This document shows, one piece after another, positions 1-64,000 of a DNA stretch of 64,000 bases. The number at the start of each line of letters is the position of its first letter. The first letter of the stretch is position 1. Source of the stretch: Alphaproteobacteria bacterium (GTDB taxonomy: Bacteria; Pseudomonadota; Alphaproteobacteria; UBA1280; UBA6503); assembly GCA_021774615.1 (NCBI GenBank), contig JAJFIW010000036.1, positions 37,318 through 101,317 on the forward strand, written 5' to 3'. The notes beneath the pieces are model-generated. The model worked only from the letters and a program-made list of their open reading frames with translations. It made no database searches and was not told where the DNA came from. A program made the translations under genes and the position numbers.

Positions 1-265
1 TCATCGTGGTAAAGGCTGGGAAGAGTTTACCGATAAAGCGATCCAAACTATTAGCCAAGACCAAGAGCACGTAGTTTTTATGTTGTGGGGGATGCCCGCA
101 CGAAACAAGAAAAACTTAATTGATAGTAATAAGCATTTAATACTAGAAGCTCCACACCCGTCGCCACTTTCTGCATATCGAGGTTTTATTGGCTGTGGGC
201 ATTTTTCTAAAGCTAACCAATATTTGCTTAATGCGGGTAAAACTCCAATACAGTGGTTTGGCTAG
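1..265 (+). CDS. ung: Uracil-DNA glycosylase, C-terminal part (5' end lies outside the window)
   Basis: The frame read from position 2 gives [30 protein letters not shown]...[34 protein letters not shown]. This matches the conserved Ung C-terminus (HPSPLSA-RGF-GC-HFS). Stop codon at 263-265. Confidence 0.85.
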
Positions 266-343
266 AGCTTCTATTATCGTTGTTGCAATTACTAGGTAGT
301 GGTATTATTCATCCCACCAAAAATAATAATAAGGAATTGTTAG

Positions 344-922
344 TTGTTACAAAATGACTTTAACATAATTGAAGAATTTATAAGTAGTCTTGACTTTAAA
401 GGGAATGAGACTCTTGACGAGATGTTAGGCTATGTTCTTGCAAAAACCCGACGCATTGTAGGAGCTGAGGCAGGTACAATCTTTATCGCAGAGCCATTGC
501 TTGGTGAAAGTAAGAGCTTACGTTGTGTTGCCTTACAAAATGATACTGTAGAAATTAGTACCGAGTCGTTTACAGTTCCTATCGATCCATCTTCTATTGC
601 AGGATACGCTGCAACTACAGGTGAGCTAGTACGTATTGATGATTTATATAACATTAATAATAAGCCGTATAAGTTTAACCAAACTTTTGACAGGAAATAC
701 CGCTATAAGTCTGTTTCAATGTTAGCAGTGCCATTACGTAATATTCGTAACGAAGTAGTAGGGGTTATCCAGCTGCTAAACCATCTTTCTGATACTGGTG
801 TAGGCTATATACCATTCCAAACAAAAGACGTAACTAATATGAAGAGCTTATCCTTAATAATGGGTATGCTCGTAGAACATACCGCATTAATGGAAGAAAT
901 TAACCGCCTTAAGCAGCATTAA
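344..922 (+). CDS. Stand-alone GAF domain protein (putative signalling/ligand-binding)
   Basis: 192 aa ORF with a GAF-like pattern (TRRIVGAEAGTIFIAEP...LRCVALQND...VGVIQLLNH). No output domain is visible. Confidence 0.55.
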   Translation: MLQNDFNIIEEFISSLDFKGNETLDEMLGYVLAKTRRIVGAEAGTIFIAEPLLGESKSLRCVALQNDTVEISTESFTVPIDPSSIAGYAATTGELVRIDDLYNINNKPYKFNQTFDRKYRYKSVSMLAVPLRNIRNEVVGVIQLLNHLSDTGVGYIPFQTKDVTNMKSLSLIMGMLVEHTALMEEINRLKQH

Positions 923-1913
923 TACCTTTTATAATATCATCATAACCATTTTGTAGTCGTCCACCTGTATGTTGGATTACTCGTTGTGCTAATTGATGCC
1001 CTAGGAAAATGCTGTCTGTAGGTTCAAAGTTTTTAATGTGACCATACATGAAGCCCGCGGCAAATGCATCACCTGCACCTGTTGCGTCTACTACATGGTC
1101 AACAGCCGTAGTTGGTACGTGGATATTTCCTTGTGGGGTGTGTAGAGTTGCTCCATTTTTGCCCATAGTTACTAAGTGTGGGGTTTGGCGTAGCGCAACA
1201 AGTGTTTCTTCAGCATGGATGGTGTCTTCTCCACTAAGCTCACAGCGTTTTAGGCTAATAAGCTCTTCGTCATTACAGATGTAAAGATCAATACCATCTC
1301 GGACTAGTAGCGCAATTTTACTAAAATGCTGCTCTACAAAGAATGGAGCGGCTAGAGTTAGAGCAATCTTTGTATTGTGTTTGCGTGCAAGACGGCATAC
1401 TTCAAGGATTGTATCAAACTCATTGTCAAATAGGTAACCTTCAATAAATACCCATTCGCTTTTAGAGATCATATCTTCTTTAATGTTTTCCTTGCCAATG
1501 GGAGTGCGTTGCATAGGTGTACGTTCGCCAGTAGTAATAAAGGTACGCTCGCCATCTGGAGTAATAAGAACATAAATAACAAGCGTCTTTCCACCTGCCA
1601 TAGGCTCTGGCATTACAATACCAGCACCTGTCATGCTTTCATGGTATGCTTTACCAGGGGTGTCATCACCAACATAGCCACAAAAAGCAACTTTTGCGCC
1701 TAAATTTGCTAATGCAAATGCACTATTACCTGCCGAGCCACCTGCCATTGGGGTTTTGTCTTCATCAGCAATTTGGGTTACAATTTCAGAAATAACTTGT
1801 GGGGAAACTTGCTGCCAGTCGCCTAGTTTTAACTCGTATTTATCAAGTATGTCGTAGCTAACAGGCATTAAAATATCCATTGGTGCATTACCGACAAAAG
1901 TTACATTGTACAT
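909..1913 (-). CDS. PfkB-family carbohydrate/adenosine kinase
   Basis: 334 aa with a ribokinase/PfkB signature near the C-terminus (DATGAGDAFAAGFMYG) and an N-terminal GG-containing motif (AGGSAGNSAFALANLGAK). Confidence 0.75.
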   Translation of the reverse strand: MYNVTFVGNAPMDILMPVSYDILDKYELKLGDWQQVSPQVISEIVTQIADEDKTPMAGGSAGNSAFALANLGAKVAFCGYVGDDTPGKAYHESMTGAGIVMPEPMAGGKTLVIYVLITPDGERTFITTGERTPMQRTPIGKENIKEDMISKSEWVFIEGYLFDNEFDTILEVCRLARKHNTKIALTLAAPFFVEQHFSKIALLVRDGIDLYICNDEELISLKRCELSGEDTIHAEETLVALRQTPHLVTMGKNGATLHTPQGNIHVPTTAVDHVVDATGAGDAFAAGFMYGHIKNFEPTDSIFLGHQLAQRVIQHTGGRLQNGYDDIIKGINAA

Positions 1914-2039
1914 GAGAAAGGGTTCCTATAAATATTAATTAATTTCAGGTGCATATTACTCTAATTAATCTTTATTGTAAGCTGTGTTTTGTGTTATTTT
2001 TCAAATACGCAGAAATTTCTTTAAAAGGTATTATAAATA

Positions 2040-3032
2040 GTGGACTCATTACTCGTTATGAAAAAAGTTGGCTTCAAAAGTCAAAAGCTGCAAACACTTG
2101 CTTTGTGGTTGTTTTCTTTGATGGTTCCATTGTTAGCAATTATCCTTACCCAGCAAGGGCAGCTAGATTTTACAACCCCTCACGAGGATTTACGCTCGTA
2201 TCGACTATTGCCTACTGTAATGGCAATGTTCCTGATGGCATCGGGCAGTTATTTGTCTTGGATTTTCAGTAAGCGTGGATGGCTTTTAACAATGGGCTGG
2301 TGCTGGCTTGTAATTGCAGGTGGGGCTACTGCAGGGCTACTTATTGGCCGTGGTTGGGAAACACACCATGTCCTCGAACAAGGGCATTGGTCAATTACAA
2401 ACCTATACGAAGTAAGCTTGCTACTTTTAGTAATGGTTGCTGCAATTGCTTGTTGGCTAGACAAAAAGCGTAATAGTACTCTGGGGGTATTTTTATCTCC
2501 GCTTATTTTGGCGGGTGTCTTTTTTGTATTGTGGCTAGCTAGTATTGGTAATGCTAACCCAGAGCATCTGGTACCTTCGTTAAAAAGCTACTGGCTGCCA
2601 TACCATGTTTTAGCTAACTTTATTGGCTATGGTGCATTTACAGTGGCAGCTGCCGCAGGGTTGATGCATCTATGGCGCTGGCGACAAGATAAACTAGGGA
2701 AACCGTCGTTATTGCCAACCCAAGAAGTAAGCGAACAATTAGGCTTTAGAGCTGTTGTGGTAGGCTTTCCTATATTTACTTTAGCGGTTGTGTTGGGGTC
2801 GTTGTGGGCTTATGAGGCTTGGGGCGGTTATTGGTCGTGGGATCCTAAAGAAACATGGGCATTGATTGTATGGTTAGTGTATGCTGGGTATCTACATACT
2901 CGCATGAATCGTCGTAAACCTGATGTGGTATTGGCCATATGGCTAGTAGTTGGGTTTATAGTTACCATGTTTTGCTATTTAGGGGTAAACATGTTTCTAA
3001 GTGGTTTGCATAGTTATGGTAGTTTGAATTAA
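2040..3032 (+). CDS. Cytochrome c assembly family inner-membrane protein (CcsA/YpjD-like)
   Basis: Polytopic membrane protein carrying the W-rich signature WGGYWSWDPKETWALIVWLVYAGYLH typical of Cytochrom_C_asm proteins. The start may instead be the downstream ATG at 2058. Confidence 0.6.
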   Translation: MDSLLVMKKVGFKSQKLQTLALWLFSLMVPLLAIILTQQGQLDFTTPHEDLRSYRLLPTVMAMFLMASGSYLSWIFSKRGWLLTMGWCWLVIAGGATAGLLIGRGWETHHVLEQGHWSITNLYEVSLLLLVMVAAIACWLDKKRNSTLGVFLSPLILAGVFFVLWLASIGNANPEHLVPSLKSYWLPYHVLANFIGYGAFTVAAAAGLMHLWRWRQDKLGKPSLLPTQEVSEQLGFRAVVVGFPIFTLAVVLGSLWAYEAWGGYWSWDPKETWALIVWLVYAGYLHTRMNRRKPDVVLAIWLVVGFIVTMFCYLGVNMFLSGLHSYGSLN

Positions 3033-3051
3033 GAGCAGATAAGGGATAAAT

Positions 3052-3864
3052 ATGCTTAAGCAATTATTTGTAATGGTAGGTTTGGTAGCTGTGCTTGCAG
3101 TTACTGGGTGTTCATCTTCAAAGAAGGAGCCTCTAATTGGTGAGGTGGATAACTTATATAATAAAGGTATGTCTTTATTAGAAGATAAAAAATTTACCGA
3201 CTCTATCCACGCTTTTGAAGAGCTAGAACGCCAACACCCTTATTCTGGCTGGTCTACTAGGGCACAAATTATGGTAGCTTTTGCGCAGTATAGGCTCGAG
3301 CAATACGACGAATCATTATTTACTATCGAACGCTTTATTCGCCTCCACCCTGGGCATGAAGACCTAGACTACATGTATTATATGCGTGGCATGAACCACT
3401 ATGTGCGTATCTCCGACATTAACCGTGACCAAGGCTTCACAGAAGAAGCAAGTAAAGCATTCCAAGAGGTTATAGACCGTTTTCCAAACAGCCGCTATTC
3501 TCGTGATGCAGGCTTAAAGCTTACTCTTACCATAGACCATATCGCTGGTAAGGAAATGGAAGTAGGGCGTTACTACCAAAAACAAAAACAATATTTGGCT
3601 GCAATTAATAGGTTTAAACGTGTAGTAGATGACTACCAGAAAACACTGCAAATCCCAGAGGCACTTTACCGCTTAACCGAAAGCTACTTCTCCCTAGGGC
3701 TAGATGACCAAGCAAGAAGAAGCGCAGCTGTACTAGGGCATAACTACCCAGACTCTGATTGGTACAAGCATGCCTATAAACTACTAACTGAAAATGGATA
3801 CCTTGAAGAGTCTGACCTAGGGTTAGGTGGGAAAGTATCTAAAGGTTTTAAAGAACTGTTTTAA
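3052..3864 (+). CDS. bamD: Outer membrane protein assembly factor BamD (TPR lipoprotein)
   Basis: Signal peptide with a lipobox (LAVTGCSS), TPR-like repeats, and a position immediately upstream of recN, as in many proteobacteria. Confidence 0.8.
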   Translation: MLKQLFVMVGLVAVLAVTGCSSSKKEPLIGEVDNLYNKGMSLLEDKKFTDSIHAFEELERQHPYSGWSTRAQIMVAFAQYRLEQYDESLFTIERFIRLHPGHEDLDYMYYMRGMNHYVRISDINRDQGFTEEASKAFQEVIDRFPNSRYSRDAGLKLTLTIDHIAGKEMEVGRYYQKQKQYLAAINRFKRVVDDYQKTLQIPEALYRLTESYFSLGLDDQARRSAAVLGHNYPDSDWYKHAYKLLTENGYLEESDLGLGGKVSKGFKELF

Positions 3865-3865
3865 A

Positions 3866-8571
<4,706 letters not shown>

Positions 8572-8579
8572 TTTTTATA

Positions 8580-9518
8580 TTATTCTTCCGCAATTCTTGT
8601 TCTGTTTGAAGTAGCTTTTTTTTCAATAAAATCAATAATAGCACTAGCAACGTCTTTATTGGTACAATTTTCTATACCTTTTAAGCCAGGAGACGAATTT
8701 ACTTCTAACACTACAGGCCCCGAAGCTGAACGAAGAATGTCTATACCTGCAACATTTAGCCCCATAATCCGTACTGCACGAATAGCTGTGCTGCGCTCTT
8801 CAGGTGTTAGGTTAACCGTATGAGCTGTTCCACCACGGTGCAAGTTAGAGCGGAAATCACCTTCAGGAGCTTGGCGGCGCATGGCAGCAATAACCTCGCC
8901 ATCGATAACAAAACAGCGGATATCTGCGCCATCTGCTTCCTTTACAAACTCTTGCACCATAATATTGGCCTTAATACTAATGAATGCTTCGATGATGGAT
9001 TCAGCAGCTTTACGGGTTTCAGCAAGTACAACACCAAGCCCTTGGGTACCTTCTAGTAGCTTAATAACCAGTGGTGCGCCGCCAACCATTTTTAATAAGT
9101 CTGGGATATCATCAGGAGAGTGGGCAAAACCTGTAACAGGTAAACCAATCCCACGGCGAGATAAAAGCTGTAAAGAACGGAGCTTATCTCGAGAACGGTT
9201 AATTGCCATAGACTCGTTAACAGCAAGAACGCCCATCATCTCAAACTGACGAAGCACAGCAAGGCCATAATGGGTTATAGATGCACCAATTCGAGGGACT
9301 ACGGCGTCAAAATCATCAAGGTTTTTACCTTTGTAGTGAATGGTTGGCTTGTCTGTAGCAATATTCATGTAGCAACGTAGTGTATCAATAACGTGTACTT
9401 CATGGCCACGGGCTTTACCTGCTTCTACTAACCTTTGGGTAGAGTATAGCTTTTGGTTGCGCGATAAAACAGCTATTTTAAGCGGGCGTTTTGCTAAATT
9501 ATTATTGTTATCGTCCAT
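8580..9518 (-). CDS. rimK: Ribosomal protein S6 glutamate ligase RimK (ATP-grasp)
   Basis: 312 aa with ATP-grasp motifs ([19 protein letters not shown]; [12 protein letters not shown]) and an N-terminus [18 protein letters not shown] typical of RimK. Confidence 0.9.
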
Positions 9519-9535
9519 TATTAAATAACTCCTTG

Positions 9536-10063
9536 TTATTTTCCTATGTAAACAGGTTCAGCAGGCTCAATATTTAAGGCTTTTTCAAGGTTTGGTCTTC
9601 CTTGCAGGAATGACCCTGCACTATCTACTAGAAAACGCCCAGCTAAAGCTTCACGGCCAATAAGCATCATAAAATTCATAGTGTCTCTGTCGGTTAGGGT
9701 CATTTCAATGTCCCATTGCCATTCCCCTAGGCAAACAGGACTCTTTATAACATACCTACATTCTTTATGGCCACCAGAGTCTTTAACATTTCTGGTATCA
9801 ATAACCTTTGCTTCGCAAGTATGCACAAGCTCGGGCATACTTTTACGAGGGTGGATTAGGAAACGAACCCATTCCTCGCCATTTTTTTCGAAAGTGGTTA
9901 CTTCAAAAGCATGTAAAGCAGATGTTTTTGCACCTGTATCAATTTTTGCGCGTATATCTGGCAGGCCTAGTTCTTCTAGGCGCACCCATTCTCTCCAGCC
10001 AAGGGCTGTTTGGGTAGATGGCTCAGATACTGTAGGCACTACTGGTAAGTCAGTCATCAACAA
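9536..10063 (-). CDS. RimK-associated ATP-dependent zinc protease / retropepsin-like aspartic protease family protein
   Basis: 175 aa immediately upstream of rimK on the same strand. The motif [14 protein letters not shown] resembles the aspartic-protease D-T/S-G of this family. Confidence 0.65.
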
Positions 10064-10109
10064 GAAACTCCCTGAGTCAGGTTATTGTTATTTTTTTATG
10101 AATTTATTA

Positions 10110-11048
10110 TTACAAGCGTTTACCTTGCAAAGGGTAGCCTTCTGCTAAAAGCTTTTGCCGTAGCTCTTCGGGGCCATTTTCTTCGAAGCAATGAGGGCAA
10201 AAACTACCTTTAAGGTAGGTAGGGCGTTTTAAGTCTGCTGCGATTAGGCTATGCCCGCAAGGCTGGCAGCGGCTGTTTTCTTGTGAGGGCTCTAGACCAT
10301 GGCCAACCGCAACACGGTCGTCGAAAACATAGCATTCACCATCCCACATGCTTTGTTCTTGGTCTATTTCTTCTAGGTATTTTAAAATGCCGCCTTTTAG
10401 GTGGCAAACATCTTCAAAGCCAAGTTCCTTTAGGTACGAGGTTGATTTCTCGCAGCGGATACCGCCAGTACAGAACATTGCAACTTTTTTGTGTTTTTTA
10501 GGGTCTAGGTTTTGTGCAACCCACTCTGGGAATTCTTTAAAGGTTGCAGTTTTTGGGTTAACTGCATTTTTGAATGTACCTATATATATTTCGTAGTCAT
10601 TACGAGTATCAACCACAATTGTGTCGGGGTCTGAAATTACGTCATTCCAGTCTTGAGGAGAAACATAAGAGCCAACAATCTTGTTAGGGTCAACCTTTGC
10701 GCCCATTGGGATTGTTTCGGGCTTTAATTTTACTTTAGTACGCAAGAAAGGTTTTTCCTCGCAGAAACTTTCTTTGTGCTCTAGGTCTGTAAAGCGTTCG
10801 TCGCTTTTAATATGGTTAAGAACAGCGTCAATACCCCAACGGCTACCAGAAATCGTGCCATTGATACCTTCGTCAGTAACTAGGATAGTTCCAGTTACAT
10901 CGTTATCGAGCATTTTTTGCTTCCAGTCAGCTTGGAGAACTTTGGGATTATCAATAATAACGAACTTATACAATGCTGCAACAACGTACATATTGGTTGG
11001 TTTTTGCATAGTTGGTTGTTCTGCTACGTTCATAAAATTATATTCCAT
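10110..11048 (-). CDS. trhO: Rhodanese-domain tRNA uridine(34) hydroxylase TrhO (YceA/UPF0176)
   Basis: Rhodanese active-site loop [10 protein letters not shown] followed by a C-terminal Cys cluster (CQPCGHS...CPHC). The true start may be an internal Met ([16 protein letters not shown]). Confidence 0.75.
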
Positions 11049-11081
11049 TACTGTTTATAATTTTATATTTATAGTAACTTT

Positions 11082-11729
11082 CTAGCTGTTCTGCAACAAA
11101 TAAACTGTATCTACCCCAACAGTGTAGGGTGGGTATTTGTCCATAACTCCTGTAAACTCGGGGCTTTTTACCAATATTGCTAGCCAGTTACGCACATGTG
11201 GGTAGGGGGCTATATTGTCAAACCAGTCGGAATTGGGCATTCTAAATTGGCGAATGAACGGAAAAATAGCATAATCGGCCAAGGTTGGTTTGTCAGACAG
11301 TAAAAAGTTGTTCTTTTGCAGGTTGTTTTCAAGCTTAGCAATAAACTTCTCGGCTTCAGCGCGCCAGTCCATTTGTGGTTCATCTTGGTAGCGGTGTGGG
11401 TATTTATAGCGGTCTAGCGCTTTTTTAAAGGAAGTGTCGTTCTCTGCAATAAGTATAAGGGCTTGCTCTTTATTTTTTAACCACCCTTTGGTATCATTTT
11501 GTTTTAGCGCCCAAAGCATTATGTCGAGGCTTTCGTCAATAACTGTGCCATCAGCTAATTGCAGAACTGGTACAGTGCCTTTTGGCGATAGCTCTAGCAT
11601 GCTGGCGGGCTTATCGCGCAGCAATACCTCACGCACCTCCACCTGCACCCCACAAACAAACAAAGCCATCCTTGCCCTTATTGCGAACGGGCAACGGCGG
11701 AATGTGTAGAGGGTAGGGTGTGGTAACAA
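11082..11729 (-). CDS. Glutathione S-transferase family protein
   Basis: 215 aa with an N-terminal thioredoxin-like GST domain (LYTFRRCPFAIRARMAL...VPVLQ..DG) and an alpha-helical C-terminal domain. Confidence 0.6.
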   Translation of the reverse strand: MLPHPTLYTFRRCPFAIRARMALFVCGVQVEVREVLLRDKPASMLELSPKGTVPVLQLADGTVIDESLDIMLWALKQNDTKGWLKNKEQALILIAENDTSFKKALDRYKYPHRYQDEPQMDWRAEAEKFIAKLENNLQKNNFLLSDKPTLADYAIFPFIRQFRMPNSDWFDNIAPYPHVRNWLAILVKSPEFTGVMDKYPPYTVGVDTVYLLQNS

Positions 11730-11786
11730 GTTAAATATCCTTTTAAAACTATAATGTGCTTATGATAATAGCACATTGTAATACAA

Positions 11787-11823
11787 GAAAAGCCCCTAAT
11801 CCGTGAGGATAGGGGCTTTCTTG
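11787..11823. terminator. Rho-independent terminator hairpin (aagcccct...aggggctt) with flanking A/T tracts
   Basis: Perfect 7-bp GC-rich stem with A-tract 5' and T-tract 3'. It lies downstream of the minus-strand gene ending at 11856. Confidence 0.6.
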
Positions 11824-11855
11824 TGTTACTGTATCGTTAAATGCTCGAGATGTTT

Positions 11856-12230
11856 TTAGTCACCTTCGAACTCTTTTAGGTACTTTCTTGCTTCTGCCTT
11901 CTCGTCCTTTAACCTTTGCTCTGCTAGGTTAGGGGCTTCTTCCAACACCAATGGATCAGGTGTTGGCTCTGGCATCGAGTAACTTGGTATGTTTGCTGAT
12001 TGCCCCATGGGGTTTGGTAAGTAAGAACCACCAAATAGCGATAATATCGCCATAACAACCAGAAACAACACAAGAATGCCTGCTCGTTTAATCCAATTGC
12101 CTTCTGTTTCAGCAGTATTGGACTCATCAGCCGTTTTCTTGTGTTTTATACCGTGCCTAATAAGCCAGATACCAAACCACGTAGCTAGAAGTAAGGCGAT
12201 AACTGTAATATAAAAGCTTGTTGGGCTCAT
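11856..12230 (-). CDS. Hypothetical small membrane protein (two TM segments)
   Basis: 124 aa with an N-terminal TM helix (ITVIALLLATWFGIWLI), a second hydrophobic segment, and an acidic C-terminus. No recognisable motif. Confidence 0.35.
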   Translation of the reverse strand: MSPTSFYITVIALLLATWFGIWLIRHGIKHKKTADESNTAETEGNWIKRAGILVLFLVVMAILSLFGGSYLPNPMGQSANIPSYSMPEPTPDPLVLEEAPNLAEQRLKDEKAEARKYLKEFEGD

Positions 12231-12242
12231 ATGGTATCTCCT

Positions 12243-13133
12243 TTATTTGCTAGGTAATAATGGAATGCCTAGTGCAAACGGCACGCCGTTATCAGCAAAC
12301 ATTGCAGCTGTTTGTTGCCAGTTGTACATTTCAGTCGTGACTCCAGTCTTACTCTCGATAACTTTTTTCCAAATCTCGATGTTGTTATCGGCTCGAGTAC
12401 GCTCAAATGTTTGTCTTTTTGCTTCAATTTCTATTTGAGCTTCAATTTCAGCTAGTTCACGAGCCTTGTCAGCTTTAACAGCATATAACCTTTCTTTTGC
12501 CAACAAAACGGTCTCTGGCGGGTTACCAAGACCATTAGGGAAGTCAACCCGAGTAACAGCCACTCCAACTTCTCTTAAGGACTTATTGATCCTAGCCCTT
12601 GCAGCTTCTGATATTTCCACGACACTGCCCAAAACTTGGTCGATATCGTAGTCCTTCAGAAGATCAATAGTTAATGATGCAGCAGGCCCTTTTATTAAAG
12701 AGTCGAATATTGCATCAGACGATATTGATATAATGCGGCTGTTCATTTCGTGCTGTTTAGCTCGAACATTGTTCCAGACATAGTTCATGGATGACGTATC
12801 ATTTAATACCATAAATTGGATATCCATTTGGATATCATCCAAGGGAATATCGCTTTTTGGTAGAAATGCTCTACTGATATTTAGAGAACGGGTTGCTTTA
12901 GCTGCCGATAGTACCGACATTTTTTCGCAAACCTCTCCCCAACTTTCCCAACAGTTTTCTAAACGACCTTGTTTGGCAGTGAGTATTTCATCACTAAGGC
13001 CATTACTATCCATAATACGGCCTACCTCACCAGTGTTAATGGTATAGGAGTCACCTGCACAGCCTGCAAGAATGGCAAGAATGGTAACAACGAATCCTGC
13101 TTTTAACAGTTTTAACAAATTTTTGAATTTCAT
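12243..13133 (-). CDS. SPFH/band-7 domain lipoprotein (prohibitin/stomatin-like)
   Basis: Signal peptide plus lipobox (LAGCAG). The C-terminal region has the EAxxxA-rich coiled segment typical of SPFH proteins (AEIEAQIEIEAKRQTFERTRAD). Confidence 0.5.
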   Translation of the reverse strand: MKFKNLLKLLKAGFVVTILAILAGCAGDSYTINTGEVGRIMDSNGLSDEILTAKQGRLENCWESWGEVCEKMSVLSAAKATRSLNISRAFLPKSDIPLDDIQMDIQFMVLNDTSSMNYVWNNVRAKQHEMNSRIISISSDAIFDSLIKGPAASLTIDLLKDYDIDQVLGSVVEISEAARARINKSLREVGVAVTRVDFPNGLGNPPETVLLAKERLYAVKADKARELAEIEAQIEIEAKRQTFERTRADNNIEIWKKVIESKTGVTTEMYNWQQTAAMFADNGVPFALGIPLLPSK

Positions 13134-13310
13134 ATAGTTTCCTATAAAGAAAGGTTGAACTTCGAAAAGTAAATACTTCTTTACTTAATTATCGGCACCT
13201 TTCTAGGAAAGACTAAGATAATTTTAGAAAAGTTAAGAAGATATTTAGGTACTACAAGTGTCCATATATGATGAATGAATATAAATTTCAAGTGTATTGT
13301 GAAGTTTAAT

Positions 13311-14888
13311 TTAAATACTTTGTAACGTTTCTTCTTCCCCTGGTGCATCTGCATCGGGGGCTTTTTCTTGTGGTTCTTCTGGTTTCTCTTGTTGCCAGTC
13401 TAGGAAATAGATGGTTTGGGGCTCGTCGAAGCCTTTTAGTTCGCAGTTTTCTTTAGGGATAAATGTATATGAAAGGTGTTGGCTTAAATTATATAATGGT
13501 TCTGCCACAGCAATTTCATGACCATTTGCAAATGGCATAACACGTGCGGCTAGGTTTACTGGTAGGCCAAATAAGTCGCCATCTATGTGTAGTGGTTCGC
13601 CTGCGCTAATGCCAATCCTTGCGTCAAAGGTATGGTCGGGCATTTTCTCGTTGAATAGATTAATTCCTTTTTGGATTGCAACACAAGCCTTTAAACCATT
13701 TTCAACCGAAGGGAATGACATCATGATACCGTCACCAGTATGCTTTACTTCGTAGCCACCAAAAACTATAAGCGCTTCCCTTACAATGTTATTATGAGCA
13801 TGGAGGATATCAATCATCCATTCGTCACCCATAGTGCGGATATTTTCGGTAAAATCTACAATGTCGGTAAAGCCAACAACAGCAAAGTTCGTAGGTGTTT
13901 CTTCCGAAGCTATTTCTGTTGATTCCTTTTGTGGGTTGCCTTTTCCTATGTTGTACCAAGCTTGTATAGATTCCTGTATAGATATAGGTGCTGACTCGTC
14001 TTTGTTTATAGCTAATATGTTTTCTTTGCCTTGGGTATAAATATTAAAATACTTAGGGTAAACAAGGTACTCGTGCAGGTTTAATGCTGTGTTAAGGACA
14101 CTTTCTGGTGTTATTCCTAAATCATTAAGTAATATAGTGACTTGCTGATTAGTAGTGCGTTGGTCTGTGCCAAGGGTTTTTGTGAAGCCTTGGCTCATAC
14201 CAAGAAGATACAAAATAAGGGCGAAGTGGCCGTCTTCTTTAAACTTTTTCTGTTCGTCATCCCATACTAGTGGTTTAGCTAGCGATGTAGCCTCAGACAA
14301 AATTGCTTCTGTCTTTTGCAATTTTTTCTGCATAAGAAGCTTTCTTTTTTCTTCCTGTTTTATGGGGGACGCTTCGTCAATAGTAGAGTGTATCCACACT
14401 GCTAGCGATATTGTTATACTTCCCATCATAAGTAGTACCATCATTATAGATGGTATAGAGGCACCATTTATAATCATCATTATAATAATAATGATGGATA
14501 CCCCAAAGCCACCCATACCAACTGTTAACGCATTCCCAAAAGCTGAAGGAGTAGGGGGTTTTGTAGGCTCTGGCTCTTTATTTTTTTTACGGTTGTTATA
14601 GAGATTGTTTAATGCAGACGATGAAATTTTTTGTGTGGAAATATTTTTTTGCCCTGCTTCTTTTAAACCTCTTGCGATTATAGAGTAGGTTGGCGCAGGG
14701 CCTTTTGCAGCATAGGAGAAAATGATCTCTCTAGTGTCGTCAATAATTAGTGCTACAGCTTCGTAAAGGTAGTCTTCCTTGAGCTTGCCCGCTTCTTTTA
14801 GGGCTGCGGCTCTTTTGTCTTTAGGGTAGATTGCACGAAAAGACCATACACCTTTTTGTTTAACGCATAGGTCGATGTCACCCTTCAT
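13311..14888 (-). CDS. Membrane-anchored class III adenylate/guanylate cyclase
   Basis: The C-terminal catalytic domain has FTDIVDFT...VKHTGDGIMMSF...RIGISAGEP motifs. The centre holds a Pro-rich linker and a poly-Ile TM region (SIIIIIMMIING). The N-terminal ~110 aa soluble domain has unknown function, and the tail is acidic. Confidence 0.75.
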   Translation of the reverse strand: MKGDIDLCVKQKGVWSFRAIYPKDKRAAALKEAGKLKEDYLYEAVALIIDDTREIIFSYAAKGPAPTYSIIARGLKEAGQKNISTQKISSSALNNLYNNRKKNKEPEPTKPPTPSAFGNALTVGMGGFGVSIIIIIMMIINGASIPSIMMVLLMMGSITISLAVWIHSTIDEASPIKQEEKRKLLMQKKLQKTEAILSEATSLAKPLVWDDEQKKFKEDGHFALILYLLGMSQGFTKTLGTDQRTTNQQVTILLNDLGITPESVLNTALNLHEYLVYPKYFNIYTQGKENILAINKDESAPISIQESIQAWYNIGKGNPQKESTEIASEETPTNFAVVGFTDIVDFTENIRTMGDEWMIDILHAHNNIVREALIVFGGYEVKHTGDGIMMSFPSVENGLKACVAIQKGINLFNEKMPDHTFDARIGISAGEPLHIDGDLFGLPVNLAARVMPFANGHEIAVAEPLYNLSQHLSYTFIPKENCELKGFDEPQTIYFLDWQQEKPEEPQEKAPDADAPGEEETLQSI

Positions 14889-15014
14889 GGAGTAGCTACC
14901 TTGTTTAATTATTTTTTATGAGCTTAATTGTAATAGAAAAACAATCCTTAGGCTATAAATGAATAATAAGGCGCTAGGAATAAACCTAACGCCTTATTAT
15001 TAGAGTTTAGTACT

Positions 15015-16049
15015 TTATTTTCTTAAAGCATTACTACCAAAGTGTGATCTTCCTCGACTATCTATGAACTGCAAGGAACCACTTCCGCTACTCCTAAGTG
15101 TTCCAGAAAAATGCCCAGAGACTTGGGCATTGCCCACAGCGCTCCAACTACCATTGTATGAAACACTGCTTGGGTTTCCTACTGCGTACGAGATAGTACC
15201 TAGTGCAGAGTATCGGTTTACACCCATAACAATGGTGTTTAAACTAGCTCCTGCTGCTGAGGCACTGGCTAATGATATCCAAGAACCTTGGTAGTAGCAG
15301 CCTCTGGTGCTTATGTATGTGTAATAACCACCTCTATAGTAGCAATACCTAGCAGTACCAACAGAGTAGTGCGGTGATGGTGACCCTAAAGTAGAGCAAT
15401 TTGAACTACCCACATTACGACTAGTATCGGTACAGAATGTTTCTGAAATATTTAACCCTCTAACTCTATTAGAAGTACCAGACAATACAGCCTCTATATA
15501 GCTGGTTTTTCCACCATAGGTGAATCTCCAGTTACCATTAACCCAAGAAAATGCAGCCAACGGATCAACCGGTGGCGGTGGTGGAGGTGGTGGAGGCGTT
15601 GGCGTAGGTGTAGGTGTTGGCGTAGGTGTTGGCGTAGGTGTAGGTGTTGGTGTAGGCGACCCACTTCCAAGAGCATTCACCCTAGAAATAAGGTTATTAA
15701 TTTGCGCTTGCATAGCATTAAGCCTGCTATTAATAGTATTAATGTTACCTGTATTGGTAGCAATACCAGTAGTGTTAGTGGCAATGTCAGCAGTATTAGT
15801 AGCAACTTGCGTTTCTAATGTACTAATTCTTGTGTCCAAGGCTGCTTGCCCTGACTGCAAATTAGGTATTGATGTACCGATAATAGTATTTACATTACTA
15901 TCTGTTGCCTGAAGGCCTGCAGCTAAAGACTGCGCTGAAGCTGAGTCTACAGTTTGGACCCCGCTTGCAGACATTGTTTGTGCTTGCGCTTGCGTGCCTG
16001 AAACCAGCATACACAAGCTGAATAAGGTTATAATTTCTATACGCTTCAT
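15015..16049 (-). CDS. Secreted paralog A: signal peptide, N-terminal coiled/repetitive region, (Pro-Thr)n-polyPro linker, Cys/Tyr/Ser/Gly-rich C-terminal domain
   Basis: 344 aa with signal peptide MKRIEIITLFSLCMLVSGTQAQA and the linker GSPTPTPTPTPTPTPTPTPTPPPPPPPPP. The C-terminal domain (AAFSWVNGNWRFTYGG...CYYRGGYYTY...) is clearly homologous to the ORF at 16198-17196. Confidence 0.6.
   Translation of the reverse strand: MKRIEIITLFSLCMLVSGTQAQAQTMSASGVQTVDSASAQSLAAGLQATDSNVNTIIGTSIPNLQSGQAALDTRISTLETQVATNTADIATNTTGIATNTGNINTINSRLNAMQAQINNLISRVNALGSGSPTPTPTPTPTPTPTPTPTPTPPPPPPPPPVDPLAAFSWVNGNWRFTYGGKTSYIEAVLSGTSNRVRGLNISETFCTDTSRNVGSSNCSTLGSPSPHYSVGTARYCYYRGGYYTYISTRGCYYQGSWISLASASAAGASLNTIVMGVNRYSALGTISYAVGNPSSVSYNGSWSAVGNAQVSGHFSGTLRSSGSGSLQFIDSRGRSHFGSNALRK
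15571..15657. repeat. In-frame GGN/hexanucleotide repeat tract (ggcgtaggtgta-type) encoding the poly-Pro and (Thr-Pro)n linker of paralog A
   Basis: Direct reading shows ggtggcggtggtggaggtggtggaggc followed by repeated gttggcgtaggtgtaggt units. Confidence 0.8.
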
Positions 16050-16158
16050 GTGGAGTCCCCCTAAATAACTTTAAATATAGTCCCCGTTACATCTTATATA
16101 CTGCATTAAAAATATTTTACTGACATATGTAAGGATGCCTAACATTGTATTAAAAATA

Positions 16159-16188
16159 AGGAGCTAATAATAAATACATAGCTCCTTA
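16159..16188. terminator. Terminator hairpin (aaggagct...agctcctt) downstream of paralog B
   Basis: 8-bp perfect inverted repeat with a T-tract on the minus-strand reading, located 10 nt past the stop of the 16198-17196 gene. Confidence 0.6.
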
Positions 16189-16197
16189 CCTTGTCTA

Positions 16198-17196
16198 TTA
16201 CTTTCTCATAGATACGTTAAAATAGGGCCTACCACTACCACTTAAGAATTGTAGGCTTCCTGAACCATTTTTATTTAATACACCAGAGAATGGCCCTGAT
16301 GATCTTGCTCCAGAGCCTATAGAGCTCCAAGAACCACTATAAGATACTCTGCCTGTGTTGCTTACAGAGTAAGATATAGATGCAAGAGCAGAATAGCTAG
16401 CGGTTGTAGATTTTATAGTGTTTAGAGTTGCACCATCTGCTTTCGCATCTTTAAGTGATATCCATTTACCTTTGTAAAGGCATCCTTTTGAACTAGAATA
16501 TGCATAATACCCACCTTTATAGTAGCAATTGTGCGAGGCAAGCATTATTGGGGCTGGACTACCCAACTGAGAACATTTTGGTTTTACTACATTACGAGTA
16601 GTATCGCGGCATGCCGTCTCTCTTATAGAAATGGATGACATACGATTTGTAGTACTGTTTAATGCTACATTAAAAGAACCTACAATCCCAGTGTTGCCTG
16701 CATAAGAGAATTTCCATACGCTATTAACCCAAGAGAATGCAGCAGTTGGGTCTGTAGGCTTAGGTGTAGGCGTAGGTGTTGGGGCTGGCGTAGGTGTTGG
16801 TGTTGGAGTTGGAGTAGGCGCAGGTGTAGCACCACCACCTCCTCCACCCCCAGCACCAAGAGCATTTATCTGTGCTTGTAAGCTTACATCTGTATTAGTT
16901 AGGCTTACATCTTTGTTAGTTAAGTTAGTTAAACTTGTGTCATGGCCATCTAGGCGTAATTTAAGAGCATCAATCTGTGCCTGTAGATTGGACTGCCCTG
17001 TTTGTAAATTAGGGATTGATGTACCGATAATAGTGTTTACATTACTATTAGTTGACTGAAGGTCTGCAGCTAAAGACTGTGCGGAAGCTGCATCTAAAGT
17101 TTGTGTGCCACTTGCAGACATAGTTTGTGCTTGCGCTTGCGTGCCTGAAATTACCATACACAAACTAAATAGCGTAATAACTTTAATGCTTTTCAT
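16198..17196 (-). CDS. Secreted paralog B: signal peptide, N-terminal repetitive region, poly-Gly + (Pro-Thr)n linker, Cys/Tyr/Ser/Gly-rich C-terminal domain
   Basis: 332 aa with signal peptide MKSIKVITLFSLCMVISGTQAQA and linker GAGGGGGGGATPAPTPTPTPTPTPAPTPTPTPKPT. The C-terminal domain aligns with paralog A (AAFSWVN..W.F.Y.G; CYYKGGYYAY; LQF..G.GR..F). Confidence 0.6.
   Translation of the reverse strand: MKSIKVITLFSLCMVISGTQAQAQTMSASGTQTLDAASAQSLAADLQSTNSNVNTIIGTSIPNLQTGQSNLQAQIDALKLRLDGHDTSLTNLTNKDVSLTNTDVSLQAQINALGAGGGGGGGATPAPTPTPTPTPTPAPTPTPTPKPTDPTAAFSWVNSVWKFSYAGNTGIVGSFNVALNSTTNRMSSISIRETACRDTTRNVVKPKCSQLGSPAPIMLASHNCYYKGGYYAYSSSKGCLYKGKWISLKDAKADGATLNTIKSTTASYSALASISYSVSNTGRVSYSGSWSSIGSGARSSGPFSGVLNKNGSGSLQFLSGSGRPYFNVSMRK
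16762..16856. repeat. In-frame hexanucleotide/GGN repeat tract encoding the poly-Gly and (Pro-Thr)n linker of paralog B
   Basis: ggtgtaggcgtaggtgttgg... units followed by accaccacctcctccaccccc. Confidence 0.8.
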
Positions 17197-17370
17197 GTCT
17201 AATCCCCTTAAATGTATTTAATCCCCATGCTTGCTTATGTGTTTTACCATAATTTATTTGCTGACATGCTATTAACATAGTATGTCTACTATTTTTAGTT
17301 ATACAAGTATAGTTGTATAATATGTTAACCTTAATTAGGTCTTTATATAAAAAAACAAGGAACTATTTGA

Positions 17371-17655
17371 ATGCGCTTAATTATTGCTTTGTTGCTTCCC
17401 CCACTATTGTTTTTAACGATAGGTCGTATTTTTTCGGCTATCATTTGTGCTGTTCTGCAGTTTACGCTTGTTGGCTGGCCAGTTGCTGCTTTATGGGCTG
17501 TTTATTCGTTAAGCCAATACAATACCGATAAAAAAATTGCTAAAGCTGTCGGCAGTACAGGTGGAGTTAGCTCTGCTGGTGGTGAAATTGCTGATATGAA
17601 GGCCGCACTCCGCTTTGGCTGGAAACGTATAAAAAACTTGCTAGGGCAGGGGTAG
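17371..17655 (+). CDS. YqaE/Pmp3-family small membrane proteolipid with a C-terminal extension
   Basis: The N-terminal 50 aa (LIIALLLPPLLFLTIGR...FTLVGWPVAALWAVY) match the UPF0057/Pmp3 two-helix pattern. The ~40-aa basic C-terminal tail is atypical. Confidence 0.55.
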   Translation: MRLIIALLLPPLLFLTIGRIFSAIICAVLQFTLVGWPVAALWAVYSLSQYNTDKKIAKAVGSTGGVSSAGGEIADMKAALRFGWKRIKNLLGQG

Positions 17656-17665
17656 TTTAATAATT

Positions 17666-17695
17666 AAAAAGCGCAGTTCATACTGCGCTTTTTCT
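17666..17695. terminator. Bidirectional rho-independent terminator (aaaaagcgcagt tcat actgcgcttttt)
   Basis: Perfect 7-bp GC stem flanked by an A5 and a T5 tract, between convergent genes. Confidence 0.75.
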
Positions 17696-17699
17696 TTGG

Positions 17700-18281
17700 C
17701 TATCTGGCTGGCTCTGCTTCCATGCTTTCTTCGATAGAGAGAGTTTCATCCTTTTCAGCTGTTATTCTTTCTTTATACCATGCGAGTGTATCTCCACCTT
17801 TTCCAGGAATTGTACCTGCCTCGCGTAATTCTCCTAGAGCTGCACCTTTAGTGATATTATTAGCTTTTGCATATGTTTCTACTTCAATATCAAGAGCTTG
17901 TTTTGCAATGGCATGTTCGCGGATATTTTCTGCTCGGGCTTGCTTGTCTACTTCTACCTCAGGGTCAACACCAGCAGGAACTGTTCCTGCTCCCACATGC
18001 TGATGGTATTTTGCTATAAATTGAGCCTCTATATATTCTACACTACTAGTCATATTTGATAGTGCAGTAGTGTATATCATACTTTTACCAGCAGGAGCCG
18101 CATCTGATGCCATTTTAGCAGCAGTCTCAGCTTCTTTTCTTACTTCAACTAAAAGTTTTTCATAGAACTTTGCTTGTTGCTCGTTTTCAGCATAAATATA
18201 AGCAGGGCTGTCATTCTTGTCTAAGGCATCTAGGAGCTGTACTGGTATCCCTTGTGGAGTATCATTTTGTTTGTCACTCAT
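17700..18281 (-). CDS. Hypothetical soluble protein (193 aa, acidic, no recognisable domain)
   Basis: Long ORF with good coding character and no signal peptide. Candidate secreted-effector-like protein by composition only. Confidence 0.4.
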   Translation of the reverse strand: MSDKQNDTPQGIPVQLLDALDKNDSPAYIYAENEQQAKFYEKLLVEVRKEAETAAKMASDAAPAGKSMIYTTALSNMTSSVEYIEAQFIAKYHQHVGAGTVPAGVDPEVEVDKQARAENIREHAIAKQALDIEVETYAKANNITKGAALGELREAGTIPGKGGDTLAWYKERITAEKDETLSIEESMEAEPAR

Positions 18282-18390
18282 TGTGTGTGCCTTTTCTATA
18301 ATAGCTTTTATATATAATAATTCGTGGGTATACTTTATTACCTTTTCAAGGGCTTTTGTATATTAAAATTGTTTATTAAGGGAAAATAGT

Positions 18391-19050
18391 ATGTTTACAG
18401 CAATAATAAACACCATAAAAAGCCTGCTTAATAACAAAACTTTAAGGCGCACTATGTGGCTGTGTTTATTGCTAACTATTGTGTGTGCAATAGCTTTTAT
18501 TGGTCTTGTTATTACTATATTAAGCACAACTAATATTTTTGATCTTGCTTGGCTTGAAACAATAGCCGATTTGCTGGGTGGTGCTGGTAGCTTTGTTGTT
18601 GCATGGTTTTTGTTGCCAATATTTATGCCGCTTATTGCAGGCTTGATGGAAGACAATATTATAAAAGCGGCTTATGGGGCAAAGCAAGACCCTGTACAGC
18701 AGAAACAATCTTTTCTACAAAATATGGCAGAAGATGCTCGGTTTATGGGAGTAGCTATTTTATTGAATATATTGGTATTACCACTATATTTTGTGCCAAT
18801 AGTTAATATTTTTATATATTACCTGCTGAATGGTTATTTGTTGGGTAGAGAGTTTTTTACCAATGTTGCAGGTTGGCACTTAGGCAAAAAGCCAGCACGG
18901 TTGCTTTTTAAAGAATACAAATTATCTGTATTTGGAGGTGGGGTATTATTGGCTTTTATTGCAACAGTACCGGGGGTGTCATTCTTTGCACCATTTATTG
19001 CTATTGTGATGATGGTGCATTTTTTCCATAAAATAAACCCCCATAAGTAA
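18391..19050 (+). CDS. Polytopic membrane protein, possibly EI24/CysZ-like family
   Basis: 219 aa with 4-5 predicted TM helices and an architecture loosely resembling CysZ/EI24 (DUF540). The assignment is weak. Confidence 0.35.
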   Translation: MFTAIINTIKSLLNNKTLRRTMWLCLLLTIVCAIAFIGLVITILSTTNIFDLAWLETIADLLGGAGSFVVAWFLLPIFMPLIAGLMEDNIIKAAYGAKQDPVQQKQSFLQNMAEDARFMGVAILLNILVLPLYFVPIVNIFIYYLLNGYLLGREFFTNVAGWHLGKKPARLLFKEYKLSVFGGGVLLAFIATVPGVSFFAPFIAIVMMVHFFHKINPHK

Positions 19051-19278
19051 AAGCCCTCGTACGAAGAATTTTGCTTATGGGGATAGATCATTACATACTA
19101 AGTTTAACGCTCTAAGCTTGTATCACTAATGCCTTGGGTTGTTTTGTTAGTTCCTTCTAAGTCTGGCGTGCGTGATACTTCTTTACCAGAAAATTTGTTA
19201 AGATCAGCAGGGTTTATTTTAGCTAAGTCTATTTGTCGTGCTTCTCCAACGGTTATATATTGCATATATTATTTCCCC

Positions 19279-19599
19279 TTATACTTGTTCTTGTCGCATT
19301 TTATTCCATAGCACTAATGGTGATGATTTCTCTAGTTCTGAGTTATCTACCAAAACTGCTACGTTTAGGTCTACTAGGCGAGGGTCAAAATTATTTTCTT
19401 GGACTGCTTTAATTTCATTGCCTTTAAAAATCAAGCTGCGTCCAGAAGTATAATTATGTACAACGGTTAAGGTTGTCTCTGGATCGTAGGAAATGCGTGT
19501 TACGATGCCCTCATTCTCAACAACATAGTGTCTAATACGAGATACACTAATCACCAGCTTGTCTTTTTCTTGCTCTGTGTGTGCTAAGTGTTCACTCAT
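19279..19599 (-). CDS. Hypothetical protein (106 aa)
   Basis: ORF only. Mixed charge, no motif recognised. Confidence 0.3.
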   Translation of the reverse strand: MSEHLAHTEQEKDKLVISVSRIRHYVVENEGIVTRISYDPETTLTVVHNYTSGRSLIFKGNEIKAVQENNFDPRLVDLNVAVLVDNSELEKSSPLVLWNKMRQEQV

Positions 19600-19736
19600 T
19601 ATCAGTCATCTTTCTATGATTGCCCTTATAAGTTTGGTATGGGGGTTTGTATAGTTAGTTACAACCCTGCCTTTAAAATAAAAATGACATAAACTACAAA
19701 TTTTGTTTAAAAGTGTCAGTTTTATGCAAAGTTTAG

Positions 19737-20588
19737 CTACTTTTGTATCATATGGACTGTCCTATGTGGGAATGGGATATCAATTCCTGCTTTATCCATA
19801 CCTTCTTTGAGGCGTTGGTTTAGCTCGAAATTTGTGTCCCAATAGTCGTCTTTTTTAGTCCAACAGCGGATGGTTAGGTCTACGCTGCTTTCCCCAAGGC
19901 CTTTAACTGCAATGAAAGGTGCAGGGTCTGCTAGCACTCTGGTATCTTTCTTTAAAACACTCTCGGCAGCTTTAATTGCTTTGTCTATGTTGTCGCTATA
20001 GCTGATACCGATAATAATTTCAATCCGTCTGATTGGGTTAGCGGAATAGTTTTTCATTGCTTGGTCCCATACCTTACCGTTAGGGATAAGAATTTGTACG
20101 TTATCTGGCATGGCTAGCTCGGTCATGAATAAAGATAACCTAACTACGGTGCCCGAGTGCCCTGCAACCTCAATATAGTCACCCACATGAAAGGGGCGGA
20201 AGATAAGTAGTAAAACACCACTAGCAAGGTGGCTAAGTGTCCCCTGTAGGGATAAACCAATAGCAAGGCCAGCTGCACCTAAGACTGCAATTAAACTTGC
20301 TGTTTGTATGCCAAACTGGTTAAGAACTGCAATAACCGTGAAAACAATAATTGCGTAACGGGCCAAACTTGCAAAAAAGTGGCTAAGGGTTTTGTCTATC
20401 TTATCTGTTTTTAGGAATAAAGTTTCTACGTAATGGCTAGCACGACTAGCAATAGACCAGCCGATAATAAGGATAATAATGGCACCAATCATCCGTAAGC
20501 CATATACAGTTGTTAGCTCTATAATTTGGTGTATGTATTTCTCAGTGCTTTCGATAGGTAGTTTGTTTAGCAGTTCATTCTCTAGCAT
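19737..20588 (-). CDS. Small-conductance mechanosensitive channel (MscS family)
   Basis: Three N-terminal TM helices followed by an MscS beta-domain (GDYIEVAGHSGTVVRLSLFMTEL...PNGKV..) and a C-terminal IPFPHRTVH. Confidence 0.8.
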   Translation of the reverse strand: MLENELLNKLPIESTEKYIHQIIELTTVYGLRMIGAIIILIIGWSIASRASHYVETLFLKTDKIDKTLSHFFASLARYAIIVFTVIAVLNQFGIQTASLIAVLGAAGLAIGLSLQGTLSHLASGVLLLIFRPFHVGDYIEVAGHSGTVVRLSLFMTELAMPDNVQILIPNGKVWDQAMKNYSANPIRRIEIIIGISYSDNIDKAIKAAESVLKKDTRVLADPAPFIAVKGLGESSVDLTIRCWTKKDDYWDTNFELNQRLKEGMDKAGIDIPFPHRTVHMIQK

Positions 20589-20606
20589 GGTTGTATTCCT
20601 TTTCTA

Positions 20607-21971
20607 TTAGCCTAATAAAACAAATTCTTCAGCGCTTGTTGGGTGTAGAGGGATTGTATCTTGCATTTGTTGTATGGTTATACCAGCCTTAACTGCGACA
20701 GCTATAAACTGGATCATCTCTGGTGCGTCACGCCCCATAAGGTGTGCACCTAATAGTTTATTAGTGTTTTTATCATAGACTGCTTTCATAAGCATCTTTT
20801 CATCACGCTGGGGGAGAACATTTATCATTGGTCTGAATACGGCCTTATAAGCAGCAATATTTTCAGCCCCTAGTTTTTCTATTGCTTGTTCTTCTGTAAG
20901 CCCAACTGTGCCAAGTGGGGGGATAGAGAATACAGCGGTTCCAATATCCGCATCATTTATCGTGCGTTTTGTGCCAGCAAATAGGTTATCTGTAACAATC
21001 CGACCGTCACGTATGGCAACAGGGGTTAGGTTTACTCTATTGGTTAAGTCGCCCACAGCAAAGATATGGTCGTGCTTACCTTTTGCATGGAGGGCTTCGT
21101 CTATAATAACAGCGCCAGCTTTATCTAACTCTATGCCAGCTTCCTCAAGCCCAAGGTTTTGCGAGTTGGGGCGGCGGCCTGTAGCAAATAGTACTTCGTC
21201 TACAATAAGTTCTTCACCATTATCTAAAGAAACCTTTTTTCTTCCTTGGCGCTGTTCGATCTTTTCCACATTACAAATACTATGGAAGTTAACCCCACGT
21301 TTCTGCATTTCATTGGTTAAATTACTGCGAATATCCTCATCAAAACCATTTAACATGGTTTGCCGGCGTACAACTAAATGTACTTCACTGCCTAGAGCAT
21401 TAAATATAGATGCAAACTCTACCCCTATATACCCACCACCAATAACAGCAATAGCTTTAGGTAGCGCCTCTAGGTCAAAAACTCCATCAGAAGTAAATGC
21501 CAGTTCGTTACCTTGTATAGGAGGCATAGTAGGGGTTCCTCCTGTTGCTAATACAATGTAACGCCCTGTGATAGTTTTTGTACTGCCGTCAATAGCGTCA
21601 ATTGCAACGGTGTGTGGGTCAGTAGTTAAACGACCACGGCCTTTAAATAGAGAGACACCAAGTTCTTCTATTTTGCTTTGGTGCATGCCTTCAAGGCGAG
21701 AGACTTCGTCGTTACGTTTAGTCGCAAGGGCTTTATAGTTAAAAGAGCTTGTTACATTAAACCCATAACCCACAGCATCTTTTATGGTGTCGGCAGTGCT
21801 AGCCGCATAAGACATAATCTTTTTAGGGACGCACCCTCTAATAACACAAGTGCCGCCAACGCGGTCGTCTTCAATTAGTGCTACTTTTGCACCAAGAGGA
21901 GCCGCACGCTTTGCGCTAGCCATTCCGCCCGAGCCCGCGCCTATAACAACTAAATCGTAATCAAATTCCAT
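20607..21971 (-). CDS. gor: Glutathione-disulfide reductase (pyridine nucleotide-disulfide oxidoreductase class I)
   Basis: FAD fingerprint DLVVIGAGSGG and redox-active disulfide GGTCVIRGCVPKK. The second Rossmann motif is IAVIGGGYIGVE, and the C-terminal dimerisation-domain His (TIPLHPTSAEE) is present. Confidence 0.85.
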   Translation of the reverse strand: MEFDYDLVVIGAGSGGMASAKRAAPLGAKVALIEDDRVGGTCVIRGCVPKKIMSYAASTADTIKDAVGYGFNVTSSFNYKALATKRNDEVSRLEGMHQSKIEELGVSLFKGRGRLTTDPHTVAIDAIDGSTKTITGRYIVLATGGTPTMPPIQGNELAFTSDGVFDLEALPKAIAVIGGGYIGVEFASIFNALGSEVHLVVRRQTMLNGFDEDIRSNLTNEMQKRGVNFHSICNVEKIEQRQGRKKVSLDNGEELIVDEVLFATGRRPNSQNLGLEEAGIELDKAGAVIIDEALHAKGKHDHIFAVGDLTNRVNLTPVAIRDGRIVTDNLFAGTKRTINDADIGTAVFSIPPLGTVGLTEEQAIEKLGAENIAAYKAVFRPMINVLPQRDEKMLMKAVYDKNTNKLLGAHLMGRDAPEMIQFIAVAVKAGITIQQMQDTIPLHPTSAEEFVLLG

Positions 21972-22107
21972 AATAAAAACCTGTTTAATTGAAGAGTTCT
22001 TTATAACATATATTAAAACATGGAAAACTAATAAAGACTATACTTGCTAAAAAGTAGCAAATACTTTAAAAAATGATGTTTGTATCTATTTTTTAGTAAG
22101 GATAAAT

Positions 22108-23889
22108 TTGTTTATGAATGTATTAAACACACCTACACCCACAACATCAAGTAACCTGCCACCACGGCTGGCCGATTTTAAAACCTTGGCCGAAGCTATG
22201 GACTATGCAGCACAAGGGGATACAGGCTTTAACTTTTACGATGTCCGTGGGAACTTAATAGATATACTTCCGTATAAAGAAATTCGTACTAAAGCGCAAC
22301 AACAAGCACAGCAACTTTTAGGGCTTGGGTTAAAGCGTGGCGACAGAGTAGGGATAGTTGCCGACATGGAACCTTATTTCCTAACAACTTTCTTTGCTTG
22401 TCAATATGCAGGGTTAATGGCTGTGCCTTTACCAGTTATTACAGGCCTTGGCGGCAGGCACGGCTACGAGCAACAACTAGAAAAAGTACTAACCACTTCA
22501 GAAGCAAAAGTTGCCATTGGGCCAGAAGATTTACAAAGCCACCTGTCTGAAGCTACCAAAAGTATGGAGATTAAACTTCTAACTCCAGAAATGCTAGACA
22601 CTCTAGCTATAGCAGATATAGCCCTTGCACCATTGCAAGCAGATGAAGAAAGCCATATTCAGTTTTCATCGGGCAGTACACGCCACCCTAAAGGGATTAT
22701 AATCAGTCAAAGCGCAATGCTTAATAATGCACACATGATAATGGTAGACGCCCTTAAAGGTAACGAATTTGGCTGTGTGGAGCGGGTGGCATCATGGTTG
22801 CCATTTTACCACGATATGGGGCTTATTGGCTGTATGCTAACCCCAATTTGCTGCCAATTCTCGGTAGATTTATTACATACCGACTCTTTTGCACGCCAAC
22901 CACTGCAATGGCTAAAACTAATTGCTCGCAACAAAGCTACAATATCGTTTGGCCCAACTTTTGGTTACGAAATTTGTGCACGCCGTGCTTCACGCCTTAA
23001 AGACGATACCCTTGACCTTTCCTCGTGGCGGGTGGCAGGCATTGGCGGCGAGATGGTACATGCACAACCTCTTTCCGACTTTGCTAGAGCATTTGCTCCA
23101 TATGGCTTTAAAAGCAGTGCCTTTACCCCTAGCTATGGTTTGGCAGAAGCTACCTTAGCTATTTCGTTTTCAGATGTAGACAAAGACGTTATGACCGATG
23201 CTGTAGACAAAAACTCACTATTAGCAGGTGATGCAATCCCTACTACTGAAGACAGCAGTGTAGACTCTGCCGAAACTAGAGTGCTAGTATCATGTGGAAC
23301 TCCTCTAAAAGGCTATAAGGTAGAGATTAGAGCTGAAGATGAAAGTATTTTACCCGAGCGTAAAGTAGGCCGAGTATGTGCCTCGACCCCAAGCTTGATG
23401 ACAGGCTACTTCCACGATGCAGAAGCCACCGCAGAAAGCATGCTCCCCGATGGTTGGTTGGACACAGGCGACATGGGCTATATGGTCGATGGGCAACTAG
23501 TGCTTACTGGCCGCAAAAAAGATATGATCATAATTAACGGGCGTAATATTTGGCCCCAAGACATGGAATGGCACGCCGAACAAAACATAGACATTCTACG
23601 TAGCCGCGACACAGCAGCCTTTGCGGTAGAAACAGAAACTGGTAAAGAAGAACCAGTAATGCTAGTGCAAACACGCACAATGGATGCAGACAAACAATCC
23701 CAGCTTGCAAAAGATGTGCATGCCGCAGTTATTAAAAATACAGGTGTTGACTGCCGAGTAGTCCTTGTGCCACAACGTAGCTTGCCTTATACTACTTCAG
23801 GCAAGTTAAGCCGAGCAAAAGCAAAAAAAGCCTACCTCGAAGGCACCATTAAACCCTTACAAATTGCTGGAGAAGAGTCAGCAGCATGA
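22108..23889 (+). CDS. Fatty acyl-AMP ligase / acyl-ACP synthetase (AMP-dependent synthetase family)
   Basis: 593 aa with adenylation motifs (SSGSTRHPKGIIIS; GYGLAE; DTGDMGY). It sits at the head of an ACP/Spt cluster. Confidence 0.8.
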   Translation: MFMNVLNTPTPTTSSNLPPRLADFKTLAEAMDYAAQGDTGFNFYDVRGNLIDILPYKEIRTKAQQQAQQLLGLGLKRGDRVGIVADMEPYFLTTFFACQYAGLMAVPLPVITGLGGRHGYEQQLEKVLTTSEAKVAIGPEDLQSHLSEATKSMEIKLLTPEMLDTLAIADIALAPLQADEESHIQFSSGSTRHPKGIIISQSAMLNNAHMIMVDALKGNEFGCVERVASWLPFYHDMGLIGCMLTPICCQFSVDLLHTDSFARQPLQWLKLIARNKATISFGPTFGYEICARRASRLKDDTLDLSSWRVAGIGGEMVHAQPLSDFARAFAPYGFKSSAFTPSYGLAEATLAISFSDVDKDVMTDAVDKNSLLAGDAIPTTEDSSVDSAETRVLVSCGTPLKGYKVEIRAEDESILPERKVGRVCASTPSLMTGYFHDAEATAESMLPDGWLDTGDMGYMVDGQLVLTGRKKDMIIINGRNIWPQDMEWHAEQNIDILRSRDTAAFAVETETGKEEPVMLVQTRTMDADKQSQLAKDVHAAVIKNTGVDCRVVLVPQRSLPYTTSGKLSRAKAKKAYLEGTIKPLQIAGEESAA

Positions 23890-24836
23890 CCAAAAAAGCA
23901 AGCGATATGCGTATAGCCGTTACAGGTGGTTCTGGTTTTATAGGCCAGCGTCTGCTCGAGAAATTAGCTGAACAAGGCTTTAAAGTAAATGCGCTCGAAA
24001 ACCGTACTCCACTATACACCCATGAAAATATTACCCCGATTAAAGGTGGTTTGACTGACACCAATGCCTTGCAAAAACTAGTTAAAGGTTGTGATGTTGT
24101 TGTGCACGGGGCAGGGTTAATAGCTGCTCGCCGAGGCGCAGACTTTTATAAGGTTAATACCGAAGGCACTCGCCGTTTAGCACAAATTGCCAGCTACGAG
24201 AAAAACGAAAGATTTTTACTTGTTTCGAGCTTGTCTGCTCGGGAATTTGAACTGTCGGACTACGGCATGAGCAAGAAAAAAGCAGAACAATCCCTTAGCA
24301 CATTTCATAACTTAAAATGGGATGCTATACGCCCACCTGCTGTTTATGGCCCAGGGGATATGCAATTTTTGATGCTAATGAAAATGGTTAAAAGCGGCAC
24401 GGTATTGCTTCCTGCAGGTAGAGACGCCAGAGCATCTCTAGTTTTTGTTGACGACCTTGTAGACGCTGTTATTTCTTGGATATATAACGCTAAGCCAAAC
24501 AGTAATGTGTACGAAATTGACGATGGTATGGAAAATGGCTATTTGTGGCAAGATGTAGCCGCAAAAGCTGCCGAAATTCTTAATGTCAGCCCACGGTATT
24601 TGGTCCCGCCAAAATCTTTAGTGCAGTTACTATCGTATGCTAGTTTTCTTGCAGGTGAGGTAACAAGAACTATTCCGGCCTTACCGCCAGAAAAAGCACG
24701 CCAACTTTGCCACCATAACTGGGTCTGTAATGACCATACACTTGGGGAAGATATTAACTGGAAACCACAAGTTAGCTTTGACGAAGGGTTTAAAAAAACT
24801 ATTGCTTGGTATCAGGCAGAAGGGTTGTTACAATAA
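23886..24836 (+). CDS. NAD-dependent epimerase/dehydratase-family SDR (candidate 3-ketodihydrosphingosine/ceramide reductase, CerR-like)
   Basis: Rossmann motif VTGGSGFIGQRLLEKL and an SDR YxxxK region (YGMSKKKAE). The position between the acyl-ACP synthetase and the ACP mirrors the Caulobacter sphingolipid locus. Confidence 0.6.
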   Translation: MTKKASDMRIAVTGGSGFIGQRLLEKLAEQGFKVNALENRTPLYTHENITPIKGGLTDTNALQKLVKGCDVVVHGAGLIAARRGADFYKVNTEGTRRLAQIASYEKNERFLLVSSLSAREFELSDYGMSKKKAEQSLSTFHNLKWDAIRPPAVYGPGDMQFLMLMKMVKSGTVLLPAGRDARASLVFVDDLVDAVISWIYNAKPNSNVYEIDDGMENGYLWQDVAAKAAEILNVSPRYLVPPKSLVQLLSYASFLAGEVTRTIPALPPEKARQLCHHNWVCNDHTLGEDINWKPQVSFDEGFKKTIAWYQAEGLLQ

Positions 24837-24866
24837 CTACCTCTTTTTAATCTAAAGGAATAGACT

Positions 24867-25118
24867 ATGGCACAGACAACGCACGCACAAATAGTAGATA
24901 AAATCTGCGAAGAATTAAAAAGTATTGATACGGGTATCAAAATTGACCTGTCGGCTGATACTAACATGACTACTGATATCAAAGTAGACTCGTTGGATGT
25001 TATGGAATTAGTATTTGCATTAGAAGAAGCTTTTGATGCATCTATCCCAGTTAATGACTTAAGCGATGTATTTACAATTGGTGAGCTTGCATCACTAGTA
25101 CAAAAAAACATGGACTAA
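24867..25118 (+). CDS. Acyl carrier protein (dedicated, cluster-associated)
   Basis: 83 aa with the phosphopantetheine attachment motif DSLDVMELVFALEEAF. Confidence 0.85.
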   Translation: MAQTTHAQIVDKICEELKSIDTGIKIDLSADTNMTTDIKVDSLDVMELVFALEEAFDASIPVNDLSDVFTIGELASLVQKNMD

Positions 25119-25146
25119 CTAAAATATAATTTCTAAGGATAAAACT

Positions 25147-26337
25147 ATGGCAGACTTGCTCGATAAATTCCGCTCATTAAAAGAAATCCACACCAACATT
25201 GTAGAAATGGTGGGGCGTGACCCTTTGGGTGTACCATTCGAAAAAATGATATCACCAACCGAAGCGGTTATCGGCGGTAAAAATTGCGTATTGCTTGGTT
25301 CCAATAACTACCTTGGGCTTACATTCTACCAAGAGGGGATGGACGCTGCAAAGGCTGCTATTGATAAATCTGGAACTGGTACAACAGGCTCGCGGATGGC
25401 AAATGGTAGCTATAGTGGCCATATGGCTTTAGAAAGAAAGTTGGCCGAATTTTATGGTAAAAAACATGCCATGCTATTTACTACGGGCTATCAGGCTAAT
25501 GTAGGCTTTATTTCGGCTATTTCTGGCAAAGATGACTATATCTTTATCGATGCCGACAGCCACGCTAGTATTTATGATGGCTGTAAATTGGGTGATGGCA
25601 CAGTTATTCGCTTTCGCCACAATAATGCTGACGACTTAGCTCGCCGTTTGAAAAAACTCCCTGCAGATTCTAATAAAATAGTAATTGTTGAGGGCATATA
25701 CTCTATGTCGGGCGACCGTGCGCCATTAAAAGAGCTAGTTCGTGTAGCAAAAGAGTATAACGCCTACATCATGGTAGACGAAGCACACTCCTTAGGTGTT
25801 CTGGGCGAAAATGGTCGAGGGCTACTTGAAGAAGTAGGCGTTGAGGATGATGTAGACTTTGTGTTGGGTACATTCTCTAAAAGTGTTGGTACGATTGGCG
25901 GTTTTTGTGTGTCTAACCACCCTGAAATCGAAACAATGCGCTTTGCGTCACGTGCTTATATGTTTACAGCATCACCACCACCATCTATCGTGGCATCAGC
26001 AAGCGCAACCTTAGATTATATCCGCGATACACCAGAACTGCGTAAAAAACTGTGGGCAAACACCGATGTTGTCTACGATTCTTTAAAAGCTATGGGCTAT
26101 AAAGTAGGGGTAGAGAAAACCCCAGTTATAGGCATCCAAATGCCAAGCCTTGAAGAAGGCATTAGGGTTTGGAATGTATTGTTCGATAACGGTGTATATG
26201 TAAACATGGCATTACCACCAGCAATACCAATGGGTAAATGCTTACTCCGCTGCTCACCATCGGCAGCCCATACCCCCGAGCAACTCGAGCAAGTTGTGGC
26301 TGCATTTACAAAGGCACAACCTGCGGTCGCTGCTTAA
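25147..26337 (+). CDS. Alpha-oxoamine synthase; serine palmitoyltransferase-like (PLP-dependent aminotransferase class II)
   Basis: 396 aa with the PLP-lysine motif GTFSKSVGTIGG plus typical AOS blocks (GSNNYLGL; DEAHSLGVLG). Confidence 0.8.
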   Translation: MADLLDKFRSLKEIHTNIVEMVGRDPLGVPFEKMISPTEAVIGGKNCVLLGSNNYLGLTFYQEGMDAAKAAIDKSGTGTTGSRMANGSYSGHMALERKLAEFYGKKHAMLFTTGYQANVGFISAISGKDDYIFIDADSHASIYDGCKLGDGTVIRFRHNNADDLARRLKKLPADSNKIVIVEGIYSMSGDRAPLKELVRVAKEYNAYIMVDEAHSLGVLGENGRGLLEEVGVEDDVDFVLGTFSKSVGTIGGFCVSNHPEIETMRFASRAYMFTASPPPSIVASASATLDYIRDTPELRKKLWANTDVVYDSLKAMGYKVGVEKTPVIGIQMPSLEEGIRVWNVLFDNGVYVNMALPPAIPMGKCLLRCSPSAAHTPEQLEQVVAAFTKAQPAVAA

Positions 26338-26364
26338 AATGTAAATATTATAAGGAAGAGGTAA

Positions 26365-27078
26365 ATGTTTAAAATATTAGTTCTATCCTTATTTATTATT
26401 ACTCCATATTCTGCAACTGCAGAAACTATAGATGCTTTCATAAGTAAAATAGAGAAGGCATTCTCCATAGCGGATGTAGAAAATCGCAAACAAGCTATGC
26501 TAGAGCTTTTTTATTTACCAAATGCAGATGGAGAAGATATTAAAATGTACCATGATAGGATTATTGATAAACGCCTTGGTAAGCTAGAAGCTCCTAAATT
26601 GGGTACGGAGGCTTTACCCGAAGACTTTGTAATGAGCTATGTTAATAATGGTATAGAGTTTAAAGCCACGCTTACTCCTGTGGGTATGTTAACTTTTAAT
26701 GAAAAAATGAAAATACCATACGGTAAAAAACCAGATGGTAATTTTGCACTTGCTGGAATGCTTAAGCACAACGTAATAGCTAATGCCCCAGAAGACGTTG
26801 TATTAAACATGATGGTTATGGGTATGGGTAACCCTCCCGTTAGATTTTCTGGCTACTGTGATGTTATGCAAGCCAATAATAAAACTAGGCGCATGACATT
26901 CGAAGACAATAATAATGGTAATAATACATTGGCTACATGGGCGCAATATGTACACTCGTGCGAAGTAAAAAAACTATCTACACATGGTACACTTCAACTT
27001 AGAATTACCGCTGGGGATACTGATATATTTAAAAAAGTTATTTCTGAGAAAGACAGAAAAATTATTTACCAGCACTAA
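26365..27078 (+). CDS. Secreted/periplasmic hypothetical protein
   Basis: Signal peptide MFKILVLSLFIITPYSATA. No recognised domain. Confidence 0.4.
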   Translation: MFKILVLSLFIITPYSATAETIDAFISKIEKAFSIADVENRKQAMLELFYLPNADGEDIKMYHDRIIDKRLGKLEAPKLGTEALPEDFVMSYVNNGIEFKATLTPVGMLTFNEKMKIPYGKKPDGNFALAGMLKHNVIANAPEDVVLNMMVMGMGNPPVRFSGYCDVMQANNKTRRMTFEDNNNGNNTLATWAQYVHSCEVKKLSTHGTLQLRITAGDTDIFKKVISEKDRKIIYQH

Positions 27079-27998
27079 CCCACAATCTTGCGAGTAAGGA
27101 CTTTATAAAGCAATGGCCAGCCACCGATTAGGGGGTGACGGCGTTGGAAGTCTGTGGCTTCAATGCGTTCGCCGGTGTGGCGTTCGATTTTCCAGATTAT
27201 ATAGTCTACAGCGCCATCAAAAGTGAGCGGGGCTTTTATAAGGCGTAGTAGTGTTACCAGCTTACCGCTTAAGCGCCTAATTGGTGTGTTTAGTTTTTTA
27301 AATAGATGCTGCTTAGAGCTAGACTGTATAGCAAACTTGTTGTTATCTTCTTTTCTTAATAACTTAGGGTTATTTTGGGCAAAAAGTTCGGTGCATTTAT
27401 CAAACCGTGTTGGCGATGCATCGTATATAGAGTTTTGCCTTGCTTTTGACTCGCTCCGCAATTCTGACCCATATGTGTCGGCCATGCCTGTGGTCCAGAT
27501 TTCTTGTGGGGTAACTGTGCCTTGTAATAGTGGGATACTGCGGCGGTGGAATGTTTCTACTGCCATTGCTAAAGAGTCAATAACTTTGTTTTCTCTATGT
27601 TTGCCACGTGCCCAAACAAGCCTGCAAGGCTGCGAGAACCTTGCCCATATACTTGGTGCAACACTCCAACCATTAGCAGCTCTTTCAAACTGCTTAACAG
27701 TCATAACGGCGTATTTACAACGTAGAGTTTTGCCATCATGGGAAATTTCTTTGTAGTAAACATTGGGTGGTAAAATAGCACCCCAAAAACGGTGGCTTAG
27801 TGGTGAGGATGCAGCTTTAAAGCTATCGACTAGTAAGTAAAAATCCATAACAGTGTCGTCGGCTAGTTCTTTCCAAAGGCCAGAACCATAAAACATAACT
27901 GCTGCTGCACCATTATTGCCTTTATAGATGCTTTCAGCCATTGCGATAACTTCGCCTTTGCAAGGGGTAAGGCATTCGTGCTTTATAAGGTCGCGCAT
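27075..27998 (-). CDS. Nucleotidyltransferase-fold protein, possibly Tam41/Mmp37-like (phosphatidate cytidylyltransferase-like)
   Basis: Minimal NTase motif (YGSGLWKELADDTVMDFYLLVD: GS...D.D). The size and helical C-terminal half resemble the eukaryotic mitochondrial CDP-DAG synthase Tam41. This is a low-confidence family call. Confidence 0.35.
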   Translation of the reverse strand: MRDLIKHECLTPCKGEVIAMAESIYKGNNGAAAVMFYGSGLWKELADDTVMDFYLLVDSFKAASSPLSHRFWGAILPPNVYYKEISHDGKTLRCKYAVMTVKQFERAANGWSVAPSIWARFSQPCRLVWARGKHRENKVIDSLAMAVETFHRRSIPLLQGTVTPQEIWTTGMADTYGSELRSESKARQNSIYDASPTRFDKCTELFAQNNPKLLRKEDNNKFAIQSSSKQHLFKKLNTPIRRLSGKLVTLLRLIKAPLTFDGAVDYIIWKIERHTGERIEATDFQRRHPLIGGWPLLYKVLTRKIVG

Positions 27999-28006
27999 AA
28001 AAAAGG

Positions 28007-28969
28007 CTAGGCCTTTCCTAGAGCAAAAGTAAATGGCTTTTCTATACTAACCGAGATTGGGGCATCTTCAGATGCTTGGTACATTTCGCCGTCAAGTGTC
28101 CACTCTCCATCAAAACTTAGGTCGCAACTATCTGTACGGAAACCAATGCAGCCGTCATCTTTTTTTGGGTCAAGAGGGTGTTTACCGAAAAGTAAGGTTG
28201 GTAAATGGTGGATAAACCGTTTGTATGGGTTAAATACACCCATAACTGACATCCCACCTTTACCTTGTTGTTGGGGCTTTATGCCTAGCAGCAGTTTATC
28301 TAGCGATGTAATTGTGAGAAATACAGTATCTACCTTTTGGGTTGTAGAGTTGTGTTTAATAGTTGTAGGTGTTGGTTTTAATAATAAATCTTCTGTTGGT
28401 TTTCCTTGTGCTAAGCGCCATAGCATAATTGCCATAGTTACGCTTTCGCTAAAAGTGCTATTAAAACCACGGTCATGGAGGTTTTTACGTGTTTTATGGA
28501 TAACCCTAGGGATGGCAGATGTACCAAGGAAAAAACCGTATAATGGAGTTTTTCTAGTGTCTGATTTTACTGCAATTGGAGCACGAGAAACAGTTTTAAC
28601 AATACCTTCATCAGCCCATTGCAAAAGGTCTAGTATAGGTTGGTTCGAGTCGCCACTAAAACCAACATCTTTATGGGCCATATTGGTTGTGCCTGCATCA
28701 TAAAGGGCTATGGTAGGCTCTTTTTTGAATAGTTTTTTTGCCCGTAGCTCTGTCATAACGGTATCTAGTGTGCCATCGCCACCAATAATTGCTAGGTAAT
28801 CTGCATTTTTTGCTGCTATATCTTCGAGAGCTTGGGGGATGTCATCTACCGAGTTTGTTTGTTGAAAAACAATGTTCTTAGCATTGCGGACGCTATCTAT
28901 ATGGCTATGGATAGCTCCACGCCTTTTTTTACCGCTATTAGGGTTGTAAATAACACCAATAATTGCCAC
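28007..28969 (-). CDS. Lipid kinase of the DAGK_cat family (diacylglycerol/sphingosine/ceramide kinase-like)
   Basis: N-terminus IGVIYNPNSGKKR... and the catalytic GGDGT motif (IIGGDGTLDTV). This is the YegS/BmrU/LCB5-type fold. Confidence 0.7.
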   Translation of the reverse strand: MAIIGVIYNPNSGKKRRGAIHSHIDSVRNAKNIVFQQTNSVDDIPQALEDIAAKNADYLAIIGGDGTLDTVMTELRAKKLFKKEPTIALYDAGTTNMAHKDVGFSGDSNQPILDLLQWADEGIVKTVSRAPIAVKSDTRKTPLYGFFLGTSAIPRVIHKTRKNLHDRGFNSTFSESVTMAIMLWRLAQGKPTEDLLLKPTPTTIKHNSTTQKVDTVFLTITSLDKLLLGIKPQQQGKGGMSVMGVFNPYKRFIHHLPTLLFGKHPLDPKKDDGCIGFRTDSCDLSFDGEWTLDGEMYQASEDAPISVSIEKPFTFALGKA

Positions 28970-28973
28970 AGGT

Positions 28974-30146
28974 TTACCTCTCTAACCATGATATAACACG
29001 GCCACCTGTTAAAACTTTAAATTCAGCCTGTATAATCTGTAGTAAGTGTACCAGTAATGAGGCAAAAGTCCAACCAGCAATTGCCCAAACAGCCCAGTCT
29101 GGGCGGTTTATAACAACACAAGCTGTCATTAGCAGCATGTTTGGGTTGCGACGGGCTGTAATTAGCCTGAAGAAACTATCAAACTTACGCCAAATATGCA
29201 TATGGATATGGAAACGAACAATAAAGTACCCCTCTAATATGCGTTGTGCCACATAGCCACCAACAATAACTATAAGTAGCATATTAAGAGTTTCTTTTGG
29301 TAACTCCATGCCCACATGTACTAGCCCGTAAGCCCAAGCTACATACCAAAATGGTGGGTGGATAAGGTCTGTACCGTGATCTAGGATATTCCCTATTTTT
29401 GACGATGTAAATGTAACCCTAGCAAGCTTGCCGTCTACAGTGTCAAGGAATGTCATAATCCAGCCAGCTAGTAGACCTAATGCATATTGCCCTTCCCAAA
29501 AGAGGAATAGAGCATAAAACATTAGAATTATGCCAGCAATAGTAACCATATTAGGGCTTATATTTGCTTTAATACACCATTTAGTTACAACCATTGCAGG
29601 GCGAGGCCAAAAATATTTAGTAACAAAGTCTGTTACACCTTTATATGTTCCCATGAAAATTCGGTGTTCTGTTTGTTTAAGAGTCTCATCATCAAGCTTC
29701 AAACAGTAAGGAGCTTCTTTTTTGCGCAAATCCGAGTCAAAGTTACCGCCAATAGTAGCAGTTGTTTTGGCCTCCAACCCTGTAGGGATATCATTTTTGC
29801 CTTGTAGCCATTTTATTGCAGCAGCAGCTTGTTTTGGTATGGTGTGCACTGCTAGCGGGACATTATTGTCTGTCAAAACTGTTTGGGTACTGTCGATAAG
29901 ACCAGATAAAATAGGTTTGTCGTATGCATAGTCTGTCATTATTAGAATAATGGTATTATTACTGGGTACAGTGTTTAAATCTGATTCTTCAATGACTTCT
30001 ATATTCATATTGCTAAATATGCGGCGTAGGCGTTCAGCACCACTTAGCCCCCAAACTTTAGGGGAAATGTTAGTGCCACGGTTCAATAAAACCACCGTAA
30101 TGGCATTTAGTTGTGATGGTTGTTTGACATTTGCAGTATTTTTCAT
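28974..30146 (-). CDS. CDP-alcohol phosphatidyltransferase-family membrane enzyme with an extra N-terminal soluble domain (fusion)
   Basis: Exact CDP-OH PT signature DG(x2)AR(x8)G(x3)D(x3)D (DTVDGKLARVTFTSSKIGNILDHGTD) in the membrane-embedded C-terminal half. The N-terminal ~150 aa soluble domain may be a cytidylyltransferase-like module, as in archaeal IPCT/DIPPS fusions. Confidence 0.75.
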   Translation of the reverse strand: MKNTANVKQPSQLNAITVVLLNRGTNISPKVWGLSGAERLRRIFSNMNIEVIEESDLNTVPSNNTIILIMTDYAYDKPILSGLIDSTQTVLTDNNVPLAVHTIPKQAAAAIKWLQGKNDIPTGLEAKTTATIGGNFDSDLRKKEAPYCLKLDDETLKQTEHRIFMGTYKGVTDFVTKYFWPRPAMVVTKWCIKANISPNMVTIAGIILMFYALFLFWEGQYALGLLAGWIMTFLDTVDGKLARVTFTSSKIGNILDHGTDLIHPPFWYVAWAYGLVHVGMELPKETLNMLLIVIVGGYVAQRILEGYFIVRFHIHMHIWRKFDSFFRLITARRNPNMLLMTACVVINRPDWAVWAIAGWTFASLLVHLLQIIQAEFKVLTGGRVISWLER

Positions 30147-30184
30147 AACAATGACTTTACCTAAATTAAGGGATACATAAATTT

Positions 30185-31039
30185 ATGTTATTTGCACACA
30201 TTACTGATATTCATTTACCGCTTACTAAAGCGAAGCCGTACGAACTTATCAGTAAGAGGGTTTTATCGTATCTATCTTGGCATCTCAAGCGCAAAAATCA
30301 TCATATAGACGAAGTTACTAATTTGTTGTTAGAAGATATGCGTTCTTTTAAACCTGACCATATTTGTGTTACAGGTGATATTACCAACCTAGGGTTGCCC
30401 TCTGAAATGGCGCAAGCTAAGGTATGGCTTGATAACTTAGCCCCTGTCGAACAAATTAGTTTTGTTCCTGGCAACCATGACGCGCTTGTTTACTCCGCAG
30501 AAAAAAGAATTAAAGAATTTTTTGGCAAATGGATGATTTCTGATGACAGTAGTGCAGAATTACCATTTTTACAGGTTAAAGGTAATATAGCTTTTATTGG
30601 TGTAGACTCGGCCATTGCTACAAAGCCTTTTTCTGCTAGAGGCAAGGTAGGCAAAAAACAGATGGCAAGGTTAGAAAAAATTCTACAGGAAACAAAAGAA
30701 AAAGGCTTGTATCGAGTTGTTCTTATTCACCACCCTCCATTACTTGACATGGTCGAGAAAAAACGAAAAAGCTTGATTGATGCTCCAGAGCTAGAAAAAG
30801 TCTTGGAAAGATCAGGTGCTGAGCTAGTAATACATGGGCATAATCATATCCCCATTCACCGTAAAGTTGGGCAAACAGATATTTTCGGTGCAGGGTCTGC
30901 TTCTATGGTTGACCCAGACGGTAAAGGGCTTGCTCACTATAGTATTTACAGTATTGATGATAATAATAAGTTAACCGTAGAGCATCGGGTTTATGACTTA
31001 GACAGTAAAAAATTTGTTGCCTATAAATCACACGATTAA
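30185..31039 (+). CDS. Metallophosphoesterase (calcineurin-like phosphoesterase)
   Basis: Motifs DIHLP, VTGDITNLG, GNHD, and a HGHNH region. Confidence 0.75.
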   Translation: MLFAHITDIHLPLTKAKPYELISKRVLSYLSWHLKRKNHHIDEVTNLLLEDMRSFKPDHICVTGDITNLGLPSEMAQAKVWLDNLAPVEQISFVPGNHDALVYSAEKRIKEFFGKWMISDDSSAELPFLQVKGNIAFIGVDSAIATKPFSARGKVGKKQMARLEKILQETKEKGLYRVVLIHHPPLLDMVEKKRKSLIDAPELEKVLERSGAELVIHGHNHIPIHRKVGQTDIFGAGSASMVDPDGKGLAHYSIYSIDDNNKLTVEHRVYDLDSKKFVAYKSHD

Positions 31040-31130
31040 TATTTTTTCGGGTTTTTATAAAAATACTGTATACAAAAGTATGTTTATTGTGGCATAAAGA
31101 CATTTGTAAATATGGAGAAATTTTTGGTCT

Positions 31131-31901
31131 ATGAAAGCTATTATTCTTAGTGCAGGGCAAGGCACACGATTATTACCAATGACAGAACAAACACCTAAGT
31201 GTTTACTGCCTTTAGCTGGTGGTACAAATATACTTCGTTGGCAGCTAGACCAACTAGAAGAAGCTGGTATTAAAGAAACTATCGTAGTAACAGGTTTTCA
31301 TGCTGATAAAGTTTGCACAGAGCTTGCAATGCCGCGAGCCTTCATGAAAACAAAAGCAGTTTATAACCCATTTTTTAAAGTAGCCGATAACCTTGGTAGT
31401 GTTTGGATTGCACGTCAAGAGATGACAGAAGACTTCATCCTACTTAATGGTGATACTCTATTTACAACCGATGTTGTACAGCGCCTTATTGCTAATGCTC
31501 ACCAACCAATAACAGTTACAGTTGCTTATAAAGACAGATACGACTCTGATGACATGAAAGTTACCTTAAAAGACGAAGGTATTGTTCATTCAATCGGTAA
31601 AACTATTGATATGAGCAATGTTGATGCTGAGTCCATCGGTATGATTATGTTCCGTAACCATGGTAGTAAAACATTCCGTGAAGCTGTAGAAACAGTAATG
31701 ATGGATCAAACATCATTAAAAAGATATTATCTGTCTGTAATCGATATGCTTGCAAAAGGCATTACTATCGGTACAGCAGAAGCACTACAAGAAGAGTGGT
31801 GCGAGGTTGACTTCCCGCTTGACTTTGAAAGAGCGCAAAAAGCCATTACTAACTGGCAGTCTATGATGAGCCCTTCCATTCAAGGTGCTGTCACAGCTTA
31901 G
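31131..31901 (+). CDS. Nucleotidyltransferase (NTP_transferase family; LicC/phospho-sugar or phospho-alcohol cytidylyl/nucleotidyltransferase-like)
   Basis: N-terminal signature MKAIILSAGQGTRLLPMTEQTPKCLLPL. Confidence 0.7.
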   Translation: MKAIILSAGQGTRLLPMTEQTPKCLLPLAGGTNILRWQLDQLEEAGIKETIVVTGFHADKVCTELAMPRAFMKTKAVYNPFFKVADNLGSVWIARQEMTEDFILLNGDTLFTTDVVQRLIANAHQPITVTVAYKDRYDSDDMKVTLKDEGIVHSIGKTIDMSNVDAESIGMIMFRNHGSKTFREAVETVMMDQTSLKRYYLSVIDMLAKGITIGTAEALQEEWCEVDFPLDFERAQKAITNWQSMMSPSIQGAVTA

Positions 31902-31909
31902 TTTAGTTA

Positions 31910-32710
31910 CTATTGACGACTATTAAAGATCTGGCGCACTAGCGTCAGGTCTTCTTTTTTATCTACATCAATAGCAGCTTCAGGAGTTTGCATAAGCTTA
32001 AGGTAAATGTTGCACTTTGTTAGTTTATTAAGGCGTTTTATAATATTTTCTCTGCGTAGACTGCCCATCATATAGCGTAATAAAACAATAAAGCCCACAA
32101 CAAAAGCTAATTTTATTGGGGTTTTACGGCTGTTCTCAGCTTTTTGCCAGAAATTAGCTACATTGGCTGATTTTGGCTGATTAAATAAAAATAGGTTACA
32201 ACCCCCAATCGCACCATCAGCAAAGCTCAGGCGGGTACGTTTAACTTGTGGGTAGGCATTTTCTACTATATCTACTTTGGCTATTGCTGCTGTAAAATCA
32301 GCCTCTAAGGTTGCTTTATCTTGAATAAACTCGTCAAGGATCTGGTGGTCTAATAAGGGGTGGTCGGCGGTTGTAACTAAAACAGGTTTTTTTATGTCTT
32401 TAAGCCCCATAATAATGCTTTTACAAGGCGTTGTTCCCGTTTCTATAATGCGTATCTTGCCTTTATTTAGTAACTCGTATAGAAGGGGAGCTTCTTCTGA
32501 CATCGCAAACTCTTTTGAGATACTAACCGTTATACCAGCAGTTTTTGGCCATGTATTTAAAGTATGTAATACACGGTCTATCATTGGTGTGCCTGCAATA
32601 TCTACAAATGCTTTGCACAGCTTACCTTCGCCTTTGGCTATAGGGTCGCCACTTTGGCGGCTACCTGCAAGTAATAAAATATTAAATTTTTGCTCTGTTT
32701 CTTCGGGCAT
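31910..32710 (-). CDS. MobA-like/IspD-like nucleotidyltransferase (NTP_transf_3 family)
   Basis: N-terminus ILLLAGSRQSGDPIAKGEGKLCKAFVDIAGTPMIDRVL, matching the glycine-rich loop of the small cytidylyl/guanylyltransferase family. Confidence 0.5.
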   Translation of the reverse strand: MPEETEQKFNILLLAGSRQSGDPIAKGEGKLCKAFVDIAGTPMIDRVLHTLNTWPKTAGITVSISKEFAMSEEAPLLYELLNKGKIRIIETGTTPCKSIIMGLKDIKKPVLVTTADHPLLDHQILDEFIQDKATLEADFTAAIAKVDIVENAYPQVKRTRLSFADGAIGGCNLFLFNQPKSANVANFWQKAENSRKTPIKLAFVVGFIVLLRYMMGSLRRENIIKRLNKLTKCNIYLKLMQTPEAAIDVDKKEDLTLVRQIFNSRQ

Positions 32711-32712
32711 AA

Positions 32713-33840
32713 TTAGGCAATACCTTTTTCATATATACGATATTTTTTATTAAGGGTACCGCCAACAAACTCGATGATTTTGCTCATTGGTTTGTTGTCT
32801 TCTAGGATCCATGACAGCTCAACTTGTTCAAAACTTTTCTTTTGCCCAATTTCATGGATATGCACAACTAGTGCTGCAGCCAGTGCACCGCCTAGGGTTG
32901 TTCCTTGGTGCTCTTTACGAATGCCCATTAAAACAACACGCCCACCTTTTGTACCACGAACCTTTAGACGCCAAAGCAGCTTAAGCCACCCAAAAGGGAA
33001 CAAGCTTCCTTTTAAGTCTTTAATAGCTTCGTTTACATCTGGTAAGGCAATAATCATTCCTGCGGATTTACCATCAACCGAAATAATTCGTGCGAGATCT
33101 GGATCTATAAGTGGCTTTAGGTTTTTGGCCATGTAGCTTATTTCTTCTGCAGTCATTGGGGTGAAACCCCAGTTATTTGACCAGGCATCGTTAAAAATAT
33201 CCATAACTAGTTTTAGCTCTTGGTCTAAATTTTTAACATCTATTGCTCGCTCTTGTACTTTAGGGTTACGCATAGCATATTTTGCCATACGCTTTGCATT
33301 AGCAGGGAAAGGGTTTGCAACCTCAAGGTTATAAGCAAAAAGATCTTGAACTTTTTTATAACCATCTTTTTCTAGAGATTTTGCATACCAAGGCTTTGCA
33401 TAGTTCATTAGTAGGCGTGCAGAGCTATCAAAGCCTTCCACTAACAAACCAACCTCATCGTTAATAGATAAGCTATAAGGCCCCGTTACTTTTTTTATAC
33501 CTTGCCCTCTAAGCCACTCTTCAGCTTCGATTAGTAGTGCTCTTAGTGTGGTTTCGTCTGCGGCTTCTAAGCAACCAAAGTGGCCAGTGTTCTTAGAGTC
33601 TTCCTCTTGGTGGTCAACCTGTGCACTAATCCGCCCTACAGGCTTTCCTTCAGGGTTATAAGCAACAAATAATTGGCAATCAGCATGGTCAAAAAAGGGG
33701 TTTTTCTTTGGGTTTAAATGTTCTTTACGTTCCATTGTAAGTTGCTGCACGTAGTTTTCATCGTCCTGATATAAATAATTAGGAACATTGATAAAATCAG
33801 TCAGACATTTATGGCTATTTGCAGAACAAACCTTAATCAT
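32713..33840 (-). CDS. GNAT-like N-acyltransferase, candidate bacterial ceramide synthase (bCerS-like)
   Basis: 375 aa with a C-terminal GNAT-type acyl-CoA binding motif (VVLMGIRKEHQGTTLGGALAAAL). The gene is co-located with the Spt/ACP/reductase genes and a sphingolipid-type hydroxylase. The functional call is by context. Confidence 0.4.
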   Translation of the reverse strand: MIKVCSANSHKCLTDFINVPNYLYQDDENYVQQLTMERKEHLNPKKNPFFDHADCQLFVAYNPEGKPVGRISAQVDHQEEDSKNTGHFGCLEAADETTLRALLIEAEEWLRGQGIKKVTGPYSLSINDEVGLLVEGFDSSARLLMNYAKPWYAKSLEKDGYKKVQDLFAYNLEVANPFPANAKRMAKYAMRNPKVQERAIDVKNLDQELKLVMDIFNDAWSNNWGFTPMTAEEISYMAKNLKPLIDPDLARIISVDGKSAGMIIALPDVNEAIKDLKGSLFPFGWLKLLWRLKVRGTKGGRVVLMGIRKEHQGTTLGGALAAALVVHIHEIGQKKSFEQVELSWILEDNKPMSKIIEFVGGTLNKKYRIYEKGIA

Positions 33841-34625
33841 TAACTAGCAAGCTTTCTTGTTGGTTTTTTGCGGTCAACACCTTCTATGGCAGATCTCTCT
33901 TCATCTAAGTCTGGAGTTAGTCTTGCGACCCATGGGTACAGTCTAACTTCTTCGCCAGTGTAGCCAAGGTTAAATACAGTTGGGCTTTTACCACCTTGGT
34001 CTTTTGCTGATGGTTTAAATGTACCAAATAGCATGTCTGGCCAAAAGGTAATAATACCAAAGTTAACATTTTCGTTGAAAAAATGGTGCTGTAGGTGCCA
34101 ACGCTTAATTTTTCTGAAAAATGCTGTTTTTGGCTCGTAGTTTAAATGTTGCCCACAATGGCAAAACTCGTAAATACAAGTCATGATGATGCCAGCACTA
34201 ATTGCGGTTGCCATACCGGCCAACCCACCGATAGCATAGCCAATAGGTGATGTTGCAATAAAAATTGTAGGTAGTGTTGTGTACAGCGCGCCAAAAAGTA
34301 CTTTAAGGTCGTAAGGGTCGCGGTGGTGGTCAAAGTGGATACGTTTCCAAGCGGTTGCTGTTATCTTAGAGCGATACAGGAACTGACCATGCAGTATATA
34401 GCGGTGTAGCAAATACCAAACCATCGGGTAGGCGACTGCTACTGCTAGTATTATATAACCAGTAGTGCTTGCTTCAATCCCCCAATGCCATGCCAAATAG
34501 CCGCTAACTGCTGCCAAAACTAGGTAAATATGAATATCTAAGTACATAAAAAATGCTACAAAAAGGTCTTTAAGGTTCATTTCGTCAAGACGATAGTCTT
34601 GTTTCCAAATGTTAAGTGCTTTCAT
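33840..34625 (-). CDS. Fatty acid hydroxylase superfamily membrane enzyme (sphingolipid/sterol desaturase-hydroxylase-like)
   Basis: Di-iron histidine boxes HFDHHRDPYD, HCGQHLNY and HLQHHFF, with 3-4 TM helices. Confidence 0.75.
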   Translation of the reverse strand: MKALNIWKQDYRLDEMNLKDLFVAFFMYLDIHIYLVLAAVSGYLAWHWGIEASTTGYIILAVAVAYPMVWYLLHRYILHGQFLYRSKITATAWKRIHFDHHRDPYDLKVLFGALYTTLPTIFIATSPIGYAIGGLAGMATAISAGIIMTCIYEFCHCGQHLNYEPKTAFFRKIKRWHLQHHFFNENVNFGIITFWPDMLFGTFKPSAKDQGGKSPTVFNLGYTGEEVRLYPWVARLTPDLDEERSAIEGVDRKKPTRKLAS

Positions 34626-34768
34626 AATAACTACCTATACTGTTTTCTATAGTTAGAAAATACTCCTTACGAGTAAAAAGTCAAATCTGAAAAGTAGATG
34701 TTGGAGTCATTATTTATTAAGTGGTACTATATGGGTAATAATATTTCTAAGAAAGAAAGATCATTACC

Positions 34769-35998
34769 ATGTTCAAGATACCTGCAACTGCTGCCGATTT
34801 TCATGCAGAATTAACAGATCTACAGCAAAAATTCCAAGCGATGGAGCCAGAGCTAGAGCTGACCATCCGTGATCCTGAAATGGGGGTAGAAGGCTATGTT
34901 GTAGTGTGGAATACAGGCATTAGCCTTGGCGGGGCTTTACCAGCTTGTGGTAAAGGCGGAACACGAGTTACTAAGGACTTAAAGCTAGATGATGTTAAAC
35001 GCCTAGCACGAGCTATGGCTGAGAAAAATGCAGCAGCAGGCTTGCCTTTAGGCGGGGCAAAGTCTGGGTTGCGCCTTGATCCGACATCTCCAGATTACGA
35101 AAAAAAATATCGCCGTTTTGTCGAACTCTGTAAGCCAATTTTACATGAGCATGGCGGTATCTTTGGTGGTTTCGGCTATGATGTGGGGTGTATCCCGCCT
35201 AAAAATGCAATTTGGGCATGCGACCAACTAAAAAGTAACCGTAGCTTTACAGGTAAACCTGTAGATATGGGCGGTACAGACTATGACAAAGAGGGGATAG
35301 CAGGTCTTGGGGTTGCTGTTGCTGCTAAAACCCTTATTGAAGAAAATGGCAATACTGCCCAAGGCAGTACGTTCGCAGTACAAGGAGTAGGCGCAATGGG
35401 CGCAGCTATTATCCGTTACTTTGTTGATTATGGCGGAGTTTTAAAATACCTATCCGATCCTAAATACGGCGGAACATGGGGCATAAATAACACTCCATCA
35501 GCTGATCTTATCGACGCACTAGCCCATCAGAAAAAAGATATAGCTATCGACTTACTAGCAAAAGAGGCTACAAAAATATCAGACGACTGCACCGAAGCTC
35601 TCTATGCAGATGTTGATGTGCTATTCCCTAGTGCTATGGAAGATGTTTTGCATAAAGGTAATGCAGCTAAAGTTAAAGCTAAATTTATGGTAGAGGGGGC
35701 TAATAACCCAACCACAGCCGAAGCACACCAAATCTTGTTTGATAAAGGCATTAAAGCCGTGCCAGACATTATTTCTAACCCTGGTGGGATTATTGCAGCA
35801 TTTGTTGAGCTTACCTCAAAAGCAACCTCAGAAGAAAATGTAAAAACACACATTAACGTGACAAACGCTAAAGAAATGACCATTACCAAGGTATCAGAAA
35901 ATACTAAAAAATTAGTTAATATAGTGAACACTCTAAAAGTGCGCCCAGACCTAGCAGGCGACTATATGGCATACCGTAATATTTTTTATGGGCTGTAA
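34769..35998 (+). CDS. Glu/Leu/Phe/Val-family amino acid dehydrogenase (glutamate dehydrogenase-like)
   Basis: Catalytic Lys region GLPLGGAKSG and Rossmann motif FAVQGVGAMGAA. Confidence 0.75.
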   Translation: MFKIPATAADFHAELTDLQQKFQAMEPELELTIRDPEMGVEGYVVVWNTGISLGGALPACGKGGTRVTKDLKLDDVKRLARAMAEKNAAAGLPLGGAKSGLRLDPTSPDYEKKYRRFVELCKPILHEHGGIFGGFGYDVGCIPPKNAIWACDQLKSNRSFTGKPVDMGGTDYDKEGIAGLGVAVAAKTLIEENGNTAQGSTFAVQGVGAMGAAIIRYFVDYGGVLKYLSDPKYGGTWGINNTPSADLIDALAHQKKDIAIDLLAKEATKISDDCTEALYADVDVLFPSAMEDVLHKGNAAKVKAKFMVEGANNPTTAEAHQILFDKGIKAVPDIISNPGGIIAAFVELTSKATSEENVKTHINVTNAKEMTITKVSENTKKLVNIVNTLKVRPDLAGDYMAYRNIFYGL

Positions 35999-36001
35999 GC
36001 T

Positions 36002-36039
36002 AAAAAGCCCTATGTGTTTAAGTACATAGGGCTTCTTTT
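36002..36039. terminator. Bidirectional terminator (aaaaagccctatgtgtttaagtacatagggcttctttt)
   Basis: 11-bp inverted repeat flanked by A and T tracts, between convergent genes. Confidence 0.75.
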
Positions 36040-36051
36040 AGGTTGCATTAT

Positions 36052-37434
36052 TTAAGCAAGTGCTTGCTCTTTTTCTTTACTTTTTTGTGGTTTGTTATTC
36101 TCGCGATAATTACTTACTTGCGCTTCTATTTCTTGCGCGTCATCAACAACAACCATTGCTGCATGTACGACACTTCCATCCTTAAGCTTACTTGAGTGAG
36201 TTACAGTTTTTAGCCCTGTCTCATTTTGTATTTTTTCGGCTATGGCTTCTGCACCTTCTCTAGTTTCGGATGTAACATATACACTGGGGTGTTCTTCCCC
36301 TTGGATCCCATGACTAGTATAAGCTGAATGGCCTCTCGGTAATTTATTGTCTTGAATTACGCTTGAAACTTTATTTGCTGCACGAAGTTGTGCTCTGTAC
36401 TGTTCGTCATTAACCTGTTCATTTTTAACTAATGTTGGGTTTTCCTCATTTAAAACCTGAGGGTCATAATTATCAGGATATACTTTTGGGGTATTAACAG
36501 ATTTTGTTAGCGTCTCTTCTCGACGCACTAGATCTTCATCTGTTTTAGCTGATAGCTTATGCATAAGCTTGTCATTCTTATCTTTTGCTTCAAGGTAGTT
36601 ACCTATTTGTACAGTTACTTCTCGTGGGTCTTCTACAATTAGCATCGCCATGTGCTGAGTTGTACCGTCTTCAAGTTTTTTGGATGCTGTGACAAAATTT
36701 AAGCCAGTTTGTTCTTTTAGGTCATTTGCTACTGCTTGAGCAGCTTCTTGAGTATCCCCACAGTTAATACGTACATTAGGGTGTTTTGCACCACCATTAC
36801 CACCGTCAATGCTGCAAGATAGGTGGCTTGGTAGCAAACCACCACTCTTATTTCTTAGTAAGTTGCCAACATCCTGTGCTGCTGTCATTTTTTCTTTATA
36901 TCTTGTAAGAGATACCTCTTTACAAGGGTTTGGCGAGTCTTCAACAGCATAGTCTTTGCCAGTTTTTCTTTCTTCGTTATAACTAGCATATTTACTGCCC
37001 TCAACCATTTTATGACCTTTTGGGGGCTTAGATATAGGTATGCCTAATTCTTTAAATTGTTGCTCAATCTCGTACAGCTCTTTCTCCCAATATGCAGTAT
37101 CTTTTCCGTCTGCATGTACTAAAAGACCTTCTTCAGAGTTTGGGTTTATCCGTAAATCATTTTCGCCTCTAATCGGAACATCAACTACTGGGGAATCATC
37201 TTTTTCTGTGACTATACGTCCTAGAACAATGCCATAGCCTTTAGCTTCATCACCTTTACCTATTTTAAAACCAAAGTGGTAGCCTTTAAATACTCTTTTC
37301 TCACCTGGCTTGGCAGTCCTAAATTTTTCACTATCATATACAAACCCGCTACCTGTATAGTCACAATCAGGTAATTGACCACTTGCTTCCAATTGGTTGG
37401 TTATATCTTCTCTTGTATATTTAGATTCTACCAT
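36052..37434 (-). CDS. Hypothetical protein with an internal tandem duplication of a ~60-aa domain (effector-like)
   Basis: 460 aa. Two homologous modules: CGDTQEAAQAVANDLKEQTGLNFVTASKKLEDGTTQHMAMLIVEDPREVTVQIGNYLE and SETREGAEAIAEKIQNETGLKTVTHSSKLKDGSVVHAAMVVVDDAQEIEAQVSNYRE. No known catalytic motif. Confidence 0.5.
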   Translation of the reverse strand: MVESKYTREDITNQLEASGQLPDCDYTGSGFVYDSEKFRTAKPGEKRVFKGYHFGFKIGKGDEAKGYGIVLGRIVTEKDDSPVVDVPIRGENDLRINPNSEEGLLVHADGKDTAYWEKELYEIEQQFKELGIPISKPPKGHKMVEGSKYASYNEERKTGKDYAVEDSPNPCKEVSLTRYKEKMTAAQDVGNLLRNKSGGLLPSHLSCSIDGGNGGAKHPNVRINCGDTQEAAQAVANDLKEQTGLNFVTASKKLEDGTTQHMAMLIVEDPREVTVQIGNYLEAKDKNDKLMHKLSAKTDEDLVRREETLTKSVNTPKVYPDNYDPQVLNEENPTLVKNEQVNDEQYRAQLRAANKVSSVIQDNKLPRGHSAYTSHGIQGEEHPSVYVTSETREGAEAIAEKIQNETGLKTVTHSSKLKDGSVVHAAMVVVDDAQEIEAQVSNYRENNKPQKSKEKEQALA

Positions 37435-37658
37435 TGTAAAAGCCCTATGTTTTGTTTCCCATATACAAGTGATGTGTTCTTTTTTTATAAAAACAAGCCC
37501 CTTAGAGACAACAAAATGAGGATAGGGGTAGGGGATTTATTTTATAATTACATTCTGAATACTTGAAAAACTAAGAATAATCCCAACAATAAGCAGTACA
37601 TACAGAAACATCTTTATTTATTTTTATATTTTTGGGCATTGCCCGAGGAAAATTAATC

Positions 37659-37904
37659 ATGAACAAAAGAAATAAAAGAAATAACCAGAAGCCTAAATTG
37701 TCATTTCAGGTAAAAACAACTAATGGAACCGTAAGTTTTTATGGCCCATACTTGTTATGCTTTATATTGGCTTTTATGCTTTTCTTTGCACTTAACGGTG
37801 CAGGTTGGTTTTTATCCCTGTTTTTAGGGGGATTTTCTGGTTTATTGACTGGGGTCACAGCAATGGCAGCATATGCTGTCTATTTAACTGAACCTAAACA
37901 TTAA
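37659..37904 (+). CDS. Small membrane protein, tandem family member 1 (82 aa from the conserved start)
   Basis: Start chosen at the ATG preceded by the conserved AGGAAAA RBS. Basic N-terminus MNKRNKRNNQKPK, then two hydrophobic helices. Confidence 0.5.
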   Translation: MNKRNKRNNQKPKLSFQVKTTNGTVSFYGPYLLCFILAFMLFFALNGAGWFLSLFLGGFSGLLTGVTAMAAYAVYLTEPKH

Positions 37905-37924
37905 CGAAAAAACGTTTAATCGTT

Positions 37925-37951
37925 CCCCGTCTCTGGCGGGGTTATTTTTTT
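37925..37951 (+). terminator. Rho-independent terminator ccccgtctctggcgggg + T-tract
   Basis: Seen directly, 20 nt after the stop of member 1. Confidence 0.7.
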
Positions 37952-38104
37952 GTGGTGACTAATGAGAAGAACCATAGAAACCCCCATAAAAAATAATAAG
38001 TACAGACACTTTAAAATATCTATAACCATCCCTATAATGAAGTGTGAACATAGAAACATCTATTATTTTTTTAAATTTTGGGTATTGCCCGAGGAAAATT
38101 AATT

Positions 38105-38302
38105 ATGCAGAAAAAAGGAATCATTATGTTTAATGGCCCATATGTGTTGTTTTTTATGGCGCTTTTTGTGGTCACCTTTGCAACCAATGGAGCTAGTATG
38201 GTTGACTCTCTAACTTTCGGGAGTTTTTTTGGTTCCCTTTTTGGGGCTACAGTTATGGCAGGCTATGCTAAGCTTAGTTATAGCTATTACCCTGATTATT
38301 AA
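38105..38302 (+). CDS. Small membrane protein, tandem family member 2 (65 aa)
   Basis: Conserved RBS/start context. FNGPYVLFF resembles FYGPYLLCF of member 1. Confidence 0.5.
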   Translation: MQKKGIIMFNGPYVLFFMALFVVTFATNGASMVDSLTFGSFFGSLFGATVMAGYAKLSYSYYPDY

Positions 38303-38383
38303 TTCCACACACAAGTAGAATGGTGGATTTGCCAGCATTTGCTCAAGTAATATGCTTTTTTAACGAAAAAACGTTTAATCGTT

Positions 38384-38410
38384 CCCCGTCTTTGGCGGGG
38401 TTATTTTTTT
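38384..38410 (+). terminator. Rho-independent terminator ccccgtctttggcgggg + T-tract
   Basis: Near-identical to the terminator at 37925. Confidence 0.7.
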
Positions 38411-38551
38411 GTAGTAACTAATGAGGAAACACCTATCAAAAATAGGTATAGATACTTTAAAGCACCCATAACCATCCCTATAATAAGTAGTACATACAGA
38501 AACATCTTTATTTATTCTTAAATTTTTGGGCATTGCCCTAGGAAAATTATC

Positions 38552-38812
38552 ATGAAACAAAGACACAAAAGGAACAAAAAAACAGTATCTGCAAAAAGCG
38601 TTACTTGTACTTTGCAGTTTCAATGGTGGAACCTTTTAGGTTTTGCTGGTTTGGCTTATTTGTTTACAGATAAGGCCATAGCATCTGGAGCAGAATTTGC
38701 TCCTGCCATTATAAATGGTCTGCTCAACGCATCTGCATTAACAATTATCGGAGTCGGATTGATCCTAATAGTATGCGGGTTATTTGGTAGAACTGTTGTT
38801 TTACTGAAATAA
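38552..38812 (+). CDS. Small membrane protein, tandem family member 3 (86 aa)
   Basis: Conserved upstream 5'UTR. Basic N-terminus MKQRHKRNKK, then two TM helices. Confidence 0.5.
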   Translation: MKQRHKRNKKTVSAKSVTCTLQFQWWNLLGFAGLAYLFTDKAIASGAEFAPAIINGLLNASALTIIGVGLILIVCGLFGRTVVLLK

Positions 38813-38850
38813 GGCTCTTAACGAGAAGCGATTTTTTATTTATCGTTTCA

Positions 38851-38877
38851 CCCGTCACTTGTGGCGGGTTTTTTTTT
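38851..38877. terminator. Terminator cccgtcacttgtggcggg + T9, likely bidirectional (also downstream of lptG)
   Basis: Seen directly between convergent genes. Confidence 0.65.
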
Positions 38878-38883
38878 ATGGTG

Positions 38884-39975
38884 CTACTTAGAAAAGCGTG
38901 ACTCTTTCCATAATGTATAGGTAATAAGGGCTATACCAAATATTATCGATGGCAGCCATACGGCCAAAGTAGGGGGGAACTCGCCACCTTCACCAAAGGA
39001 TAAGGCAATTCGCTCGCCTACAAAAAATAAAAACCCGATTATAATAATACCTGCACTAAGCACTGTTTTATTTGTGTGCCGAGGGCTCATAAATAAAAGT
39101 GGGACTGCGATTAAGATCATAATTAAAGTGCTGAATGGCTGGGAGAACCTACGTTGCAGCCATGTATCATAGTAATAGTTGCGGCTATCAGTTAGGTGGT
39201 TGGCTGTTGTTAGTGCTAATAGCTCGGGAAGGGTCATTTCATCAATTTTTTTATTGAAAACAGCTAAATCTTCTGGGGTAGAATTTAAATTTATAGGGTG
39301 TTCTTTAAAGCTAGAGATTTTGCCCGAATCTAAGTTTTTCTCGGTTACGTCGTGTAATATCCATTTAGAATTTGCATCGTAAGTAGCTTTACTTGCAGTG
39401 GTGTATGTTTCTAGCCTACCTAGTTTATCACGCTCAACTAATTTAATATTGAGGAGAGTACTTCCAGTATCATTTGCATCTTCAGCAAATAGGATAAGCT
39501 CATCAATTGTAAACCAAGCAGGGTAGCGGCTGATATTTGTCTGAGCTGTTACTTCTCTATAGTCGTTATTAGCCCAGATGCGCAGTTTCTCTGATGTATC
39601 GAGTACTACCGTGTTAAGAAATATAAAATGTAACGTTGCTAAAAATATACCGCCACCAATAAATACGCCTACAATACGTAGCAAACGTATGCCCGAACTC
39701 ATTATGGCGGTTATTTCTAGGTGGCTGTGGAACCGACTATATACAGACATTGCAGCTAACATCCCAGCCATAGGAATAACCAACGAGATTATCTGTGGTA
39801 AACGTAGTATGGCATATAGCCCTGTGGCCTCAAAAATTGGCATGCCTCCACCGAGGATACTATCGCTCTGGGCTAGAATATCAAACACTAAAAAAAGCAA
39901 AGCTAATACCAATGAAAATGCCAAAGAGGCATTAATAAAATGCTTAAGTAGATAGTATCGTAAAATTGAAGACAC
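38884..39975 (-). CDS. lptG: LPS export ABC transporter permease LptG
   Basis: 363 aa YjgP/YjgQ-family permease with a periplasmic beta-jellyroll insert, adjacent to lptF. Confidence 0.85.
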   Translation of the reverse strand: MSSILRYYLLKHFINASLAFSLVLALLFLVFDILAQSDSILGGGMPIFEATGLYAILRLPQIISLVIPMAGMLAAMSVYSRFHSHLEITAIMSSGIRLLRIVGVFIGGGIFLATLHFIFLNTVVLDTSEKLRIWANNDYREVTAQTNISRYPAWFTIDELILFAEDANDTGSTLLNIKLVERDKLGRLETYTTASKATYDANSKWILHDVTEKNLDSGKISSFKEHPINLNSTPEDLAVFNKKIDEMTLPELLALTTANHLTDSRNYYYDTWLQRRFSQPFSTLIMILIAVPLLFMSPRHTNKTVLSAGIIIIGFLFFVGERIALSFGEGGEFPPTLAVWLPSIIFGIALITYTLWKESRFSK

Positions 39976-39995
39976 AGCTTAAACTTCTTTTCTAG

Positions 39996-41153
39996 TTAGT
40001 GTTTACGTTTACGTGGGCGTTTAAAGAAAGACATAACATATCTATAAGGTGGTGCATCCATCCAGACCGCAATTAGTGTTGCGGTGATAATAGCCAGAAT
40101 AGACAAAGGTGTCCACAACCCTGTCCATGTAGACAAACTACCGAGTGCGGCAAAGGCTTCGCCGAAACCGAGTATTTTCTCGTACAGAATAAGAATAACT
40201 ACCCCCAAACCAATCCCATAAGCACGCCCCGTACGCCCAGAACCAACTAAGGCTAAGGGTATCGCTAGTAATGCTAGTATTGGGACTGATAATACTAAAA
40301 CAATACGGCTATGTAACTCGGCTTTCATTTCAAGGAATGGTGCTTTGGTTAAAACACCTTGTACTCCTTCTGAGAACAATTCTACCAAAGTCATCTCGCG
40401 GCTTTCTTGCCCACGGTTGCCATATTCTTCGATGTTGTCTAGTGGGGGGCTCCAGTAAAATTGGCTAAAGCTAATGGTAGCGGCTGTATTATTAGTGCTA
40501 CTTTCCCGAACCATTTTACCATTTTTTAATAACAGGGTAAAATCGCTCTCGGGGTTGGCAGATTCGGTAACTCGCACTGCTTCTTGTGCGGTTATAATAG
40601 TACGGTTGCCGTTATCGTTGGTTGAGGCAAAGAAACCAGTAAAGAACTTACCACCTTGGCTAACTGTTTCTGCCCGTAGGGTAATGTCACTCCCGAGGCT
40701 TTCAAAAATACCAGGGCGAAGGTTGGTTAGCATTTGCGATTTTGTAAGCTCCCAAACAGACAAATGATAAGCATAACGGGCGTAAGGTTGCACAAAACCA
40801 ATTAAAATAAGCATTAAAATAGTAACTACTGTAGCTAACGCCATAACTGGACGGATGATTTGCTCTAGCGATAGTCCAGTTGAGAAAATAGCAGTTAATT
40901 CAGAGTCTTGTTGTAACTTCCTGATGCTAATCATCAGTGCAATAAATAATGCTGCTGGCAACGCTGTACCAAGGTAATGGGGGATAAGATACCACAACAG
41001 TTTAAAGGCACTTATAATAGGTGTGCCTTCTTCTGTAACCAATTGCACCAAGCGCATTAGCCGCTCTAAAACAAGTGTTATTAAAATAATAAATAACGCC
41101 ATAATAAACGGCGGGGTTACTCGGCGCAGCAGATATACTGTTAATTGCGACAT
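39996..41153 (-). CDS. lptF: LPS export ABC transporter permease LptF
   Basis: 385 aa YjgP/YjgQ family with N-terminus MSQLTVYLLRRVTPPFIMALF. Confidence 0.85.
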   Translation of the reverse strand: MSQLTVYLLRRVTPPFIMALFIILITLVLERLMRLVQLVTEEGTPIISAFKLLWYLIPHYLGTALPAALFIALMISIRKLQQDSELTAIFSTGLSLEQIIRPVMALATVVTILMLILIGFVQPYARYAYHLSVWELTKSQMLTNLRPGIFESLGSDITLRAETVSQGGKFFTGFFASTNDNGNRTIITAQEAVRVTESANPESDFTLLLKNGKMVRESSTNNTAATISFSQFYWSPPLDNIEEYGNRGQESREMTLVELFSEGVQGVLTKAPFLEMKAELHSRIVLVLSVPILALLAIPLALVGSGRTGRAYGIGLGVVILILYEKILGFGEAFAALGSLSTWTGLWTPLSILAIITATLIAVWMDAPPYRYVMSFFKRPRKRKH

Positions 41154-41168
41154 GTAGTTTCCTTGTGA

Positions 41169-41600
41169 TTATTTATCTATAAAGCTCTTAAGTAGAGCTG
41201 TAACTTCTAATAATGCTTTGTCATCTAGTGTAACACCTTCGGCCATGTCTGGTGTTTTGGGCCATCCGTGGTCTATTGCTGCTACAGTTCCTAATTGTCG
41301 TACACCTTCATACCTAGGGAGTACATGAAAATGTACATGTGGGTCAACCATCATTAGCATTAAATAGTTTATTTTTTCAAAGTCTACAGCATCTTTTAAT
41401 GCTTTTTCTAGGTCAGCAGTTACTACGCTTAGCTCGCACATTGCTTCTGCTGAGATGTTGGCAAAGGATGTTGCTTCTTCTTTACAAATTAGCACCAATG
41501 CACCAGCAGTTGCTTGCTTGCGGCGGGTTTGGATTGTCCAATGGTCGTATTCTTTAATAAGACTATTTGGGTAATCAAATGTTGTCATGGTTTTGTTCAT
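41169..41600 (-). CDS. HIT-family (histidine triad) nucleotide hydrolase/transferase
   Basis: HxHxHxx motif HVHFHVLPRY. Confidence 0.7.
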   Translation of the reverse strand: MNKTMTTFDYPNSLIKEYDHWTIQTRRKQATAGALVLICKEEATSFANISAEAMCELSVVTADLEKALKDAVDFEKINYLMLMMVDPHVHFHVLPRYEGVRQLGTVAAIDHGWPKTPDMAEGVTLDDKALLEVTALLKSFIDK

Positions 41601-41689
41601 TATGGAGCCAACTATTTTTTTTAATATCGCGTTATATTGCTGTTTATGCTATAAGTATGAGTTGCTTCAATCAATGGGAAAATAACAAA

Positions 41690-42331
41690 ATGTACTTACA
41701 AAAGCATATTTTCGCAATATTAGTCTTTGCTCTGTTGTTTTTGGGTTCTACTCCAGTAAATTCTGCAGACAATAACGAGGTTAAGTATTTTTATGATATT
41801 TTAAAAGATGGCCATAAAATAGGCGTGTACAACTTTATTGTAACCGAAAATGGTACAGAAAAAACAATCCACGCTGGGATGAAAATAAAAGTTAAAGTAT
41901 TTTTTGTTACCGCATATAAAGCTAGCCATTCTCGTACAGAAATTTATAAAAATGACAAACTAATATCTATTGATGGTTCTTCTATATATAACGGTAAAGA
42001 CTATAAAATTAGCTATGCGCCAGACAGAACGTTAGTAACCAATGGCAATAAAATGCTATTGGAGAAACGAGGTGTTACGGTTAGCCCTTTTATACAAAAC
42101 GATGATGATGAAGCCTTTATTATTACTGAAAAAGGTAAAGCAAAACTTGCAACTTTTAAAAAAGTTGGCGAAGAAATAATTAAAGTGTCGGGTAAAAAGA
42201 CTACTGCTTTACACTATAAGGTTACTGGCTCTGTAGAAAGGGATTTATGGTACGATAAAAATGGAATACTTCTTACTCTATCATACCTTAAAGATGGGTC
42301 TGTTATTAGTTTTAGGCGCCATTCTTTGTAA
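41690..42331 (+). CDS. Secreted hypothetical protein
   Basis: Signal peptide MYLQKHIFAILVFALLFLGSTPVNSA. Start chosen at 41690 (GGGA RBS) rather than the ORF extension from 41567, which overlaps the HIT gene. Confidence 0.45.
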   Translation: MYLQKHIFAILVFALLFLGSTPVNSADNNEVKYFYDILKDGHKIGVYNFIVTENGTEKTIHAGMKIKVKVFFVTAYKASHSRTEIYKNDKLISIDGSSIYNGKDYKISYAPDRTLVTNGNKMLLEKRGVTVSPFIQNDDDEAFIITEKGKAKLATFKKVGEEIIKVSGKKTTALHYKVTGSVERDLWYDKNGILLTLSYLKDGSVISFRRHSL

Positions 42332-42382
42332 CTAAATCTAAAAATATACTAATAATTTAGTTATTACATAGGAAAAAAAATA

Positions 42383-43504
42383 ATGCTAAAGCTATCTTTA
42401 AGGTTACATATATTATTTGCAGCATTAATTATTTGTATGCCAACCCAAGCAATTGCGCAAAGACCACCGATGGGTATGGGTGGTGGTGTACCTGTTGTAG
42501 TCACGCCTGTAGTAGAAAACCAATGGGTAGAAGAAATTGAAGCTCTTGGTACATTGCGTGCGCGCGAACAGGTAAAATTAACTGCCACTGTTTCTGACAA
42601 GGTTTCAGCAATTCACTTTACCGATGGGCAATGGGTAGAAAAGGGCGCTATTGTCGTTGAAATGGATAGTGGTGAGGAAAAAGCCGAACTAGAAGCAGCC
42701 CTTTCAGCCTTAAGAGAAGCAAAAAAACAGCACCAACGATCAAGAAAACTTGTTAAAAAAGGTGCTACATCGCAATCTGTTGCCGATGAACACCGCCGTG
42801 TGTTTGAAATATCTAAAGCACAAGTTGGGGTAGCAAAAGCAAAACTGCAAGACCATGTTATCCATGCGCCGTTTTCAGGCGTGCTAGGGTTGCGGGAGGT
42901 AAGCCCTGGGGCATATTTAAACTCTGGCGATACTATTACAACATTAACCGATGCATCTACTATGCGTTTAGACTTTACCCTTCCAGAGGTTCATTTAGCG
43001 AGCCTTACCGTAGGACAAACAGTAAAAGTAATAACTAAAGCTTATGATGGCCGTATTTTCCAAGGGCAAATTTCTGCCGTTGATAACCATGTGGATAATG
43101 TAACCAGAGCTATTGGTGTTCGTGCGCTATTATCTAATGAAGAAAACTTATTAAAAGCCGGGATGTTGATGACTGTTAATATTAAAAAAGCAGCAGAGCC
43201 TGTTTTGGTATTACCTGAAGGCTCTTTAGTGCCAGAAAGTGCCAGCAATTTTGTATATGTAGTAGACCCAACAGCAAAGCCAGCGGTTGCTGTAAAAACC
43301 GAAGTGAAAATAGGCCGTCGCCAAGCCGGAATCGTTGAGATTTTGTCGGGAGTTAATGTGGGGCAAATGGTTGTGTCGCACGGTACGCTAAAGCTTGCTA
43401 ATGGTCGCCCTGTTATGATTATTGCAACTCAAGAACAGGGTGTTTCTATGGCAGATATTCTGGAGAAAATGAACAAAGCAAGCCAAAGTAGGGCTCATAA
43501 ATAA
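42383..43504 (+). CDS. RND efflux periplasmic adaptor (membrane fusion protein)
   Basis: Signal peptide plus HlyD/biotinyl-lipoyl-like barrel motifs. The stop overlaps the start of the RND pump (ATGA junction). Confidence 0.85.
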   Translation: MLKLSLRLHILFAALIICMPTQAIAQRPPMGMGGGVPVVVTPVVENQWVEEIEALGTLRAREQVKLTATVSDKVSAIHFTDGQWVEKGAIVVEMDSGEEKAELEAALSALREAKKQHQRSRKLVKKGATSQSVADEHRRVFEISKAQVGVAKAKLQDHVIHAPFSGVLGLREVSPGAYLNSGDTITTLTDASTMRLDFTLPEVHLASLTVGQTVKVITKAYDGRIFQGQISAVDNHVDNVTRAIGVRALLSNEENLLKAGMLMTVNIKKAAEPVLVLPEGSLVPESASNFVYVVDPTAKPAVAVKTEVKIGRRQAGIVEILSGVNVGQMVVSHGTLKLANGRPVMIIATQEQGVSMADILEKMNKASQSRAHK

Positions 43505-46500
43505 TGTTGTTATCGGATGTTTCTGTTAAACGGCCTGTCTTTGCATCTGTTGTTGCATTGCTACTGGTTGTTTTTGGGGTTATCTCATTTTTAGAGCTAC
43601 CACTGCGCGAGTACCCTGCTATTGACCCACCTGTAGTAACTATTAAAACCAATTACCGAGGTGCGGCAGCCCAAGTAGTAGAAAATAGAATTACTGAAGC
43701 CATCGAGGAGCGCATTTCTGGTATTGAAGGAATTAAGTTTATTTCTTCAACTAGCGAAGATGGACAGTCTTCTATCCGAGTGGAGTTTAGTATTGATCGC
43801 GACATAGATGCTGCTGCAAATGATATCCGCGACCGTGTTGCATCTGTCTCTGATGACTTACCCGATGAAGCTGACCCACCTGAAATATCTAAAATAACTT
43901 CCGATGACGATGTTATTTTATGGCTCCATTTAGCAAGCGATAGATTGTCTGTTTCGGAGTTAACCGACTATGCCGACCGCTATCTGGTAGACCGTTTTTC
44001 GGTTATTGATGGGGTTGCTCGGGTACGTATTGGCGGCGGGCAAAAATTTGCGATGCGAGTTTGGCTAGATAGGCGAGCATTAGCAGGGCATAACCTTACA
44101 GTTGCTGACGTGGAAAACGCACTACAACGAGAAAATATAGAGCTACCAGCAGGGAACATAGAGTCTATCGATAGGCAGTTTACAGTTAGAGTCCAGCGGG
44201 CATTTTCTGACGCGGAAGATTTCCAAAAACTTGTGCTTTATAAAGGTGACGATGGGCACCTAGTCCAACTTGGTGATGTTGCACGGGTAGAGCTGGGGCA
44301 AGAGGTATTACGAACATTCTTTCGTGGTAATGGCGAGCCTATGGTCGGGATTGGGATTATAAAACAATCACAAGCTAATACAATTGCCGTTGTTAAAGGG
44401 GTTAAGGGTAGGCTAGATGAAGTTAACCAAACCCTACCAGAAGGGATGACTGTTGATGAAAGCTACGACACTTCTGTGTTTATTAGTAAAGCGATTATAG
44501 AAGTTTACAAAACTCTAGCGATTGCCTTATTTTTGGTTGTAGGCATTATATATTTATTTTTGGGTAGTGTTAGGGCTACAATTGTACCTGCAGTAACGGT
44601 TCCGGTGTCTATTATTGCAACTTTTATGGCTTTATTAGCTTTTGATTTTTCGATTAATTTGCTTACATTACTTGCCCTTGTTTTGGCGATTGGCCTAGTG
44701 GTTGATGACGCAATTGTAGTGCTAGAAAATATTTACCGCCGTATGGAAGAAAAAAACGAGACACCACTTGTAGCAGCATTTAATGGCACACGCCAAGTAG
44801 GATTTGCGGTTATTGCAACTACTTTGGTTTTACTTGCGGTGTTTATCCCCTTTACTTTTTTAGAGGGTGACATTGGCAGGCTATTTGCCGAGTTTGCGGT
44901 TACGTTATCGGTTGCGGTTGTGTTCTCTAGTTTTGTGGCATTAACTCTTTGCCCGATGTTAGCGTCAAAAGTATTGCGGGTTGGCCGAAGCGATAATAAA
45001 GCCATAAAAAAGGTTGATGATGTTTTCCAGAAAGTTCGATCTTCTTATGTTAGCTGGCTAGATAAAGCCTTACACAAACCTAAAAAAGTATTGTTACTTG
45101 CAAGTGCTGGTATCGCTGCAATTGGTGGACTATTTATGGCATTGCCAAGCGAGTATGCACCAAAAGAAGATAGGGGAGCATTTTTTGTTATTGTAAACGG
45201 CCCAGAAGGGGCAACCTACAGCTACATGAAAGACTATATGGACGAGATCGAAAACCGCCTGATGCCATATATTAAAAAAGGCGAAATGCAACGGCTTTTA
45301 GTACGTGCGCCACGTACATTTTCTAATTTCGAAAATTTTAACAGCGGGATTGTTATTGCAGTGCTTTCTCCATGGGGGCAACGCCGCCCTGCGGATGCAA
45401 TTATGGGCGAAGTTGCAGGCAGGCTTGCAGGCTTACCTGGGGTTATGGCATTCCCAGTTATGCGCCAAGGTTTTAGCCAGTCTATCCAAAAACCAGTACA
45501 ATTTGTAATTGGTGGTAGCACTTACGATGAGCTAACAAAATGGCGTGATATTATGCTGACTGAAATTAATAAAAATAACCCCGGCTTAACAGGATTAAAC
45601 TGGGACTACAAAGAAACAAAACCCCAACTTAAAATTGACGTAGATTATAATCGTGCTGCCGAATTAGGCGTACGAGTGCAAGACATTGGCCTAACGCTCG
45701 AAACCATGCTTGGCTCTAGGCGTGTTACTAATTTTATGATGGATGGCGAAGAATATGATGTGCTGGTAGAAGGGGAGAGAAACCTCCAAAATACTGCGGC
45801 AGACTTGCAAAATATTTATGTGCGCTCGGAAGCCACGGGCGAGCTTATCCCTGTATCGAACATGGTAGAAGTGCGCGAGTTTGCAGACTCTACCACCCTT
45901 AATCGTTATAATCGGGTGCGGGCAATCACGATCGAAGCCAACCTTGGCGGCAATCTAACCCTTGGGCAAGCGCTTGAATATTTAGAAGACACTGCACGCC
46001 AAAACCTACCCGAAAAAGTAATTATTGATTATAAAGGGCAGTCGCTAGACTTCAAGTCGTCAGGTAGCTCGATATGGTTTGTGTATCTATTAGGTATTTT
46101 AGTAGTGTTTTTGGTGCTGGCAGCGCAGTTCGAAAGTTATGTGCACCCTGCAATTATTATTACCACCGTGCCAATGGCAATGCTGGGTGGTTTGTTAGCA
46201 TTGTTTATAACAGGCAGCAGCATTAATATTTACAGCCAAATTGGGCTTATTATGCTGGTAGGTCTAGCCGCAAAAAATGGGATTTTAATTGTAGAATTTG
46301 CCAACCAACTCCGTGACCAAGGCACACCTTTTGCCCAAGCATTAAAAGAGGCTGCGGCCACTAGGTTCCGCCCAGTTGTGATGACTAGCGTAACAACCGC
46401 TGCTGGTACAATCCCACTAATATTAGCAACAGGAGCGGGGGCTGCATCGCTATTTACTATTGGGGTAACGGTTATGGGCGGTGTTCTTGTTGCTACAGTT

Positions 46501-46614
46501 TTAACCCTGCTATTAGTACCGCTAGTCTATAGCCTTATGGCAGAGAATACAGGTTCTCCAAACGATGTTGCTCGGCAGCTTGAAGCTGACATGGAAAAGC
46601 AAAAAATTACATAA
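43504..46614 (+). CDS. RND efflux transporter permease (AcrB/HAE1 family)
   Basis: 1036 aa, 12 TM helices with two large periplasmic loops. No outer-membrane factor gene is adjacent. Confidence 0.9.
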   Translation: MLLSDVSVKRPVFASVVALLLVVFGVISFLELPLREYPAIDPPVVTIKTNYRGAAAQVVENRITEAIEERISGIEGIKFISSTSEDGQSSIRVEFSIDRDIDAAANDIRDRVASVSDDLPDEADPPEISKITSDDDVILWLHLASDRLSVSELTDYADRYLVDRFSVIDGVARVRIGGGQKFAMRVWLDRRALAGHNLTVADVENALQRENIELPAGNIESIDRQFTVRVQRAFSDAEDFQKLVLYKGDDGHLVQLGDVARVELGQEVLRTFFRGNGEPMVGIGIIKQSQANTIAVVKGVKGRLDEVNQTLPEGMTVDESYDTSVFISKAIIEVYKTLAIALFLVVGIIYLFLGSVRATIVPAVTVPVSIIATFMALLAFDFSINLLTLLALVLAIGLVVDDAIVVLENIYRRMEEKNETPLVAAFNGTRQVGFAVIATTLVLLAVFIPFTFLEGDIGRLFAEFAVTLSVAVVFSSFVALTLCPMLASKVLRVGRSDNKAIKKVDDVFQKVRSSYVSWLDKALHKPKKVLLLASAGIAAIGGLFMALPSEYAPKEDRGAFFVIVNGPEGATYSYMKDYMDEIENRLMPYIKKGEMQRLLVRAPRTFSNFENFNSGIVIAVLSPWGQRRPADAIMGEVAGRLAGLPGVMAFPVMRQGFSQSIQKPVQFVIGGSTYDELTKWRDIMLTEINKNNPGLTGLNWDYKETKPQLKIDVDYNRAAELGVRVQDIGLTLETMLGSRRVTNFMMDGEEYDVLVEGERNLQNTAADLQNIYVRSEATGELIPVSNMVEVREFADSTTLNRYNRVRAITIEANLGGNLTLGQALEYLEDTARQNLPEKVIIDYKGQSLDFKSSGSSIWFVYLLGILVVFLVLAAQFESYVHPAIIITTVPMAMLGGLLALFITGSSINIYSQIGLIMLVGLAAKNGILIVEFANQLRDQGTPFAQALKEAAATRFRPVVMTSVTTAAGTIPLILATGAGAASLFTIGVTVMGGVLVATVLTLLLVPLVYSLMAENTGSPNDVARQLEADMEKQKIT

Positions 46615-46632
46615 CTTCTTTGAAAATAAAGA

Positions 46633-46663
46633 AGCCCTAGAAGTGGTTTAACACTCTAGGGCT
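46633..46663. terminator. Terminator hairpin agccctagaag...ctagggct
   Basis: 9-bp inverted repeat. The T-tract is on the minus-strand reading, so it serves the 46674-46895 gene and probably also the RND operon. Confidence 0.55.
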
Positions 46664-46673
46664 CAAGAAGTCG

Positions 46674-46895
46674 TTATTTATAGTAAGATAGGTCACGACG
46701 GTTCCTTGGGAATAACGTCAGCCATATAGATTTTAAATGGTTAAAGCCACCAGTAAAGAGGGCTATTGCGCCAAAAAATATACCAGATGCGGCAAAAATT
46801 TGTAAATAGATAGACTCTTGAGGTGAGAGTATGAGGAATATTGCTACTGCCATTCCAAGTATTGTAAATATTTTTATAAAACAACGTAAAATCAT
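46674..46895 (-). CDS. Hypothetical small membrane protein (73 aa)
   Basis: Two hydrophobic helices. ORF-only call. Confidence 0.25.
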   Translation of the reverse strand: MILRCFIKIFTILGMAVAIFLILSPQESIYLQIFAASGIFFGAIALFTGGFNHLKSIWLTLFPRNRRDLSYYK

Positions 46896-46918
46896 AGTTA
46901 AATTTCCTTGATAGTATA

Positions 46919-47179
46919 TTAACCATTACTCCGAGATGTTGGTTCTGGGTTTTTGTGCTCTGTAGGTTCATCTGAATGATGAGCAAAAAAATTGAAATAT
47001 ACAAATGATGCAACCATAAAAATTATGCCTGTGGTTACACTGAATGTAATAAATGATTTCATTATCAAGTTTACTTCTTTTATTGTGCCTCCTACCACCA
47101 GTATGGCTAGACCCATTCCTGTGGTGCTAATCATCATTATAATAAACTGGAAACTAGTTGATATAGTAGATAGTTTCAT
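46919..47179 (-). CDS. Hypothetical small membrane protein (86 aa)
   Basis: Two hydrophobic helices. ORF-only call. Confidence 0.25.
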   Translation of the reverse strand: MKLSTISTSFQFIIMMISTTGMGLAILVVGGTIKEVNLIMKSFITFSVTTGIIFMVASFVYFNFFAHHSDEPTEHKNPEPTSRSNG

Positions 47180-47269
47180 AAATACCCTTATATTGAAGTG
47201 AATAAAAAATAGATAAGATAAAACTAGAATATAGATTATGTGTATAACAACCGTTTTATTGGTGCAAGG

Positions 47270-47728
47270 TTATTTAGCATCTAATGATCCGAGAATTTCA
47301 GCAGGAGGGATTTTTTCTTTTTTCTTGTTAAGAAATAATCCTTTCACATGGGCAATGGCAACTGGTTTGTCACCACAAAGGAACGTTTGGCGGATATCGA
47401 AGTATTTCTCACCCACATTATGTATTTCTGTACGTAATATAACTTTTGCAAAAGGTTGGATAGAACGGATAAATTTAATTTCGACGTTGCCAACCACAGG
47501 GAACCAGCCATTTTTAAATGATGTACCCATTAACCCTGTGCGACCCATCATGTAAATACGGCCCAAGTCCATCCATGCAGGGTAGCGAGAGTTTGTCATG
47601 TGCATGTTAATATCAAGGTCAAACGGCCATACCCTAAATGCAATATCAAAGTGTGACAATGGATCGTCTTCCTTTTTCTCAAAAAATATTCTGAGGAGAA
47701 CTCGCATCATTCTGAAATATAAGTTCAT
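47270..47728 (-). CDS. Hotdog-fold thioesterase-like protein
   Basis: 152 aa. The pattern WPFDLDINMHMTNSRY resembles the 4HBT_2/acyl-CoA thioesterase family. Confidence 0.45.
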   Translation of the reverse strand: MNLYFRMMRVLLRIFFEKKEDDPLSHFDIAFRVWPFDLDINMHMTNSRYPAWMDLGRIYMMGRTGLMGTSFKNGWFPVVGNVEIKFIRSIQPFAKVILRTEIHNVGEKYFDIRQTFLCGDKPVAIAHVKGLFLNKKKEKIPPAEILGSLDAK

Positions 47729-47914
47729 GTGTGTATTAACTCCTGTAAAGAAAAGGTATGAAAATAAAGTGTAATAATTTATTTATATTGTAAGAAGTAT
47801 TGATATACAAGAAAAGAACAAACAAAAAACTATAGGCCACAAAAATAATGGCCTTTTATAGCAAAGCACAACAAAATGTGCCCATAAAAAAATTTTTAAG
47901 AGCTACAAAAAAGA

Positions 47915-47944
47915 AAAACCCCAGCACATAATACTGGGGTTTTG
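47915..47944 (-). terminator. Terminator (aaaaccccag...ctggggtttt) downstream of cspA
   Basis: 5-bp GC stem plus T-tract on the minus-strand reading, 15 nt after the cspA stop. Confidence 0.65.
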
Positions 47945-47958
47945 AATCTTACCAACCG

Positions 47959-48162
47959 TTAGACGACTTGGAGATTAACAGCAGCAGTTTTGCCACGGTT
48001 TTCTTCTAGTTCATAGCTAACTTTTTGACCTTCGTTTAGGCCATCAAGGTTAGATTTTTGAACAGCAGTAATGTGAACAAACACATCGTTGCCACCTTCG
48101 TCAGGTTGGATAAAACCAAAACCTTTAGTTGGATTGAACCATTTTACAGTTCCTGTACTCAT
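47959..48162 (-). CDS. cspA: Cold-shock protein (CspA family)
   Basis: 67 aa with RNP1/RNP2 motifs (KWFNPTKGFGFI; VFVHI). Confidence 0.9.
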   Translation of the reverse strand: MSTGTVKWFNPTKGFGFIQPDEGGNDVFVHITAVQKSNLDGLNEGQKVSYELEENRGKTAAVNLQVV

Positions 48163-48413
48163 CGGTATATACTTTCTTTACATATTCAAATTCTGAACAA
48201 GGCGCATTCTATGCAAGTCTTATTCAGTGCAAGTTATATAGTCATTACATAACCTACCCTACTTAGGCAAAGAGCCTATCACGTATATGGGTACTACAAA
48301 ACAAAATAACAGTGTTAAGTGTTGTTTTTTTGCATTTTATACCAGTTATATAGACATATTATGTTTACACTGTGTTTCTAGTTATTGCAATTATTGGCTG
48401 TTTTCTAAAGCTA

Positions 48414-49610
48414 TTAAGCAGTTTTCTTGCTTGGAACAGGCAATAAGTGTTTTTCGCTCTCATCACGATGTTTTTTTAGGTATTTCATAAAAGGTGTGCC
48501 ACCTGTACCAACATCACTCGGGTTACCAGCTAAACTATTTTGTTTATTAATGTATGATGCTGCATATTCTAAATGTAGAGCACGGAACTGGTGCATTTGG
48601 CTAAGGCAAGCGTTATATAGCTCGGTCAACTCTATGTTTTCAGTTTTTTCTACAAATGCTCTTAAACCGCTGCGTTTTGCTACTTCTTCAATAAAACGAC
48701 GGTGTAAAACTGGGCGATAATCGTGCAATTCGTTTAAATATTGGCGCAGAGGGTCGTTAGAGTGCATAACATTAAATAAAGCATCCATTGTTGGCACAAT
48801 AGAGCTTTGCGAGCCTGTTTGACCACGGAAACCTTGGATCTCTCCTTTAAATTTATCCACACCTTCATAGATCACGCCACCTGGTAGGTCAGGGTTGTCT
48901 TGCCAGCCGTGGATATAGGGGCGGACACGGGTAAAGTAGGTATATGGGTCGCAGCGTTCTACCATGCGTGCCATAGTTGGGTTTATATTTTGCCATGAGG
49001 CAAGTATTTCTTTAAGCCCTGCAATTACAGCTTGTTCGTTGCTGGCGTCTACACCTTCAAAAATAGATGGGATTGCTGCTAGTGCTTGGCCAGCTTCGGC
49101 CTCAATCTCCACATGGATCATTTTAAACCAGTTTTCGTCAATCCCGCTCGAAAAATGTTGCATCATGTAGATGTTCTCTACGGTTATTCCACCTTTTTTG
49201 TCAAGCATGCTCCAGTTGTCTAGCACGTAGCATGAGTAAGGCAGAAGAGGGAACTGTTCTAGTTTTTCAGCAACAAGGCAAAAGGGCACACTAATATTAC
49301 GGGGGATAATATGGTTGGGTTCATCCTCACCCCATACCCAGCTTTGGGCAAAGTACGAGTAGTAAACCATAGCGTTTCTAAGTTGCTCGTTGGTGGCTGT
49401 ATTAACAAAACTAGTTACGTCAATTTCAGGGATAGTTTTAAGATAACGGCGCACCACACCTGTGGCCATCCACTCGGGTAGCCATTTTGCGGCTTCAATG
49501 ATTGGGTTAAATAGCTCTGGCATTTGTACAGTTACAGGGTCGTACTTACATAAAAATCCACGCTCTTTAGAAACATCAAACTTAGTAATATCAAAATGTT
49601 CGGTCATCAT
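48414..49610 (-). CDS. Indoleamine 2,3-dioxygenase-like haem dioxygenase (eukaryote-like)
   Basis: 398 aa. Blocks are collinear with human IDO1: IPRNISVPFC vs LPRNIAVPYC; IHGWQDNPDLPGGVIYEG vs LSGWKGNPQLSDGLVYEG; FRGQTGSQSSIVPTMD vs FAGGSAGQSSVFQCFD; LRQYL vs MRRYM. Confidence 0.8.
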   Translation of the reverse strand: MMTEHFDITKFDVSKERGFLCKYDPVTVQMPELFNPIIEAAKWLPEWMATGVVRRYLKTIPEIDVTSFVNTATNEQLRNAMVYYSYFAQSWVWGEDEPNHIIPRNISVPFCLVAEKLEQFPLLPYSCYVLDNWSMLDKKGGITVENIYMMQHFSSGIDENWFKMIHVEIEAEAGQALAAIPSIFEGVDASNEQAVIAGLKEILASWQNINPTMARMVERCDPYTYFTRVRPYIHGWQDNPDLPGGVIYEGVDKFKGEIQGFRGQTGSQSSIVPTMDALFNVMHSNDPLRQYLNELHDYRPVLHRRFIEEVAKRSGLRAFVEKTENIELTELYNACLSQMHQFRALHLEYAASYINKQNSLAGNPSDVGTGGTPFMKYLKKHRDESEKHLLPVPSKKTA

Positions 49611-49812
49611 CTATCCCCTTTGTATAATTTTTGTTCATTATTCTCTTTTTTTTAATAATGGGCAAGTGAAGTTGGAACCTAATTATGCTATATATATTAT
49701 ACGAGAGAGAATTGAGCTTGACTTATGTATTTACCAAAGTTAGAAAATCAAACCTGTAAGTACTATCTCTTTTCTTTTTTAACCTTTATTAAATTTATAG
49801 GAAATATCTCTT

Positions 49813-51228
49813 ATGGAACTTAAAACACCAAAAGTAATTGTTATAGATGATATCCACCCTGAAGATGGCGCAATGCTACAAGCGCTTTATTCTCGGAGCC
49901 CTGCAGGTGTAGAATACCACCTTGGAAAAGTTAAAAAAGCTGGTGCCGGTAAGTTTATGAGCCAATATTACGTTGGTTATGGTCATGCTTCTATTGGCGA
50001 TTGTGGTGTTACAAACATCTTCGTTGAGAATTACTCAATGCTAGCGTGTAAGGCAATCCAAGATAACCCGCTTTACTCGGGGCAGGAGGCTTCAACCCGC
50101 TACTTAGATTTTTCAGCACAACCTGCTGTTGACCCTTATAACACCCCATATACACGTTCTATACTCGATGGTTGGCTGTCTATTTATAATACATGGATGC
50201 CAAAGGTAGAAGCAGCAATAGCAGAGAAATACCCATTCTCTACCGACGCTTACAAAAGCGAAAAAGCGTGGCGTAATGCTGTGCAGGTTCGGGCGTTCGA
50301 CACTATGCGTTCGTATTTGCCAGTAGGTACAACAACCTTATTTAGCTGGACAACTAACCTGCGCCAAGCTCGGGATAAAATGATGAAGCTAAAATCCCAC
50401 CCATTGCCAGAAGTAAGGCAAATGGCTGAAACTATTTTTACCCAACTGGTTGATAAATACTCGAACAGTTTTTCTGGTGATGAAATGCAGAACCAAGGTG
50501 GTCGCTATACCAAGCGTGATGCCTATAATGCTGCTGAGGCAACCCGTGAAAACTATGAAAGCTTTGCCGACATTAAAACTCGTCTAAATATTTCAGACTC
50601 CGAGCAACAAGCGCTACTTGACGGCGCACTAATAGCTCGGAAAAACTTGCTAGATGTTGACGGTATTAACCGTATTGAAAAAGATACATTATCTGCTCGC
50701 CCGCAAGGCGGGGTTATGCCTCGGAGGCTAGCTGCTTACGGTAATTACACTATGGCATGCGCTATAGACTTTGGCTCGTACCGAGATTTACAACGTCATC
50801 GCAACGGCATTGCACCATTACCATTGATAGAGCCAACTTTTGGTATGTTCAAATGGTACACCGAAGAGTTGGCAAGTTTACTTGGCGACAGTTATGCATC
50901 GCTAGAGGCTGCAACAAATGACTTGTTCGATAGAATTAAAAATCTTGAACAAGCTGGCATTACTCCAGACCCATTGTTAACCCAATACTTATTACCAATG
51001 GGAACAACTGTTATTTGCTCGCTAGCTTATGGCGTGCCACAAATGGTCTATGTTGGTGAATTGCGCTCGGGTAAAACAGTGCACCCAAGCTTGCGCCCAA
51101 TTGCACATAATATGCTACGTGTATTATCTGAAGATTTCCCAGCCCTTAAACTATATGGGGATATGGACATTGACGGCTGGTCCGAAAAACGTGGTTCGCA
51201 AACTATCAGCGAGAAAAAAGCTGGTTAG
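49813..51228 (+). CDS. Hypothetical 471-aa protein with weak resemblance to the ThyX/Thy1 family
   Basis: The N-terminal third (GHASIGDCGVTNIF...YSGQEASTRY) loosely resembles the ThyX core, and an RHR tripeptide occurs later (DLQRHRNGIA). The protein is about twice ThyX length. Low-confidence family call. Confidence 0.45.
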   Translation: MELKTPKVIVIDDIHPEDGAMLQALYSRSPAGVEYHLGKVKKAGAGKFMSQYYVGYGHASIGDCGVTNIFVENYSMLACKAIQDNPLYSGQEASTRYLDFSAQPAVDPYNTPYTRSILDGWLSIYNTWMPKVEAAIAEKYPFSTDAYKSEKAWRNAVQVRAFDTMRSYLPVGTTTLFSWTTNLRQARDKMMKLKSHPLPEVRQMAETIFTQLVDKYSNSFSGDEMQNQGGRYTKRDAYNAAEATRENYESFADIKTRLNISDSEQQALLDGALIARKNLLDVDGINRIEKDTLSARPQGGVMPRRLAAYGNYTMACAIDFGSYRDLQRHRNGIAPLPLIEPTFGMFKWYTEELASLLGDSYASLEAATNDLFDRIKNLEQAGITPDPLLTQYLLPMGTTVICSLAYGVPQMVYVGELRSGKTVHPSLRPIAHNMLRVLSEDFPALKLYGDMDIDGWSEKRGSQTISEKKAG

Positions 51229-51242
51229 CTTGCATAAAAACG

Positions 51243-51274
51243 AAAAAACCGCCCCTATAAAGGGCGGTTTTTTC
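51243..51274. terminator. Bidirectional terminator (aaaaaaccgccc ctataa agggcggtttttt)
   Basis: 7-bp GC stem with flanking A6/T6, between convergent genes. Confidence 0.75.
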
Positions 51275-51287
51275 GTGCCAAACGGTG

Positions 51288-52028
51288 TTACTGTTTGGTA
51301 ATCGTTACGGTCAAGTTTGGGCAAATTTTAATACTATCAGCCTCTTTTATGGCTTCACATATAATGTCAGTGTCAACCATGAGTTCGTCATCGGCATTAC
51401 TGTCTTGAATTTGCCGTAATAAAGAAAGCATTATAGTGTCGCTACCTTTAATTGCAGTATAATCGTACTCGATGCCATCGTTAAAGTTTTTAATAATGAT
51501 GTCATCTGGCCAAGTGTAACTAATGTTGATATTAGCTTTTACAAGCTTACCATCAGCAGAGGATAGCGTAGTTTGTTCTTGCCATTCTCCATGCATATTT
51601 TTTACAATGGTAATTTCTTCGCCCCCCAACCAAGTTGGCGGGTAGGTGCGATACTTTTCACTAATGCTAATAGTTCCATCTGCATGGATTGCAGCATCAG
51701 TAATATTAACTTGCGTGGAGCTAAAAAATAACATAATAGCTATCGTTGCTCCAAAACCTAAACTAATAGTGTACTTGTTTAGTATTGAGCATATTGCTAG
51801 GAACCCTGCCACAATAAATACAAGTAATGACACTATTAAAGTGAAATCTTGGCTGGATTCTGAGGCGTATCCATAAAATATGAATTGCCACAAGAAAATT
51901 GCTGCTACTAGTGCAATACCAGTAAGGTGTATGGCGATTTTCAAAAATGTTTTGAAAAAATCTGATTCCATAATATTAGCGGCATGGTTTGACATATTTA
52001 CCTCCAAAGGTAAAAAAGAAAAAAGCAA
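51288..52028 (-). CDS. Membrane-anchored paralog family protein, member 1 (conserved C-terminal C-x8-CP-x-LTVTIT motif)
   Basis: 246 aa with N-terminal TM helices. The C-terminal periplasmic-type domain is homologous to 52865-53632 (YPPTW/YPPW; WQEQT; LRQI.DS; ICPNLTVTIT vs GCPQITVSIT). Confidence 0.55.
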   Translation of the reverse strand: MLFSFLPLEVNMSNHAANIMESDFFKTFLKIAIHLTGIALVAAIFLWQFIFYGYASESSQDFTLIVSLLVFIVAGFLAICSILNKYTISLGFGATIAIMLFFSSTQVNITDAAIHADGTISISEKYRTYPPTWLGGEEITIVKNMHGEWQEQTTLSSADGKLVKANINISYTWPDDIIIKNFNDGIEYDYTAIKGSDTIMLSLLRQIQDSNADDELMVDTDIICEAIKEADSIKICPNLTVTITKQ

Positions 52029-52066
52029 ACAAATCCCCCATATTTTGAGAGGGATTTGTTTTGTGA

Positions 52067-52717
52067 TTACTGTGCAGTGTTAACTGTTATGGTTAGCTTA
52101 GGGCAAGTTGGAATTGGTGTACCTGCCATCATTGCAGCGCAAACAGCGCTTGTATCAATGTTCAGGTTTTCTACGGTATGATCATTATCTGCAATTTGCA
52201 CTAATACGGCAGATATAATAGTATTGGCGTTAACCATACTCCTGTAGTCAATCTGCTTTCCAGCATAGAAATTAGAAACTAAAAAACCATTTAGCCACTG
52301 ATAATCAATGTTGATATCTATTAACTGCTGATTTTCTAGCAAAACCATCTGCTGGTTTATGTTTCCATGTGTGTGTGTTATTAAATGTATATTTGGCTTT
52401 GGGTGGTATATGGCAATATCGGTATCTTGATGATGTGCAATATTTATACTGCCAGACTTATTACCAATTAAGACAGAATCTGTTGGGGTAGCTATAATCG
52501 CAGTTAACGCTATAACAGCAATGGTAATCGCATAACCAAGCATTATGCCGACCATAGTTTTATCTGACCATCGCATCATTATAAGGAATGATACAATAAC
52601 CGCTGGTAGCATCATCCATGGTGTGGTGTAGTCTTTGAAGTGCCACTGCCAAAAGTGTGCAGCTACTACTAGAAATGCAATAACAACTATAGATATAATA
52701 GTTTTTAAATATTTCAT
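52067..52717 (-). CDS. Membrane-anchored paralog family protein, member 2 (divergent)
   Basis: 216 aa with N-terminal TM helices. The C-terminus (AVCAAMMAGTPIPTCPKLTITV) matches the family motif. Confidence 0.5.
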   Translation of the reverse strand: MKYLKTIISIVVIAFLVVAAHFWQWHFKDYTTPWMMLPAVIVSFLIMMRWSDKTMVGIMLGYAITIAVIALTAIIATPTDSVLIGNKSGSINIAHHQDTDIAIYHPKPNIHLITHTHGNINQQMVLLENQQLIDINIDYQWLNGFLVSNFYAGKQIDYRSMVNANTIISAVLVQIADNDHTVENLNIDTSAVCAAMMAGTPIPTCPKLTITVNTAQ

Positions 52718-52825
52718 GATAATCTCCGAGAGAGAATGTGAAAAGAAAAGGGAAGAAAAAATAATAGATATTATTGAGAGAATTTATAATAGCTATGGCA
52801 CTTTGTGTCAACATGCCATTACGTA

Positions 52826-52861
52826 AAAAGCCACCCTCTGTTGTAGAGGGGGGCTTTTCTG
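52826..52861 (-). terminator. Terminator (gccaccctctgttgtagaggggggc + T-tract) downstream of paralog member 3
   Basis: Seen directly, 4 nt after the stop at 52865. Confidence 0.6.
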
Positions 52862-52864
52862 TTT

Positions 52865-53632
52865 CTATTTTTCTCTAGTAATAGAAACCGTTATTTGAGG
52901 GCAGCCTTCAAGGCCTTCCATTTTCTGCAACTCTGCACATGCATCTAATGTATTAATTCTAATATTATCAATACTTTCAGTGCTATCTGCAATTTGTCTT
53001 AATATAATAAGCATTATAGGAGAGTCATTTGATGAACTCCAAGTATAATTGCGCATTATATTTTTATTAAAATCAGAAAGGATAATTTCTTTTGACCATT
53101 CGTAGTTGATACTAACTATGATAGGTATAAGTTCTTCATTTTTTAGAACTTTTGTTTGCTCTTGCCATTGACCACGGACATCTTTTATTACATAAAAATC
53201 ACCTTTAGCCCATGGTGGGTATAAAGACTCTGTAATATGAGTAATAACTACAGTTTCACCATTGTCAGCTGTACGGAGCAATGTATCTTCAGGTGTTACA
53301 TATGTTCCAAGTGAGGCAATAATAGCGGCAATTATTGACCCTAGAAGGGAAACCAATGTTATATAAGGTGTCTTCTTACTTAAAAAATATGAGCCTACCA
53401 GCATTATAGTTCCTGATAATAATATTCCTGTTACTGTGCTATTGCCTATAATTGGGTATTCCCAAAATAGAGACAATGCAGCAACAAGTACAACTAATAA
53501 CCACATTATTATTTTTGCAAATACATAGACAATATGTGGAACATTTTTTAATAAAGATTCAGTTTTTTGCATAAAACCCTCCGATAAGGGGTTAGAAAAA
53601 GAAAAACAAACAGATGAGATATATTTATACAC
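52865..53632 (-). CDS. Membrane-anchored paralog family protein, member 3
   Basis: 255 aa with 3 N-terminal TM helices and the C-terminal conserved domain. Confidence 0.55.
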   Translation of the reverse strand: MYKYISSVCFSFSNPLSEGFMQKTESLLKNVPHIVYVFAKIIMWLLVVLVAALSLFWEYPIIGNSTVTGILLSGTIMLVGSYFLSKKTPYITLVSLLGSIIAAIIASLGTYVTPEDTLLRTADNGETVVITHITESLYPPWAKGDFYVIKDVRGQWQEQTKVLKNEELIPIIVSINYEWSKEIILSDFNKNIMRNYTWSSSNDSPIMLIILRQIADSTESIDNIRINTLDACAELQKMEGLEGCPQITVSITREK

Positions 53633-53682
53633 ATCTTATGTCGGTTATATGCAGTTTTGTCAAGAGTATGGAGTAACGCAAT

Positions 53683-53711
53683 AAACCACCCTGTTTTATA
53701 GAGGGTGGTTT
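53683..53711 (-). terminator. Terminator (aaaccaccctgttttatagagggtggttt) downstream of the exonuclease gene
   Basis: Seen directly. The stem sequence is similar to the 52826 terminator. Confidence 0.6.
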
Positions 53712-53730
53712 ATCGCTTTGGTTTCAGAGA

Positions 53731-54756
53731 TTAAAACCCGTGGGGGTTTAATCTAATTAGCTCATTGTGCCATATGGTAAATGGGTGTGGCTTTCCGCTT
53801 TTGCGTGACCTAATCTCACGCTCTACATAATTGACCAACCCTTTATAGTAGTAGCTTCGTGTTTCTGCGTTTATCATGCCGAAGCCTTGCATAGTATTTA
53901 TAAATAACAAAGCAAGGGTTAATACATCATGGCTACCATAATCAATAATACGTTGACGATGAGCAGGCCTTTGGAAATAAAGATTAGCAACTTTCGAACC
54001 ATCCATAGTATCAGAGTCATCTTCACCCTGTACTTTACCAGGAACATTCTGGATTGCAGCATAGTCTGCTTGTTTTGTTCTTGCAGAAAATCCATGCTCA
54101 CCTGCAATAGCTTTCATTAAGTCTAGATTTAGTGGGGTAAATCTGCCAAACAAATCTTCTTCTCCTTTGTGTTTTGCACGGGCGAAGAATTTAGAAAGTA
54201 GCTCATTGTTATTACTACTAGCTATAGGTGTCCCAGATGCTATAGATTCTGGAAACCTACGATTAGCACGCATCAGAAATACAGGCATATCAAAACCATG
54301 ACCATTCCAAGTCAGCAGTACAACTGTATTGCCTTTCTCTTGGTCTTTAACAATATCTTCCATTAAAGCCATAATGGCGGAACGTTCTTTCTTTAGACCT
54401 TCTAAAAGCCATTCAGTACGCCCATTGTCTTTAACACTGCCAACACTTTTTGGTAATGTTTTTGGCAATGGCTTTGCAATATAATTTATCATTTTATAAT
54501 TAGCAGAATTACCTGCCTCAAGTGAAAATGAAAATCGTAAGCAAGGCAATGCAACAATTTGCTGGAAAGCAAGTGGGAACATAGGATTTTTTGCATCTGG
54601 CTCAAACCGCTCTTTACGAAAAGTATCTATGATGCCTTCGTAAGTAGAAGTAGCAGTAAATTTTATGCATAAAGCATTCATCAGAGCCAAAACATCTGGC
54701 ACTGTTTCCGAGTCAATACAATAAATTGTTGCATTGGTGGGGAAGTTCTTAATCAT
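53731..54756 (-). CDS. Stand-alone DEDDy-type 3'-5' exonuclease (PolB-exo/RNase H-like fold)
   Basis: Exo I IYCIDSETVPD, Exo II WNGHGFDMPVF, Exo III YGSHDVLTLALLF. Start at 54756 (AAGGAG RBS 7 nt upstream) rather than the ORF extension to 54822. Confidence 0.65.
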   Translation of the reverse strand: MIKNFPTNATIYCIDSETVPDVLALMNALCIKFTATSTYEGIIDTFRKERFEPDAKNPMFPLAFQQIVALPCLRFSFSLEAGNSANYKMINYIAKPLPKTLPKSVGSVKDNGRTEWLLEGLKKERSAIMALMEDIVKDQEKGNTVVLLTWNGHGFDMPVFLMRANRRFPESIASGTPIASSNNNELLSKFFARAKHKGEEDLFGRFTPLNLDLMKAIAGEHGFSARTKQADYAAIQNVPGKVQGEDDSDTMDGSKVANLYFQRPAHRQRIIDYGSHDVLTLALLFINTMQGFGMINAETRSYYYKGLVNYVEREIRSRKSGKPHPFTIWHNELIRLNPHGF

Positions 54757-54944
54757 AATAAGCTCCTTTAATGGGGCAAGAAAAGGGAAGAAAAAAATAA
54801 GAATATATAATTTGTAAACCATACGTTTTTTTATGGGTATCTGTCAAGCTGATGTATCTTTAAAGAAATGTGTTTTATTTGTATGGTTAGCAAGGTAAAT
54901 TAAATGCTTGAGCAGCGAATTAAAAAATAATAGGAAAACAGCTG

Positions 54945-56069
54945 ATGACACATAAAATAGAAAATATTGCCGTAATGGGTTTAGGTAAAGTTGGCTCATT
55001 AGCTGCACAATTGTTGGCTGATGCAGGCTTTAAAGTTACAGGATATGATTTAGACCCACCCCAAAGTGATTATTTTAAAACTGTTATTTTAGACCTAAGC
55101 GACACTAAAGCAGTTGCTACAGCTCTTAGCAAAAATGATGCTGTGCTCTCCTGTTTGCCATATCATCTTAATAAAGATCTGGCTTCGGCAGCTGTTGCAA
55201 ATAAAGTCCATTATTTTGATTTAACCGAAGACGTACCCACAACCCAACACATTATAGAGCTCTCTAAAAATGCTGAAACAGTTTTGGCGCCACAATGTGG
55301 GCTAGCACCAGGTTTTGTTGGTATAGTTGGCGCAAGTCTTGTTAAGCGTTTTGATAAAATCCGCTCTATCCGTCTACGAGTTGGAGCATTACCACAAAAC
55401 CCAACAGGGTTAATGGGCTACAATTTTAATTGGTCGCCAGAAGGTGTAGTAAACGAATATTTAAACGATTGTGAAGTAATCGAGGGTGGTGTCCATAAGT
55501 CGGTATCGCCAATGCAGTGGGTAGAAAGTATCTACATTAATGGCCAAATGCTAGAGGCTTTCACAACCTCAGGCGGGCTTGGCACAATGTGTGAAACTTA
55601 TGCAGGTAAAGTGGAGAATCTTGACTATAAAACCATGCGTTATCCCGGGCATGTAAAGATGATGAATTTTTTCTTCCATGAGTTATTGATGCGAGAAGAC
55701 CGTAAACTGGCAGGTGAAATTCTAGTCCACGCAAAGCCCCCAACCAGTAAAGATGTTGTGTTTGTCCATGTTGCAGCCGAAGGGTGGCAGTGTGATGAAC
55801 TAATGCGTGAAGAGTTTGTGCGTAGCTATAAACCACAATTAATTGACGGTAAATTTTGGCGTGCTATCTCCTGGACAACGGCAGCATCTGTTGCATCAGT
55901 CATAGAAATGGTCAGTAAAGGTGCATTGCCACAAAAAGGCTTTATTAAACAAGAGGAAATTCTGTTAAAAGAGTTCTTAAAGACAAAAAGTGGTGGCTTG
56001 TATATTAAAGGTGATGAAGACTCGGGTGGGGCTCGCCTTGCCCTTGAAACTACTAAATGTACTAAATAA
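54945..56069 (+). CDS. Saccharopine dehydrogenase-family NAD(P)-binding oxidoreductase
   Basis: N-terminal Rossmann motif IAVMGLGKVGSLAAQLL. The size and layout fit the Sacchrp_dh family, but the substrate is unknown. Confidence 0.5.
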   Translation: MTHKIENIAVMGLGKVGSLAAQLLADAGFKVTGYDLDPPQSDYFKTVILDLSDTKAVATALSKNDAVLSCLPYHLNKDLASAAVANKVHYFDLTEDVPTTQHIIELSKNAETVLAPQCGLAPGFVGIVGASLVKRFDKIRSIRLRVGALPQNPTGLMGYNFNWSPEGVVNEYLNDCEVIEGGVHKSVSPMQWVESIYINGQMLEAFTTSGGLGTMCETYAGKVENLDYKTMRYPGHVKMMNFFFHELLMREDRKLAGEILVHAKPPTSKDVVFVHVAAEGWQCDELMREEFVRSYKPQLIDGKFWRAISWTTAASVASVIEMVSKGALPQKGFIKQEEILLKEFLKTKSGGLYIKGDEDSGGARLALETTKCTK

Positions 56070-56081
56070 AAAGGGTGGAAC

Positions 56082-56897
56082 ATGTCTAAAACTATAGAGG
56101 GTGTCGCACATATTATTGCAGTTGCATCAGGTAAAGGTGGGGTTGGTAAATCTACAACTGCCGTAAACTTGGCCGTGGCTCTAAGTGCTGCGGGGCATAA
56201 GGTTGGCTTAATGGATGCCGACGTATACGGCCCATCGGTACCACGGATGATGGGGCTAGAAAATGGCTCTGCTCATAGTGATGACGGCAAAACAATTGTA
56301 CCAGCACTCGCCCACGGGGTTAAAGTGATGAGCATGGGCTTTCTTATAGACGAAAACACACCTATTGTTTGGCGTGGGCCAATGGTGCTGTCTGCATTAC
56401 GACAAATGCTGTTTGATGTTAAATGGGGACCTCTAGACGTATTGGTAATTGATATGCCACCAGGCACTGGTGACACACAGTTATCTATTTCCCAAACTGT
56501 TGGTTTGTCGGGTGCTGTTATTGTCTCTACCCCACAAGACATTGCTCTGCTTGATGCTAAAAAAGGGCTTAATATGTTCCGCAAAGTGAATGTTCCAATT
56601 TTAGGAATGGTTGAAAACATGAGCACATTTATTTGCCCATCATGTAGCCATGAAACTCATATCTTTAGTACAGGTGGTGCTGAAAAAGCTGCTGCTGAGC
56701 TTGATGTGCCATTTTTGGCGGCAATCCCACTTGACTTAGCTATCCGCCAAAATACTGACGAAGGTAAGCCATTAGTTATTAGTGCTCCTGATAGCAAACC
56801 TGCAGCTACTTACCATAAGCTGGCAGAAAATGTGTGGGATGCACTACAAGAGCAAGCAGACAAAGCATCACAACCAGTAAAGATTGTTATCGAGTAG
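56082..56897 (+). CDS. apbC: Fe-S cluster carrier ATPase ApbC/Mrp (NBP35 family)
   Basis: Deviant Walker A ASGKGGVGKSTT, and a CxxC-type motif region (FICPSCSHE). Confidence 0.9.
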   Translation: MSKTIEGVAHIIAVASGKGGVGKSTTAVNLAVALSAAGHKVGLMDADVYGPSVPRMMGLENGSAHSDDGKTIVPALAHGVKVMSMGFLIDENTPIVWRGPMVLSALRQMLFDVKWGPLDVLVIDMPPGTGDTQLSISQTVGLSGAVIVSTPQDIALLDAKKGLNMFRKVNVPILGMVENMSTFICPSCSHETHIFSTGGAEKAAAELDVPFLAAIPLDLAIRQNTDEGKPLVISAPDSKPAATYHKLAENVWDALQEQADKASQPVKIVIE

Positions 56898-56901
56898 GTT
56901 T

Positions 56902-58029
56902 ATGAACTCTATAAAACAGTTTCTATTTACCATTATGCTTTTATTAGTAGCACCTGCTGCATATGCGGGTATGTTGCCTGACGATATTGTTGCTACTGGT
57001 GACGATGTTGTTGTTGTGGGTGGTTCTGAAGGGCGAGTTTTTGGGGCAGGCTGGAAGGTTAAAATTGAAGACGGCAACTACGAACGAGAAATTATTGCCA
57101 TTGGTGCCGATATCCACCTAGAACCACATGCTAAAAAACCAGTGTATATATTTGGGCAAAAAATTGTATTGTCGGGGCATTATGCCTCTGATGTTGCTGC
57201 TGTTGGGCAAGAGATTATCCTAATGCCTGATGCTAAAATAGACGGTAAATTATGGCTGTCGGGGCAAAAAGTATGGTTACAGGGCAGTGTTGTTGCAAAC
57301 GGTAAAATTCTTGCTAACCGAGTTTTATTAGAAGGTAATGTTCTTTCTAAAAAAGGTAAGGTTCTAGACGTCCAAGCAAAAGAGCTAGACATCTCTGAAA
57401 CCGCTAAAATTAATGGGGATATTTTATACCGAGCCCAAGAAGCCCCACGGGTAGATGGGCGAGCAAAGGTGCTTGGCAATATAACTCTAGAAACTGCAAG
57501 TTTTGAAGATGAACTGCGCGAGAAATTAGAAAAAATTGCATTTTTAGGTAAGCTAGGCTCAAAACTAATGCTGCTGGTATGGCTACTATTAGCAGGGTTT
57601 GCTATAACCTTATTCATGACACCAAAAGTCGTAGCTTCAATGAAGCGAGTACATGAAAATCCTTTGCGGATGATGGGGGTAGGGTTTGGCTTTCTAGTTA
57701 TAATCCCCATTGCGGCAGTATTCTTGTTGCTAACAGTTATTGGTATGCCTGTGGCTATTTCGATGATGGCTAGTTATCCATTGGCTATTATTATGGGTTT
57801 CTCTATTGGTACTTTGTGGCTAGGTACATTAATATATAAGCTTATATTCCGTAAAAAGCCATACCGTAGGCACCAATTATTGGGTTGTTATTTAATGGCA
57901 ATGCCGCTGGTTGTAGGGCTTACACAGGTTCCATACATGGGGATTATAGGTTGGCTATTGCCATTAACCGCAGGGCTTGGTGCTTTAAGCTGGTTAAAGT
58001 GGCAACAAATGCAAGCGGGTAAGGAGTAA
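56902..58029 (+). CDS. Hypothetical protein with an N-terminal signal/anchor, a repetitive beta-helix-like (bactofilin/polymer-forming-like) region and C-terminal TM helices
   Basis: Repeating V/I-x-G/A patterns (VVVVGGSEGRVFGAG; KIVLSGHYASDVAAVG; KVWLQGSVVANGKILAN), then 3-4 TM helices. Family assignment is tentative. Confidence 0.35.
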   Translation: MNSIKQFLFTIMLLLVAPAAYAGMLPDDIVATGDDVVVVGGSEGRVFGAGWKVKIEDGNYEREIIAIGADIHLEPHAKKPVYIFGQKIVLSGHYASDVAAVGQEIILMPDAKIDGKLWLSGQKVWLQGSVVANGKILANRVLLEGNVLSKKGKVLDVQAKELDISETAKINGDILYRAQEAPRVDGRAKVLGNITLETASFEDELREKLEKIAFLGKLGSKLMLLVWLLLAGFAITLFMTPKVVASMKRVHENPLRMMGVGFGFLVIIPIAAVFLLLTVIGMPVAISMMASYPLAIIMGFSIGTLWLGTLIYKLIFRKKPYRRHQLLGCYLMAMPLVVGLTQVPYMGIIGWLLPLTAGLGALSWLKWQQMQAGKE

Positions 58030-58033
58030 CTTC

Positions 58034-58405
58034 ATGCCAATAGTTATTGCAGTAGCTTTAGGTGGCGCAGTTGGTGCTGTTTTGCGTTATGGAATGGTTA
58101 GTTTTATGCCTATGTGGGGCTCGTTTCCTGTGGCAGTTTTAATTGCTAACATTATAGGTAGTACAGTTTTTGGCTGGCTAGTTAGTGCTATTGATGCCCA
58201 AATTATAATTATGTCTGAAGGGATGCGCAGCTTTATAATGGTAGGCATAATAGGGGCTTTTACAACGTTCTCGTTTTTCTCTTTTGAAACAGTGTCTCTT
58301 TTTCAATCACAGGGCGTTAAAATAGCAATATTATACATATTCCTATCGGTATCTTTAGCTATTACAGGGTTTGTGATAGGAGCAAAACTAGCAACTGCTT
58401 TTTAA
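58034..58405 (+). CDS. crcB: Fluoride efflux channel CrcB/Fluc
   Basis: 123 aa, four TM helices, N-terminus MPIVIAVALGGAVGAVLRYG. Confidence 0.85.
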   Translation: MPIVIAVALGGAVGAVLRYGMVSFMPMWGSFPVAVLIANIIGSTVFGWLVSAIDAQIIIMSEGMRSFIMVGIIGAFTTFSFFSFETVSLFQSQGVKIAILYIFLSVSLAITGFVIGAKLATAF

Positions 58406-58507
58406 TACAGGTTACTGGTTGACGTACGGACGGATATAGTCATAATAGACGCCTATTTAAATGCATAGATAATAATAATGAATCACTTTAAAAAGGTCAG
58501 GTAACAC

Positions 58508-59677
58508 ATGGTTTCTAAATCATTTTCTTGGGAACATAAGGGCGGAAAAGGTCCTTGGGGTTCTGGTGGCGGTAACGCTGGCGATAATCGCAATAATAAT
58601 AGGCAACAAAATCAACAACCAGATCTTGACGACATGATACGCTCAGCGCAAGAGCACTTGCGTCGCCATATGGGCGGCGGTGGCGGCGGTAAAGGCGGCT
58701 CATCTGGCGGTAGTAGTAGCATGTGGCTTGGTCTTGTTATTATTGGTATTTTATGGCTGGTAAGTGGTTTCTACATTGTTGACCAATCCGAGCGTGGCGT
58801 TGTACTACGTTTTGGTAAATACGTACAAACTACATCTCCAGGGTTAAATTATCACCTACCATGGCCGTTCGAGTCAGTTATTAAGCCTAAGGTAGAGCGT
58901 GAAAACCGTGTTGAAATTGGCTTTCGTAACACTACTGTAGGCAACCAAAGCCTAAGCCGCTTAATTGGTGGGCGTGGTAGCGATGGTAGCGTACGCCGGA
59001 TGCTAGACAGTGAAGCGTTGATGCTAACTGGTGATGAGAACATTGTTGACCTTAACTTTACAGTTCGTTGGAAAATTAAAGATGCACAAGCGTTTTTGTT
59101 TAACATAGCTAGTCCTGATATTACGGTTAAAGATGTTGCCGAGTCTGCAATGCGTGAAATCATTGGGAAACGCCCAATCGATGACGCTTTAACGTCAAAC
59201 AAGGCAGAAATCGAATTTGCAGCAAAAGACCTTATCCAACAAGTTATGGACGAGTATGGCTCGGGAATTCAGATAAATGCTGTCGAGTTGCAACAAGTAA
59301 ACCCACCAAGCCAAGTTATCGACTCGTTTAAAGATGTGCAAGCAGCTCGTGCTGACGCTGAAAAGTTGCAAAACGATGCCATCGGTTATGCTAACGACAT
59401 TTTGCCAAAAGCTCGTGGTGCTTCAGCTCAAATCACCCAAAATGCTGAAGGTTACCGTGAAGCGAGAAGGTTGGAGGCTCAAGGTCAAGCAGACCGCTTT
59501 ACGAAACAGCTAACTGAATATAACAAAGCAAAAGACATTACCCGTGAGCGTATGTACATAGAGGCCATGGAAGAAGTTCTTGGCAAGGCAAATGTAGTTG
59601 TTATGGGCAGTCAAACAAAAGAACATGTGTTGCCTTATCTTCCTTTAGGGCAGTCAGCAAAACAGGGAGTTCGTTAA
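58508..59677 (+). CDS. hflK: Protease modulator HflK (SPFH domain)
   Basis: Gly-rich N-terminus, one TM helix and an SPFH domain, followed by hflC. Confidence 0.85.
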   Translation: MVSKSFSWEHKGGKGPWGSGGGNAGDNRNNNRQQNQQPDLDDMIRSAQEHLRRHMGGGGGGKGGSSGGSSSMWLGLVIIGILWLVSGFYIVDQSERGVVLRFGKYVQTTSPGLNYHLPWPFESVIKPKVERENRVEIGFRNTTVGNQSLSRLIGGRGSDGSVRRMLDSEALMLTGDENIVDLNFTVRWKIKDAQAFLFNIASPDITVKDVAESAMREIIGKRPIDDALTSNKAEIEFAAKDLIQQVMDEYGSGIQINAVELQQVNPPSQVIDSFKDVQAARADAEKLQNDAIGYANDILPKARGASAQITQNAEGYREARRLEAQGQADRFTKQLTEYNKAKDITRERMYIEAMEEVLGKANVVVMGSQTKEHVLPYLPLGQSAKQGVR

Positions 59678-59678
59678 A

Positions 59679-60539
59679 ATGAAACCAATCCATATGATTT
59701 TTACAATCTTCTTAATAATCACAGGTATTGTTTTAGCTAATAGTACTTTTATTGTAACCGAGACCGAGCGTGCTTTGGTTTTATCTTTAGGTAAGGTTGA
59801 TAAGCAGGTTAATAAACCTGGTCTACACTTCCGTCGTCCATTTATCCAACAATTGGTTAAATATGATGACCGTATCTTGTACTTAGATTCTCGCCCTGAG
59901 GAAATTGTAACCAAAGACAAAAAACGTTTAGTTGTGGATACATTTATGCGCTGGCGGATTGAAGATGCTATTAAGTTTTACGAAACTCAACGCACTTTAC
60001 AAAATGGTAGAGCACAGCTAAACACAATCATGAGCTCGACTACAAAACGTAACTTAGCACGTGAAGATGCCCAAGAGATTATCTCTGGTGAGCGCTCTAA
60101 TATTATGGATAGTATCCTTAATGAAACTCGTGAAGAAGCTGCTCGTTTTGGTATTGCTGTTATTGATGTACGCATTAAGCGTGCTGACTTGCCAGCGGAA
60201 AACTCGCAAGCGGTTTACAACCGGATGCGTGCAGAACGAGACAAAGAAGCAAAAGAAATCCGCGCTGGTGGTGAGGAAGAAGCACAAAAAATCCGTGCTA
60301 ATGCCGAGCGTGAACGGACTATCTTACTTGCTGATGCCGAACAAAAAGGACAAACTCTGCGTGGTTTAGGAGACGCTGAAGCAATTAAGATTTTTGCTGA
60401 CGCTTTTGGTAAAAACCCTGAGTTTTATCGTTTAACTCGTACTCTAGAAGCTTATCGTAATAGCTTAGCGAAAGAAGGCACAACTTTGGTTGTTGACCCT
60501 GCGACAAGCTTTCTTAGAATATTTGAACAAGGGCGGTAA
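59679..60539 (+). CDS. hflC: Protease modulator HflC
   Basis: N-terminal TM helix plus an SPFH domain. Starts 2 nt after the hflK stop. Confidence 0.85.
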   Translation: MKPIHMIFTIFLIITGIVLANSTFIVTETERALVLSLGKVDKQVNKPGLHFRRPFIQQLVKYDDRILYLDSRPEEIVTKDKKRLVVDTFMRWRIEDAIKFYETQRTLQNGRAQLNTIMSSTTKRNLAREDAQEIISGERSNIMDSILNETREEAARFGIAVIDVRIKRADLPAENSQAVYNRMRAERDKEAKEIRAGGEEEAQKIRANAERERTILLADAEQKGQTLRGLGDAEAIKIFADAFGKNPEFYRLTRTLEAYRNSLAKEGTTLVVDPATSFLRIFEQGR

Positions 60540-60565
60540 TTGATTATACAAAGAGGAAGCAAAAC

Positions 60566-62014
60566 ATGATTAGAAATAGTGATGTATTGAAAAATTTAAG
60601 TATAGCTATATTATTAGGAATATTTTCTTTGCTACCGCAAACAGTGGTAGCAGAGCTTCCTGATGTCGCATCATTGGCAGAAAAATACGCCGAAACAGTA
60701 GTCAATATAGCTACTACAACCGAGCCTAAGCCTATTGTACAAGGACAACCTCGAGGTGGTCAGCAAATGCCGCTTCCTTTCGAGGGGACTCCGTTTGAGG
60801 ACATGTTCAAGGACTTTTTTAAGAACTTCCAACCACAGCAGTCACGCCCATCACACTCTTTAGGGTCAGGTGTGGTTATTTCTACTGATGGATACGTTGT
60901 TACTAATAACCATGTTGTCGAGAAAGCAGACGATATTATAGTCCGCCTTTATGACGATACTGAGTATAAAGCTAAAGTTATTGGGACTGACTCTAAAAAC
61001 GATTTAGCACTACTTAAAATTAAACCAAAAGGCAAACTACCTTTTGCAGCTCTTGGTAACTCTGACAATATCAGAGTTGGTGAGTGGGTAGTTGCAATTG
61101 GTAACCCTTTTGGTTTGGGTGGCACTGTTACTGCTGGCATTATTAGTGCTCGTAGTCGCCATATTGGGCAAGGGCCTTACGATAACTTTTTGCAGACCGA
61201 TGCTGCAATTAACCCTGGTAATTCTGGTGGCCCATTATTTAATATGAATGGTGAGGTTATTGGTATTAATACCATGATTATGTCTAGAAGTGGTGGAAGC
61301 CAAGGTATTGGGTTTGCAATCCCAAGTAGTACAGTACAGATGATTGTAGAGCAAATAAAGGAACACGGGCACCCAATCAGAGGTTGGCTGGGGGTTAAAA
61401 TCCAAACAGTTACTAACGATATGGCAGATGCATTAGGGCTTGATAAAGGCGTGGGGGCTTTAGTTTCTGAAGTTGTTGCTGGCAGCCCTGCGGAAAAAGC
61501 CAAAATTAAAACTGGTGACCTTATCCTGACTTATGATGGTAAAACAATTAGCAAAATGGTCGAGTTACCACGTTTAGTAGCGCAAACACCTATCGGTAAT
61601 AAGGTTTCCGTTGATATATTGCGAGGTGGTGAAAATAAACAGCTAACAGTTATCATTGAGCAACTAACAGAAAAAGATATCGCTGAAAAAAGAAATATAA
61701 AACCAGTTGATAATAGCAAGTCTGCCTTAGGCATGAAACTCAGCCCGTTGACTGATCAGTTGCGCGAGCAATACCAAGTAGCAAAAGACATTAAAGGTGT
61801 TTTAGTTGTTGGGGTTGTGCATGGGAGTGCCGCACAGCAAGCAGGGGTGAGAGAAGGTGATATATTATTACGAGTAAACCGTAATAAAGTTAAAACTGTA
61901 CCAGCAGCTATTGGGTCAATTGCTGCAGATAAAGGTACAGCTGTACTTTTATTAATTAGTCGCAATGGCAGTAACACATTTATACCAGTGCGCCGCAAAA
62001 AAGATGAAAATTAA
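60566..62014 (+). CDS. degP: Periplasmic serine endoprotease DegP/DegQ (HtrA family) with two PDZ domains
   Basis: Catalytic triad context (H in TNNHVV; D in KNDLALLK; GNSGGPL) and two PDZ-like segments. Confidence 0.85.
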   Translation: MIRNSDVLKNLSIAILLGIFSLLPQTVVAELPDVASLAEKYAETVVNIATTTEPKPIVQGQPRGGQQMPLPFEGTPFEDMFKDFFKNFQPQQSRPSHSLGSGVVISTDGYVVTNNHVVEKADDIIVRLYDDTEYKAKVIGTDSKNDLALLKIKPKGKLPFAALGNSDNIRVGEWVVAIGNPFGLGGTVTAGIISARSRHIGQGPYDNFLQTDAAINPGNSGGPLFNMNGEVIGINTMIMSRSGGSQGIGFAIPSSTVQMIVEQIKEHGHPIRGWLGVKIQTVTNDMADALGLDKGVGALVSEVVAGSPAEKAKIKTGDLILTYDGKTISKMVELPRLVAQTPIGNKVSVDILRGGENKQLTVIIEQLTEKDIAEKRNIKPVDNSKSALGMKLSPLTDQLREQYQVAKDIKGVLVVGVVHGSAAQQAGVREGDILLRVNRNKVKTVPAAIGSIAADKGTAVLLLISRNGSNTFIPVRRKKDEN

Positions 62015-62985
62015 TGGTAGACAATATCAATAAAACCACCGTCCGTAGGGCGGTGATTTTATTTGGCCCTACAGGATCAGGTAAAACTGCAGCTAGTTTA
62101 GAAATTGCGAAAAAATTCTCAGGGCAAATTATTAATGCCGATAGTCGCCAAATTTATAAGGAAATGCCAATTATAACGGCAATGCCTACTGCTGTTGAAC
62201 AAGGTATGGTTCCGCATCATTTATTCGAAATTCTAGAACCAGATATTTCTTTTTCGGTAACTCAATGGCTAGATTTAGCAAAACAAAAAGCAGAAGAAAT
62301 ATGGCAACAAGGCGGTATTCCTATTTTTGTTGGTGGCACTGGTTTTTACCTTAAAGTGTTAATGAAAGGGATTAGCCCTATACCAGAGGCTGACACCAAT
62401 CTTCAAACAGAGTATCAATATATTCTTGAAGAAAAGGGGATAGATGCACTTTACAAAGAGTTAGAGAACATTGACCCAGAGTGGGCAGGTAACGTTACAC
62501 CACAAGATACACAACGTATTTTGCGAGGTCTAATAGTATATAAACAAACTGGTAAGAAACTTAGCGAATGGCAGAGTGAACCATTAACAGGAGCTCTTGA
62601 TGCTGACTTTTTATGCTTGGCAATTTCACCACCTCGAGAAATTCTAAATGCTCGGATTCATAAACGTTTTTCGATGATGATTGAAAATGGAGTAGTTGAT
62701 GAAGTTCGCACCCTTTACGATAGATATATGCAAAATTTATCTAATATAAATATGTACCCAGCTCTTAAAAGCATTGGCCTTCCTATATATGCTGATTTTT
62801 TTGAAGGGCGAATTTCTCTTACTGATGCTCATGCGATTTCCGAACAACAAACCCGCCGTTATGCCAAACGCCAACGCACATGGCTTCGTAATTCTTACCC
62901 TTCTAATGCTAAAGTTTTTGAGGATGGAAATGACACAGGTGCAATTGTTAGTAGTGTGTCAAAATGGTTCCAGTCATTTGTATAA
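62014..62985 (+). CDS. miaA: tRNA dimethylallyltransferase MiaA
   Basis: P-loop GPTGSGKT, and the motif DSRQIYKEMPI. Confidence 0.9.
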   Translation: MVDNINKTTVRRAVILFGPTGSGKTAASLEIAKKFSGQIINADSRQIYKEMPIITAMPTAVEQGMVPHHLFEILEPDISFSVTQWLDLAKQKAEEIWQQGGIPIFVGGTGFYLKVLMKGISPIPEADTNLQTEYQYILEEKGIDALYKELENIDPEWAGNVTPQDTQRILRGLIVYKQTGKKLSEWQSEPLTGALDADFLCLAISPPREILNARIHKRFSMMIENGVVDEVRTLYDRYMQNLSNINMYPALKSIGLPIYADFFEGRISLTDAHAISEQQTRRYAKRQRTWLRNSYPSNAKVFEDGNDTGAIVSSVSKWFQSFV

Positions 62986-63129
62986 ATAACACTGTTTTTA
63001 GCGTAAATAAACTTTTCTTGTGTGTATGCTTCTTGCACATTGAGCCACATACTGTTATTTTTAAAGGAAGAATTTAAAATAAAAAATATAGTTTACTTCC
63101 AATAGCAAAAAAATAAAAAAGGCGGATAA

Positions 63130-64000
<871 letters not shown>

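Follow-up and report, generated by a model that had tools for sequence, protein, structure and literature searches.

A tandem pair of paralogs for putative exported proteins with a heptad-repeat rod, a proline/threonine spacer and a C-terminal domain lacking detectable relatives

The locus and its two genes

The window analysed here, a 64,000-nucleotide stretch of DNA from an alphaproteobacterial assembly, carries two genes on its reverse strand, A and B, that an earlier reading of the same DNA (the original prediction) had described as a tandem pair of paralogs. The open reading frame list bears this out with two same-strand frames:

15015..16049, minus strand: gene A, 344 aa, with signal peptide, coiled-coil rod, (PT)10-P9 spacer and four-Cys beta-rich domain
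16198..17196, minus strand: gene B (P0001), 332 aa, with the same architecture as A

The two proteins share 51% identity from end to end (E 1e-87), and these long frames (344 and 332 aa) sit in a genome that is 60% AT. Frameshifts and stop codons, named in the original prediction as the marks of pseudogenes, are absent across the 328 codons that align between A and B, and the dN/dS over these codons is 0.25, at a dS of ~1.5-1.9 that is near saturation. By region, dN/dS is 0.25 in the C-terminal domain and 0.17 in the N-terminal module. Both genes are under purifying selection.

Regulatory elements flank each gene on both sides:

16050..16147, minus strand: A leader/promoter region, a homologue of the B leader, with a GGGGA Shine-Dalgarno site
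17197..17296, minus strand: B leader/promoter region, a homologue of the A leader
16141-16114, minus strand: promoter-like TAGGCA-16-TAAAAT upstream of A, a consensus match only
14963..15001, minus strand: terminator hairpin 3′ of A, with a 17-bp stem and a U-rich tail (-25.1 kcal/mol, z -6.1, no equally stable fold in 200 shuffles)
16155..16190, minus strand: terminator hairpin 3′ of B, followed by a U run (-17.9 kcal/mol, z -3.7, no equally stable fold in 200 shuffles)

The GGGGA Shine-Dalgarno site is present for each gene. The 5′ leaders had been claimed to be homologous. This holds for the proximal ~95 nt, where the global alignment score is 20.5, a value that none of 1000 dinucleotide shuffles attains (2.2 ± 3.9) and that compares with a maximum of 7.0 among 21 other upstream regions in the window. 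The whole intergenic regions gave no significant match in stringent local alignment, so that homology is limited to the promoter-proximal part. The leader common to the two genes carries a duplicated GGGGAYT motif. This leader homology supports a duplication that included regulatory DNA, as originally suggested. Synonymous divergence is lower in the N-terminal module than in the C-terminal domain (pS 0.43 vs 0.69, Fisher p 0.009), which together with the homologous leader suggests that the common 5′ end is under constraint or has undergone gene conversion. No Rfam RNA element reached its gathering score in the window; sub-threshold Rfam matches at 17635-17761 cover the terminator of convergent genes, outside the leaders.

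Host and neighbourhood

Genes for BamD, LptF/G, and AcrB lie in the window, so the host is a diderm, and BamD indicates that the BAM machinery is present. The closest match to a neighbouring glutathione reductase among 185,579 species genomes is 44% identical. Near the pair there is no secretion system or partner gene; the window holds no type II secretion system (T2SS) genes, and no tol-pal, cell-wall, fap, or sugar/dicarboxylate uptake genes adjoin the pair. Horizontal acquisition or phage origin was considered and set aside, given the housekeeping genes on the flanks, the absence of a tRNA, and GC3 values of 0.31 and 0.26 for the pair, which are at or just under the neighbour range of 0.30-0.39. 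Searches for a phage context with PHROGs and phage tblastn were also negative.

Signal peptides

Both proteins begin with a predicted signal peptide:

15981..16049, minus strand: A signal peptide, aa 1-23 (MKRIEIITLFSLCMLVSGTQAQA, followed by QT), read from the sequence
17128..17196, minus strand: B signal peptide, aa 1-23, almost the same sequence as in A

The signal peptides that had been proposed for both proteins are evident as near-identical, Sec-like N-termini, MK(R/S)I..ITLFSLCM..SGTQAQA with the mature protein starting at QT. That of A has a basic n-region, a 13-residue hydrophobic core and A-Q-A at positions -3 to -1, and is modelled by AlphaFold as a helix over aa 5-24; cleavage is predicted in both proteins. 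A lipoprotein reading of Cys13 was rejected: this residue falls midway along the hydrophobic core, and the Leu before it, at -1, means that a lipobox is absent. No cell anchor is evident in either protein. The order of parts is clear, with a Sec signal peptide followed by the rod, a spacer of ~36 residues and a beta-rich domain of ~181 aa.

The coiled-coil rod

The rod follows directly on the signal peptide in each protein:

15669..15980, minus strand: A rod, aa 24-127, a conserved N-terminal module (aa 24-63) running into nine heptads (aa 64-127)
15735..15806, minus strand: three IATNTxx heptads of A with Asn at d (N85, N92, N99), an imperfect 21-nt tandem repeat
16858..17127, minus strand: B rod, aa 24-113, with an N-terminal module as in A and then heptads

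What had been described as a periodic segment rich in Thr and Asn proved to be a true heptad repeat in both proteins, with a single register over eight to nine heptads common to A and B. In A the register is unbroken over aa 64-127, with QIVIIILIV at the a positions and LLLNNNIMLL at the d positions, so that 15 of the 19 core positions are I, L, V, or M, three are Asn at d (each then followed by Thr), and one is Gln at a. In B all eight rows have Leu at d (with one His), Asp occupies two of the a positions, and Asn-at-d layers are missing; the missing layers and the Asp residues count against the favoured reading given below. Imperfect 21-nt tandem DNA repeats encode the heptads at 15751-15805 in A and at 16868-16924 in B, the latter specifying the LTN(K/T)DVS heptads.

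AlphaFold models aa 36-127 of A as a single 92-residue helix (pLDDT 73-89). In a PDB profile search the top rod matches include SadA (2WPR and 2WPQ), EibD (2XZR), P22 gp26, and reovirus sigma-1, all of them parallel trimeric coiled coils, with the limit that these matches are weak (E 0.025-0.1, with SadA 2WPQ/2WPR at 0.025-0.034) and arise through a short low-complexity motif. Asn-at-d layers are anion-coordinating features of trimeric coiled coils and are typical of trimeric autotransporter adhesin (TAA) stalks (PMC13580157). The trimeric, fibre-like coiled stalk of the original prediction thus gains support from the single register, the three N(d)T layers in A, the trimeric PDB matches, and the unbroken AlphaFold helix, and the rod most likely forms a homotrimer.

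The spacer and its DNA repeats

The rod is joined to the C-terminal domain by a low-complexity spacer:

15561..15668, minus strand: A spacer, aa 128-163, GSGS-(PT)10-P9-VDP, from the codon listing
16747..16857, minus strand: B spacer, aa 114-150, G-A-G7-ATPA-(PT)5-PA-(PT)3-PKPT-DP, from the codon listing

The spacer of A (36 residues) is disordered in the AlphaFold model and carries the Pro-Thr and poly-Pro run that had been reported, as (PT)10-P9; nine consecutive Gly had been reported in B, where the codons read G-A-G7. The likeness drawn to Pro-Thr linkers of secreted carbohydrate-active enzymes was recovered in the full-length protein search, which matched chitinase- and LPMO-type proteins through their PT linkers.

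The claim that the linkers are encoded by perfect 6-nt repeats did not survive. In each gene the perfect period-6 tracts reach 14 nt (2.3 copies) at most, TRF gives 71-75% matches at period 6 in the linkers, and synonymous third-base changes interrupt the repeats. At any period the longest perfect tract is 32 nt, with a period of 12, in gene A, and neither A nor B carries the long perfect tandem tract expected of contingency loci. Changes of linker length by slipped-strand mispairing, which were predicted on the premise of perfect hexanucleotide repeats, are therefore poorly supported. No other copies of the locus were found in genome, metagenome, or viral collections. In-frame low-complexity linkers whose synonymous codons are mixed are not to be taken for hypermutable repeats.

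The C-terminal domain

Each protein ends in a domain of similar size and composition:

15018..15560, minus strand: A C-terminal domain, aa 164-344, beta-rich, with Cys206, Cys218, Cys236 and Cys251
16201..16746, minus strand: B C-terminal domain, aa 151-332, sharing 52% identity and the four Cys with the A domain

A C-terminal domain of ~180 aa, rich in Tyr, Ser, and Gly and with conserved Cys, had been anticipated, and the domain is indeed ~181-185 aa long, with 19% Ser, 10-13% Gly, 6-8% Tyr, four Cys and a CYY(R/K)GGYY motif. At 52% identity, A and B retain all four Cys and agree at many aromatic and Gly positions. Aromatic and polar residues alternate, the composition is rich in Ser, Gly, Tyr, and Asn and poor in acidic residues, and the two chains end in LRK and MRK. 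AlphaFold models of the domain (pLDDT 42, ~12 strands) and of the full-length protein (pLDDT 49) both show the domain as beta-rich; in the former, which is too poor to be trusted, most strands of the first half span just 3-6 residues and are bounded by 2-residue turns on either side. The low model confidence reflects the two-sequence alignment and is not a sign of disorder. A Foldseek search of the PDB with the pLDDT-42 model returned no match at E≤0.001 (best E 1.1, TM ≤0.21). An internal repeat was looked for by hhalign of the two halves and rejected (probability <8%). The conservation and the Cys pattern suggest that the domain is a soluble globular head, probably stabilised by two disulfides, putatively Cys206-Cys218 and Cys236-Cys251 in A.

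No relative of the C-terminal domain was detected outside the pair in the databases searched. In an exhaustive hmmsearch of 1.84 billion protein representatives the only match was ORF B. Scans of genome, metagenome, and viral DNA returned none, nor did tblastn against plasmids and phages, and a sequence search of the PDB yielded nothing beyond Fab noise (E~0.5). A word-indexed profile search also returned nothing, which is a weak negative as it failed to recover ORF B itself. With Pfam and NCBIfam the C-terminal domains matched no family even at E≤10, including lectin, CBM, adhesin, outer-membrane barrel, and YadA_anchor families, and across Pfam, NCBIfam, PHROGs, and PADLOC there were only sub-threshold matches to coiled-coil or low-complexity segments. 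The full-length protein search returned only the paralog and PT-linker artefacts (P0002-P0009, of chitinase and LPMO type). For the N-terminal module, the word-indexed profile search gave nothing, phages, plasmids, and viral contigs were negative, and a 29-mer was absent from metagenomes; its orphan status is less secure than that of the C-terminal domain because of the caveat on the word-indexed search. The product of gene A is absent from the public protein collection, whether the full-length start or any in-frame ATG start is tried, while the products of neighbouring genes are present.

Proposed function and alternatives

The favoured reading is that A and B are functional genes, each transcribed separately and descended from an ancient duplication, that encode exported modular proteins forming an envelope or secreted trimer with three tethered heads that would serve in binding; taken as a whole it is put forward tentatively, at somewhat less than an even chance. 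After Sec export and signal cleavage, the N-terminal 90-100 residues would assemble, most likely as a homotrimer, into a parallel alpha-helical coiled-coil rod of ~14 nm in A and ~12 nm in B, and the core of the A rod would contain three Asn-at-d layers of the anion-holding kind seen in trimeric-autotransporter stalks. The Pro/Thr spacer of ~36 residues, with poly-Pro in A and poly-Gly in B and at most ~11 nm long when extended, would tether one beta domain of ~181 residues per chain. Three flexibly tethered heads would be suited to multivalent, avidity-based binding, with the ligand either in the envelope or extracellular. The near-identical start of the rod may reflect a common N-terminal partner or assembly step, and the diverged heads and rod repeats suggest different C-terminal ligands. 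A periplasmic or outer-membrane location fits the data as well as secretion beyond the outer membrane by a T2SS.

The main rival, which is considered unlikely, holds that the proteins are like FapF, DcaP, or ScrY, with the C-terminal domain forming a small outer-membrane barrel of 8-10 strands inserted by BAM, and with the linker and trimeric coil hanging into the periplasm to hold three barrels together or to reach a periplasmic or inner-membrane partner. The domain order is that of FapF, the beta-rich domain has the alternation of aromatic and polar residues and the Ser/Gly/Tyr/Asn-rich, acidic-poor composition noted above, BAM is present, insertion into the outer membrane requires no additional secretion system (and none is nearby), and the rod and linker together measure ~25 nm, which is the scale of the periplasm. 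However, proteobacterial barrel proteins typically end in a terminal aromatic residue, which the LRK and MRK termini are not; no outer-membrane barrel family was matched at E≤10, four conserved Cys are unusual for membrane barrels, most first-half strands in the pLDDT-42 model are too short at 3-6 residues for a membrane span, and ~184 aa is far below the 12-18-strand barrels of FapF, DcaP, and ScrY. A role as periplasmic structural or spacer proteins like Lpp or CpoB (YbgF) differs from the favoured reading only by committing to a periplasmic, envelope-organising function, and is likewise doubted. A Sec signal that comes without a lipobox, outer-membrane signal, or secretion signal leads to the periplasm by default, and A and B have a Sec signal with no lipobox and no recognisable outer-membrane or secretion signal; disulfides can form in the periplasm, the order in CpoB is an N-terminal trimeric coil and then a C-terminal domain, and rod plus linker are on the periplasmic scale. 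Against this role, no LPP, YbgF/TolA-binding trimerisation, or peptidoglycan-binding family was matched, Pro-Thr and poly-Pro spacers are more typical of extracellular proteins, and the pair does not adjoin tol-pal or cell-wall genes.

The original prediction, in which the paralogs are lectins or adhesins that are T2SS-secreted or surface-bound and vary in linker length by slippage, as at a contingency-type locus, now has a slim chance of being right. Pro-Thr linkers are typical of secreted carbohydrate-active proteins and full-length matches of that type were obtained through the linker, the repeats keep the reading frame, a perfect 32-nt tract of period 12 is present in A, and the 21-nt heptad repeats could alter rod length in frame. 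But the linker repeats are interrupted (no perfect period-6 run beyond 14 nt, 71-75% matches), as expected without frequent slipping, no lectin, CBM, or adhesin family was matched, the window has no T2SS genes, and no second strain or metagenome copy was found that could show variation. That the frames are instead spurious or non-functional, as decaying duplicates or chance frames in low-complexity DNA, is barely credible: the missing gene A product in the public protein collection and the lack of homologues elsewhere would suit it, but the intact frame and dN/dS of 0.25 at near-saturated dS over 328 aligned codons speak against it, as do the conserved signal peptides, Shine-Dalgarno sites and terminators and the conserved pattern of Cys and aromatic residues. 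A bolder version of the trimer reading, in which A and B would be the sole sampled members of a new family that builds an anion-holding, TAA-style trimer by plain Sec export without an autotransporter anchor, carries an unseen disulfide-bonded beta fold on Pro/Thr tethers, and docks an envelope partner through the conserved N-terminal tip of the rod, is distinctly unlikely. If true, it would represent an independent, minimal route to a trimeric binding protein of the fibre-with-heads type in a deep-branching diderm lineage.

Significance

The finding is incremental, and the architecture is settled. The pair offers a small and clean target, as two paralogs with a clear domain plan from a lineage without close sequenced relatives, and could serve to learn the role of orphan envelope proteins of this kind. 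If the favoured reading is right, it would add to the folds worth solving a beta-rich domain without relatives among ~15 billion predicted proteins.

Comparison with known systems

Among envelope proteins with N-terminal coils, FapF has a signal peptide, an N-terminal parallel trimeric coil whose core has polar layers, a ~40-aa linker and a C-terminal barrel, and DcaP and ScrY also have periplasmic N-terminal trimeric coiled coils (PMC6173795). The coiled coil placed right after the signal peptide and the linker are matched in A (a helix over aa 36-127 and a 36-residue spacer, the trimer being predicted). The C-terminal domains of A and B are beta-rich, with ~184 aa and four Cys, and lack a terminal aromatic residue and any barrel-family signal. 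A and B share with CpoB and Lpp a small size, export, and a coiled coil placed first, followed in CpoB by a C-terminal globular domain; they differ in having no family match or lipobox, a long PT spacer, and a beta-rich Cys head where CpoB has TPR repeats. CpoB (YbgF) and Lpp are periplasmic trimeric coiled coils, and the C-terminal domain of CpoB binds an envelope component, such as peptidoglycan or a Tol-Pal-like machine.

With PT-linked chitinases, LPMOs, and CBM proteins, A and B have only the (PT)n spacer in common, and no catalytic or carbohydrate-binding module was detected with Pfam and NCBIfam. Collectins, C1q-like proteins, and viral fibres such as reovirus sigma-1 and P22 gp26 share the design principle of a trimerising rod with multivalent C-terminal heads; in A and B no collagen repeat and no C-type lectin, C1q, or knob family was matched by sequence, a phage context is lacking, and a signal peptide is present.

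The TAA stalks, as in SadA, offer the likeness at the level of the rod. I-x-x-N-T-x-x heptads with Asn at d are common to them and A, which has three in a row, and both are exported proteins of diderms. The likeness is at the motif level (E 0.03), where homology is not demonstrable, A has only 344 aa, and B is without Asn at d. A and B also lack a YadA-type C-terminal anchor (no match at E≤10) and TAA head and neck motifs, and the TAA order of head, stalk, and anchor from N to C differs from theirs, where the N-terminal part is the rod and the C-terminal part the globular domain. If the favoured reading is right, the Asn-at-d stalk of autotransporter adhesins would have been reused in small Sec-exported proteins, with the domain order reversed.

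Tandem genes, duplication and expression signals

The original prediction described a tandem pair of secreted paralogs, and both reading frames were recovered with exact coordinates. The pair and its flanking features are as follows:

Downstream of A: membrane-associated class III nucleotide cyclase
3′ of A: hairpin with U-rich tail, -25.1 kcal/mol, z -6.1
15015-16049, minus strand: gene A, 344 aa
3′ of B: hairpin with U-rich tail, -17.9 kcal/mol, z -3.7
16198-17196, minus strand: gene B, 332 aa
17371-17655, plus strand: 94-aa small membrane protein, upstream of B and divergent
Beyond the 94-aa protein, on the upstream side of B: uncharacterised 193-aa protein

The two proteins are 51% identical end to end (E 1e-87), and tblastn found no further paralog in the 64-kb window. 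Across 328 aligned codons dN/dS is 0.25 at a dS of ∼1.5; the C-terminal domains give 0.25 at a dS of ∼1.9, which is near saturation, and the conserved N-terminal module gives 0.17. A and B are genuine genes derived from an old duplication, with purifying selection on both copies. Each is preceded by a GGGGA Shine-Dalgarno site, and because a separate hairpin with a U-rich tail lies 3′ of each, they are separate transcription units. The motif GGGGAYT occurs twice in each leader, and the second of these copies is the Shine-Dalgarno site.

Homology had also been claimed for the 5′ leaders; it extends over the proximal ∼95 nt, but not over the complete intergenic regions, for which stringent local alignment was not significant. 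The global leader score was 20.5 versus 2.2 ± 3.9 for shuffled sequences (none of 1000 reaching 20.5); none of 21 further upstream regions scored above 7.0. Synonymous differences are fewer in the N-terminal module (pS 0.43) than in the C-terminal domain (pS 0.69; Fisher p 0.009), which points to gene conversion or to constraint at the nucleotide level in the common 5′ end. DNA identity across the leader, signal peptide and N-terminal module (15880-16147 and 17027-17296) is 77-92%, versus 47-70% for the C-terminal domains, a pattern that conversion between the tandem copies or such constraint could produce.

GC3 of A (0.31) and B (0.26) falls within or slightly under the range of the housekeeping genes nearby (0.30-0.39), and the window holds no tRNA or mobile-element signature. 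The exact A protein is missing from a collection of ∼15 billion proteins, whether the full-length start or any in-frame ATG is used, unlike B and all checked neighbours of the same NCBI contig, which are present; A may be unannotated in the source record.

Signal peptide and rod

Both proteins begin with MK(R/S)I..ITLFSLCM..SGTQAQA/QT, the slash marking the predicted cleavage point. A common signal peptide had been proposed, and on inspection of the sequence the elements are present: a basic n-region, a 13-residue hydrophobic core and A-x-A at -3 to -1, as expected of a Sec signal peptide, with residues 5-24 helical in the AlphaFold model. Cys13 was rejected as a lipobox cysteine, as it lies inside the hydrophobic core and is preceded by Leu at -1.

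In A, a single heptad register runs from Leu64 to Leu127, with core positions a = Q-I-V-I-I-I-L-I-V and d = L-L-L-N-N-N-I-M-L-L, and Thr directly follows each of the three d-position asparagines (IATNTxx). B keeps the same register; in eight heptads d is Leu (one His) and never Asn, and two a positions are Asp. Run on the two sequences only, AlphaFold models A residues 36-127 as a single helix (pLDDT 73-89), so the rod already begins with the conserved N-terminal module (aa 24-63), which is not a domain of its own. Searched against PDB sequences, a profile built from the mature N-terminal regions gave only weak matches (E 0.01-0.85), many of the strongest being parallel trimeric coiled coils: SadA stalk fragments 2WPR/2WPQ (E 0.025-0.034), EibD, the P22 tail needle gp26 and reovirus sigma-1. 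The SadA segment NTADITTNTNSINQNTTDIATNTTNINNL and the A segment TNTADIATNTTGIATNTGNINTINSRL contain the same motif. In the passage of PMC13580157 that cites Hartmann et al. 2009, Asn at core position d (N@d) of trimeric coiled coils, typically as N(d)T, forms ordered layers and coordinates an anion on their axis; the feature is described there as characteristic of trimeric-autotransporter stalks, in which ∼45% of d positions are polar. From this shared motif, we infer that the rod is probably a parallel trimer, with a calculated length of ∼14 nm in A and ∼12 nm in B at 0.15 nm/residue.

By eye, hydrophobic residues L42, L46, V53, I57 and L64 of the N-terminal module (15870-15980 in A; 17010-17127 in B) are spaced 4-7-4-7, an 11-residue, hendecad-like pattern that turns to heptads at Leu64, and the supercoil may change along the rod. 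The rod-coding DNA contains 21-nt repeats, one heptad per unit (15751-15805 in A; 16868-16924 in B), which are more regular than the linker DNA although imperfect (2.6-2.8 copies, 76-78% matches); in B, two of the copies are 90% alike. Duplication of whole heptads, which preserves the coiled-coil register, has probably altered the length of the rod, and in-frame length evolution is more plausible for these repeats than for the Pro-Thr linker.

Spacer

The linker of A has the expected Pro-Thr run followed by poly-Pro, GSGS-(PT)10-P9 (15561-15668). That of B is Gly- and PT-rich as described but lacks the nine consecutive glycines, reading G-A-G7-ATPA-(PT)5-PA-(PT)3-PKPT (16747-16857). Fully extended, the spacer would add up to ∼11 nm by calculation. 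The perfect hexanucleotide repeats attributed to these linkers were not found: because Pro (CCT/CCA/CCG) and Thr (ACA/ACG/ACT) codons are mixed, the longest perfect period-6 tract is only 14 nt in each gene, and period-6 matches reach 71-75% (Tandem Repeats Finder). At period 12, gene A contains a single perfect tract, which is 32 nt long. Lacking a long perfect hexanucleotide tract, the linkers give no basis for expecting the proposed frequent length change by slipped-strand mispairing. Overlapping reading frames across the linker DNA, encoding poly-Gly/Gly-Val (15520-15912, plus strand) or His/Leu/Arg/Gln-rich products (off-frame, 15494-15676 and 16680-16865, minus strand), were rejected as genes and regarded as by-products of low-complexity coding sequence.

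C-terminal domain

The C-terminal domain has ∼181-185 residues, with four cysteines and CYY(R/K)GGYY invariant between A and B, as are many aromatic and Gly positions; its composition is ∼19% Ser, 10-13% Gly and 6-8% Tyr. The Cys spacings of 12 and 15 suggest two local disulfides. AlphaFold predicts ∼12 beta strands and one short helix at a pLDDT of 42, a low confidence that reflects an alignment of two sequences and is not evidence of disorder. Purifying selection, the four invariant cysteines and the invariant aromatic/Gly pattern argue for a folded domain.

ORF B was the only match in an exhaustive HMMER search with a two-sequence profile, run over 1.84 billion sequences that represent ∼15 billion proteins. 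No relatives were found in 185,579 species genomes, JGI metagenomes and IMG/VR (pattern-plus-tblastn) or in plasmid and phage records (tblastn); Pfam and NCBIfam gave no relevant match at a threshold as loose as E<=10, PHROGs and PADLOC no match, and PDB sequences only Fab noise (E∼0.5). Foldseek with the low-confidence model (pLDDT 42) against the PDB reached a best E of 1.1 and TM <=0.21. Word-indexed profile searches were given little weight, as they missed ORF B; the exhaustive search offsets this for the C-terminal domain, and the orphan status of the N-terminal module is correspondingly less secure. Among the envelope proteins of poorly sampled lineages, orphans are common.

Genomic context

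The window is ordinary chromosome of a diderm, with genes for BamD, RecN, LigA, RimK, LptF/LptG, an AcrAB-type pump and glutathione reductase. Next to A and B there is no secretion system, usher, partner barrel or glycosyltransferase, and the neighbouring proteins are all singleton clusters in the protein collection. For the nearby glutathione reductase, the best match among genomes is 44% identical; the scan needs common exact 8-mers and does not amount to phylogenetic placement.

The 94-aa protein matches phage family phrog_34509, of unknown function (E 1e-26), and no Pfam family. Between it and the convergent 17700-18281 (minus strand), a GC-rich hairpin, aaaaagcgcagt...actgcgcttttt (17635-17761), with sub-threshold Rfam matches to STnc40 and Atu_C9, is most simply a bidirectional terminator. 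At 51288-53632, three tandem same-strand reading frames (246, 216 and 255 aa; ∼28% identity) share a C-terminal C..CPxLTvTIT motif, have no Pfam match and are a second lineage-specific tandem family. The cluster at 22108-30146 looks like unusual lipid synthesis, and may be a sphingolipid-like pathway: it encodes an acyl-AMP ligase, an NAD-dependent epimerase/reductase, a class I/II aminotransferase (AONS/serine-palmitoyltransferase type), a diacylglycerol-kinase-like kinase, a CDP-alcohol phosphatidyltransferase and two reading frames without assignment. A bacterial indoleamine 2,3-dioxygenase homologue (48414-49610; Pfam IDO, E 2e-83) adjoins a protein of 471 aa in which only a partial ThyX-like domain is recognised.

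Proposed architecture and alternatives

The leading reading, given somewhat less than an even chance, is that A and B are exported trimeric rods whose spacers carry three tethered heads for avidity. Once exported by Sec and freed of the signal peptide, three chains would zip into a parallel coiled coil, each leading through an extended, protease-resistant Pro/Thr spacer to a disulfide-stabilised, beta-rich head. The outcome would be three flexibly tethered heads, the arrangement that gives avidity in collectins, viral fibres and adhesins. The rod start is nearly identical in A and B (pN 0.10); their heptad repeats retain almost no common sequence (dN 0.87), and identity between the heads is 52%. 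This pattern fits common N-terminal docking or assembly with differing C-terminal binding specificities. The architecture is much more certain than the function.

An outer-membrane barrel with a periplasmic trimeric coiled coil on its N-terminal side, as in FapF, DcaP and ScrY, would have exactly this domain order and need no extra secretion system; it is nonetheless unlikely, as the C-termini are LRK/MRK and not an aromatic residue, the domain is only 184 residues long and contains four cysteines, many of the modelled strands are short with tight turns, and barrel-family signal is absent. A periplasm-only spacer or organiser resembling Lpp or CpoB, just as unlikely, would depart from the tethered-head reading mainly in location. 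The imperfect repeats weaken the originally predicted slippage-variable secreted lectin or adhesin, now distinctly improbable; the observation behind it was largely right and its interpretation partly right. Spurious or decaying reading frames, contradicted by the selection data, merit almost no credence.

Comparison with known families

The rod would work like the stalk of a trimeric autotransporter adhesin, but assignment to that family was rejected, since the defining YadA-type anchor is missing and the domain order is reversed. Assignment to carbohydrate-active or CBM proteins was also rejected, with the linker alone in common, and A and B match neither Lpp nor CpoB. In FapF, DcaP and ScrY a periplasmic N-terminal trimeric coiled coil precedes an outer-membrane barrel, with a linker of ∼40 residues ahead of the barrel in FapF (PMC6173795); membership of this type hinges on whether the C-terminal domain is a barrel. 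A and B contradict no established knowledge, and a clean N@d rod outside an autotransporter, joined to a head without relatives, is a reasonable small structural-biology target. The pair appears to be a known design, an exported trimeric rod with tether and head, built around a domain without known relatives.

Follow-up and report, generated by a model that had tools for sequence, protein, structure and literature searches.

A predicted complete Caulobacter-type sphingolipid gene cluster on the chromosome of an uncultured marine proteobacterium

We conclude, with a probability of about 0.88, that the window (the whole 64,000-nucleotide stretch of DNA analyzed here) carries a complete and intact Caulobacter-type sphingolipid cluster, the predicted orthologue of Caulobacter crescentus CC_1152-CC_1165, located chromosomally in a marine proteobacterium that has not been cultured. 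Families were assigned with Pfam and NCBIfam at curated cut-offs, and orthology was judged from (i) a Phenylobacterium locus, L076, serving as a proxy for the Caulobacteraceae, (ii) published gene descriptions, and (iii) synteny. The open reading frames listed in an earlier note on this DNA all exist at the positions it gave and belong to the families it named, and the five ceramide genes and the phospho-head-group module from which it proposed a complete cluster of this type are all present (Table 1). The right-hand limit lies at 41600, past the 34625 first reported, as the LptG/LptF pair and the HIT gene (38884-41600) also belong to the cluster.

Table 1. Features of the cluster region, with positions in the window
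Feature	Position	Strand	Basis or remark
AasR-type fatty acyl-AMP ligase / acyl-ACP synthetase, CC_1165 counterpart	22108-23889	+	NF006624
CerR-type ceramide reductase (extended SDR), CC_1164 counterpart	23886-24836	+	Pfam Epimerase, 82 bits
Dedicated acyl carrier protein, AcpR-type, CC_1163 counterpart	24867-25118	+	Pfam PP-binding, 37 bits
Serine palmitoyltransferase Spt (396 aa), CC_1162 counterpart	25147-26337	+	NF047599
Orphan 237-aa protein, N-terminal signal-peptide-like stretch	26365-27078	+	inside cluster, not a conserved member
Tam41-like nucleotidyltransferase (307 aa), CC_1161/CpgC counterpart	27075-27998	-	predicted fold
CpgB-type bacterial ceramide kinase, CC_1160 counterpart	28007-28969	-	Pfam DAGK_cat, 54.8 bits
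CpgA-type CDP-alcohol phosphotransferase with N-terminal cytoplasmic domain, CC_1159 counterpart	28974-30146	-	PF01066
Metallophosphoesterase, CC_1158 counterpart	30185-31039	+	Pfam Metallophos, 65 bits
Sugar-phosphate-type nucleotidyltransferase (256 aa), CC_1152 counterpart	31131-31901	+	Pfam NTP_transferase, NTP_transf_3
MobA/IspD/CofC-like nucleotidyltransferase, CC_1153 counterpart	31910-32710	-	Pfam NTP_transf_3, 36 bits; IspD, 35 bits
Bacterial ceramide synthase bCerS (375 aa), CC_1154 counterpart, E. coli YghO family	32713-33840	-	weak GNAT match (Pfam)
Di-iron membrane hydroxylase, FA2H/Scs7-Sur2 superfamily	33840-34625	-	Pfam FA_hydroxylase, 66 bits
Lineage-specific insertion splitting the cluster	34769-38880		absent from two nearest relatives
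Divergent ELFV-type (GDH-like) dehydrogenase, in insertion	34769-35998	+	
Orphan 460-aa ORF, in insertion	36052-37434	-	
Three tandem ~447-bp cassettes with small membrane ORFs, in insertion	37563-38900		
LptG-family permease, CC_1155/LptG2 counterpart	38884-39975	-	Pfam LptF_LptG, 232 bits
LptF-family permease, CC_1156/LptF2 counterpart	39996-41153	-	Pfam LptF_LptG, 220.6 bits
HIT-family protein, CC_1157 counterpart	41169-41600	-	Pfam HIT, 29.9 bits (cut-off 21.5)

Olea-Ozuna et al. found 11 genes to be needed for ceramide diphosphoglycerate (CPG2) formation in Caulobacter (PMC11324152); Pfam and NCBIfam identified a counterpart of every one of them in the window, together with those of HIT, LptF2, and LptG2. 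Fourteen window genes have homologs in the Phenylobacterium (Caulobacteraceae) locus at 22-54% identity; the gene order there is the published Caulobacter order, relative to which the window block running from HIT to the 256-aa nucleotidyltransferase is inverted. Moreover, most of the 14 recur no more than 10 kb from a bCerS homolog, each in 32-62 of 83 other loci. Given the Caulobacter order of the Phenylobacterium homologs and this recurrence around bCerS, the co-occurrence of the cluster genes is not due to chance. All six head-group genes are held by at least 21 of the 83 loci, at least 19 of which also carry LptFG, these counts being lower bounds because contig ends cut many loci. The ORFs across the cluster are all intact, and overlaps of 1-4 nt between several neighbors suggest operons.

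The C. crescentus locus CC_1152-CC_1168 (ccna_01212-01226) comprises, among others, aasR, cerR, acpR, spt, cpgC, cpgB, cpgA, a phosphoesterase, HIT, lptF2, lptG2, bcerS, and two nucleotidyltransferases (PMC11324152; PMC10331486; PMC9393093; bioRxiv 10.64898/2026.04.12.717747). The window has counterparts of equal domain content for 14 of its 17 genes, with none seen for CC_1166 (flippase), CC_1167, or CC_1168 (LptC2) among the ORFs scanned. Order and orientation are kept for aasR-cerR-acpR-spt, the opposite-strand cpgC-cpgB-cpgA, and the phosphoesterase, whereas the window differs by (i) inversion of the block HIT-lptF-lptG-bcerS-NTase-NTase relative to the first block, (ii) a di-iron hydroxylase gene before bcerS, and (iii) lineage-specific insertions at 26365-27078 and 34769-38880. 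The head-group module, which the earlier note had thought uncharacterised, corresponds one for one to Caulobacter CC_1161/1160/1159/1158/1153/1152, genes for which there is genetic proof of a role in forming ceramide phosphoglycerate (CPG) and CPG2 (PMC11324152). Nor is gammaproteobacterial clustering of these genes undescribed, as contiguous ceramide/CPG2 clusters in a single region have been reported for Azotobacter vinelandii and Pseudomonas luteola (Olea-Ozuna et al. 2024, PMC11324152). These two and the betaproteobacterium Nitrosomonas eutropha are reported to share a 13-gene content without CC_1166-1168 and CC_1158 (PMC11324152); by published description their clusters lack the phosphoesterase, whereas the window has one.

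The E. coli yghO-spt locus (e.g., NZ_CP043414.1 861915-872463) encodes YghO, a fatty acyl-AMP ligase, an SDR, an ACP, Spt, LptG, and LptF, and 3853 of the 5426 complete genomes of this species have an spt match. It shares the five-gene ceramide core with the window and likewise has an LptG/LptF pair, a second one in E. coli, at identities of 42% (YghO/bCerS), 43%, 34%, 51% (Spt), and 24-26% (Lpt), but lacks the kinase, the Tam41-like enzyme, the CDP-alcohol transferase, the nucleotidyltransferases, the phosphoesterase, and the hydroxylase, and has a YtfJ-family protein, a flippase-like protein, and yghS/T in their stead.

Among the ceramide core genes, the ligase scored 754.8 bits against the NF006624 fatty acyl-AMP ligase model (cut-off 600), is 45% identical to a partial L076 copy, 43% to the E. 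coli locus enzyme, and 74% to that of locus L081, and overlaps the start of the CerR-type gene by 4 nt with its stop. The CerR-type reductase is 35% identical to the same-position L076 product and 63% to that of L081, and 43 of 83 loci have its gene no further than 10 kb from bCerS. The acyl carrier protein, with a DSL motif (Ser42), is encoded directly upstream of spt, the same arrangement as in Caulobacter and E. coli. The alpha-oxoamine synthase, which the earlier note had likened to serine palmitoyltransferase, passes the Spt cut-off (NF047599, 596.8 bits; cut-off 500) and fails those of bioF (324.8 <426), Kbl (310 <460), and CqsA (214 <428). Its best PDB match is 2x8u, presumably the Sphingomonas wittichii serine palmitoyltransferase, at 458 bits vs 215 for KBL, and its H139, D211, H214, and K245 align with H159, D231, H234, and K265 of S. 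paucimobilis SPT, which we take to be the catalytic set of that enzyme. The curated cut-offs and these residues support its assignment as Spt. The 375-aa acyltransferase offered as a candidate bCerS does belong to the family at the bCerS position, being 45% identical to the L076 product at the CC_1154 position and 42% to E. coli YghO, itself located in the spt locus; this family comprises >6600 full-length homologs, and an alignment of 12 diverse members has 69 invariant columns.

Of the head-group products, the Tam41-like enzyme has no Pfam match of its own; 4 of 30 homologs match PF09139 (Tam41_Mmp37), and some carry the UniRef name 'Phosphatidate cytidylyltransferase'. Its AF2 model (pLDDT 93.4) gave Tam41 structures 7ecd (E 1.1e-9, TM 0.55/0.62) and 6ig4 as best PDB folds, with the next fold class at TM ~0.3. 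The match to Tam41 CDP-diacylglycerol synthase (7ecd, 6ig2, 6ig4) spans the whole length at ~14% sequence identity, and the Pol-beta-type nucleotidyltransferase motif (YGS ... D-x-Y) stands at invariant columns of the family. The predicted model thus confirms a Tam41 fold and upholds the label first given to this ORF, whose L076 counterpart, in the place of CC_1161, is 32% identical. While Tam41 acts on phosphatidate, the putative lipid substrate here is ceramide-1-phosphate. The CpgB-type kinase contains GGDG and lacks the eukaryotic CxxxCxxC motif, as described for CpgB (PMC10331486); it scores far under the YegS/BmrU cut-offs, and is 26% identical to its same-position L076 homolog (E 1e-21); its linkage to bCerS recurs in 42 of the 83 loci. 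In the CpgA-type enzyme (44% identity to L076), PF01066 (CDP-OH_P_transf) matches residues 197-329 in the C-terminal half at 42.6 bits, and the signature D235-x2-D-G-x2-A-R-x8-G-x3-D-x3-D260 is complete, at invariant columns. The metallophosphoesterase is 37% identical to its same-position L076 homolog and linked in 44 of 83 loci. The 256-aa nucleotidyltransferase gene (46%) is followed by a terminator-like hairpin at 31926-31953, and the CC_1153-type nucleotidyltransferase (33%) is the most constant bCerS neighbor, at 62 of 83 loci.

The hydroxylase contains four histidine boxes (HRYILH, HFDHH, HCGQH, and HLQHH), and in the PDB its sole relative is yeast Scs7, a ceramide fatty-acid hydroxylase (E 2.8e-9). 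Its gene overlaps bCerS by 1 nt and adjoins it in 40 of 83 comparison loci, and the two are fused in P0012. It resembles FA2H/Scs7-type fatty acid 2-hydroxylases in the PF04116 domain, the histidine boxes, and the linkage to ceramide synthesis, but lacks a cytochrome b5 domain; the family also includes Sur2-type base hydroxylases. From these features, it is a probable ceramide hydroxylase. Myxobacterial FA2H/Scs7-type enzymes have been linked to sphingolipid formation, according to the citation of Ring et al. 2009 in PMC10002949, and Caulobacter employs the unlinked DesA-family gene CC_0202 (PMC11324152).

Because the head-group enzymes are just 26-46% identical to those of Phenylobacterium, the same ceramide core could bear another head group (ceramide phosphoglycerol, phosphoinositol, or another phospho-alcohol, by a CDP-ceramide or CDP-alcohol route) and no ceramide diphosphoglycerate, which we regard as possible but unlikely. 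An archaeal inositol-phosphate cytidylyltransferase/DIPP synthase (IPCT/DIPPS) model has two halves, of which the 256-aa nucleotidyltransferase matches the cytidylyltransferase half at 67 bits and the transferase domain the other; the CpgA-type family profile matches PIP synthase and AF2299 structures; and the biochemical roles of CC_1161, 1159, 1158, 1153, and 1152 are unsettled even in Caulobacter. These inositol-enzyme matches, however, are far under the cut-offs (34-67 bits vs 580; 44-51 vs 170-180), a Pfam/NCBIfam scan of the cluster revealed neither an inositol-phosphate synthase gene nor any other gene for a head-group precursor, and the six Caulobacter CPG2 head-group genes are all present together and collinear. 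Far less probable still is a non-sphingolipid amino lipid, made if the synthase, like cysteate or glycine acyltransferases, did not use serine but another amino acid. Assigning alpha-oxoamine synthases from sequence is difficult, the PDB matches of Spt include a cysteate-C-fatty acyltransferase structure (28eh, 201 bits), and the window Spt has Leu in place of S. paucimobilis SPT Arg378, which we take to contact the serine carboxylate. This aligned position is nevertheless hydrophobic in 46 of 47 readable locus-linked Spt homologs, including that of Phenylobacterium, and hence a mark of the Spt subfamily and no defect; a second Arg, aligned to SPT position 390, is retained. Further, the serine palmitoyltransferase score is more than twice that of any other activity and above the curated cut-off, and the partner genes (bCerS, CerR, and the kinase for ceramide) belong specifically to sphingolipid loci.

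Sphingolipid export in Caulobacter is reported to depend on LptF2/G2, a pair described as common in alpha- and gammaproteobacterial sphingolipid loci (bioRxiv 10.64898/2026.04.12.717747). The window LptG is 53% identical to those of L081 and L082, where it stands immediately before the hydroxylase and bCerS; LptF is 79-81% identical to those of L081/L082 and 34% to that of L076. The HIT protein, with an HVHFHV motif, is 61-64% identical to those of L081/L082 and 45% to the L076 ORF located exactly between the phosphoesterase and lptF. That the pair is instead an ordinary LPS exporter near the cluster, and no sphingolipid-dedicated LptF2/G2, would suit (i) scores only slightly under the NCBIfam equivalog cut-offs (LptF, TIGR04407, 216.8 vs 230; LptG, TIGR04408, 224.1 vs 240) and (ii) the similar distance of LptF from canonical enterobacterial LptF (~63 bits) and from the copy linked to the E. 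coli locus (26%, partial length); the window covers only 64 kb of the genome, and in Sphingomonas wittichii the locus-linked LptFG is reported as the sole pair (bioRxiv 10.64898/2026.04.12.717747). We nevertheless find this reading doubtful, given that LptG and LptF lie within 10 kb of bCerS in 40 and 43 of 83 loci, respectively, from several classes, and that in the two nearest relatives the pair immediately adjoins the hydroxylase and bCerS. Moreover, the HIT gene adjoins LptF exactly as CC_1157 adjoins CC_1156, and pepA/holC, the typical neighbors of canonical lptFG, are absent beside the window pair.

The 237-aa orphan has no Pfam or NCBIfam match and no homolog among the 83 loci, nearest relatives included. 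The insertion of 4 kb that separates the hydroxylase from lptG contains predicted terminators, and neither its ELFV-type dehydrogenase nor its 460-aa ORF has a homolog in any of the 83 loci; the two nearest relatives lack it, with FA_hydroxylase directly after lptG. The insertion might uncouple expression. The GDH-like gene, formerly read as a housekeeping flank, is thus part of a lineage-specific insertion within the cluster, while the reported lack of integrases and transposases holds for the ORFs scanned (all but roughly twelve of those of ≥150 aa). As to the host, a Legionellales-like gammaproteobacterium finds no backing: the named ones among the 120 best LigA matches are from Alphaproteobacteria, Magnetococcales, Rhodospirillaceae, and unclassified Proteobacteria, with none from gammaproteobacteria, and both LigA and the genes of the cluster have their closest relatives in marine MAGs that carry the label Magnetococcales or Alphaproteobacteria.

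In the proposed pathway, each chemical step of which is carried over from Caulobacter work, the acyl-AMP ligase would load a fatty acid onto the dedicated ACP, Spt would condense acyl-ACP with serine to 3-ketosphinganine, bCerS would N-acylate this product, and CerR would reduce the 3-keto group to yield dihydroceramide, with the hydroxylase placing a hydroxyl on acyl chain C2 or on the long-chain base. The CpgB-type kinase would then form ceramide-1-phosphate, on which the Tam41-like enzyme would build the ceramide phosphoglycerate head group, perhaps via a nucleotide-activated ceramide phosphate; the two nucleotidyltransferases, the CDP-alcohol phosphotransferase, and the metallophosphoesterase would add a second phosphoglycerate. 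Finally, the LptF/LptG-type pair, with LptB encoded elsewhere, would move the anionic lipid out of the inner membrane to the outer membrane.

In summary, this kind of cluster has already been worked out in Caulobacter, and the present copy is an ordinary example in another host, whose one under-described feature is the hydroxylase beside bCerS. By its gene content and homology, and by analogy with Caulobacter chemistry, the cluster would provide its host with ceramide, an anionic phosphoglycerate-type head group, and export of the resulting lipid.

The window contains what we consider, with a probability of about 0.88, to be a functional orthologue of the Caulobacter-type sphingolipid locus. 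Every ORF named in the earlier note was recovered at its position, and the families were confirmed by Pfam and NCBIfam models. Gene content, homology, synteny, and a Tam41 fold are what the analysis established, and from Caulobacter we infer the chemistry throughout. Among the ceramide core genes, the CerR-type SDR shares 35% identity with the gene at the CerR position of a Phenylobacterium (Caulobacteraceae) locus and 34% with the one in an E. coli locus.

Features of the sphingolipid cluster and of the genes lying within it
Feature	Position	Strand	Characteristics
Fatty acyl-AMP ligase	22108-23889		NF006624, 754.8 bits (cut-off 600); two genes upstream of spt
CerR-type extended SDR	23886-24836		Epimerase/NAD-binding domains (Pfam)
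Dedicated ACP, 83 aa	24867-25118		DSL motif, Ser42; directly upstream of spt
Alpha-oxoamine synthase (Spt)	25147-26337		NF047599, 596.8 bits (cut-off 500)
237-aa ORF	26365-27078	+	Between spt and the Tam41-like gene; signal-peptide-like N-terminal stretch MFKILVLSLFIITPYSATA
Tam41-like ORF, 307 aa (CC_1161 counterpart)	27075-27998		Fold match
DAGK_cat kinase, 320 aa (CpgB-type)	28007-28969		GGDG at residues 63-66; without CxxxCxxC
CDP-alcohol phosphotransferase (C-terminal half)	28974-30146		Signature D-x2-DG-x2-AR-x7-8-G-x3-D-x3-D complete, D235 to D260
Metallophosphoesterase	30185-31039		Pfam/NCBIfam
Nucleotidyltransferase	31131-31901		Pfam/NCBIfam
Nucleotidyltransferase	31910-32710		Pfam/NCBIfam
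GNAT-like 375-aa protein (candidate bCerS, CC_1154 counterpart)	32713-33840		Weak GNAT match
Di-iron fatty-acid hydroxylase	33840-34625		PF04116; overlaps bCerS by 1 nt
Divergent Glu/Leu/Phe/Val-type dehydrogenase	34769-35998	+	135 bits; the cut-offs for glutamate dehydrogenase are 620-750
Orphan 460-aa ORF	36052-37434	-	Inside the sphingolipid cluster; two internal repeats of ~65 aa
Three tandem ~447-bp cassettes	37563-38900		74-95% identity between copies; between the 460-aa ORF and lptG
lptG	38884-39975		PF03739; pair at 220-232 bits
lptF	39996-41153		PF03739; pair at 220-232 bits
HIT protein	41169-41600		Pfam HIT, 29.9 bits; HVHFHV motif

The alpha-oxoamine synthase groups with Spt rather than with BioF, Kbl, or CqsA, as the earlier note had proposed, since it scores above the NF047599 cut-off but below the NCBIfam cut-offs for (i) bioF (324.8 against 426.45 bits), (ii) Kbl (310.1 against 460), and (iii) CqsA-type enzymes (213.7 against 428), and since its best solved relatives in the PDB are the serine palmitoyltransferases 2x8u (458 bits) and 2jg2 (439 bits), with KBL, BioF, and CqsA at 215, 178, and 132 bits, respectively. 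We take 2x8u to be the Sphingomonas wittichii enzyme and 2jg2 to be that of S. paucimobilis. Window residues His139, Asp211, His214, and Lys245 align with 2jg2 positions 159, 231, 234, and 265, presumably the catalytic residues of S. paucimobilis SPT (the PLP lysine and the His/Asp/His set), and the arginine at SPT position 390 is retained. Leu356 aligns with a residue that we take to be Arg378, a serine-carboxylate contact in Sphingomonas SPT. Of the 47 locus-linked Spt homologs that are readable at this position (from 50 related loci), 46, Phenylobacterium included, have a hydrophobic residue there (Leu, Met, Ile, Val, or Phe), and Iodidimonas alone an arginine; the hydrophobic residue thus marks the subfamily and may be a marker of ACP-dependent Spt enzymes.

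The 375-aa GNAT-like protein, which the earlier note had put forward as the N-acyltransferase, is probably bCerS, judging from its sequence family (>6600 full-length matches), whose members occupy the bCerS position of sphingolipid loci. It is 45% identical, over its full length, to the Phenylobacterium gene between lptG and the CC_1153-like gene, and 42% identical to E. coli YghO, which is encoded in an spt locus. Neither an NCBIfam model for the family nor a PDB relative was found. A plasmid collection yielded 45 records with bCerS-family genes (13 from Roseomonas, 6 from Ensifer, and the remainder from Klebsiella, Pseudomonas, Rahnella, and others), of which two listed E. coli entries are chromosome-sized; five of the 45 are predicted to be conjugative, and the family thus also travels on non-chromosomal replicons.

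The Caulobacter locus comprises CC_1152-CC_1168. Its ceramide genes are aasR, cerR, acpR, and spt (CC_1165 to CC_1162) and that for bCerS (CC_1154). Further genes code for a Tam41/CDP-DAG-synthase-like protein (CC_1161), the ceramide kinase CpgB (CC_1160), a PF01066 transferase whose N-terminal domain is cytoplasmic (CC_1159), a calcineurin-type phosphoesterase (CC_1158), a HIT protein (CC_1157), second LptF and LptG copies (CC_1156 and CC_1155), and a MobA/CofC-like and a PF00483 nucleotidyltransferase (CC_1153 and CC_1152, respectively) (Olea-Ozuna et al. 2024, PMC11324152). We made the comparison through these published gene descriptions and the Phenylobacterium locus, which was among the at least 80 loci recovered when genomes were scanned with an alignment built from the 375-aa family. 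There, tblastn with the window proteins located aasR, cerR, acp, and spt, followed on the opposite strand by the Tam41-like gene, the kinase, and the CDP-alcohol transferase, then the phosphoesterase, HIT, lptF, lptG, bCerS, and the MobA-like nucleotidyltransferase, with the second nucleotidyltransferase again on the opposite strand. This is the published Caulobacter order, at 22-54% identity to the window proteins, and the window departs from it in that everything from HIT through the second nucleotidyltransferase is inverted. Across 83 comparison loci, the 10 kb around the bCerS homolog take in a homolog of the MobA-like nucleotidyltransferase in 62 cases, of Spt in 46, of the Tam41-like gene in 45, of the phosphoesterase in 44, of LptF in 43, of the kinase in 42, and of LptG in 40, and all six head-group genes occur together in 21, 19 of which also have LptFG; these counts are lower bounds, because many loci stop at contig edges.

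The earlier note had regarded the clustering of the ceramide genes with a head-group toolkit, in its supposed host, as uncharacterized, a view we abandon, since the gene list of the toolkit is identical to that published for ceramide phosphoglycerate (CPG) and ceramide diphosphoglycerate (CPG2) synthesis in Caulobacter, where CC_1160 and CC_1161 are needed for CPG, and CC_1159, CC_1158, CC_1153, and CC_1152 for efficient CPG2 formation (Olea-Ozuna et al. 2024, PMC11324152). All six counterparts adjoin the ceramide genes, have the published domain content, and share 26-46% identity with the Phenylobacterium proteins. The kinase has the features by which CpgB is recognized, namely a GGDG ATP motif and the absence of the eukaryotic CxxxCxxC (PMC10331486). 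Further, the signature columns of the CDP-alcohol transferase are invariant across 25 homologs, and its family profile matches the PIP synthase and AF2299 structures. By analogy with Caulobacter, we lean slightly toward CPG2 specifically as the final head group.

The Tam41-like protein itself has no Pfam match, even at E=10, and a profile-to-PDB sequence search gave marginal matches only (E 0.07-0.35). Among its homologs, 4 of 30 match PF09139, and some bear the UniRef name phosphatidate cytidylyltransferase. An AlphaFold model built from 36 homologs (mean pLDDT 93.4) was closest, in a fold search against the PDB, to the Tam41 structures from a Firmicutes bacterium (7ecd, E 1.1e-9, TM 0.55/0.62) and fission yeast (6ig4), whereas the aminoglycoside nucleotidyltransferases, the fold class ranking after them, were well apart at TM ~0.3. 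On this predicted structure, the label given in the earlier note is thus right. The CC_1161 family is Tam41-like by fold, which agrees with, and supports, a nucleotide-activated ceramide phosphate intermediate; a CC_1161-type enzyme has been suggested to activate ceramide-1-phosphate with a nucleotide (PMC11324152).

The di-iron hydroxylase, a putative ceramide hydroxylase, is the least described element of the cluster. Its family travels with bCerS: the two genes adjoin in 40 of the 83 loci. Its sole solved relative in the PDB is Scs7, which in yeast acts as the ceramide fatty-acid 2-hydroxylase. Myxobacteria are known to have FA2H-like enzymes with a link to sphingolipids (PMC10002949), whereas in Caulobacter an unlinked DesA-type gene has been reported instead of a bCerS-adjacent hydroxylase (PMC11324152). 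A 635-aa protein (P0012) on a 22-kb JGI metagenome contig joins an FA_hydroxylase domain and a bCerS domain in one polypeptide, each 53% identical to its window counterpart. This could be a genuine gene fusion, or it could stem from a 1-nt assembly error where stop and start overlap, and it counts for little, because the genes overlap by 1 nt and a single-base error could produce such a fusion. We give roughly even odds to the hydroxylase, translationally coupled to bCerS, being a dedicated, previously uncharacterized bacterial ceramide hydroxylase that takes the place of the DesA-type enzyme encoded at an unlinked site in Caulobacter. If so, it would determine the hydroxylation state, on which the binding of polymyxin to the anionic sphingolipid depends in Caulobacter.

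The cluster begins at 22108, as the earlier note had it, but its right end, which had been set at 34625, lies at 41600 once HIT, lptF, and lptG are taken in. The LptF/LptG pair adjoins HIT, as in Caulobacter, and is separated from the hydroxylase by ~4 kb that hold the ELFV-type dehydrogenase, the 460-aa ORF, and the three cassettes. The two nearest relatives (44-81% identity to the window) are a MAG that NCBI labels 'Magnetococcales bacterium' (GCA_002707865.1) and a Logan contig; in both, the genes run unbroken through HIT, lptF, lptG, hydroxylase, and bCerS onward, with the pair directly beside hydroxylase/bCerS. Because of this contiguity, and because the inserted genes have no homologs in the comparison loci, we delimit the cluster as 22108-41600 and read the dehydrogenase, formerly taken for a housekeeping flank, as an insertion within it. 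A 2026 preprint found LptF2/G2 to be required for Caulobacter sphingolipid export and common in alpha- and gammaproteobacterial sphingolipid loci (bioRxiv 10.64898/2026.04.12.717747). LptF and LptG in this 64-kb window, candidates for such an LptF2/G2 pair, score just under their NCBIfam equivalog cut-offs, and solved LptF structures gave no distinction between the canonical and the sphingolipid type.

We considered the dehydrogenase, the 460-aa ORF, and the 237-aa ORF as pathway members and rejected all three, because homologs are absent from all 83 comparison loci. The dehydrogenase has its own terminator-like hairpin (36005-36034) and is missing from all related loci. The 460-aa ORF, whose repeats contain HPNVRINCGDTQEAAQAVANDLKEQTGL and HPSVYVTSETREGAEAIAEKIQNETGL, matches no Pfam family, and none of the 83 loci has a homolog of it. 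At its stop, the 237-aa ORF shares 4 nt with the convergent gene; no family was found for it, and homologs are lacking even from the closest relatives, whose small ORFs at the same spot are unrelated. Each cassette consists of (i) a conserved upstream stretch, (ii) a small predicted membrane ORF, and (iii) a GC-rich hairpin followed by a T-run. The cassette ORFs (90, 74, and 86 aa, the first two starting MGIARGKLIM) have no significant Pfam match.

Directly beside the cluster, at 41567-47728, lie genes for DUF6134, an HlyD-type adaptor, an AcrB-type RND pump, and a 4HBT thioesterase, in an arrangement that recurs in each of the two nearest relatives, with AcrB at 79-81% identity. In 10 of the 83 loci, bCerS has AcrB/HlyD homologs no more than 10 kb away, and a link to lipid or detergent handling is possible. 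Further right are a full-length indoleamine 2,3-dioxygenase homolog (48414-49610, minus strand; PF01231, 280.6 bits), of a family that is mostly eukaryotic and uncommon in bacteria, and a 471-aa protein (49813-51228, plus strand), much longer than a normal ThyX, whose match to the ThyX (Thy1) domain is only partial and covers residues 44-213. To the left, a 525-aa protein (13311-14888, minus strand) has a C-terminal class III adenylate/guanylate cyclase domain, and the ORFs next after it (15015-16049 and 16198-17196) have no Pfam family.

The host had been described as a Legionellales-like gammaproteobacterium. This assignment is not supported by LigA (5529-7574), whose best 120 matches (48-69% identity) include no gammaproteobacterial names and carry, where a taxon is named, those of Alphaproteobacteria, Rhodospirillaceae, Magnetospirillum, Beijerinckiaceae, Magnetococcales, and 'Proteobacteria', as well as by the nearest relative of the cluster, the 'Magnetococcales bacterium' MAG. 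Among the species representatives listed, the top cluster matches are Limimonas, Kiloniellaceae, and other Rhodospirillales-type genomes. The window also has, at 3052-7574, the BamD-RecN-LigA gene order, which is typical of Alphaproteobacteria. We rejected recent horizontal transfer of the cluster, because GC and GC3 of the cluster genes (0.409/0.339) match those of the flanks (0.424/0.348), and because no integrase or transposase turned up among the ORFs scanned (all but about a dozen of those of at least 150 aa), as the earlier note had held, nor any tRNA gene in the window. The cluster therefore looks resident rather than recently acquired. No Rfam families were found in the window, and promoter-like sites were not commoner than in shuffled sequence.

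The clustering of ceramide and head-group genes had been thought new. The five ceramide genes are, however, conserved across alpha-, beta-, and gammaproteobacteria, and in A. vinelandii and P. luteola the ceramide, CPG2, and transport genes are contiguous (Olea-Ozuna et al., PMC11324152); a marine survey found Spt-like potential in 38 phyla (PMC11334938). Moreover, of 5426 complete E. coli genomes, 3853 gave a blastn match between the window spt and a gene that bears the annotation spt (serine palmitoyltransferase). The E. coli locus (NZ_CP043414.1, 861915-872463) reads yghO-ligase-SDR-ACP-spt-lptG-lptF; its lptG-lptF pair is a second one, and it has no head-group module. Taken together, the published contiguous clusters, the E. 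coli spt locus, and the marine survey make the window cluster a known kind of locus, and it opens no new question. It offers a clean, compact 14-gene example for comparative work, and it brings a further uncultured marine lineage into the large set of bacteria predicted to make anionic sphingolipids, among which surveys already count dozens of phyla.

Follow-up and report, generated by a model that had tools for sequence, protein, structure and literature searches.

We describe here six neighbouring genes that very probably constitute the cpg head-group module of a Caulobacter-type sphingolipid cluster, which would convert ceramide into two anionic lipids, ceramide phosphoglycerate (CPG) and ceramide diphosphoglycerate (CPG2). 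They were found in a stretch of 64,000 nucleotides, hereafter the window, from an uncultured marine-type proteobacterium, and would represent a new occurrence of the already described CPG/CPG2-type pathway. The genes are real: each of them has hundreds to thousands of homologues, and their catalytic motifs are intact. Their open reading frames lie exactly where the first-pass annotation had placed them, with the Spt core on one side and the ceramide synthase and hydroxylase genes on the other, flanks that were confirmed by Pfam. The locus is organized as follows:

22108..26337, + strand: aasR-cerR-acpR-spt, ceramide-backbone genes (context, outside the head-group module), with Pfam AMP-binding, Epimerase, PP-binding and Aminotran_1_2
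27075..27998, - strand: cpgC-like, predicted Tam41-fold nucleotidyltransferase, 307 aa, orthologue of CC_1161/CCNA_01219, last in the cpgA-cpgB-cpgC operon
28007..28969, - strand: cpgB-like, DAGK-fold lipid kinase, 320 aa, GTG start, orthologue of the ceramide kinase CpgB (CC_1160)
28974..30146, - strand: cpgA-like CDP-alcohol phosphotransferase with a predicted N-terminal cytidylyltransferase-like domain, 390 aa
30185..31039, + strand: CC_1158-like metallophosphoesterase, 284 aa
31131..31901, + strand: cpgD-like, putative LicC/COG1213-type CTP:phosphoglycerate cytidylyltransferase, 256 aa
31910..32710, - strand: CC_1153-like MobA/CofC-type nucleotidyltransferase, 266 aa, last in the hydroxylase-cerS-CC_1153 operon
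32713..34625, - strand: fatty-acid-hydroxylase-family protein (261 aa) and bacterial ceramide synthase (375 aa), which precede the CC_1153-like gene in its operon
38884..41600, - strand: HIT-domain protein (CC_1157-like), LptF2 and LptG2, putative sphingolipid export permease operon

The cpgB-like gene begins 4 nt past cpgA and ends 8 nt ahead of cpgC, in the same order as in Caulobacter. The metallophosphoesterase gene diverges from cpgA across a 38-bp spacer, an arrangement also present in Caulobacter, and the CC_1153-like gene is convergent with the cpgD-like gene. Upstream of the module, Pfam identifies an AMP-binding synthetase, a CerR-type reductase, an ACP and Spt, and BLASTP gives 44% (aasR), 32% (cerR), 37% (acpR) and 53% (spt) identity to Caulobacter CC_1165-CC_1162. 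The downstream flank holds a GNAT-like bCerS, 44% identical to CC_1154 (BLASTP, E 5e-109), and the hydroxylase (Pfam FA_hydroxylase, 4.6e-18), which 15 of 57 related loci have next to the cluster. In the export operon both permeases match Pfam LptF_LptG (~1e-65 each) and the HIT protein matches Pfam HIT (9e-7); identities to CC_1156, CC_1155 and CC_1157 are 31%, 24% and 49%, and the gene order is the same in Caulobacter and in the closest relative (L005).

In Caulobacter crescentus, the CPG/CPG2 synthesis genes are CC_1161, CC_1160, CC_1159, CC_1158, CC_1152 and CC_1153 (PMC11324152, PMC9393093, PMC12275187). For comparison we used a contig of Caulobacter sp. L002 carrying the entire CC_1152-CC_1168 cluster, whose gene identity was independently confirmed by its CpgD, in which all the residues stand at the positions published for C. 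crescentus. All six window proteins are full-length reciprocal best BLASTP matches of the Caulobacter genes at matching positions (E 1e-17 to 2e-116), and the six genes are assigned by sequence as 1:1 orthologues of CC_1161/CpgC, CC_1160/CpgB, CC_1159/CpgA, CC_1158, CC_1152/CpgD and CC_1153. Eight more cluster genes are present (aasR, cerR, acpR, spt, cerS, lptF2, lptG2 and CC_1157), and a homology search of the window gave no homologue of CC_1166 (putative flippase) or CC_1168 (LptC2). The nearest genome to the window cluster is 'Proteobacteria bacterium UBA6503', with 44-79% identity across the cluster. This orthology upholds the general function first proposed from the DNA, the installation of a phospho-head group on ceramide. 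The same annotation had called the module unusual, a description that does not survive the six one-to-one Caulobacter counterparts and the conserved local gene order; these genes would therefore be another copy of the described pathway and not a new route.

The grouping is also found elsewhere. In 11 diverse genomes the six genes are all no more than 10 kb from one another. In the neighbourhood of CpgC, examined in 57 species genomes, CpgA is found together with CpgD, CC_1153, the metallophosphoesterase and the HIT gene, while CpgB is present with or without CpgA, in agreement with the two-module genetics known from Caulobacter (PMC9393093, PMC11324152). Of these 57 genomes, 44 have cerS, 36 aasR and 29 spt within 10 kb of CpgC. 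Such association argues against the idea that the six genes serve a non-sphingolipid target (a glycerolipid, LPS or another envelope polymer) and have spt and cerS as neighbours only by coincidence. CDP-glycerol-type chemistry is indeed used for teichoic acids, and the activities of CpgC, CpgA, CC_1153 and CC_1158 are predicted only, but Caulobacter deletions of each orthologue alter CPG/CPG2 specifically (PMC9393093, PMC11324152, PMC12275187), and we consider this explanation close to refuted.

The published model has the kinase and CpgC, acting on the lipid phosphate, install the first phosphoglycerate, and CDP-glycerate, through CpgD and then CpgA, the second. The first-pass annotation had set out two logics, CDP-alcohol transfer onto ceramide and activation of phosphorylated ceramide to CDP-ceramide, as alternatives; both appear in the published model, as successive steps. 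Nor is the CDP-ceramide route a new proposal, since NDP-activated ceramide was published in 2024 as speculation (PMC11324152, Conclusions).

Step 1 would be carried out by the CpgB-like kinase, as the Caulobacter orthologue is a ceramide kinase in vitro. The 320-aa protein matches Pfam DAGK_cat (9e-15), scores far under the cutoffs of the NCBIfam YegS/DgkB models, and is the full-length reciprocal best match of L002 CpgB (E 1e-17). Identity to the assayed enzyme is only 27%, and this pair was missed by tblastn. The GDGT motif (residues 64-67) is kept in 67 of 68 orthologues, and G63 is G in 52 of them. Pfam likewise agrees with the earlier domain assignments of the CDP-OH transferase, the metallophosphoesterase and the two NTP-transferases, five proteins in total with the kinase.

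The sixth, the 307-aa protein, has no match in a Pfam search, and its earlier assignment to a Tam41-like NTase fold is nevertheless borne out by structure. Its AlphaFold (AF2) model has a pLDDT of 92, and the top Foldseek matches are the Tam41 structures 7ecd, 6ig4 and 6ig2 (E 2e-9 to 3e-7, 275-289 aligned columns). Moreover, the Pfam Tam41_Mmp37 gathering score is passed by three members of its family, with 36-37% identity to the window protein. It is thus a confidently modelled Tam41-like nucleotidyltransferase, and in BLASTP it forms a reciprocal best pair with the protein encoded at the CpgC position in Caulobacter sp. L002 (34% identity over 300 aa, E 2e-48). A set of 82 orthologues shows no variation at G38, S39, D52, K95, R120, F121, Q123, Y176, R181, E183 and K255, and 81 of them have E at position 179. 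Relatives of CpgC are present in at least 594 species genomes of many phyla. Judging from Caulobacter genetics, this protein would be needed in step 2, from ceramide-1-phosphate to CPG. In the likeliest chemistry, the lipid phosphate would be activated with CTP to give CDP-ceramide, from which glycerate would then displace CMP. To our knowledge, no enzyme is known that couples activated ceramide phosphate to glycerate.

The Tam41 fold could also be read as part of a pure lipid activation, where the kinase and the Tam41-like enzyme produce CDP-ceramide as donor for the 390-aa transferase, which would attach the first head-group alcohol, while the metallophosphoesterase cleaves off a terminal phosphate in the manner of the PgsA/Pgp pathway and the soluble nucleotidyltransferases are accessory. 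A variant of this scheme has been discussed (PMC11324152, Conclusions), the six-TM class of CpgA includes all bacterial enzymes with a CDP-lipid donor and a soluble acceptor (PMC4634129), and the best NCBIfam and PDB sequence matches of CpgA are PIP synthases. However, deletion of cpgA in Caulobacter abolishes CPG2 while CPG is still formed, and the kinase alone restores CPG in a CC_1159/CC_1160 double mutant (PMC9393093; PMC11324152, section 8); therefore, CpgA is not the maker of the first phosphodiester, contrary to this second logic in its pure form. In addition, CPG2 formation needs CpgD, an enzyme that produces CDP-glycerate in vitro (PMC12275187). Across genomes CpgA tracks CpgD and not CpgB/CpgC, and its closest whole-structure match is AF2299, whose donor is the soluble CDP-glycerol (PMC4634129). 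Taken together, we regard pure lipid activation as unlikely.

In the CPG/CPG2 reading, step 3 would be the formation of CDP-glycerate from CTP and 2-phosphoglycerate by the CpgD-like enzyme, as indicated by in vitro work and crystal structures of the orthologue. The 256-aa protein matches Pfam NTP_transferase/NTP_transf_3 (~1e-13), its best PDB sequence match is LicC 1jyk (9e-11), and it is the reciprocal best match of Caulobacter CpgD (45% identity, E 3e-67). Eight of the 11 named ligand residues of crystallised CpgD are identical (G12, R16, N90, N110, G111, M147, K161 and S170), the catalytic Arg and Gly residues included; the changes are T93 to S, T88 to A (a backbone contact) and W201 to Y. 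All five glycerate-contacting residues (N90, N110, S170, M147 and K161) are identical; N90, N110, M147 and K161 are invariant in 25 CpgD orthologues, and S170 is S in 22 of them. From orthology and this conserved binding site we infer phosphoglycerate as the head group here.

Other head groups, for instance inositol phosphate (IPC-like, by an IPCT-DIPPS-like CDP-inositol route), phosphoglycerol, phosphoethanolamine or a phosphonate, seem very improbable. In NCBIfam the transferase is matched best by archaetidylinositol-phosphate synthase, PIP synthase and IPCT-DIPPS, its model resembles 4mnd, and the 256-aa protein matches the IPCT half of IPCT-DIPPS (NCBIfam, 1.5e-18). Yet these NCBIfam scores fall far under the curated cutoffs (51 vs 180, 44 vs 170, 34-67 vs 580), the glycerate contacts of CpgD are retained, and all six genes match the Caulobacter CPG2 cluster more closely and at full length. 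In agreement, a scan of ~50 window ORFs, covering the larger ones and the cluster ACP and HIT genes, revealed neither an inositol-phosphate synthase nor a PEP mutase.

In step 4, the CpgA-like enzyme would move phosphoglycerate from CDP-glycerate onto CPG to give CPG2, as suggested by genetics and family chemistry. The 390-aa protein is the reciprocal best match of Caulobacter CpgA (46% over 366 aa, E 2e-116) and comprises a cytidylyltransferase-like domain (~residues 15-135), juxtamembrane helices and a six-TM CDP-alcohol phosphotransferase domain; Pfam CDP-OH_P_transf (1e-10) covers residues 197-329 only. The signature D235xxD238G239xxA242R243x8G252xxxD256xxxD260 (390-aa numbering) does not vary among 45 orthologues. 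Over 375-391 columns, the whole-protein model (pLDDT 91) can be superposed on AF2299 (E 3e-13, TM 0.66/0.76) and on IPCT-DIPPS 4mnd (E 9e-11), and the N-terminal part, a soluble alpha/beta domain of ~135 residues plus linker, is modelled as an AF2299/IPCT-type cytidylyltransferase-like domain. The first-pass annotation had likened it to bifunctional IPCT-DIPPS fusions; the resemblance stands, whereas bifunctionality is unlikely. This domain has no conserved GxGxR or glycine-rich NTP loop and therefore probably does not act as a second catalytic unit. It is not a special trait either, as the extension is the normal architecture of the CpgA family, whose homologues cover 92-100% of the length (Caulobacter CpgA has 375 aa).

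Finally, in step 5, CPG2 formation would depend on the CC_1153-like nucleotidyltransferase, which is required in Caulobacter, with a contribution of the CC_1158-like metallophosphoesterase. The 266-aa protein matches Pfam NTP_transf_3 (9e-9) and IspD (1e-8) and, weakly, the CofC C-terminus; its best PDB match is TTHA0179 2dpw (8e-15), and it is the full-length reciprocal best match of L002 CC_1153 (33% identity, E 4e-37). The 284-aa protein matches Pfam Metallophos (1.5e-17), is the reciprocal best match of L002 CC_1158 (37% identity, E 1e-49), and has the metal-binding motifs DxH, GD, GNH, HH and GHxH, kept across 37 orthologues. Steps 2, 4 and 5 are models, because the activities of CpgC, CpgA, CC_1153 and CC_1158 are predicted (PMC12275187, PMC13228409). 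The product would probably be exported via the adjoining LptF2/LptG2 permease.

Compared with known systems, the 307-aa protein shares with Tam41/TAMM41 (Mmp37), the CTP:phosphatidate cytidylyltransferase of mitochondria and Firmicutes, a two-domain NTase and winged-helix fold followed by C-terminal helices and, in a weak sequence alignment with FbTam41, the motifs YGSG...D, KY, RFxxP and Y-x-G-[DE]-x-R. However, it is only 13-16% identical to Tam41, falls below every Pfam threshold, and its substrate would be ceramide-1-phosphate, as implied by genetics for CpgC, instead of phosphatidate. With AF2299 and IPCT-DIPPS of Archaeoglobus fulgidus the 390-aa protein shares the intact eight-residue CDP-AP signature at ~15% identity. 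The soluble alpha/beta N-terminal domain of AF2299 is packed on the six-TM catalytic domain, and the 390-aa protein superposes throughout. The small soluble donor of AF2299, CDP-glycerol, is an analogue of CDP-glycerate (PMC4634129). Lipids are not processed by AF2299 or DIPPS, in contrast to CpgA, whose substrate must be a sphingolipid, and unlike that of IPCT-DIPPS the N-terminal domain of the 390-aa protein is short and lacks the conserved NTP-binding loop. LicC (LicC/COG1213) is the closest solved relative of the 256-aa protein by sequence, but the substrate pocket fits CpgD (phosphoglycerate) and not phosphocholine. Kennedy-type CPT/EPT enzymes follow the logic proposed for the second phosphoglycerate, head-group activation as a CDP-alcohol and transfer to a lipid hydroxyl, although they are of the 9-10-TM type and the CpgA-like transferase is of the six-TM prokaryotic type. 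Regarding the Caulobacter CPG/CPG2 system itself, the window host is of uncultured type with ~40% G+C, its lptF2/G2 block is split from the biosynthetic genes by an insertion, and its cluster contains a fatty-acid hydroxylase that is missing from the Caulobacter cluster; the lipid finally formed may therefore not be identical in every detail. Nonetheless, both share all six orthologues at full length (27-46% identity) in the same operon structure, together with the catalytic motifs and the CpgD substrate pocket.

The six open reading frames at 27075-32710, which the first-pass annotation had regarded as an unusual head-group module, were confirmed at their coordinates and are another copy of the known Caulobacter-type cpg module. 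In Caulobacter crescentus, six genes adjoining spt take ceramide to ceramide phosphoglycerate (CPG) and ceramide diphosphoglycerate (CPG2) (PMC11324152). A Caulobacter contig (L002) carrying the whole CC_1152-CC_1168 cluster in published order was used as reference, and BLASTP was run in both directions. All six window proteins are full-length reciprocal best matches of the position-matched genes of this cluster (E 1e-17 to 2e-116), so that the module is not unusual. The general function proposed earlier, the installation of a phospho-head group, was right as judged by orthology to the Caulobacter genes, and the proposed folds were right too. Pfam supports five of the six domain calls, and the sixth, for the 307-aa protein, is supported by AlphaFold and Foldseek matches to Tam41.

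Genes of the head-group module, with Pfam matches and BLASTP comparison with the Caulobacter counterparts on L002
27075-27998 (-), CpgC-like protein, 307 aa; 34% identity to CpgC, E 2e-48
28007-28969 (-), CpgB-like protein, 320 aa, DAGK_cat 9e-15; 27% identity to CpgB, E 1e-17
28974-30146 (-), CpgA-like protein, 390 aa, CDP-OH_P_transf 1e-10 on residues 197-329 only; 46% identity to CpgA, E 2e-116
30185-31039 (+), CC_1158-like metallophosphoesterase (MPE), 284 aa, Metallophos 1.5e-17; 37% identity to CC_1158, E 1e-49
31131-31901 (+), CpgD-like protein, 256 aa, NTP_transferase/NTP_transf_3; 45% identity to CpgD, E 3e-67
31910-32710 (-), CC_1153-like protein, 266 aa, NTP_transf_3/IspD; 33% identity to CC_1153, E 4e-37

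Local gene order and orientation are as in Caulobacter: a cpgA-cpgB-cpgC operon (spacers of 4 and 8 nt), the MPE gene divergent from cpgA, and cpgD convergent with a cerS-CC_1153 operon. [quoted passage not shown] The upstream flank encodes an AMP-binding synthetase, an epimerase-family reductase, ACP and Spt, and the downstream flank a GNAT-like ceramide synthase and an FA_hydroxylase protein. Counterparts of AasR, CerR, ACP, Spt, CerS, LptG2, LptF2 and CC_1157 were thus found, and CC_1166 and CC_1168 are the only genes of the Caulobacter cluster with no counterpart in the window. Among the matches listed, the closest locus is that of 'Proteobacteria bacterium UBA6503' (L005), collinear with the window including the flanking lpd and mscS, at 44-79% identity. 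An Rfam scan of the window gave no rRNA and no other Rfam family.

The 307-aa protein is Tam41-like by predicted fold and remote homology. We found at least 1,451 homologues, a few of them with a match to PF09139 (Tam41_Mmp37); the window protein itself has no Pfam match at E<=0.1 and no NCBIfam match. The PF09139 gathering cutoff of 24 bits is exceeded by only three of 32 family members, which score 28-31 bits and share 36-37% identity with the window protein. The latter falls below the threshold and belongs to a remote sister family of Tam41_Mmp37; by the Pfam criterion it is not a member. A profile search of PDB sequences with the family returned NTase and Tam41 matches that were sub-significant only; since sequence profiles gave nothing significant, the fold assignment needed structure prediction and Foldseek. 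An AlphaFold model from an alignment of 32 sequences (pLDDT 92, pTM 0.88) has the Tam41 entries 7ecd (with CTP-Mg), 6ig4 and 6ig2 as best PDB matches (E 2e-9 to 3e-7, TM 0.49-0.61 overall and 0.52-0.61 for 7ecd and 6ig4, 275-289 aligned columns); the aminoglycoside nucleotidyltransferases that rank next trail by roughly five orders of magnitude. The NTase fold, on which the Tam41-like call made from sequence alone had hinged, is present in the model together with a winged-helix domain and the NTase G-S...D motif, and the call was correct for fold and remote homology. G38, S39, D52, K95, R120, F121, Q123, Y176, R181, E183 and K255 are invariant in 82 CpgC orthologues, and E179 is Glu in 81 of them. 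In a sub-significant HMM alignment with FbTam41, the motifs YGSG...D, KY, RFxxP and Y-x-G-[DE]-x-R coincide.

The 320-aa protein, which carries the nucleotide loop GGDGT at residues 63-67, scores 72 bits against Caulobacter CpgB versus 30 bits for TIGR00147 (cutoff 118). These scores place it with CpgB rather than with the YegS/DgkB lipid kinases, and a ceramide kinase role is predicted, as CC_1160/CpgB is a ceramide kinase in vitro (PMC10331486). Its gene is in syntenic position, and identity to Caulobacter CpgB is only 27%. When Caulobacter CpgB was searched against the window by tblastn, this pair was missed, although BLASTP recovers it; the cause is the low identity and not absence of the gene. 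The MPE scores 65 bits against PF00149 (calcineurin-like; cutoff 21.5), and its five metal-binding motifs D8xH10, G64D65, G96N97H98D, H182H183 and G218H219xH221 are conserved in 37 orthologues. In Caulobacter, CC_1158 is a phosphoesterase contributing to CPG2, and CC_1153 a CofC-like nucleotidyltransferase that CPG2 requires (PMC11324152).

The N-terminal domain of the 390-aa protein had been compared with that of the bifunctional IPCT-DIPPS fusions. It is indeed cytidylyltransferase-like: the full-length model (pLDDT 91) superposes on AF2299 (4q7c, 4o6m, 4o6n) over 375-391 columns (E 3e-13, TM 0.66/0.76), and the match to the IPCT-DIPPS structure 4mnd is weaker (E 9e-11, TM ~0.5). AF2299, whose donor is the soluble CDP-glycerol, and DIPPS are the two CDP-alcohol phosphotransferases (CDP-APs) known with such a domain (PMC4634129). 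A novel fusion, on the other hand, did not hold, and a bifunctional one is unlikely. Homologues span 92-100% of the length, including 375-aa Caulobacter proteins at 46% identity, and the extension is therefore standard for the CpgA family. Within its ~135 residues only E38 and R39 are invariant, and the family alignment contains no conserved Gly-rich NTP loop (G-x-G-x-R), so that the domain, which resembles the truncated one of AF2299, is probably structural or regulatory and not a second active site. Against the bifunctional IPCT-DIPPS family (NF041135) the protein reaches 34 bits of the required 580, in the transferase half only, and its N-terminal NTase domain is not full-size; the PIP synthase and archaetidylinositol-phosphate synthase families (NF045883, NF040950) were likewise rejected, at 44 bits versus 170 and 51 versus 180. 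The class I CDP-AP signature (PF01066, 42.6 bits, cutoff 22), D-x2-D-G-x2-A-R-x7-12-G-x3-D-x3-D on TM2-TM3, is intact, and D235, D238, G239, A242, R243, G252, D256 and D260 are invariant in 45 CpgA orthologues.

CC_1152/CpgD is a CTP:phosphoglycerate cytidylyltransferase whose product is CDP-glycerate (PMC12275187). Its crystal structures show the catalytic Arg16, ribose contacts by Gly12 and Gly111, cytosine-specific contacts by the Thr88 backbone and the Thr93 hydroxyl, and a glycerate pocket (PMC13228409). In the window protein, R13, G9, G107, N87, N106, M142, K157 and S168 are identical to CpgD R16, G12, G111, N90, N110, M147, K161 and S170; T93 is replaced by Ser, which keeps the hydroxyl, T88, a backbone contact only, by Ala, and W201 by Tyr. 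All five glycerate contacts (N90, N110, S170, M147 and K161 in CpgD numbering) are hence identical; four of them are invariant in 25 CpgD orthologues, and S170 is Ser in 22 of the 25. The G+C content, along with weak matches to PntC and IPCT, had raised the possibility of phosphonate (Bacteriovorax-type) and inositol head groups. Both were rejected: a scan of ~50 window ORFs, comprising the larger ones and the cluster ACP and HIT genes, detected neither a PEP mutase nor an inositol-phosphate synthase, and the CpgD pocket is conserved. On sequence grounds phosphoglycerate is therefore the best-supported head group.

A pathway can be proposed from these assignments. [quoted passage not shown] The Tam41-like CpgC may then combine ceramide-1-phosphate with CTP to give CDP-ceramide; that CpgC is needed toward CPG comes from genetics, as the CC_1161/CpgC deletion in Caulobacter retains ceramide phosphate and lacks CPG (PMC9393093), and a May 2026 preprint still has CpgC acting 'via an unidentified mechanism'. 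The CpgD-like protein would make CDP-glycerate from CTP and 2-phosphoglycerate, a reaction demonstrated for its orthologue, and CpgA would move phosphoglycerate from CDP-glycerate onto CPG. For this CPG2 step, Caulobacter genetics indicate a requirement for CpgA, CpgD and CC_1153 and a contribution of CC_1158. Two routes had been put forward by the first-pass annotation: transfer of a CDP-alcohol onto ceramide, or formation of CDP-ceramide by the kinase and the Tam41-like enzyme and its coupling by the CDP-alcohol transferase. Both appear in the published model, as successive steps, but a first head group made by CpgA from CDP-ceramide is at odds with the CC_1159/CpgA deletion, in which CPG is still made and CPG2 is lost (PMC9393093).

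That the 307-aa protein is a CTP:ceramide-1-phosphate cytidylyltransferase making CDP-ceramide is a tentative assignment, to which we give somewhat less than even weight. Nor is it a new proposal, since an NDP-activated ceramide has been suggested speculatively before (PMC11324152, Conclusions); our literature search found no report of CDP-ceramide or a like sphingolipid liponucleotide, nor the term itself. If true, a separate enzyme would join CDP-ceramide to glycerate, and one pathway would use opposite logics for its two phosphoglycerates: lipid activation for the first, as with CDP-diacylglycerol, and Kennedy-type activation of the head group for the second. We found no credible candidate for a CDP-ceramide:glycerate transferase in clusters with CpgB and CpgC only, where stop-to-stop ORF clustering gave mostly antisense shadow ORFs of high-G+C genomes.

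The CpgC family is far more widespread than first reported. Homologues were stated in 2022 to be limited to Caulobacterales and Sphingomonadales (PMC9393093), whereas scanning one genome per species we found CpgC relatives in at least 594 species-level genomes of Alpha-, Beta- and Gammaproteobacteria (Pseudomonadota), Geobacter/Desulfuromonadales, Myxococcota, Nitrospirales, Marinimicrobia, Calditrichota and Chthoniobacterales (Verrucomicrobiota). For 57 loci that are 18 kb or longer, we then counted which cluster genes lie no more than 10 kb from CpgC.

Cluster genes near CpgC (up to 10 kb away), for the 31 loci that have CpgA and the 26 that lack it; the genomes are phylogenetically non-independent and Fisher p-values are indicative only
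CpgB: 26/31 with CpgA, 21/26 without
CpgD: 18/31 with CpgA, 2/26 without
CC_1153: 25/31 with CpgA, 8/26 without
Phosphoesterase (MPE): 20/31 with CpgA, 6/26 without
HIT gene: 13/31 with CpgA, 0/26 without

Two cluster types recur among the related loci, one with CpgB and CpgC only (e.g. L017, L022, L030, L039, L053), often accompanied by a fatty-acid hydroxylase (Sphingosinicella, Marinimicrobia), versus one with all six genes (L005, L008, L023, L037, L057, L066, L069, L070); the full set lies inside 10 kb in 11 diverse genomes. The pattern is one of two modules, CpgB+CpgC for the first phosphoglycerate and CpgA+CpgD+CC_1153+MPE(+HIT) for the second, and matches Caulobacter genetics.

Several neighbouring genes were also recorded.

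Further genes around the module
26365-27078 (+), 237-aa ORF between spt and cpgC, with a signal-peptide-like N-terminus, no family match and a 4-nt overlap with the cpgC 3' end
34769-35998 (+), Glu/Leu/Phe/Val dehydrogenase
36052-37434 (-), 460-aa protein, Pfam and NCBIfam searches negative
41169-41600 (-), HIT-domain protein, 143 aa, PF01230 9e-7; 49% identical to Caulobacter CC_1157
41567-46614 (+), DUF6134 protein, then HlyD-type adaptor and 1036-aa AcrB-family RND pump, adjoining the HIT-lptF2-lptG2 operon
48414-51228, indoleamine 2,3-dioxygenase (IDO)-family protein (398 aa, IDO 2e-83) and 471-aa protein with a Thy1/ThyX domain on residues 44-213 only

The HIT gene heads a HIT-lptF2-lptG2 operon in the window, Caulobacter and L005, lptF2/lptG2 encoding a putative export permease. 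The chemistry of HIT enzymes, hydrolysis or transfer of nucleoside monophosphates, makes it conceivable that the protein works with CDP-activated intermediates, and it might act in CMP-transfer or hydrolysis reactions of the pathway; published work views CC_1157 as probably unconnected to sphingolipid synthesis. The dehydrogenase and the 460-aa protein lie in an insertion (34769-38800) between the hydroxylase gene and lptG2, relative to the collinear L005. A dehydrogenase of the leucine type could supply branched-chain acyl primers. The 460-aa protein showed no homology to the putative Caulobacter flippase CC_1166. The 237-aa ORF was not found in any of 80 related loci (tblastn 1e-8), and in L005 its place is taken by an unrelated 147-aa ORF. 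The IDO-family protein and the Thy1/ThyX-domain protein are of kinds not often seen in bacteria, and neither has a bearing on the cpg module.

CPG and CPG2 are anionic sphingolipids. They let Caulobacter survive when lipid A is missing, and in this organism polymyxin/colistin targets them (PMC9393093, PMC11324152). How ceramide-1-phosphate becomes CPG is a question that the modularity, CpgC's confident Tam41 fold and the AF2299-like architecture of CpgA sharpen without answering. Comparative leads come from the broad distribution of CpgC, the division into two modules, CpgA's AF2299-type architecture and the link of the HIT gene to the second module. The window itself adds no new system; it contains the complete six-gene module and the transport genes, kept as a unit in a distant, low-G+C, uncultured proteobacterium.

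Follow-up and report, generated by a model that had tools for sequence, protein, structure and literature searches.

A co-oriented hydroxylase and putative ceramide synthase gene pair in an alphaproteobacterial sphingolipid cluster

How bacteria make sphingolipids was elucidated only in 2021-2024, and in the Caulobacter model the hydroxyl on the acyl chain is needed for polymyxin sensitivity. The locus analysed here raises the question of what an acyltransferase and a hydroxylase encoded by two overlapping genes make together. A preliminary description had proposed a bacterial ceramide synthase (bCerS) paired with a lipid hydroxylase, which together may yield phytoceramide-like or 2-hydroxy-acyl ceramides. 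We examined the two genes and their surroundings in the window, i.e. the whole 64-kb stretch of DNA, and compared them with related loci from other bacteria.

The gene pair and its surroundings

The hydroxylase ORF (33840-34625, 261 aa, FA_hydroxylase) and the GNAT ORF (32713-33840, 375 aa) are both located on the minus strand. As the preliminary description had reported, they overlap by 1 nt, the last base of the hydroxylase stop (TAA) being also the first base of the ATG with which the GNAT gene starts. The resulting TAATG, in the context ...AGT TAATG ATT..., is as read from the sequence a signature of translational coupling. The gene at 31910-32710 starts 2 nt past the GNAT stop, and the hydroxylase, bCerS and nucleotidyltransferase genes are best read as cistrons 1-3 of one operon. 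When the operon was scanned for promoters and terminators the match counts were not above the shuffled expectation, and the TTGACT-16-TATTTT sequence upstream of the hydroxylase is a consensus match only. The features of the pair and its surroundings are listed below by their coordinates in the window.

22108..23889, plus strand: acyl-AMP ligase / acyl-ACP synthetase, AasR-like (Pfam AMP-binding; synteny)
23886..24836, plus strand: NAD-dependent epimerase/dehydratase-family reductase, CerR-like (Pfam Epimerase, 82 bits; synteny)
24867..25118, plus strand: dedicated acyl carrier protein (ACP), AcpR-like (Pfam PP-binding)
25147..26337, plus strand: serine palmitoyltransferase, Spt (NCBIfam equivalog NF047599, 596.8 bits, cutoff 500)
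27075..27998, minus strand: 307-aa protein at the CC_1161 position (no Pfam or NCBIfam match; adjoins the kinase in most related loci)
28007..28969, minus strand: DAGK_cat lipid kinase at the CC_1160 position, presumed ceramide kinase (Pfam DAGK_cat, 54.8 bits; synteny)
28974..30146, minus strand: CDP-alcohol phosphatidyltransferase, CC_1159-like (Pfam CDP-OH_P_transf; synteny; PMC11324152)
30185..31039, plus strand: metallophosphoesterase, CC_1158-like (Pfam Metallophos; synteny)
31131..31901, plus strand: nucleotidyltransferase, CC_1152-like (Pfam NTP_transferase and NTP_transf_3; kept in related clusters)
31910..32710, minus strand: MobA-like NTP transferase, CC_1153-like, operon gene 3 (Pfam NTP_transf_3 and IspD)
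32713..33840, minus strand: putative bCerS, CC_1154/CCNA_01212 ortholog by position, 375 aa, tandem-GNAT, no TM segment (Pfam, AF2 model, synteny)
33838..33842, minus strand: TAATG junction of the hydroxylase and bCerS genes (sequence read)
33840..34625, minus strand: FA2H/Scs7-like integral-membrane di-metal hydroxylase, 261 aa (PF04116, Scs7p homology, AF2 model)
34626..34768, no strand: divergent intergenic region 5' of the hydroxylase, likely operon promoter (TTGACT-16-TATTTT, 34684-34657, minus strand)
38884..41153, minus strand: LptG- and LptF-family paralogs, CC_1155/CC_1156-like, proposed sphingolipid transport permeases (Pfam LptF_LptG, 232 and 221 bits; synteny; PMC11324152)
41169-41600, minus strand: HIT-family protein at the CC_1157 position (Pfam HIT; cluster edge)
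41567-42331, plus strand: DUF6134 protein (Pfam DUF6134; cluster edge)

The pair is part of a whole Caulobacter-type cluster of the ceramide-(di)phosphoglycerate type, which extends over ~22.1-42.3 kb of the window. The genes for Spt, CerR, ACP and acyl-ACP synthetase all lie within 11 kb of the GNAT gene (<=11 kb). With Caulobacter CC_1152-CC_1168 the window shares AasR, CerR, ACP, Spt, the CC_1161-like protein, the DAGK-type kinase and the CDP-alcohol transferase, and furthermore the phosphoesterase, HIT, LptF2/LptG2, bCerS and the two nucleotidyltransferases. As in Caulobacter, bCerS directly precedes the CC_1153-like gene, an order that we observed in 56 of 80 bCerS loci. The HIT and DUF6134 neighbours recur in two related loci (L004 and L088). 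In contrast to Caulobacter, the lptF/G paralogs are split from the operon by a ~4 kb insertion which carries an ELFV dehydrogenase and a 460-aa uncharacterised protein. The dehydrogenase, which is divergent from the operon, was considered as a member of the system and rejected as it is missing from all related loci. NCBIfam gave no match (E<=10) for two uncharacterised genes of the cluster, and the tRNA and Rfam scans of the 64-kb window found nothing. Among named relatives a marine MAG labelled Magnetococcales ranked best, with 59% identity.

Identity of the two enzymes

The 375-aa protein matches the Pfam family Acetyltransf_1 weakly over residues 212-340, with 21.6 bits against a cutoff of 20.7. 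Since this score is barely over the cutoff, the GNAT-like C-terminal motif pointed out in the preliminary description is real but marginal by sequence. The AF2 model (pLDDT 92) displays a tandem-GNAT fold and matches MAB_4324, MshD and glucosamine N-acetyltransferase with E down to 5e-16. We found no match for the protein in a sequence search of the PDB or in NCBIfam (E<=10). The maximum Kyte-Doolittle score over 19 residues is 1.24 and thus no TM segment is predicted, as for Caulobacter bCerS. This fits the published localisation of bCerS, which is cytoplasmic and peripheral (PMC11087976).

We then considered the genomic position of the GNAT homologs. The ceramide gene set CC_1152-CC_1165 of Caulobacter has been described and CC_1154 is its ceramide N-acyltransferase (PMC11324152). 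In an uncultured Caulobacter sp. (L072) a run of 12 adjacent genes follows the order CC_1164..CC_1153, where the CC gene order was taken from PMC11324152. Here the window GNAT and the gene in the CC_1154 slot share 43-44% identity across query residues 2-374 (E 3e-96). Full-length homologs, with the N-terminal half included, adjoin the genes for spt, acp, cerR and acyl-ACP synthetase in Klebsiella, E. coli (YghO), Roseomonas, Sphingomonas and Streptomyces. Homologs next to spt and cerR were encountered in five phyla or classes, among them Alpha- and Gammaproteobacteria, Nitrospirales and Streptomyces, in the last as an Spt-GNAT-CerR operon. Across 80 species-level bCerS loci, 52 had core ceramide genes (Spt, CerR, AasR or ACP) within the available flanks. 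Its genomic context sets the acyltransferase apart from aminoglycoside and peptide acetyltransferases. Together with the complete Caulobacter-type cluster, the CC_1154 slot and the full-length identity bear out the bCerS-like assignment of the preliminary description. The prediction that the 375-aa GNAT is a bacterial ceramide synthase, the positional ortholog of CC_1154/CCNA_01212, is largely supported.

For the hydroxylase we obtained 66.3 bits with Pfam FA_hydroxylase PF04116 (cutoff 31). This was the only Pfam family detected; an FA_desaturase-type domain is absent and so is a Cyt-b5 domain, the protein starting ~20 residues before TM1. The sequence contains four His boxes: H74-RYIL-H79, H97-FD-HH101, H156-CGQ-H160 and H177-LQ-HH181. 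The preliminary description had correctly recognised a His-box hydroxylase, but it counted three boxes and overlooked the first one (HRYILH). All four motifs are invariant across 50 homologs. The yeast enzyme Scs7p is the only PDB sequence match (E 2.8e-9 with the single sequence, 9.9e-14 with the profile). The motifs HX4H, HX2HH, HX3H and HX2HH each align with the corresponding Scs7p motif, at an overall identity of only ~20%. Y152/E153, which are also invariant in the 50 homologs, align with Y322/D323 of Scs7p, where the D323 position is E in the hydroxylase family. We take Y322/D323 to be substrate determinants in Scs7p. The AF2 model (pLDDT 94.5) shows a 4-TM helical fold, and Foldseek against the PDB returned only Scs7p chains at the E<=0.001 level (best E 2e-4, TM-score 0.54-0.58). 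As the PDB has just one PF04116 structure, this structural match cannot separate FA2H-type from Sur2-type enzymes. A conserved, family-specific C-terminal extension covers approximately residues 205-250. An electron-transfer partner was not found encoded nearby.

The grouping with Scs7p/FA2H envisaged in the preliminary description is thus in line with the sole solved-structure match, in which every His box is aligned. The protein seemingly does not group with carotenoid or sterol enzymes. Here the zero matches in NCBIfam (E<=10) carry little weight, as it was not established whether NCBIfam includes CrtZ, sterol or OlsE models. We also compared the family profile to approximate reference sequences that were not taken from a database, which as a lead only gave 44 bits for human FA2H and 4 bits for CrtZ, while Sur2 was undetected. 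The protein is FA2H/Scs7-like and most likely adds a 2-hydroxyl to the ceramide fatty acid.

Conservation of the pairing and comparison with known systems

The pairing was observed well beyond the window. The hydroxylase gene is directly upstream of bCerS and co-oriented with it in 19 of the 80 species-level bCerS loci; as the other 61 are without it, the hydroxylase is an accessory component. Starting from the hydroxylase, 64 of 75 metagenomic loci have bCerS as the next gene downstream, these 75 being the usable ones with >=300 nt (at least 300 nt) of downstream sequence. All 3 additional homologs that we sampled, one of them from the cultured Limimonas halophila, have this arrangement as well. 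Ferruginivarius sediminum and Marinimicrococcus flavescens are also carriers. Overall we encountered it in many alphaproteobacterial loci, in three from Nitrospirales/Nitrospirota and in numerous metagenomic ones. There is also a natural hydroxylase::bCerS fusion of 635 aa. It is entered as two cluster members, from contigs that differ in length (22,319 and 12,414 bases), and its gene neighbourhood is a cluster of this same type. The pairing is far beyond chance. Long 'fused' ORFs in the high-GC loci L017, L019, L027, L040 and L087 were checked as further fusions and rejected as ORF-caller artefacts; where the hydroxylase is present it has its own stop codon. A literature search within a limited collection gave nothing relevant on the hydroxylase-bCerS pairing, CC_0202 or Scs7p Tyr-322. 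Both kinds of enzyme are known, and it is their tight and widely conserved pairing that is uncharacterised.

In Caulobacter, ceramide phosphoglycerates exist with and without a lipid hydroxyl, presumptively on the N-acyl chain, and CC_0202, a gene of the DesA family, is credited with the hydroxylation (PMC11324152). The window differs in its PF04116 gene, which is immediately upstream of bCerS and translationally coupled to it; such a gene is missing from the published Caulobacter cluster, where the unlinked CC_0202 is used (PMC11324152). The same role, hydroxylation of the amide-linked acyl chain, has been proposed for CC_0202 and for a 'fatty acid desaturase' of Sphingomonas parapaucimobilis. 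A DesA-like gene adjoins bCerS in Sphingomonas (L003) and Kordiimonas (L061), where it takes the same genomic place as the window hydroxylase, and a further one is inside the cluster in L056. None of these three loci has a PF04116 gene in its flanks. This apparent replacement of one type by the other applies to flanks of <=10 kb, and the DesA gene of Caulobacter is itself unlinked. The CC_0202 type belongs to an FA_desaturase-type family, in contrast to the PF04116 hydroxylase of the window. A tblastn search of the 64-kb window with the bCerS-adjacent Sphingomonas desaturase found nothing.

With yeast Scs7p, human FA2H and plant FAH1-2 the window hydroxylase shares PF04116, the four aligned His boxes, the four-TM fold and the sphingolipid context, and with the Scs7p group also the Y-(D/E) pair before the third His box. 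It differs from the yeast and animal enzymes in having no N-terminal cytochrome b5 domain. As plant FAH1/2 are also without it (PMC10002949), the domain does not define the catalytic family. Compared to Scs7p, the C-terminal extension adds ~50 conserved residues past the end of the alignment (query residue 204). Unlike the Scs7p group, the window enzyme is bacterial and operon-encoded, and its family is sometimes fused to the ceramide synthase. FA2H-like 2-hydroxylases have been tied to sphingolipid formation in myxobacteria (Ring, Schwar and Bode 2009, as cited in PMC10002949). As summarised there, the myxobacterial alpha-hydroxylase is likewise a bacterial, sphingolipid-connected FA2H homolog without cytochrome b5, and we liken the two by this description. 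The myxobacterial bCerS loci of Sorangium (L055) and Polyangiaceae (L077) have no such hydroxylase gene within 10 kb, and therefore operon coupling is not a feature of those loci. YghO of E. coli is 42% identical to the window GNAT over the full length. Its gene likewise adjoins spt, acp, a cerR-like gene and an acyl-AMP ligase gene. The part of the YghO cluster from lptF to yghO, with flanks, contained no hydroxylase and no head-group genes.

Proposed reactions and their meaning

We consider it likely that the pair encodes a co-translated ceramide synthase and ceramide N-acyl 2-hydroxylase in a Caulobacter-type sphingolipid cluster. This cluster comprises AasR, CerR, ACP and Spt, then the head-group genes and finally the LptF/G paralogs. 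The tandem-GNAT bCerS, a soluble or peripheral cytoplasmic enzyme, would use an activated fatty acid to N-acylate 3-ketosphinganine, which Spt makes, or else sphinganine. The hydroxylase would be a di-metal monooxygenase of FA2H/Scs7 type, built of four helices with His boxes, and its active site and both termini would face the cytoplasm. Its hydroxyl would be placed at C-2, probably on ceramide rather than on a free or activated fatty acid. Hydroxylation of the N-acyl chain would precede flipping of the lipid, reduction and addition of the phospho head group, and the end products would be 2-hydroxyacyl ceramide phosphoglycerate-type lipids. With such a product the hydroxylase would do the job assigned in Caulobacter to the unlinked CC_0202. 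We infer a physical complex between the two enzymes. More tentatively, they may form a physical unit on the cytoplasmic face of the inner membrane, in which the hydroxylase anchors bCerS and hydroxylates the nascent 3-keto-ceramide before the flip; we regard this as possible but doubtful.

The same end product would arise if the 2-hydroxylase worked before bCerS, on a free fatty acid or on acyl-ACP/acyl-CoA. The only established in vitro FA2H assay does use free fatty acids (PMC10002949), the cluster has a dedicated ACP and acyl-ACP synthetase, and the hydroxylase comes first both in gene order and in the domain order of the fusion. However, gene order says little on reaction order, and in the published reading of the Scs7p structure ceramide fits whereas acyl-CoA does not (PMC10002949). 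The alignment of Y152/E153 with Scs7p Y322/D323, the presumed substrate determinants, may point in the same direction. We therefore judge this reversed order to be unlikely. The position of the hydroxyl is not readable from sequence, and the cluster context is equally compatible with any ceramide-modifying activity. A Sur2/SBH-like C4-hydroxylase acting on the long-chain base, or a desaturase, would belong to the same Pfam superfamily PF04116. A Sur2-type enzyme would be expected to have three His motifs with HX3H first; in the window protein the first motif is HX4H and a fourth is present. Against such an activity, the four-motif His pattern aligns with Scs7p along its length. The extra hydroxyl in the related Caulobacter lipids is moreover presumptively on the N-acyl chain (PMC11324152), and the family profile detects FA2H but not Sur2, which is a lead only given the approximate reference sequences. 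Modification of the long-chain base thus appears improbable to us. For the two products named in the preliminary description this means that the 2-hydroxy-acyl ceramide is clearly more likely and the phytoceramide-like (C4) one less likely.

The pairing might also have no sphingolipid-specific meaning, with the GNAT acylating another amine (e.g. of an amino-acid lipid) and the hydroxylase being an OlsE-like ornithine-lipid, lipid A or carotenoid enzyme. Homologs carry NCBI names that are wrong or say little ('dATP pyrophosphohydrolase', 'N-acetyltransferase', 'sterol desaturase family'), and 4 of 80 metagenomic hydroxylase loci had no sphingolipid gene within the ~1-5 kb downstream flank. We nevertheless consider this very improbable. 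Ceramide formation genetically requires CC_1154 (PMC11324152), the gene to which the GNAT is orthologous by position, and the GNAT is linked to spt and cerR across phyla. The adjacency in 64 of 75 loci and the fusion argue in the same direction, as does, weakly, NCBIfam matching neither protein.

An FA2H/Scs7-like hydroxylase coupled to the ceramide synthase is an arrangement different from that of Caulobacter, a variant of a known pathway and not a new kind of system. The hydroxylase::bCerS fusion is topological evidence for hydroxylation on the cytoplasmic side, next to acylation. A physical two-enzyme unit, if true, would settle in which order and where the bacterial ceramide steps take place, which is still debated. 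If true, it would also mean that two unrelated di-iron families, PF04116 here and the DesA type in Caulobacter and Sphingomonas, were independently recruited for the same ceramide modification. The pair also offers a simple genomic marker to predict hydroxylated ceramides in environmental bacteria. Human FA2H is a disease gene and the true substrate of the FA2H family is still debated. For this family the window hydroxylase represents a tractable bacterial model without cytochrome b5, and the widespread alphaproteobacterial clade to which it belongs could possibly be a bacterial sister or source of eukaryotic FA2H.

The hydroxylase-acyltransferase operon and its gene cluster

We found two co-oriented ORFs on the minus strand at 32713-34625, with coordinates that agree exactly with those of the preliminary description. 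They overlap by 1 nt as described there, and at the junction (TAATG) one base is common to the stop and start codons. The His boxes reported for the 261-aa hydroxylase are present, though their number is four and not three: HRYILH at 74, HFDHH at 97, HCGQH at 156 and HLQHH at 177. The assignment of the 375-aa ORF as GNAT-like was also retained, but the Pfam model was matched only marginally. The pair is enclosed by a complete bacterial sphingolipid cluster.

Features of the operon and the surrounding cluster
33840-34625, minus strand: hydroxylase, 261 aa (Pfam FA_hydroxylase PF04116, 66 bits)
32713-33840, minus strand: GNAT, 375 aa (marginal Pfam GNAT match, 21.6 bits against a cutoff of 20.7, residues 212-340)
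31910-32710: MobA-like nucleotidyltransferase, third gene, starting 2 nt past the GNAT stop
22108-23889, plus strand: acyl-AMP ligase
23886-24836, plus strand: epimerase-family reductase
24867-25118, plus strand: acyl carrier protein (ACP), 83 aa
25147-26337, plus strand: serine palmitoyltransferase (Spt; NCBIfam Spt equivalog, 597 bits against a curated cutoff of 500)
After Spt: 307-aa protein without domains, DAGK-type lipid kinase, CDP-alcohol phosphatidyltransferase, metallophosphoesterase and two nucleotidyltransferases, one of them the MobA-like protein listed above (Pfam)
Past an insertion of ~4 kb: LptG- and LptF-family paralogs, HIT protein and DUF6134 protein (Pfam)

The gene set is the same as that of Caulobacter CC_1152-CC_1165 (PMC11324152). 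In that organism dihydroceramide is made by CC_1162-1165 together with the N-acyltransferase CC_1154 (CerS, or bacterial ceramide synthase, bCerS), the ceramide (di)phosphoglycerate is built by CC_1158-1161, CC_1152 and CC_1153, and LptG2 and LptF2 correspond to CC_1155 and CC_1156 (PMC11324152).

Several other features of the cluster were observed. The Spt score of 597 bits exceeds the cutoff of the NCBIfam 'Betaproteobacteria-type' model, whereas the 518 bits obtained with the 'Alphaproteobacteria-type' model fall below its cutoff of 670, although the closest relatives of the cluster are alphaproteobacterial MAGs. Between spt and the CC_1161-like gene lies a 237-aa ORF (26365-27078) with a hydrophobic N-terminus, which has no Pfam or NCBIfam match and no counterpart in 80 related genome loci. 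Two genes lie between the operon and the lptF/G paralogs. One, at 34769-35998 on the plus strand, encodes an ELFV-family amino-acid dehydrogenase; the other, at 36052-37434 on the minus strand, encodes a 460-aa protein without domains, in which two similar C-terminal segments can be seen by eye, GLNFVTASKKLEDGTTQHMAMLIVED and GLKTVTHSSKLKDGSVVHAAMVVVDD. As both genes are missing from all related clusters examined, 34769-37434 looks like an insertion; in a marine MAG with 59% identity the same cluster lacks the ELFV insertion. At 41567-46614 the cluster is bordered by the DUF6134 protein and by an RND efflux pair, consisting of a membrane-fusion protein (42383-43504) and an AcrB-family pump (43504-46614); the layout is the same in the marine MAG (L088, 1191-6113). 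A role of these proteins in sphingolipid export is conceivable.

Assignment of the 375-aa protein

Orthology to Caulobacter bCerS (CCNA_01212) was judged by genomic position. A protein search returned more than 6,600 full-length relatives of the GNAT, and the 120 matches listed have 45-59% identity. We also compared it with annotated plasmid and chromid records by tblastn. A Klebsiella plasmid carries a homolog beside acyl-AMP ligase, epimerase, ACP and Spt genes, and so does E. coli, whose homolog YghO is 42% identical. The Sphingomonas parapaucimobilis homolog adjoins CerR, ACP, Spt and LptF/G, that of Roseomonas marmotae lies within a full CPG2-type cluster under the annotation 'dATP pyrophosphohydrolase', and Streptomyces has an Spt-GNAT-epimerase operon. 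The alignment of the homologs is collinear from end to end, including the N-terminal half.

Scanning a single genome for each species gave 80 loci, which we annotated by blastp with the window proteins; Spt, CerR, AasR or ACP was present within the available flanks of 52. In an uncultured Caulobacter sp. (L072), CerR, ACP, Spt, unk307, kinase, CDP-alcohol transferase, phosphoesterase, HIT, LptF2, LptG2, GNAT and nucleotidyltransferase are twelve consecutive genes. This is the order of CC_1164 to CC_1153, with the GNAT in the position of CC_1154, and this GNAT is 43-44% identical to that of the window over residues 2-374. The same order occurs in Phenylobacterium (L029), Brevundimonas (L069) and an unclassified Pseudomonadota MAG (L086), and partly rearranged versions in Azorhizophilus paspali (L062) and Nitrosomonas (L083, L084).

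The AlphaFold2 model of the 375-aa protein (pLDDT 92) is folded as a tandem GNAT, resembling MshD and other GNATs with two domains. Its sequence contains no hydrophobic segment, in agreement with the localisation of bCerS as a cytoplasmic peripheral membrane protein (PMC11087976). Because of positional orthology, cluster linkage, the tandem-GNAT model and the lack of a hydrophobic segment we file the protein as a bCerS ortholog of putative enzymatic activity.

Homologs elsewhere showed further characteristics. The E. coli PN43 record NZ_MG591698.1 (L005, 2346-10125) contains lptF/lptG paralogs, spt, acp, a CerR-like epimerase, acyl-AMP ligase and yghO, adjoining glcC. Of the 5426 complete genomes of E. 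coli, 4059 contain 80% or more of this 7.8-kb cluster. RefSeq names its spt gene, and YghO is still 'protein YghO'. The conjugative IncFIB plasmid NZ_CP106839.1 of Klebsiella michiganensis (L001, 3164-9125) carries Spt, ACP, a CerR-like gene, acyl-AMP ligase and a bCerS homolog; thus ceramide synthesis genes occur on mobile DNA. NCBIfam has no model for the bCerS ortholog family. Several NCBI records from Roseomonas, Pelagibius and Kiloniellaceae (L002 7983-9134, proteins P0055 and P0058) label the ortholog 'dATP pyrophosphohydrolase', which looks like a propagated misannotation.

Type and pairing of the hydroxylase

Against all PDB sequences the hydroxylase matched only yeast Scs7p. The E-value was 2.8e-9 with the protein alone as query and 9.9e-14 with a family profile built from 50 sequences. 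All four His boxes are paired in the alignment, as is the FG(I/V)T...FGT tail. Y152/E153, invariant in the family, align to Scs7p Y322/D323, which we take to be substrate determinants. The AlphaFold2 model shows a four-helix architecture (pLDDT 94.5). Foldseek likewise returned Scs7p only (TM-score about 0.55), a match that cannot tell PF04116 subfamilies apart because Scs7p is the only PF04116 structure returned by the PDB searches. Scs7p is the yeast ceramide very-long-chain fatty acid 2-hydroxylase. The 261-aa protein has no cytochrome b5 domain, like plant FAH1/2 (PMC10002949), and no electron donor gene is present near the pair.

Past the end of the Scs7p alignment we observed a strongly conserved C-terminal extension of ~50 residues (~205-261; window 33840-34010), modelled with high confidence. 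Its consensus is KS.TVFNLGYT..EV.RYPWVARLT, and S214, T216, V217, G221, Y222, P231 and V233 are invariant.

The hydroxylase gene lies directly upstream of bCerS and co-oriented in 19 of the 80 species-level loci. These comprise Alphaproteobacteria (among them Euryhalocaulis, Kiloniellales, Rhizomicrobium, Azospirillum, Geminicoccaceae, Acetobacteraceae and Roseomonas) and three Nitrospirales/Nitrospirota MAGs. For 75 metagenomic hydroxylase loci with at least 300 nt of downstream sequence, bCerS followed immediately 3' on the same strand in 64, and most of the others retain Spt, CerR, LptF/G paralogs or the kinase. Three more homologs with ~50% identity, including cultured Limimonas halophila, show the order hydroxylase, ~380-aa protein, NTP_transf_3. 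The operon also occurs in cultured Ferruginivarius sediminum and Marinimicrococcus flavescens (L014). The two proteins also occur as a natural 635-aa fusion (P0012, with P0241 as a second cluster member whose contig is recorded with another length) of a complete hydroxylase and a complete bCerS in the same type of cluster. The fusion keeps the C-terminal extension as the link to bCerS, and the extension is possibly a docking surface. If the four-helix hydroxylase is oriented like Scs7p, its N- and C-terminus would both face the cytosol, making the fusion topologically consistent with a cytoplasmic bCerS.

Proposed role and significance

The best-supported reading, which we consider probable, is that bCerS is made from the operon together with a ceramide N-acyl 2-hydroxylase acting after acylation. 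The Spt product would be acylated by bCerS at the cytoplasmic face, and the neighbouring membrane hydroxylase would then hydroxylate the amide-linked chain at C-2. Both steps would precede flipping, reduction and the addition of the head group. Some Caulobacter ceramide phosphoglycerates carry a hydroxyl, presumptively on the acyl chain, and others do not (PMC11324152). That the acyl donor is hydroxylated ahead of the bCerS step is an unlikely alternative, and that the long-chain base is C4-hydroxylated or desaturated seems less likely again. With reference sequences that do not come from a database record, and hence as a lead only, the family profile scored 44 bits for human FA2H, 4 bits for CrtZ and gave no score for the C4-hydroxylase Sur2. 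We regard it as very improbable that the pairing has nothing to do with sphingolipids.

Sphingomonas uses a P450 and Caulobacter a DesA-type enzyme (PMC10002949, PMC11324152); the Caulobacter hydroxylation has been ascribed to CC_0202, a DesA-family gene that is not linked to the cluster (PMC11324152). A DesA-type 'fatty acid desaturase' adjoins bCerS in Sphingomonas (L003, 6762-7856) and Kordiimonas (L061, 8764-9870) and lies inside the sphingolipid cluster of a third locus (L056, 15780-16919). These three loci lack the PF04116 hydroxylase, and the 64-kb window has no DesA-like gene. Within flanks of up to 10 kb this suggests non-orthologous replacement, and the two families may be alternative solutions for one ceramide modification.

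Knowledge of bCerS and its cluster dates from 2021-2024, and sphingolipid-linked FA2H-like hydroxylases are known from myxobacteria (PMC10002949). In the literature searched, which covers few subscription papers, no account appears of a PF04116 hydroxylase that is fused to bCerS or translationally coupled with it. The pair does not represent a new kind of system, but it offers a means of predicting hydroxylated bacterial ceramides from genomes, and a bacterial model of FA2H.
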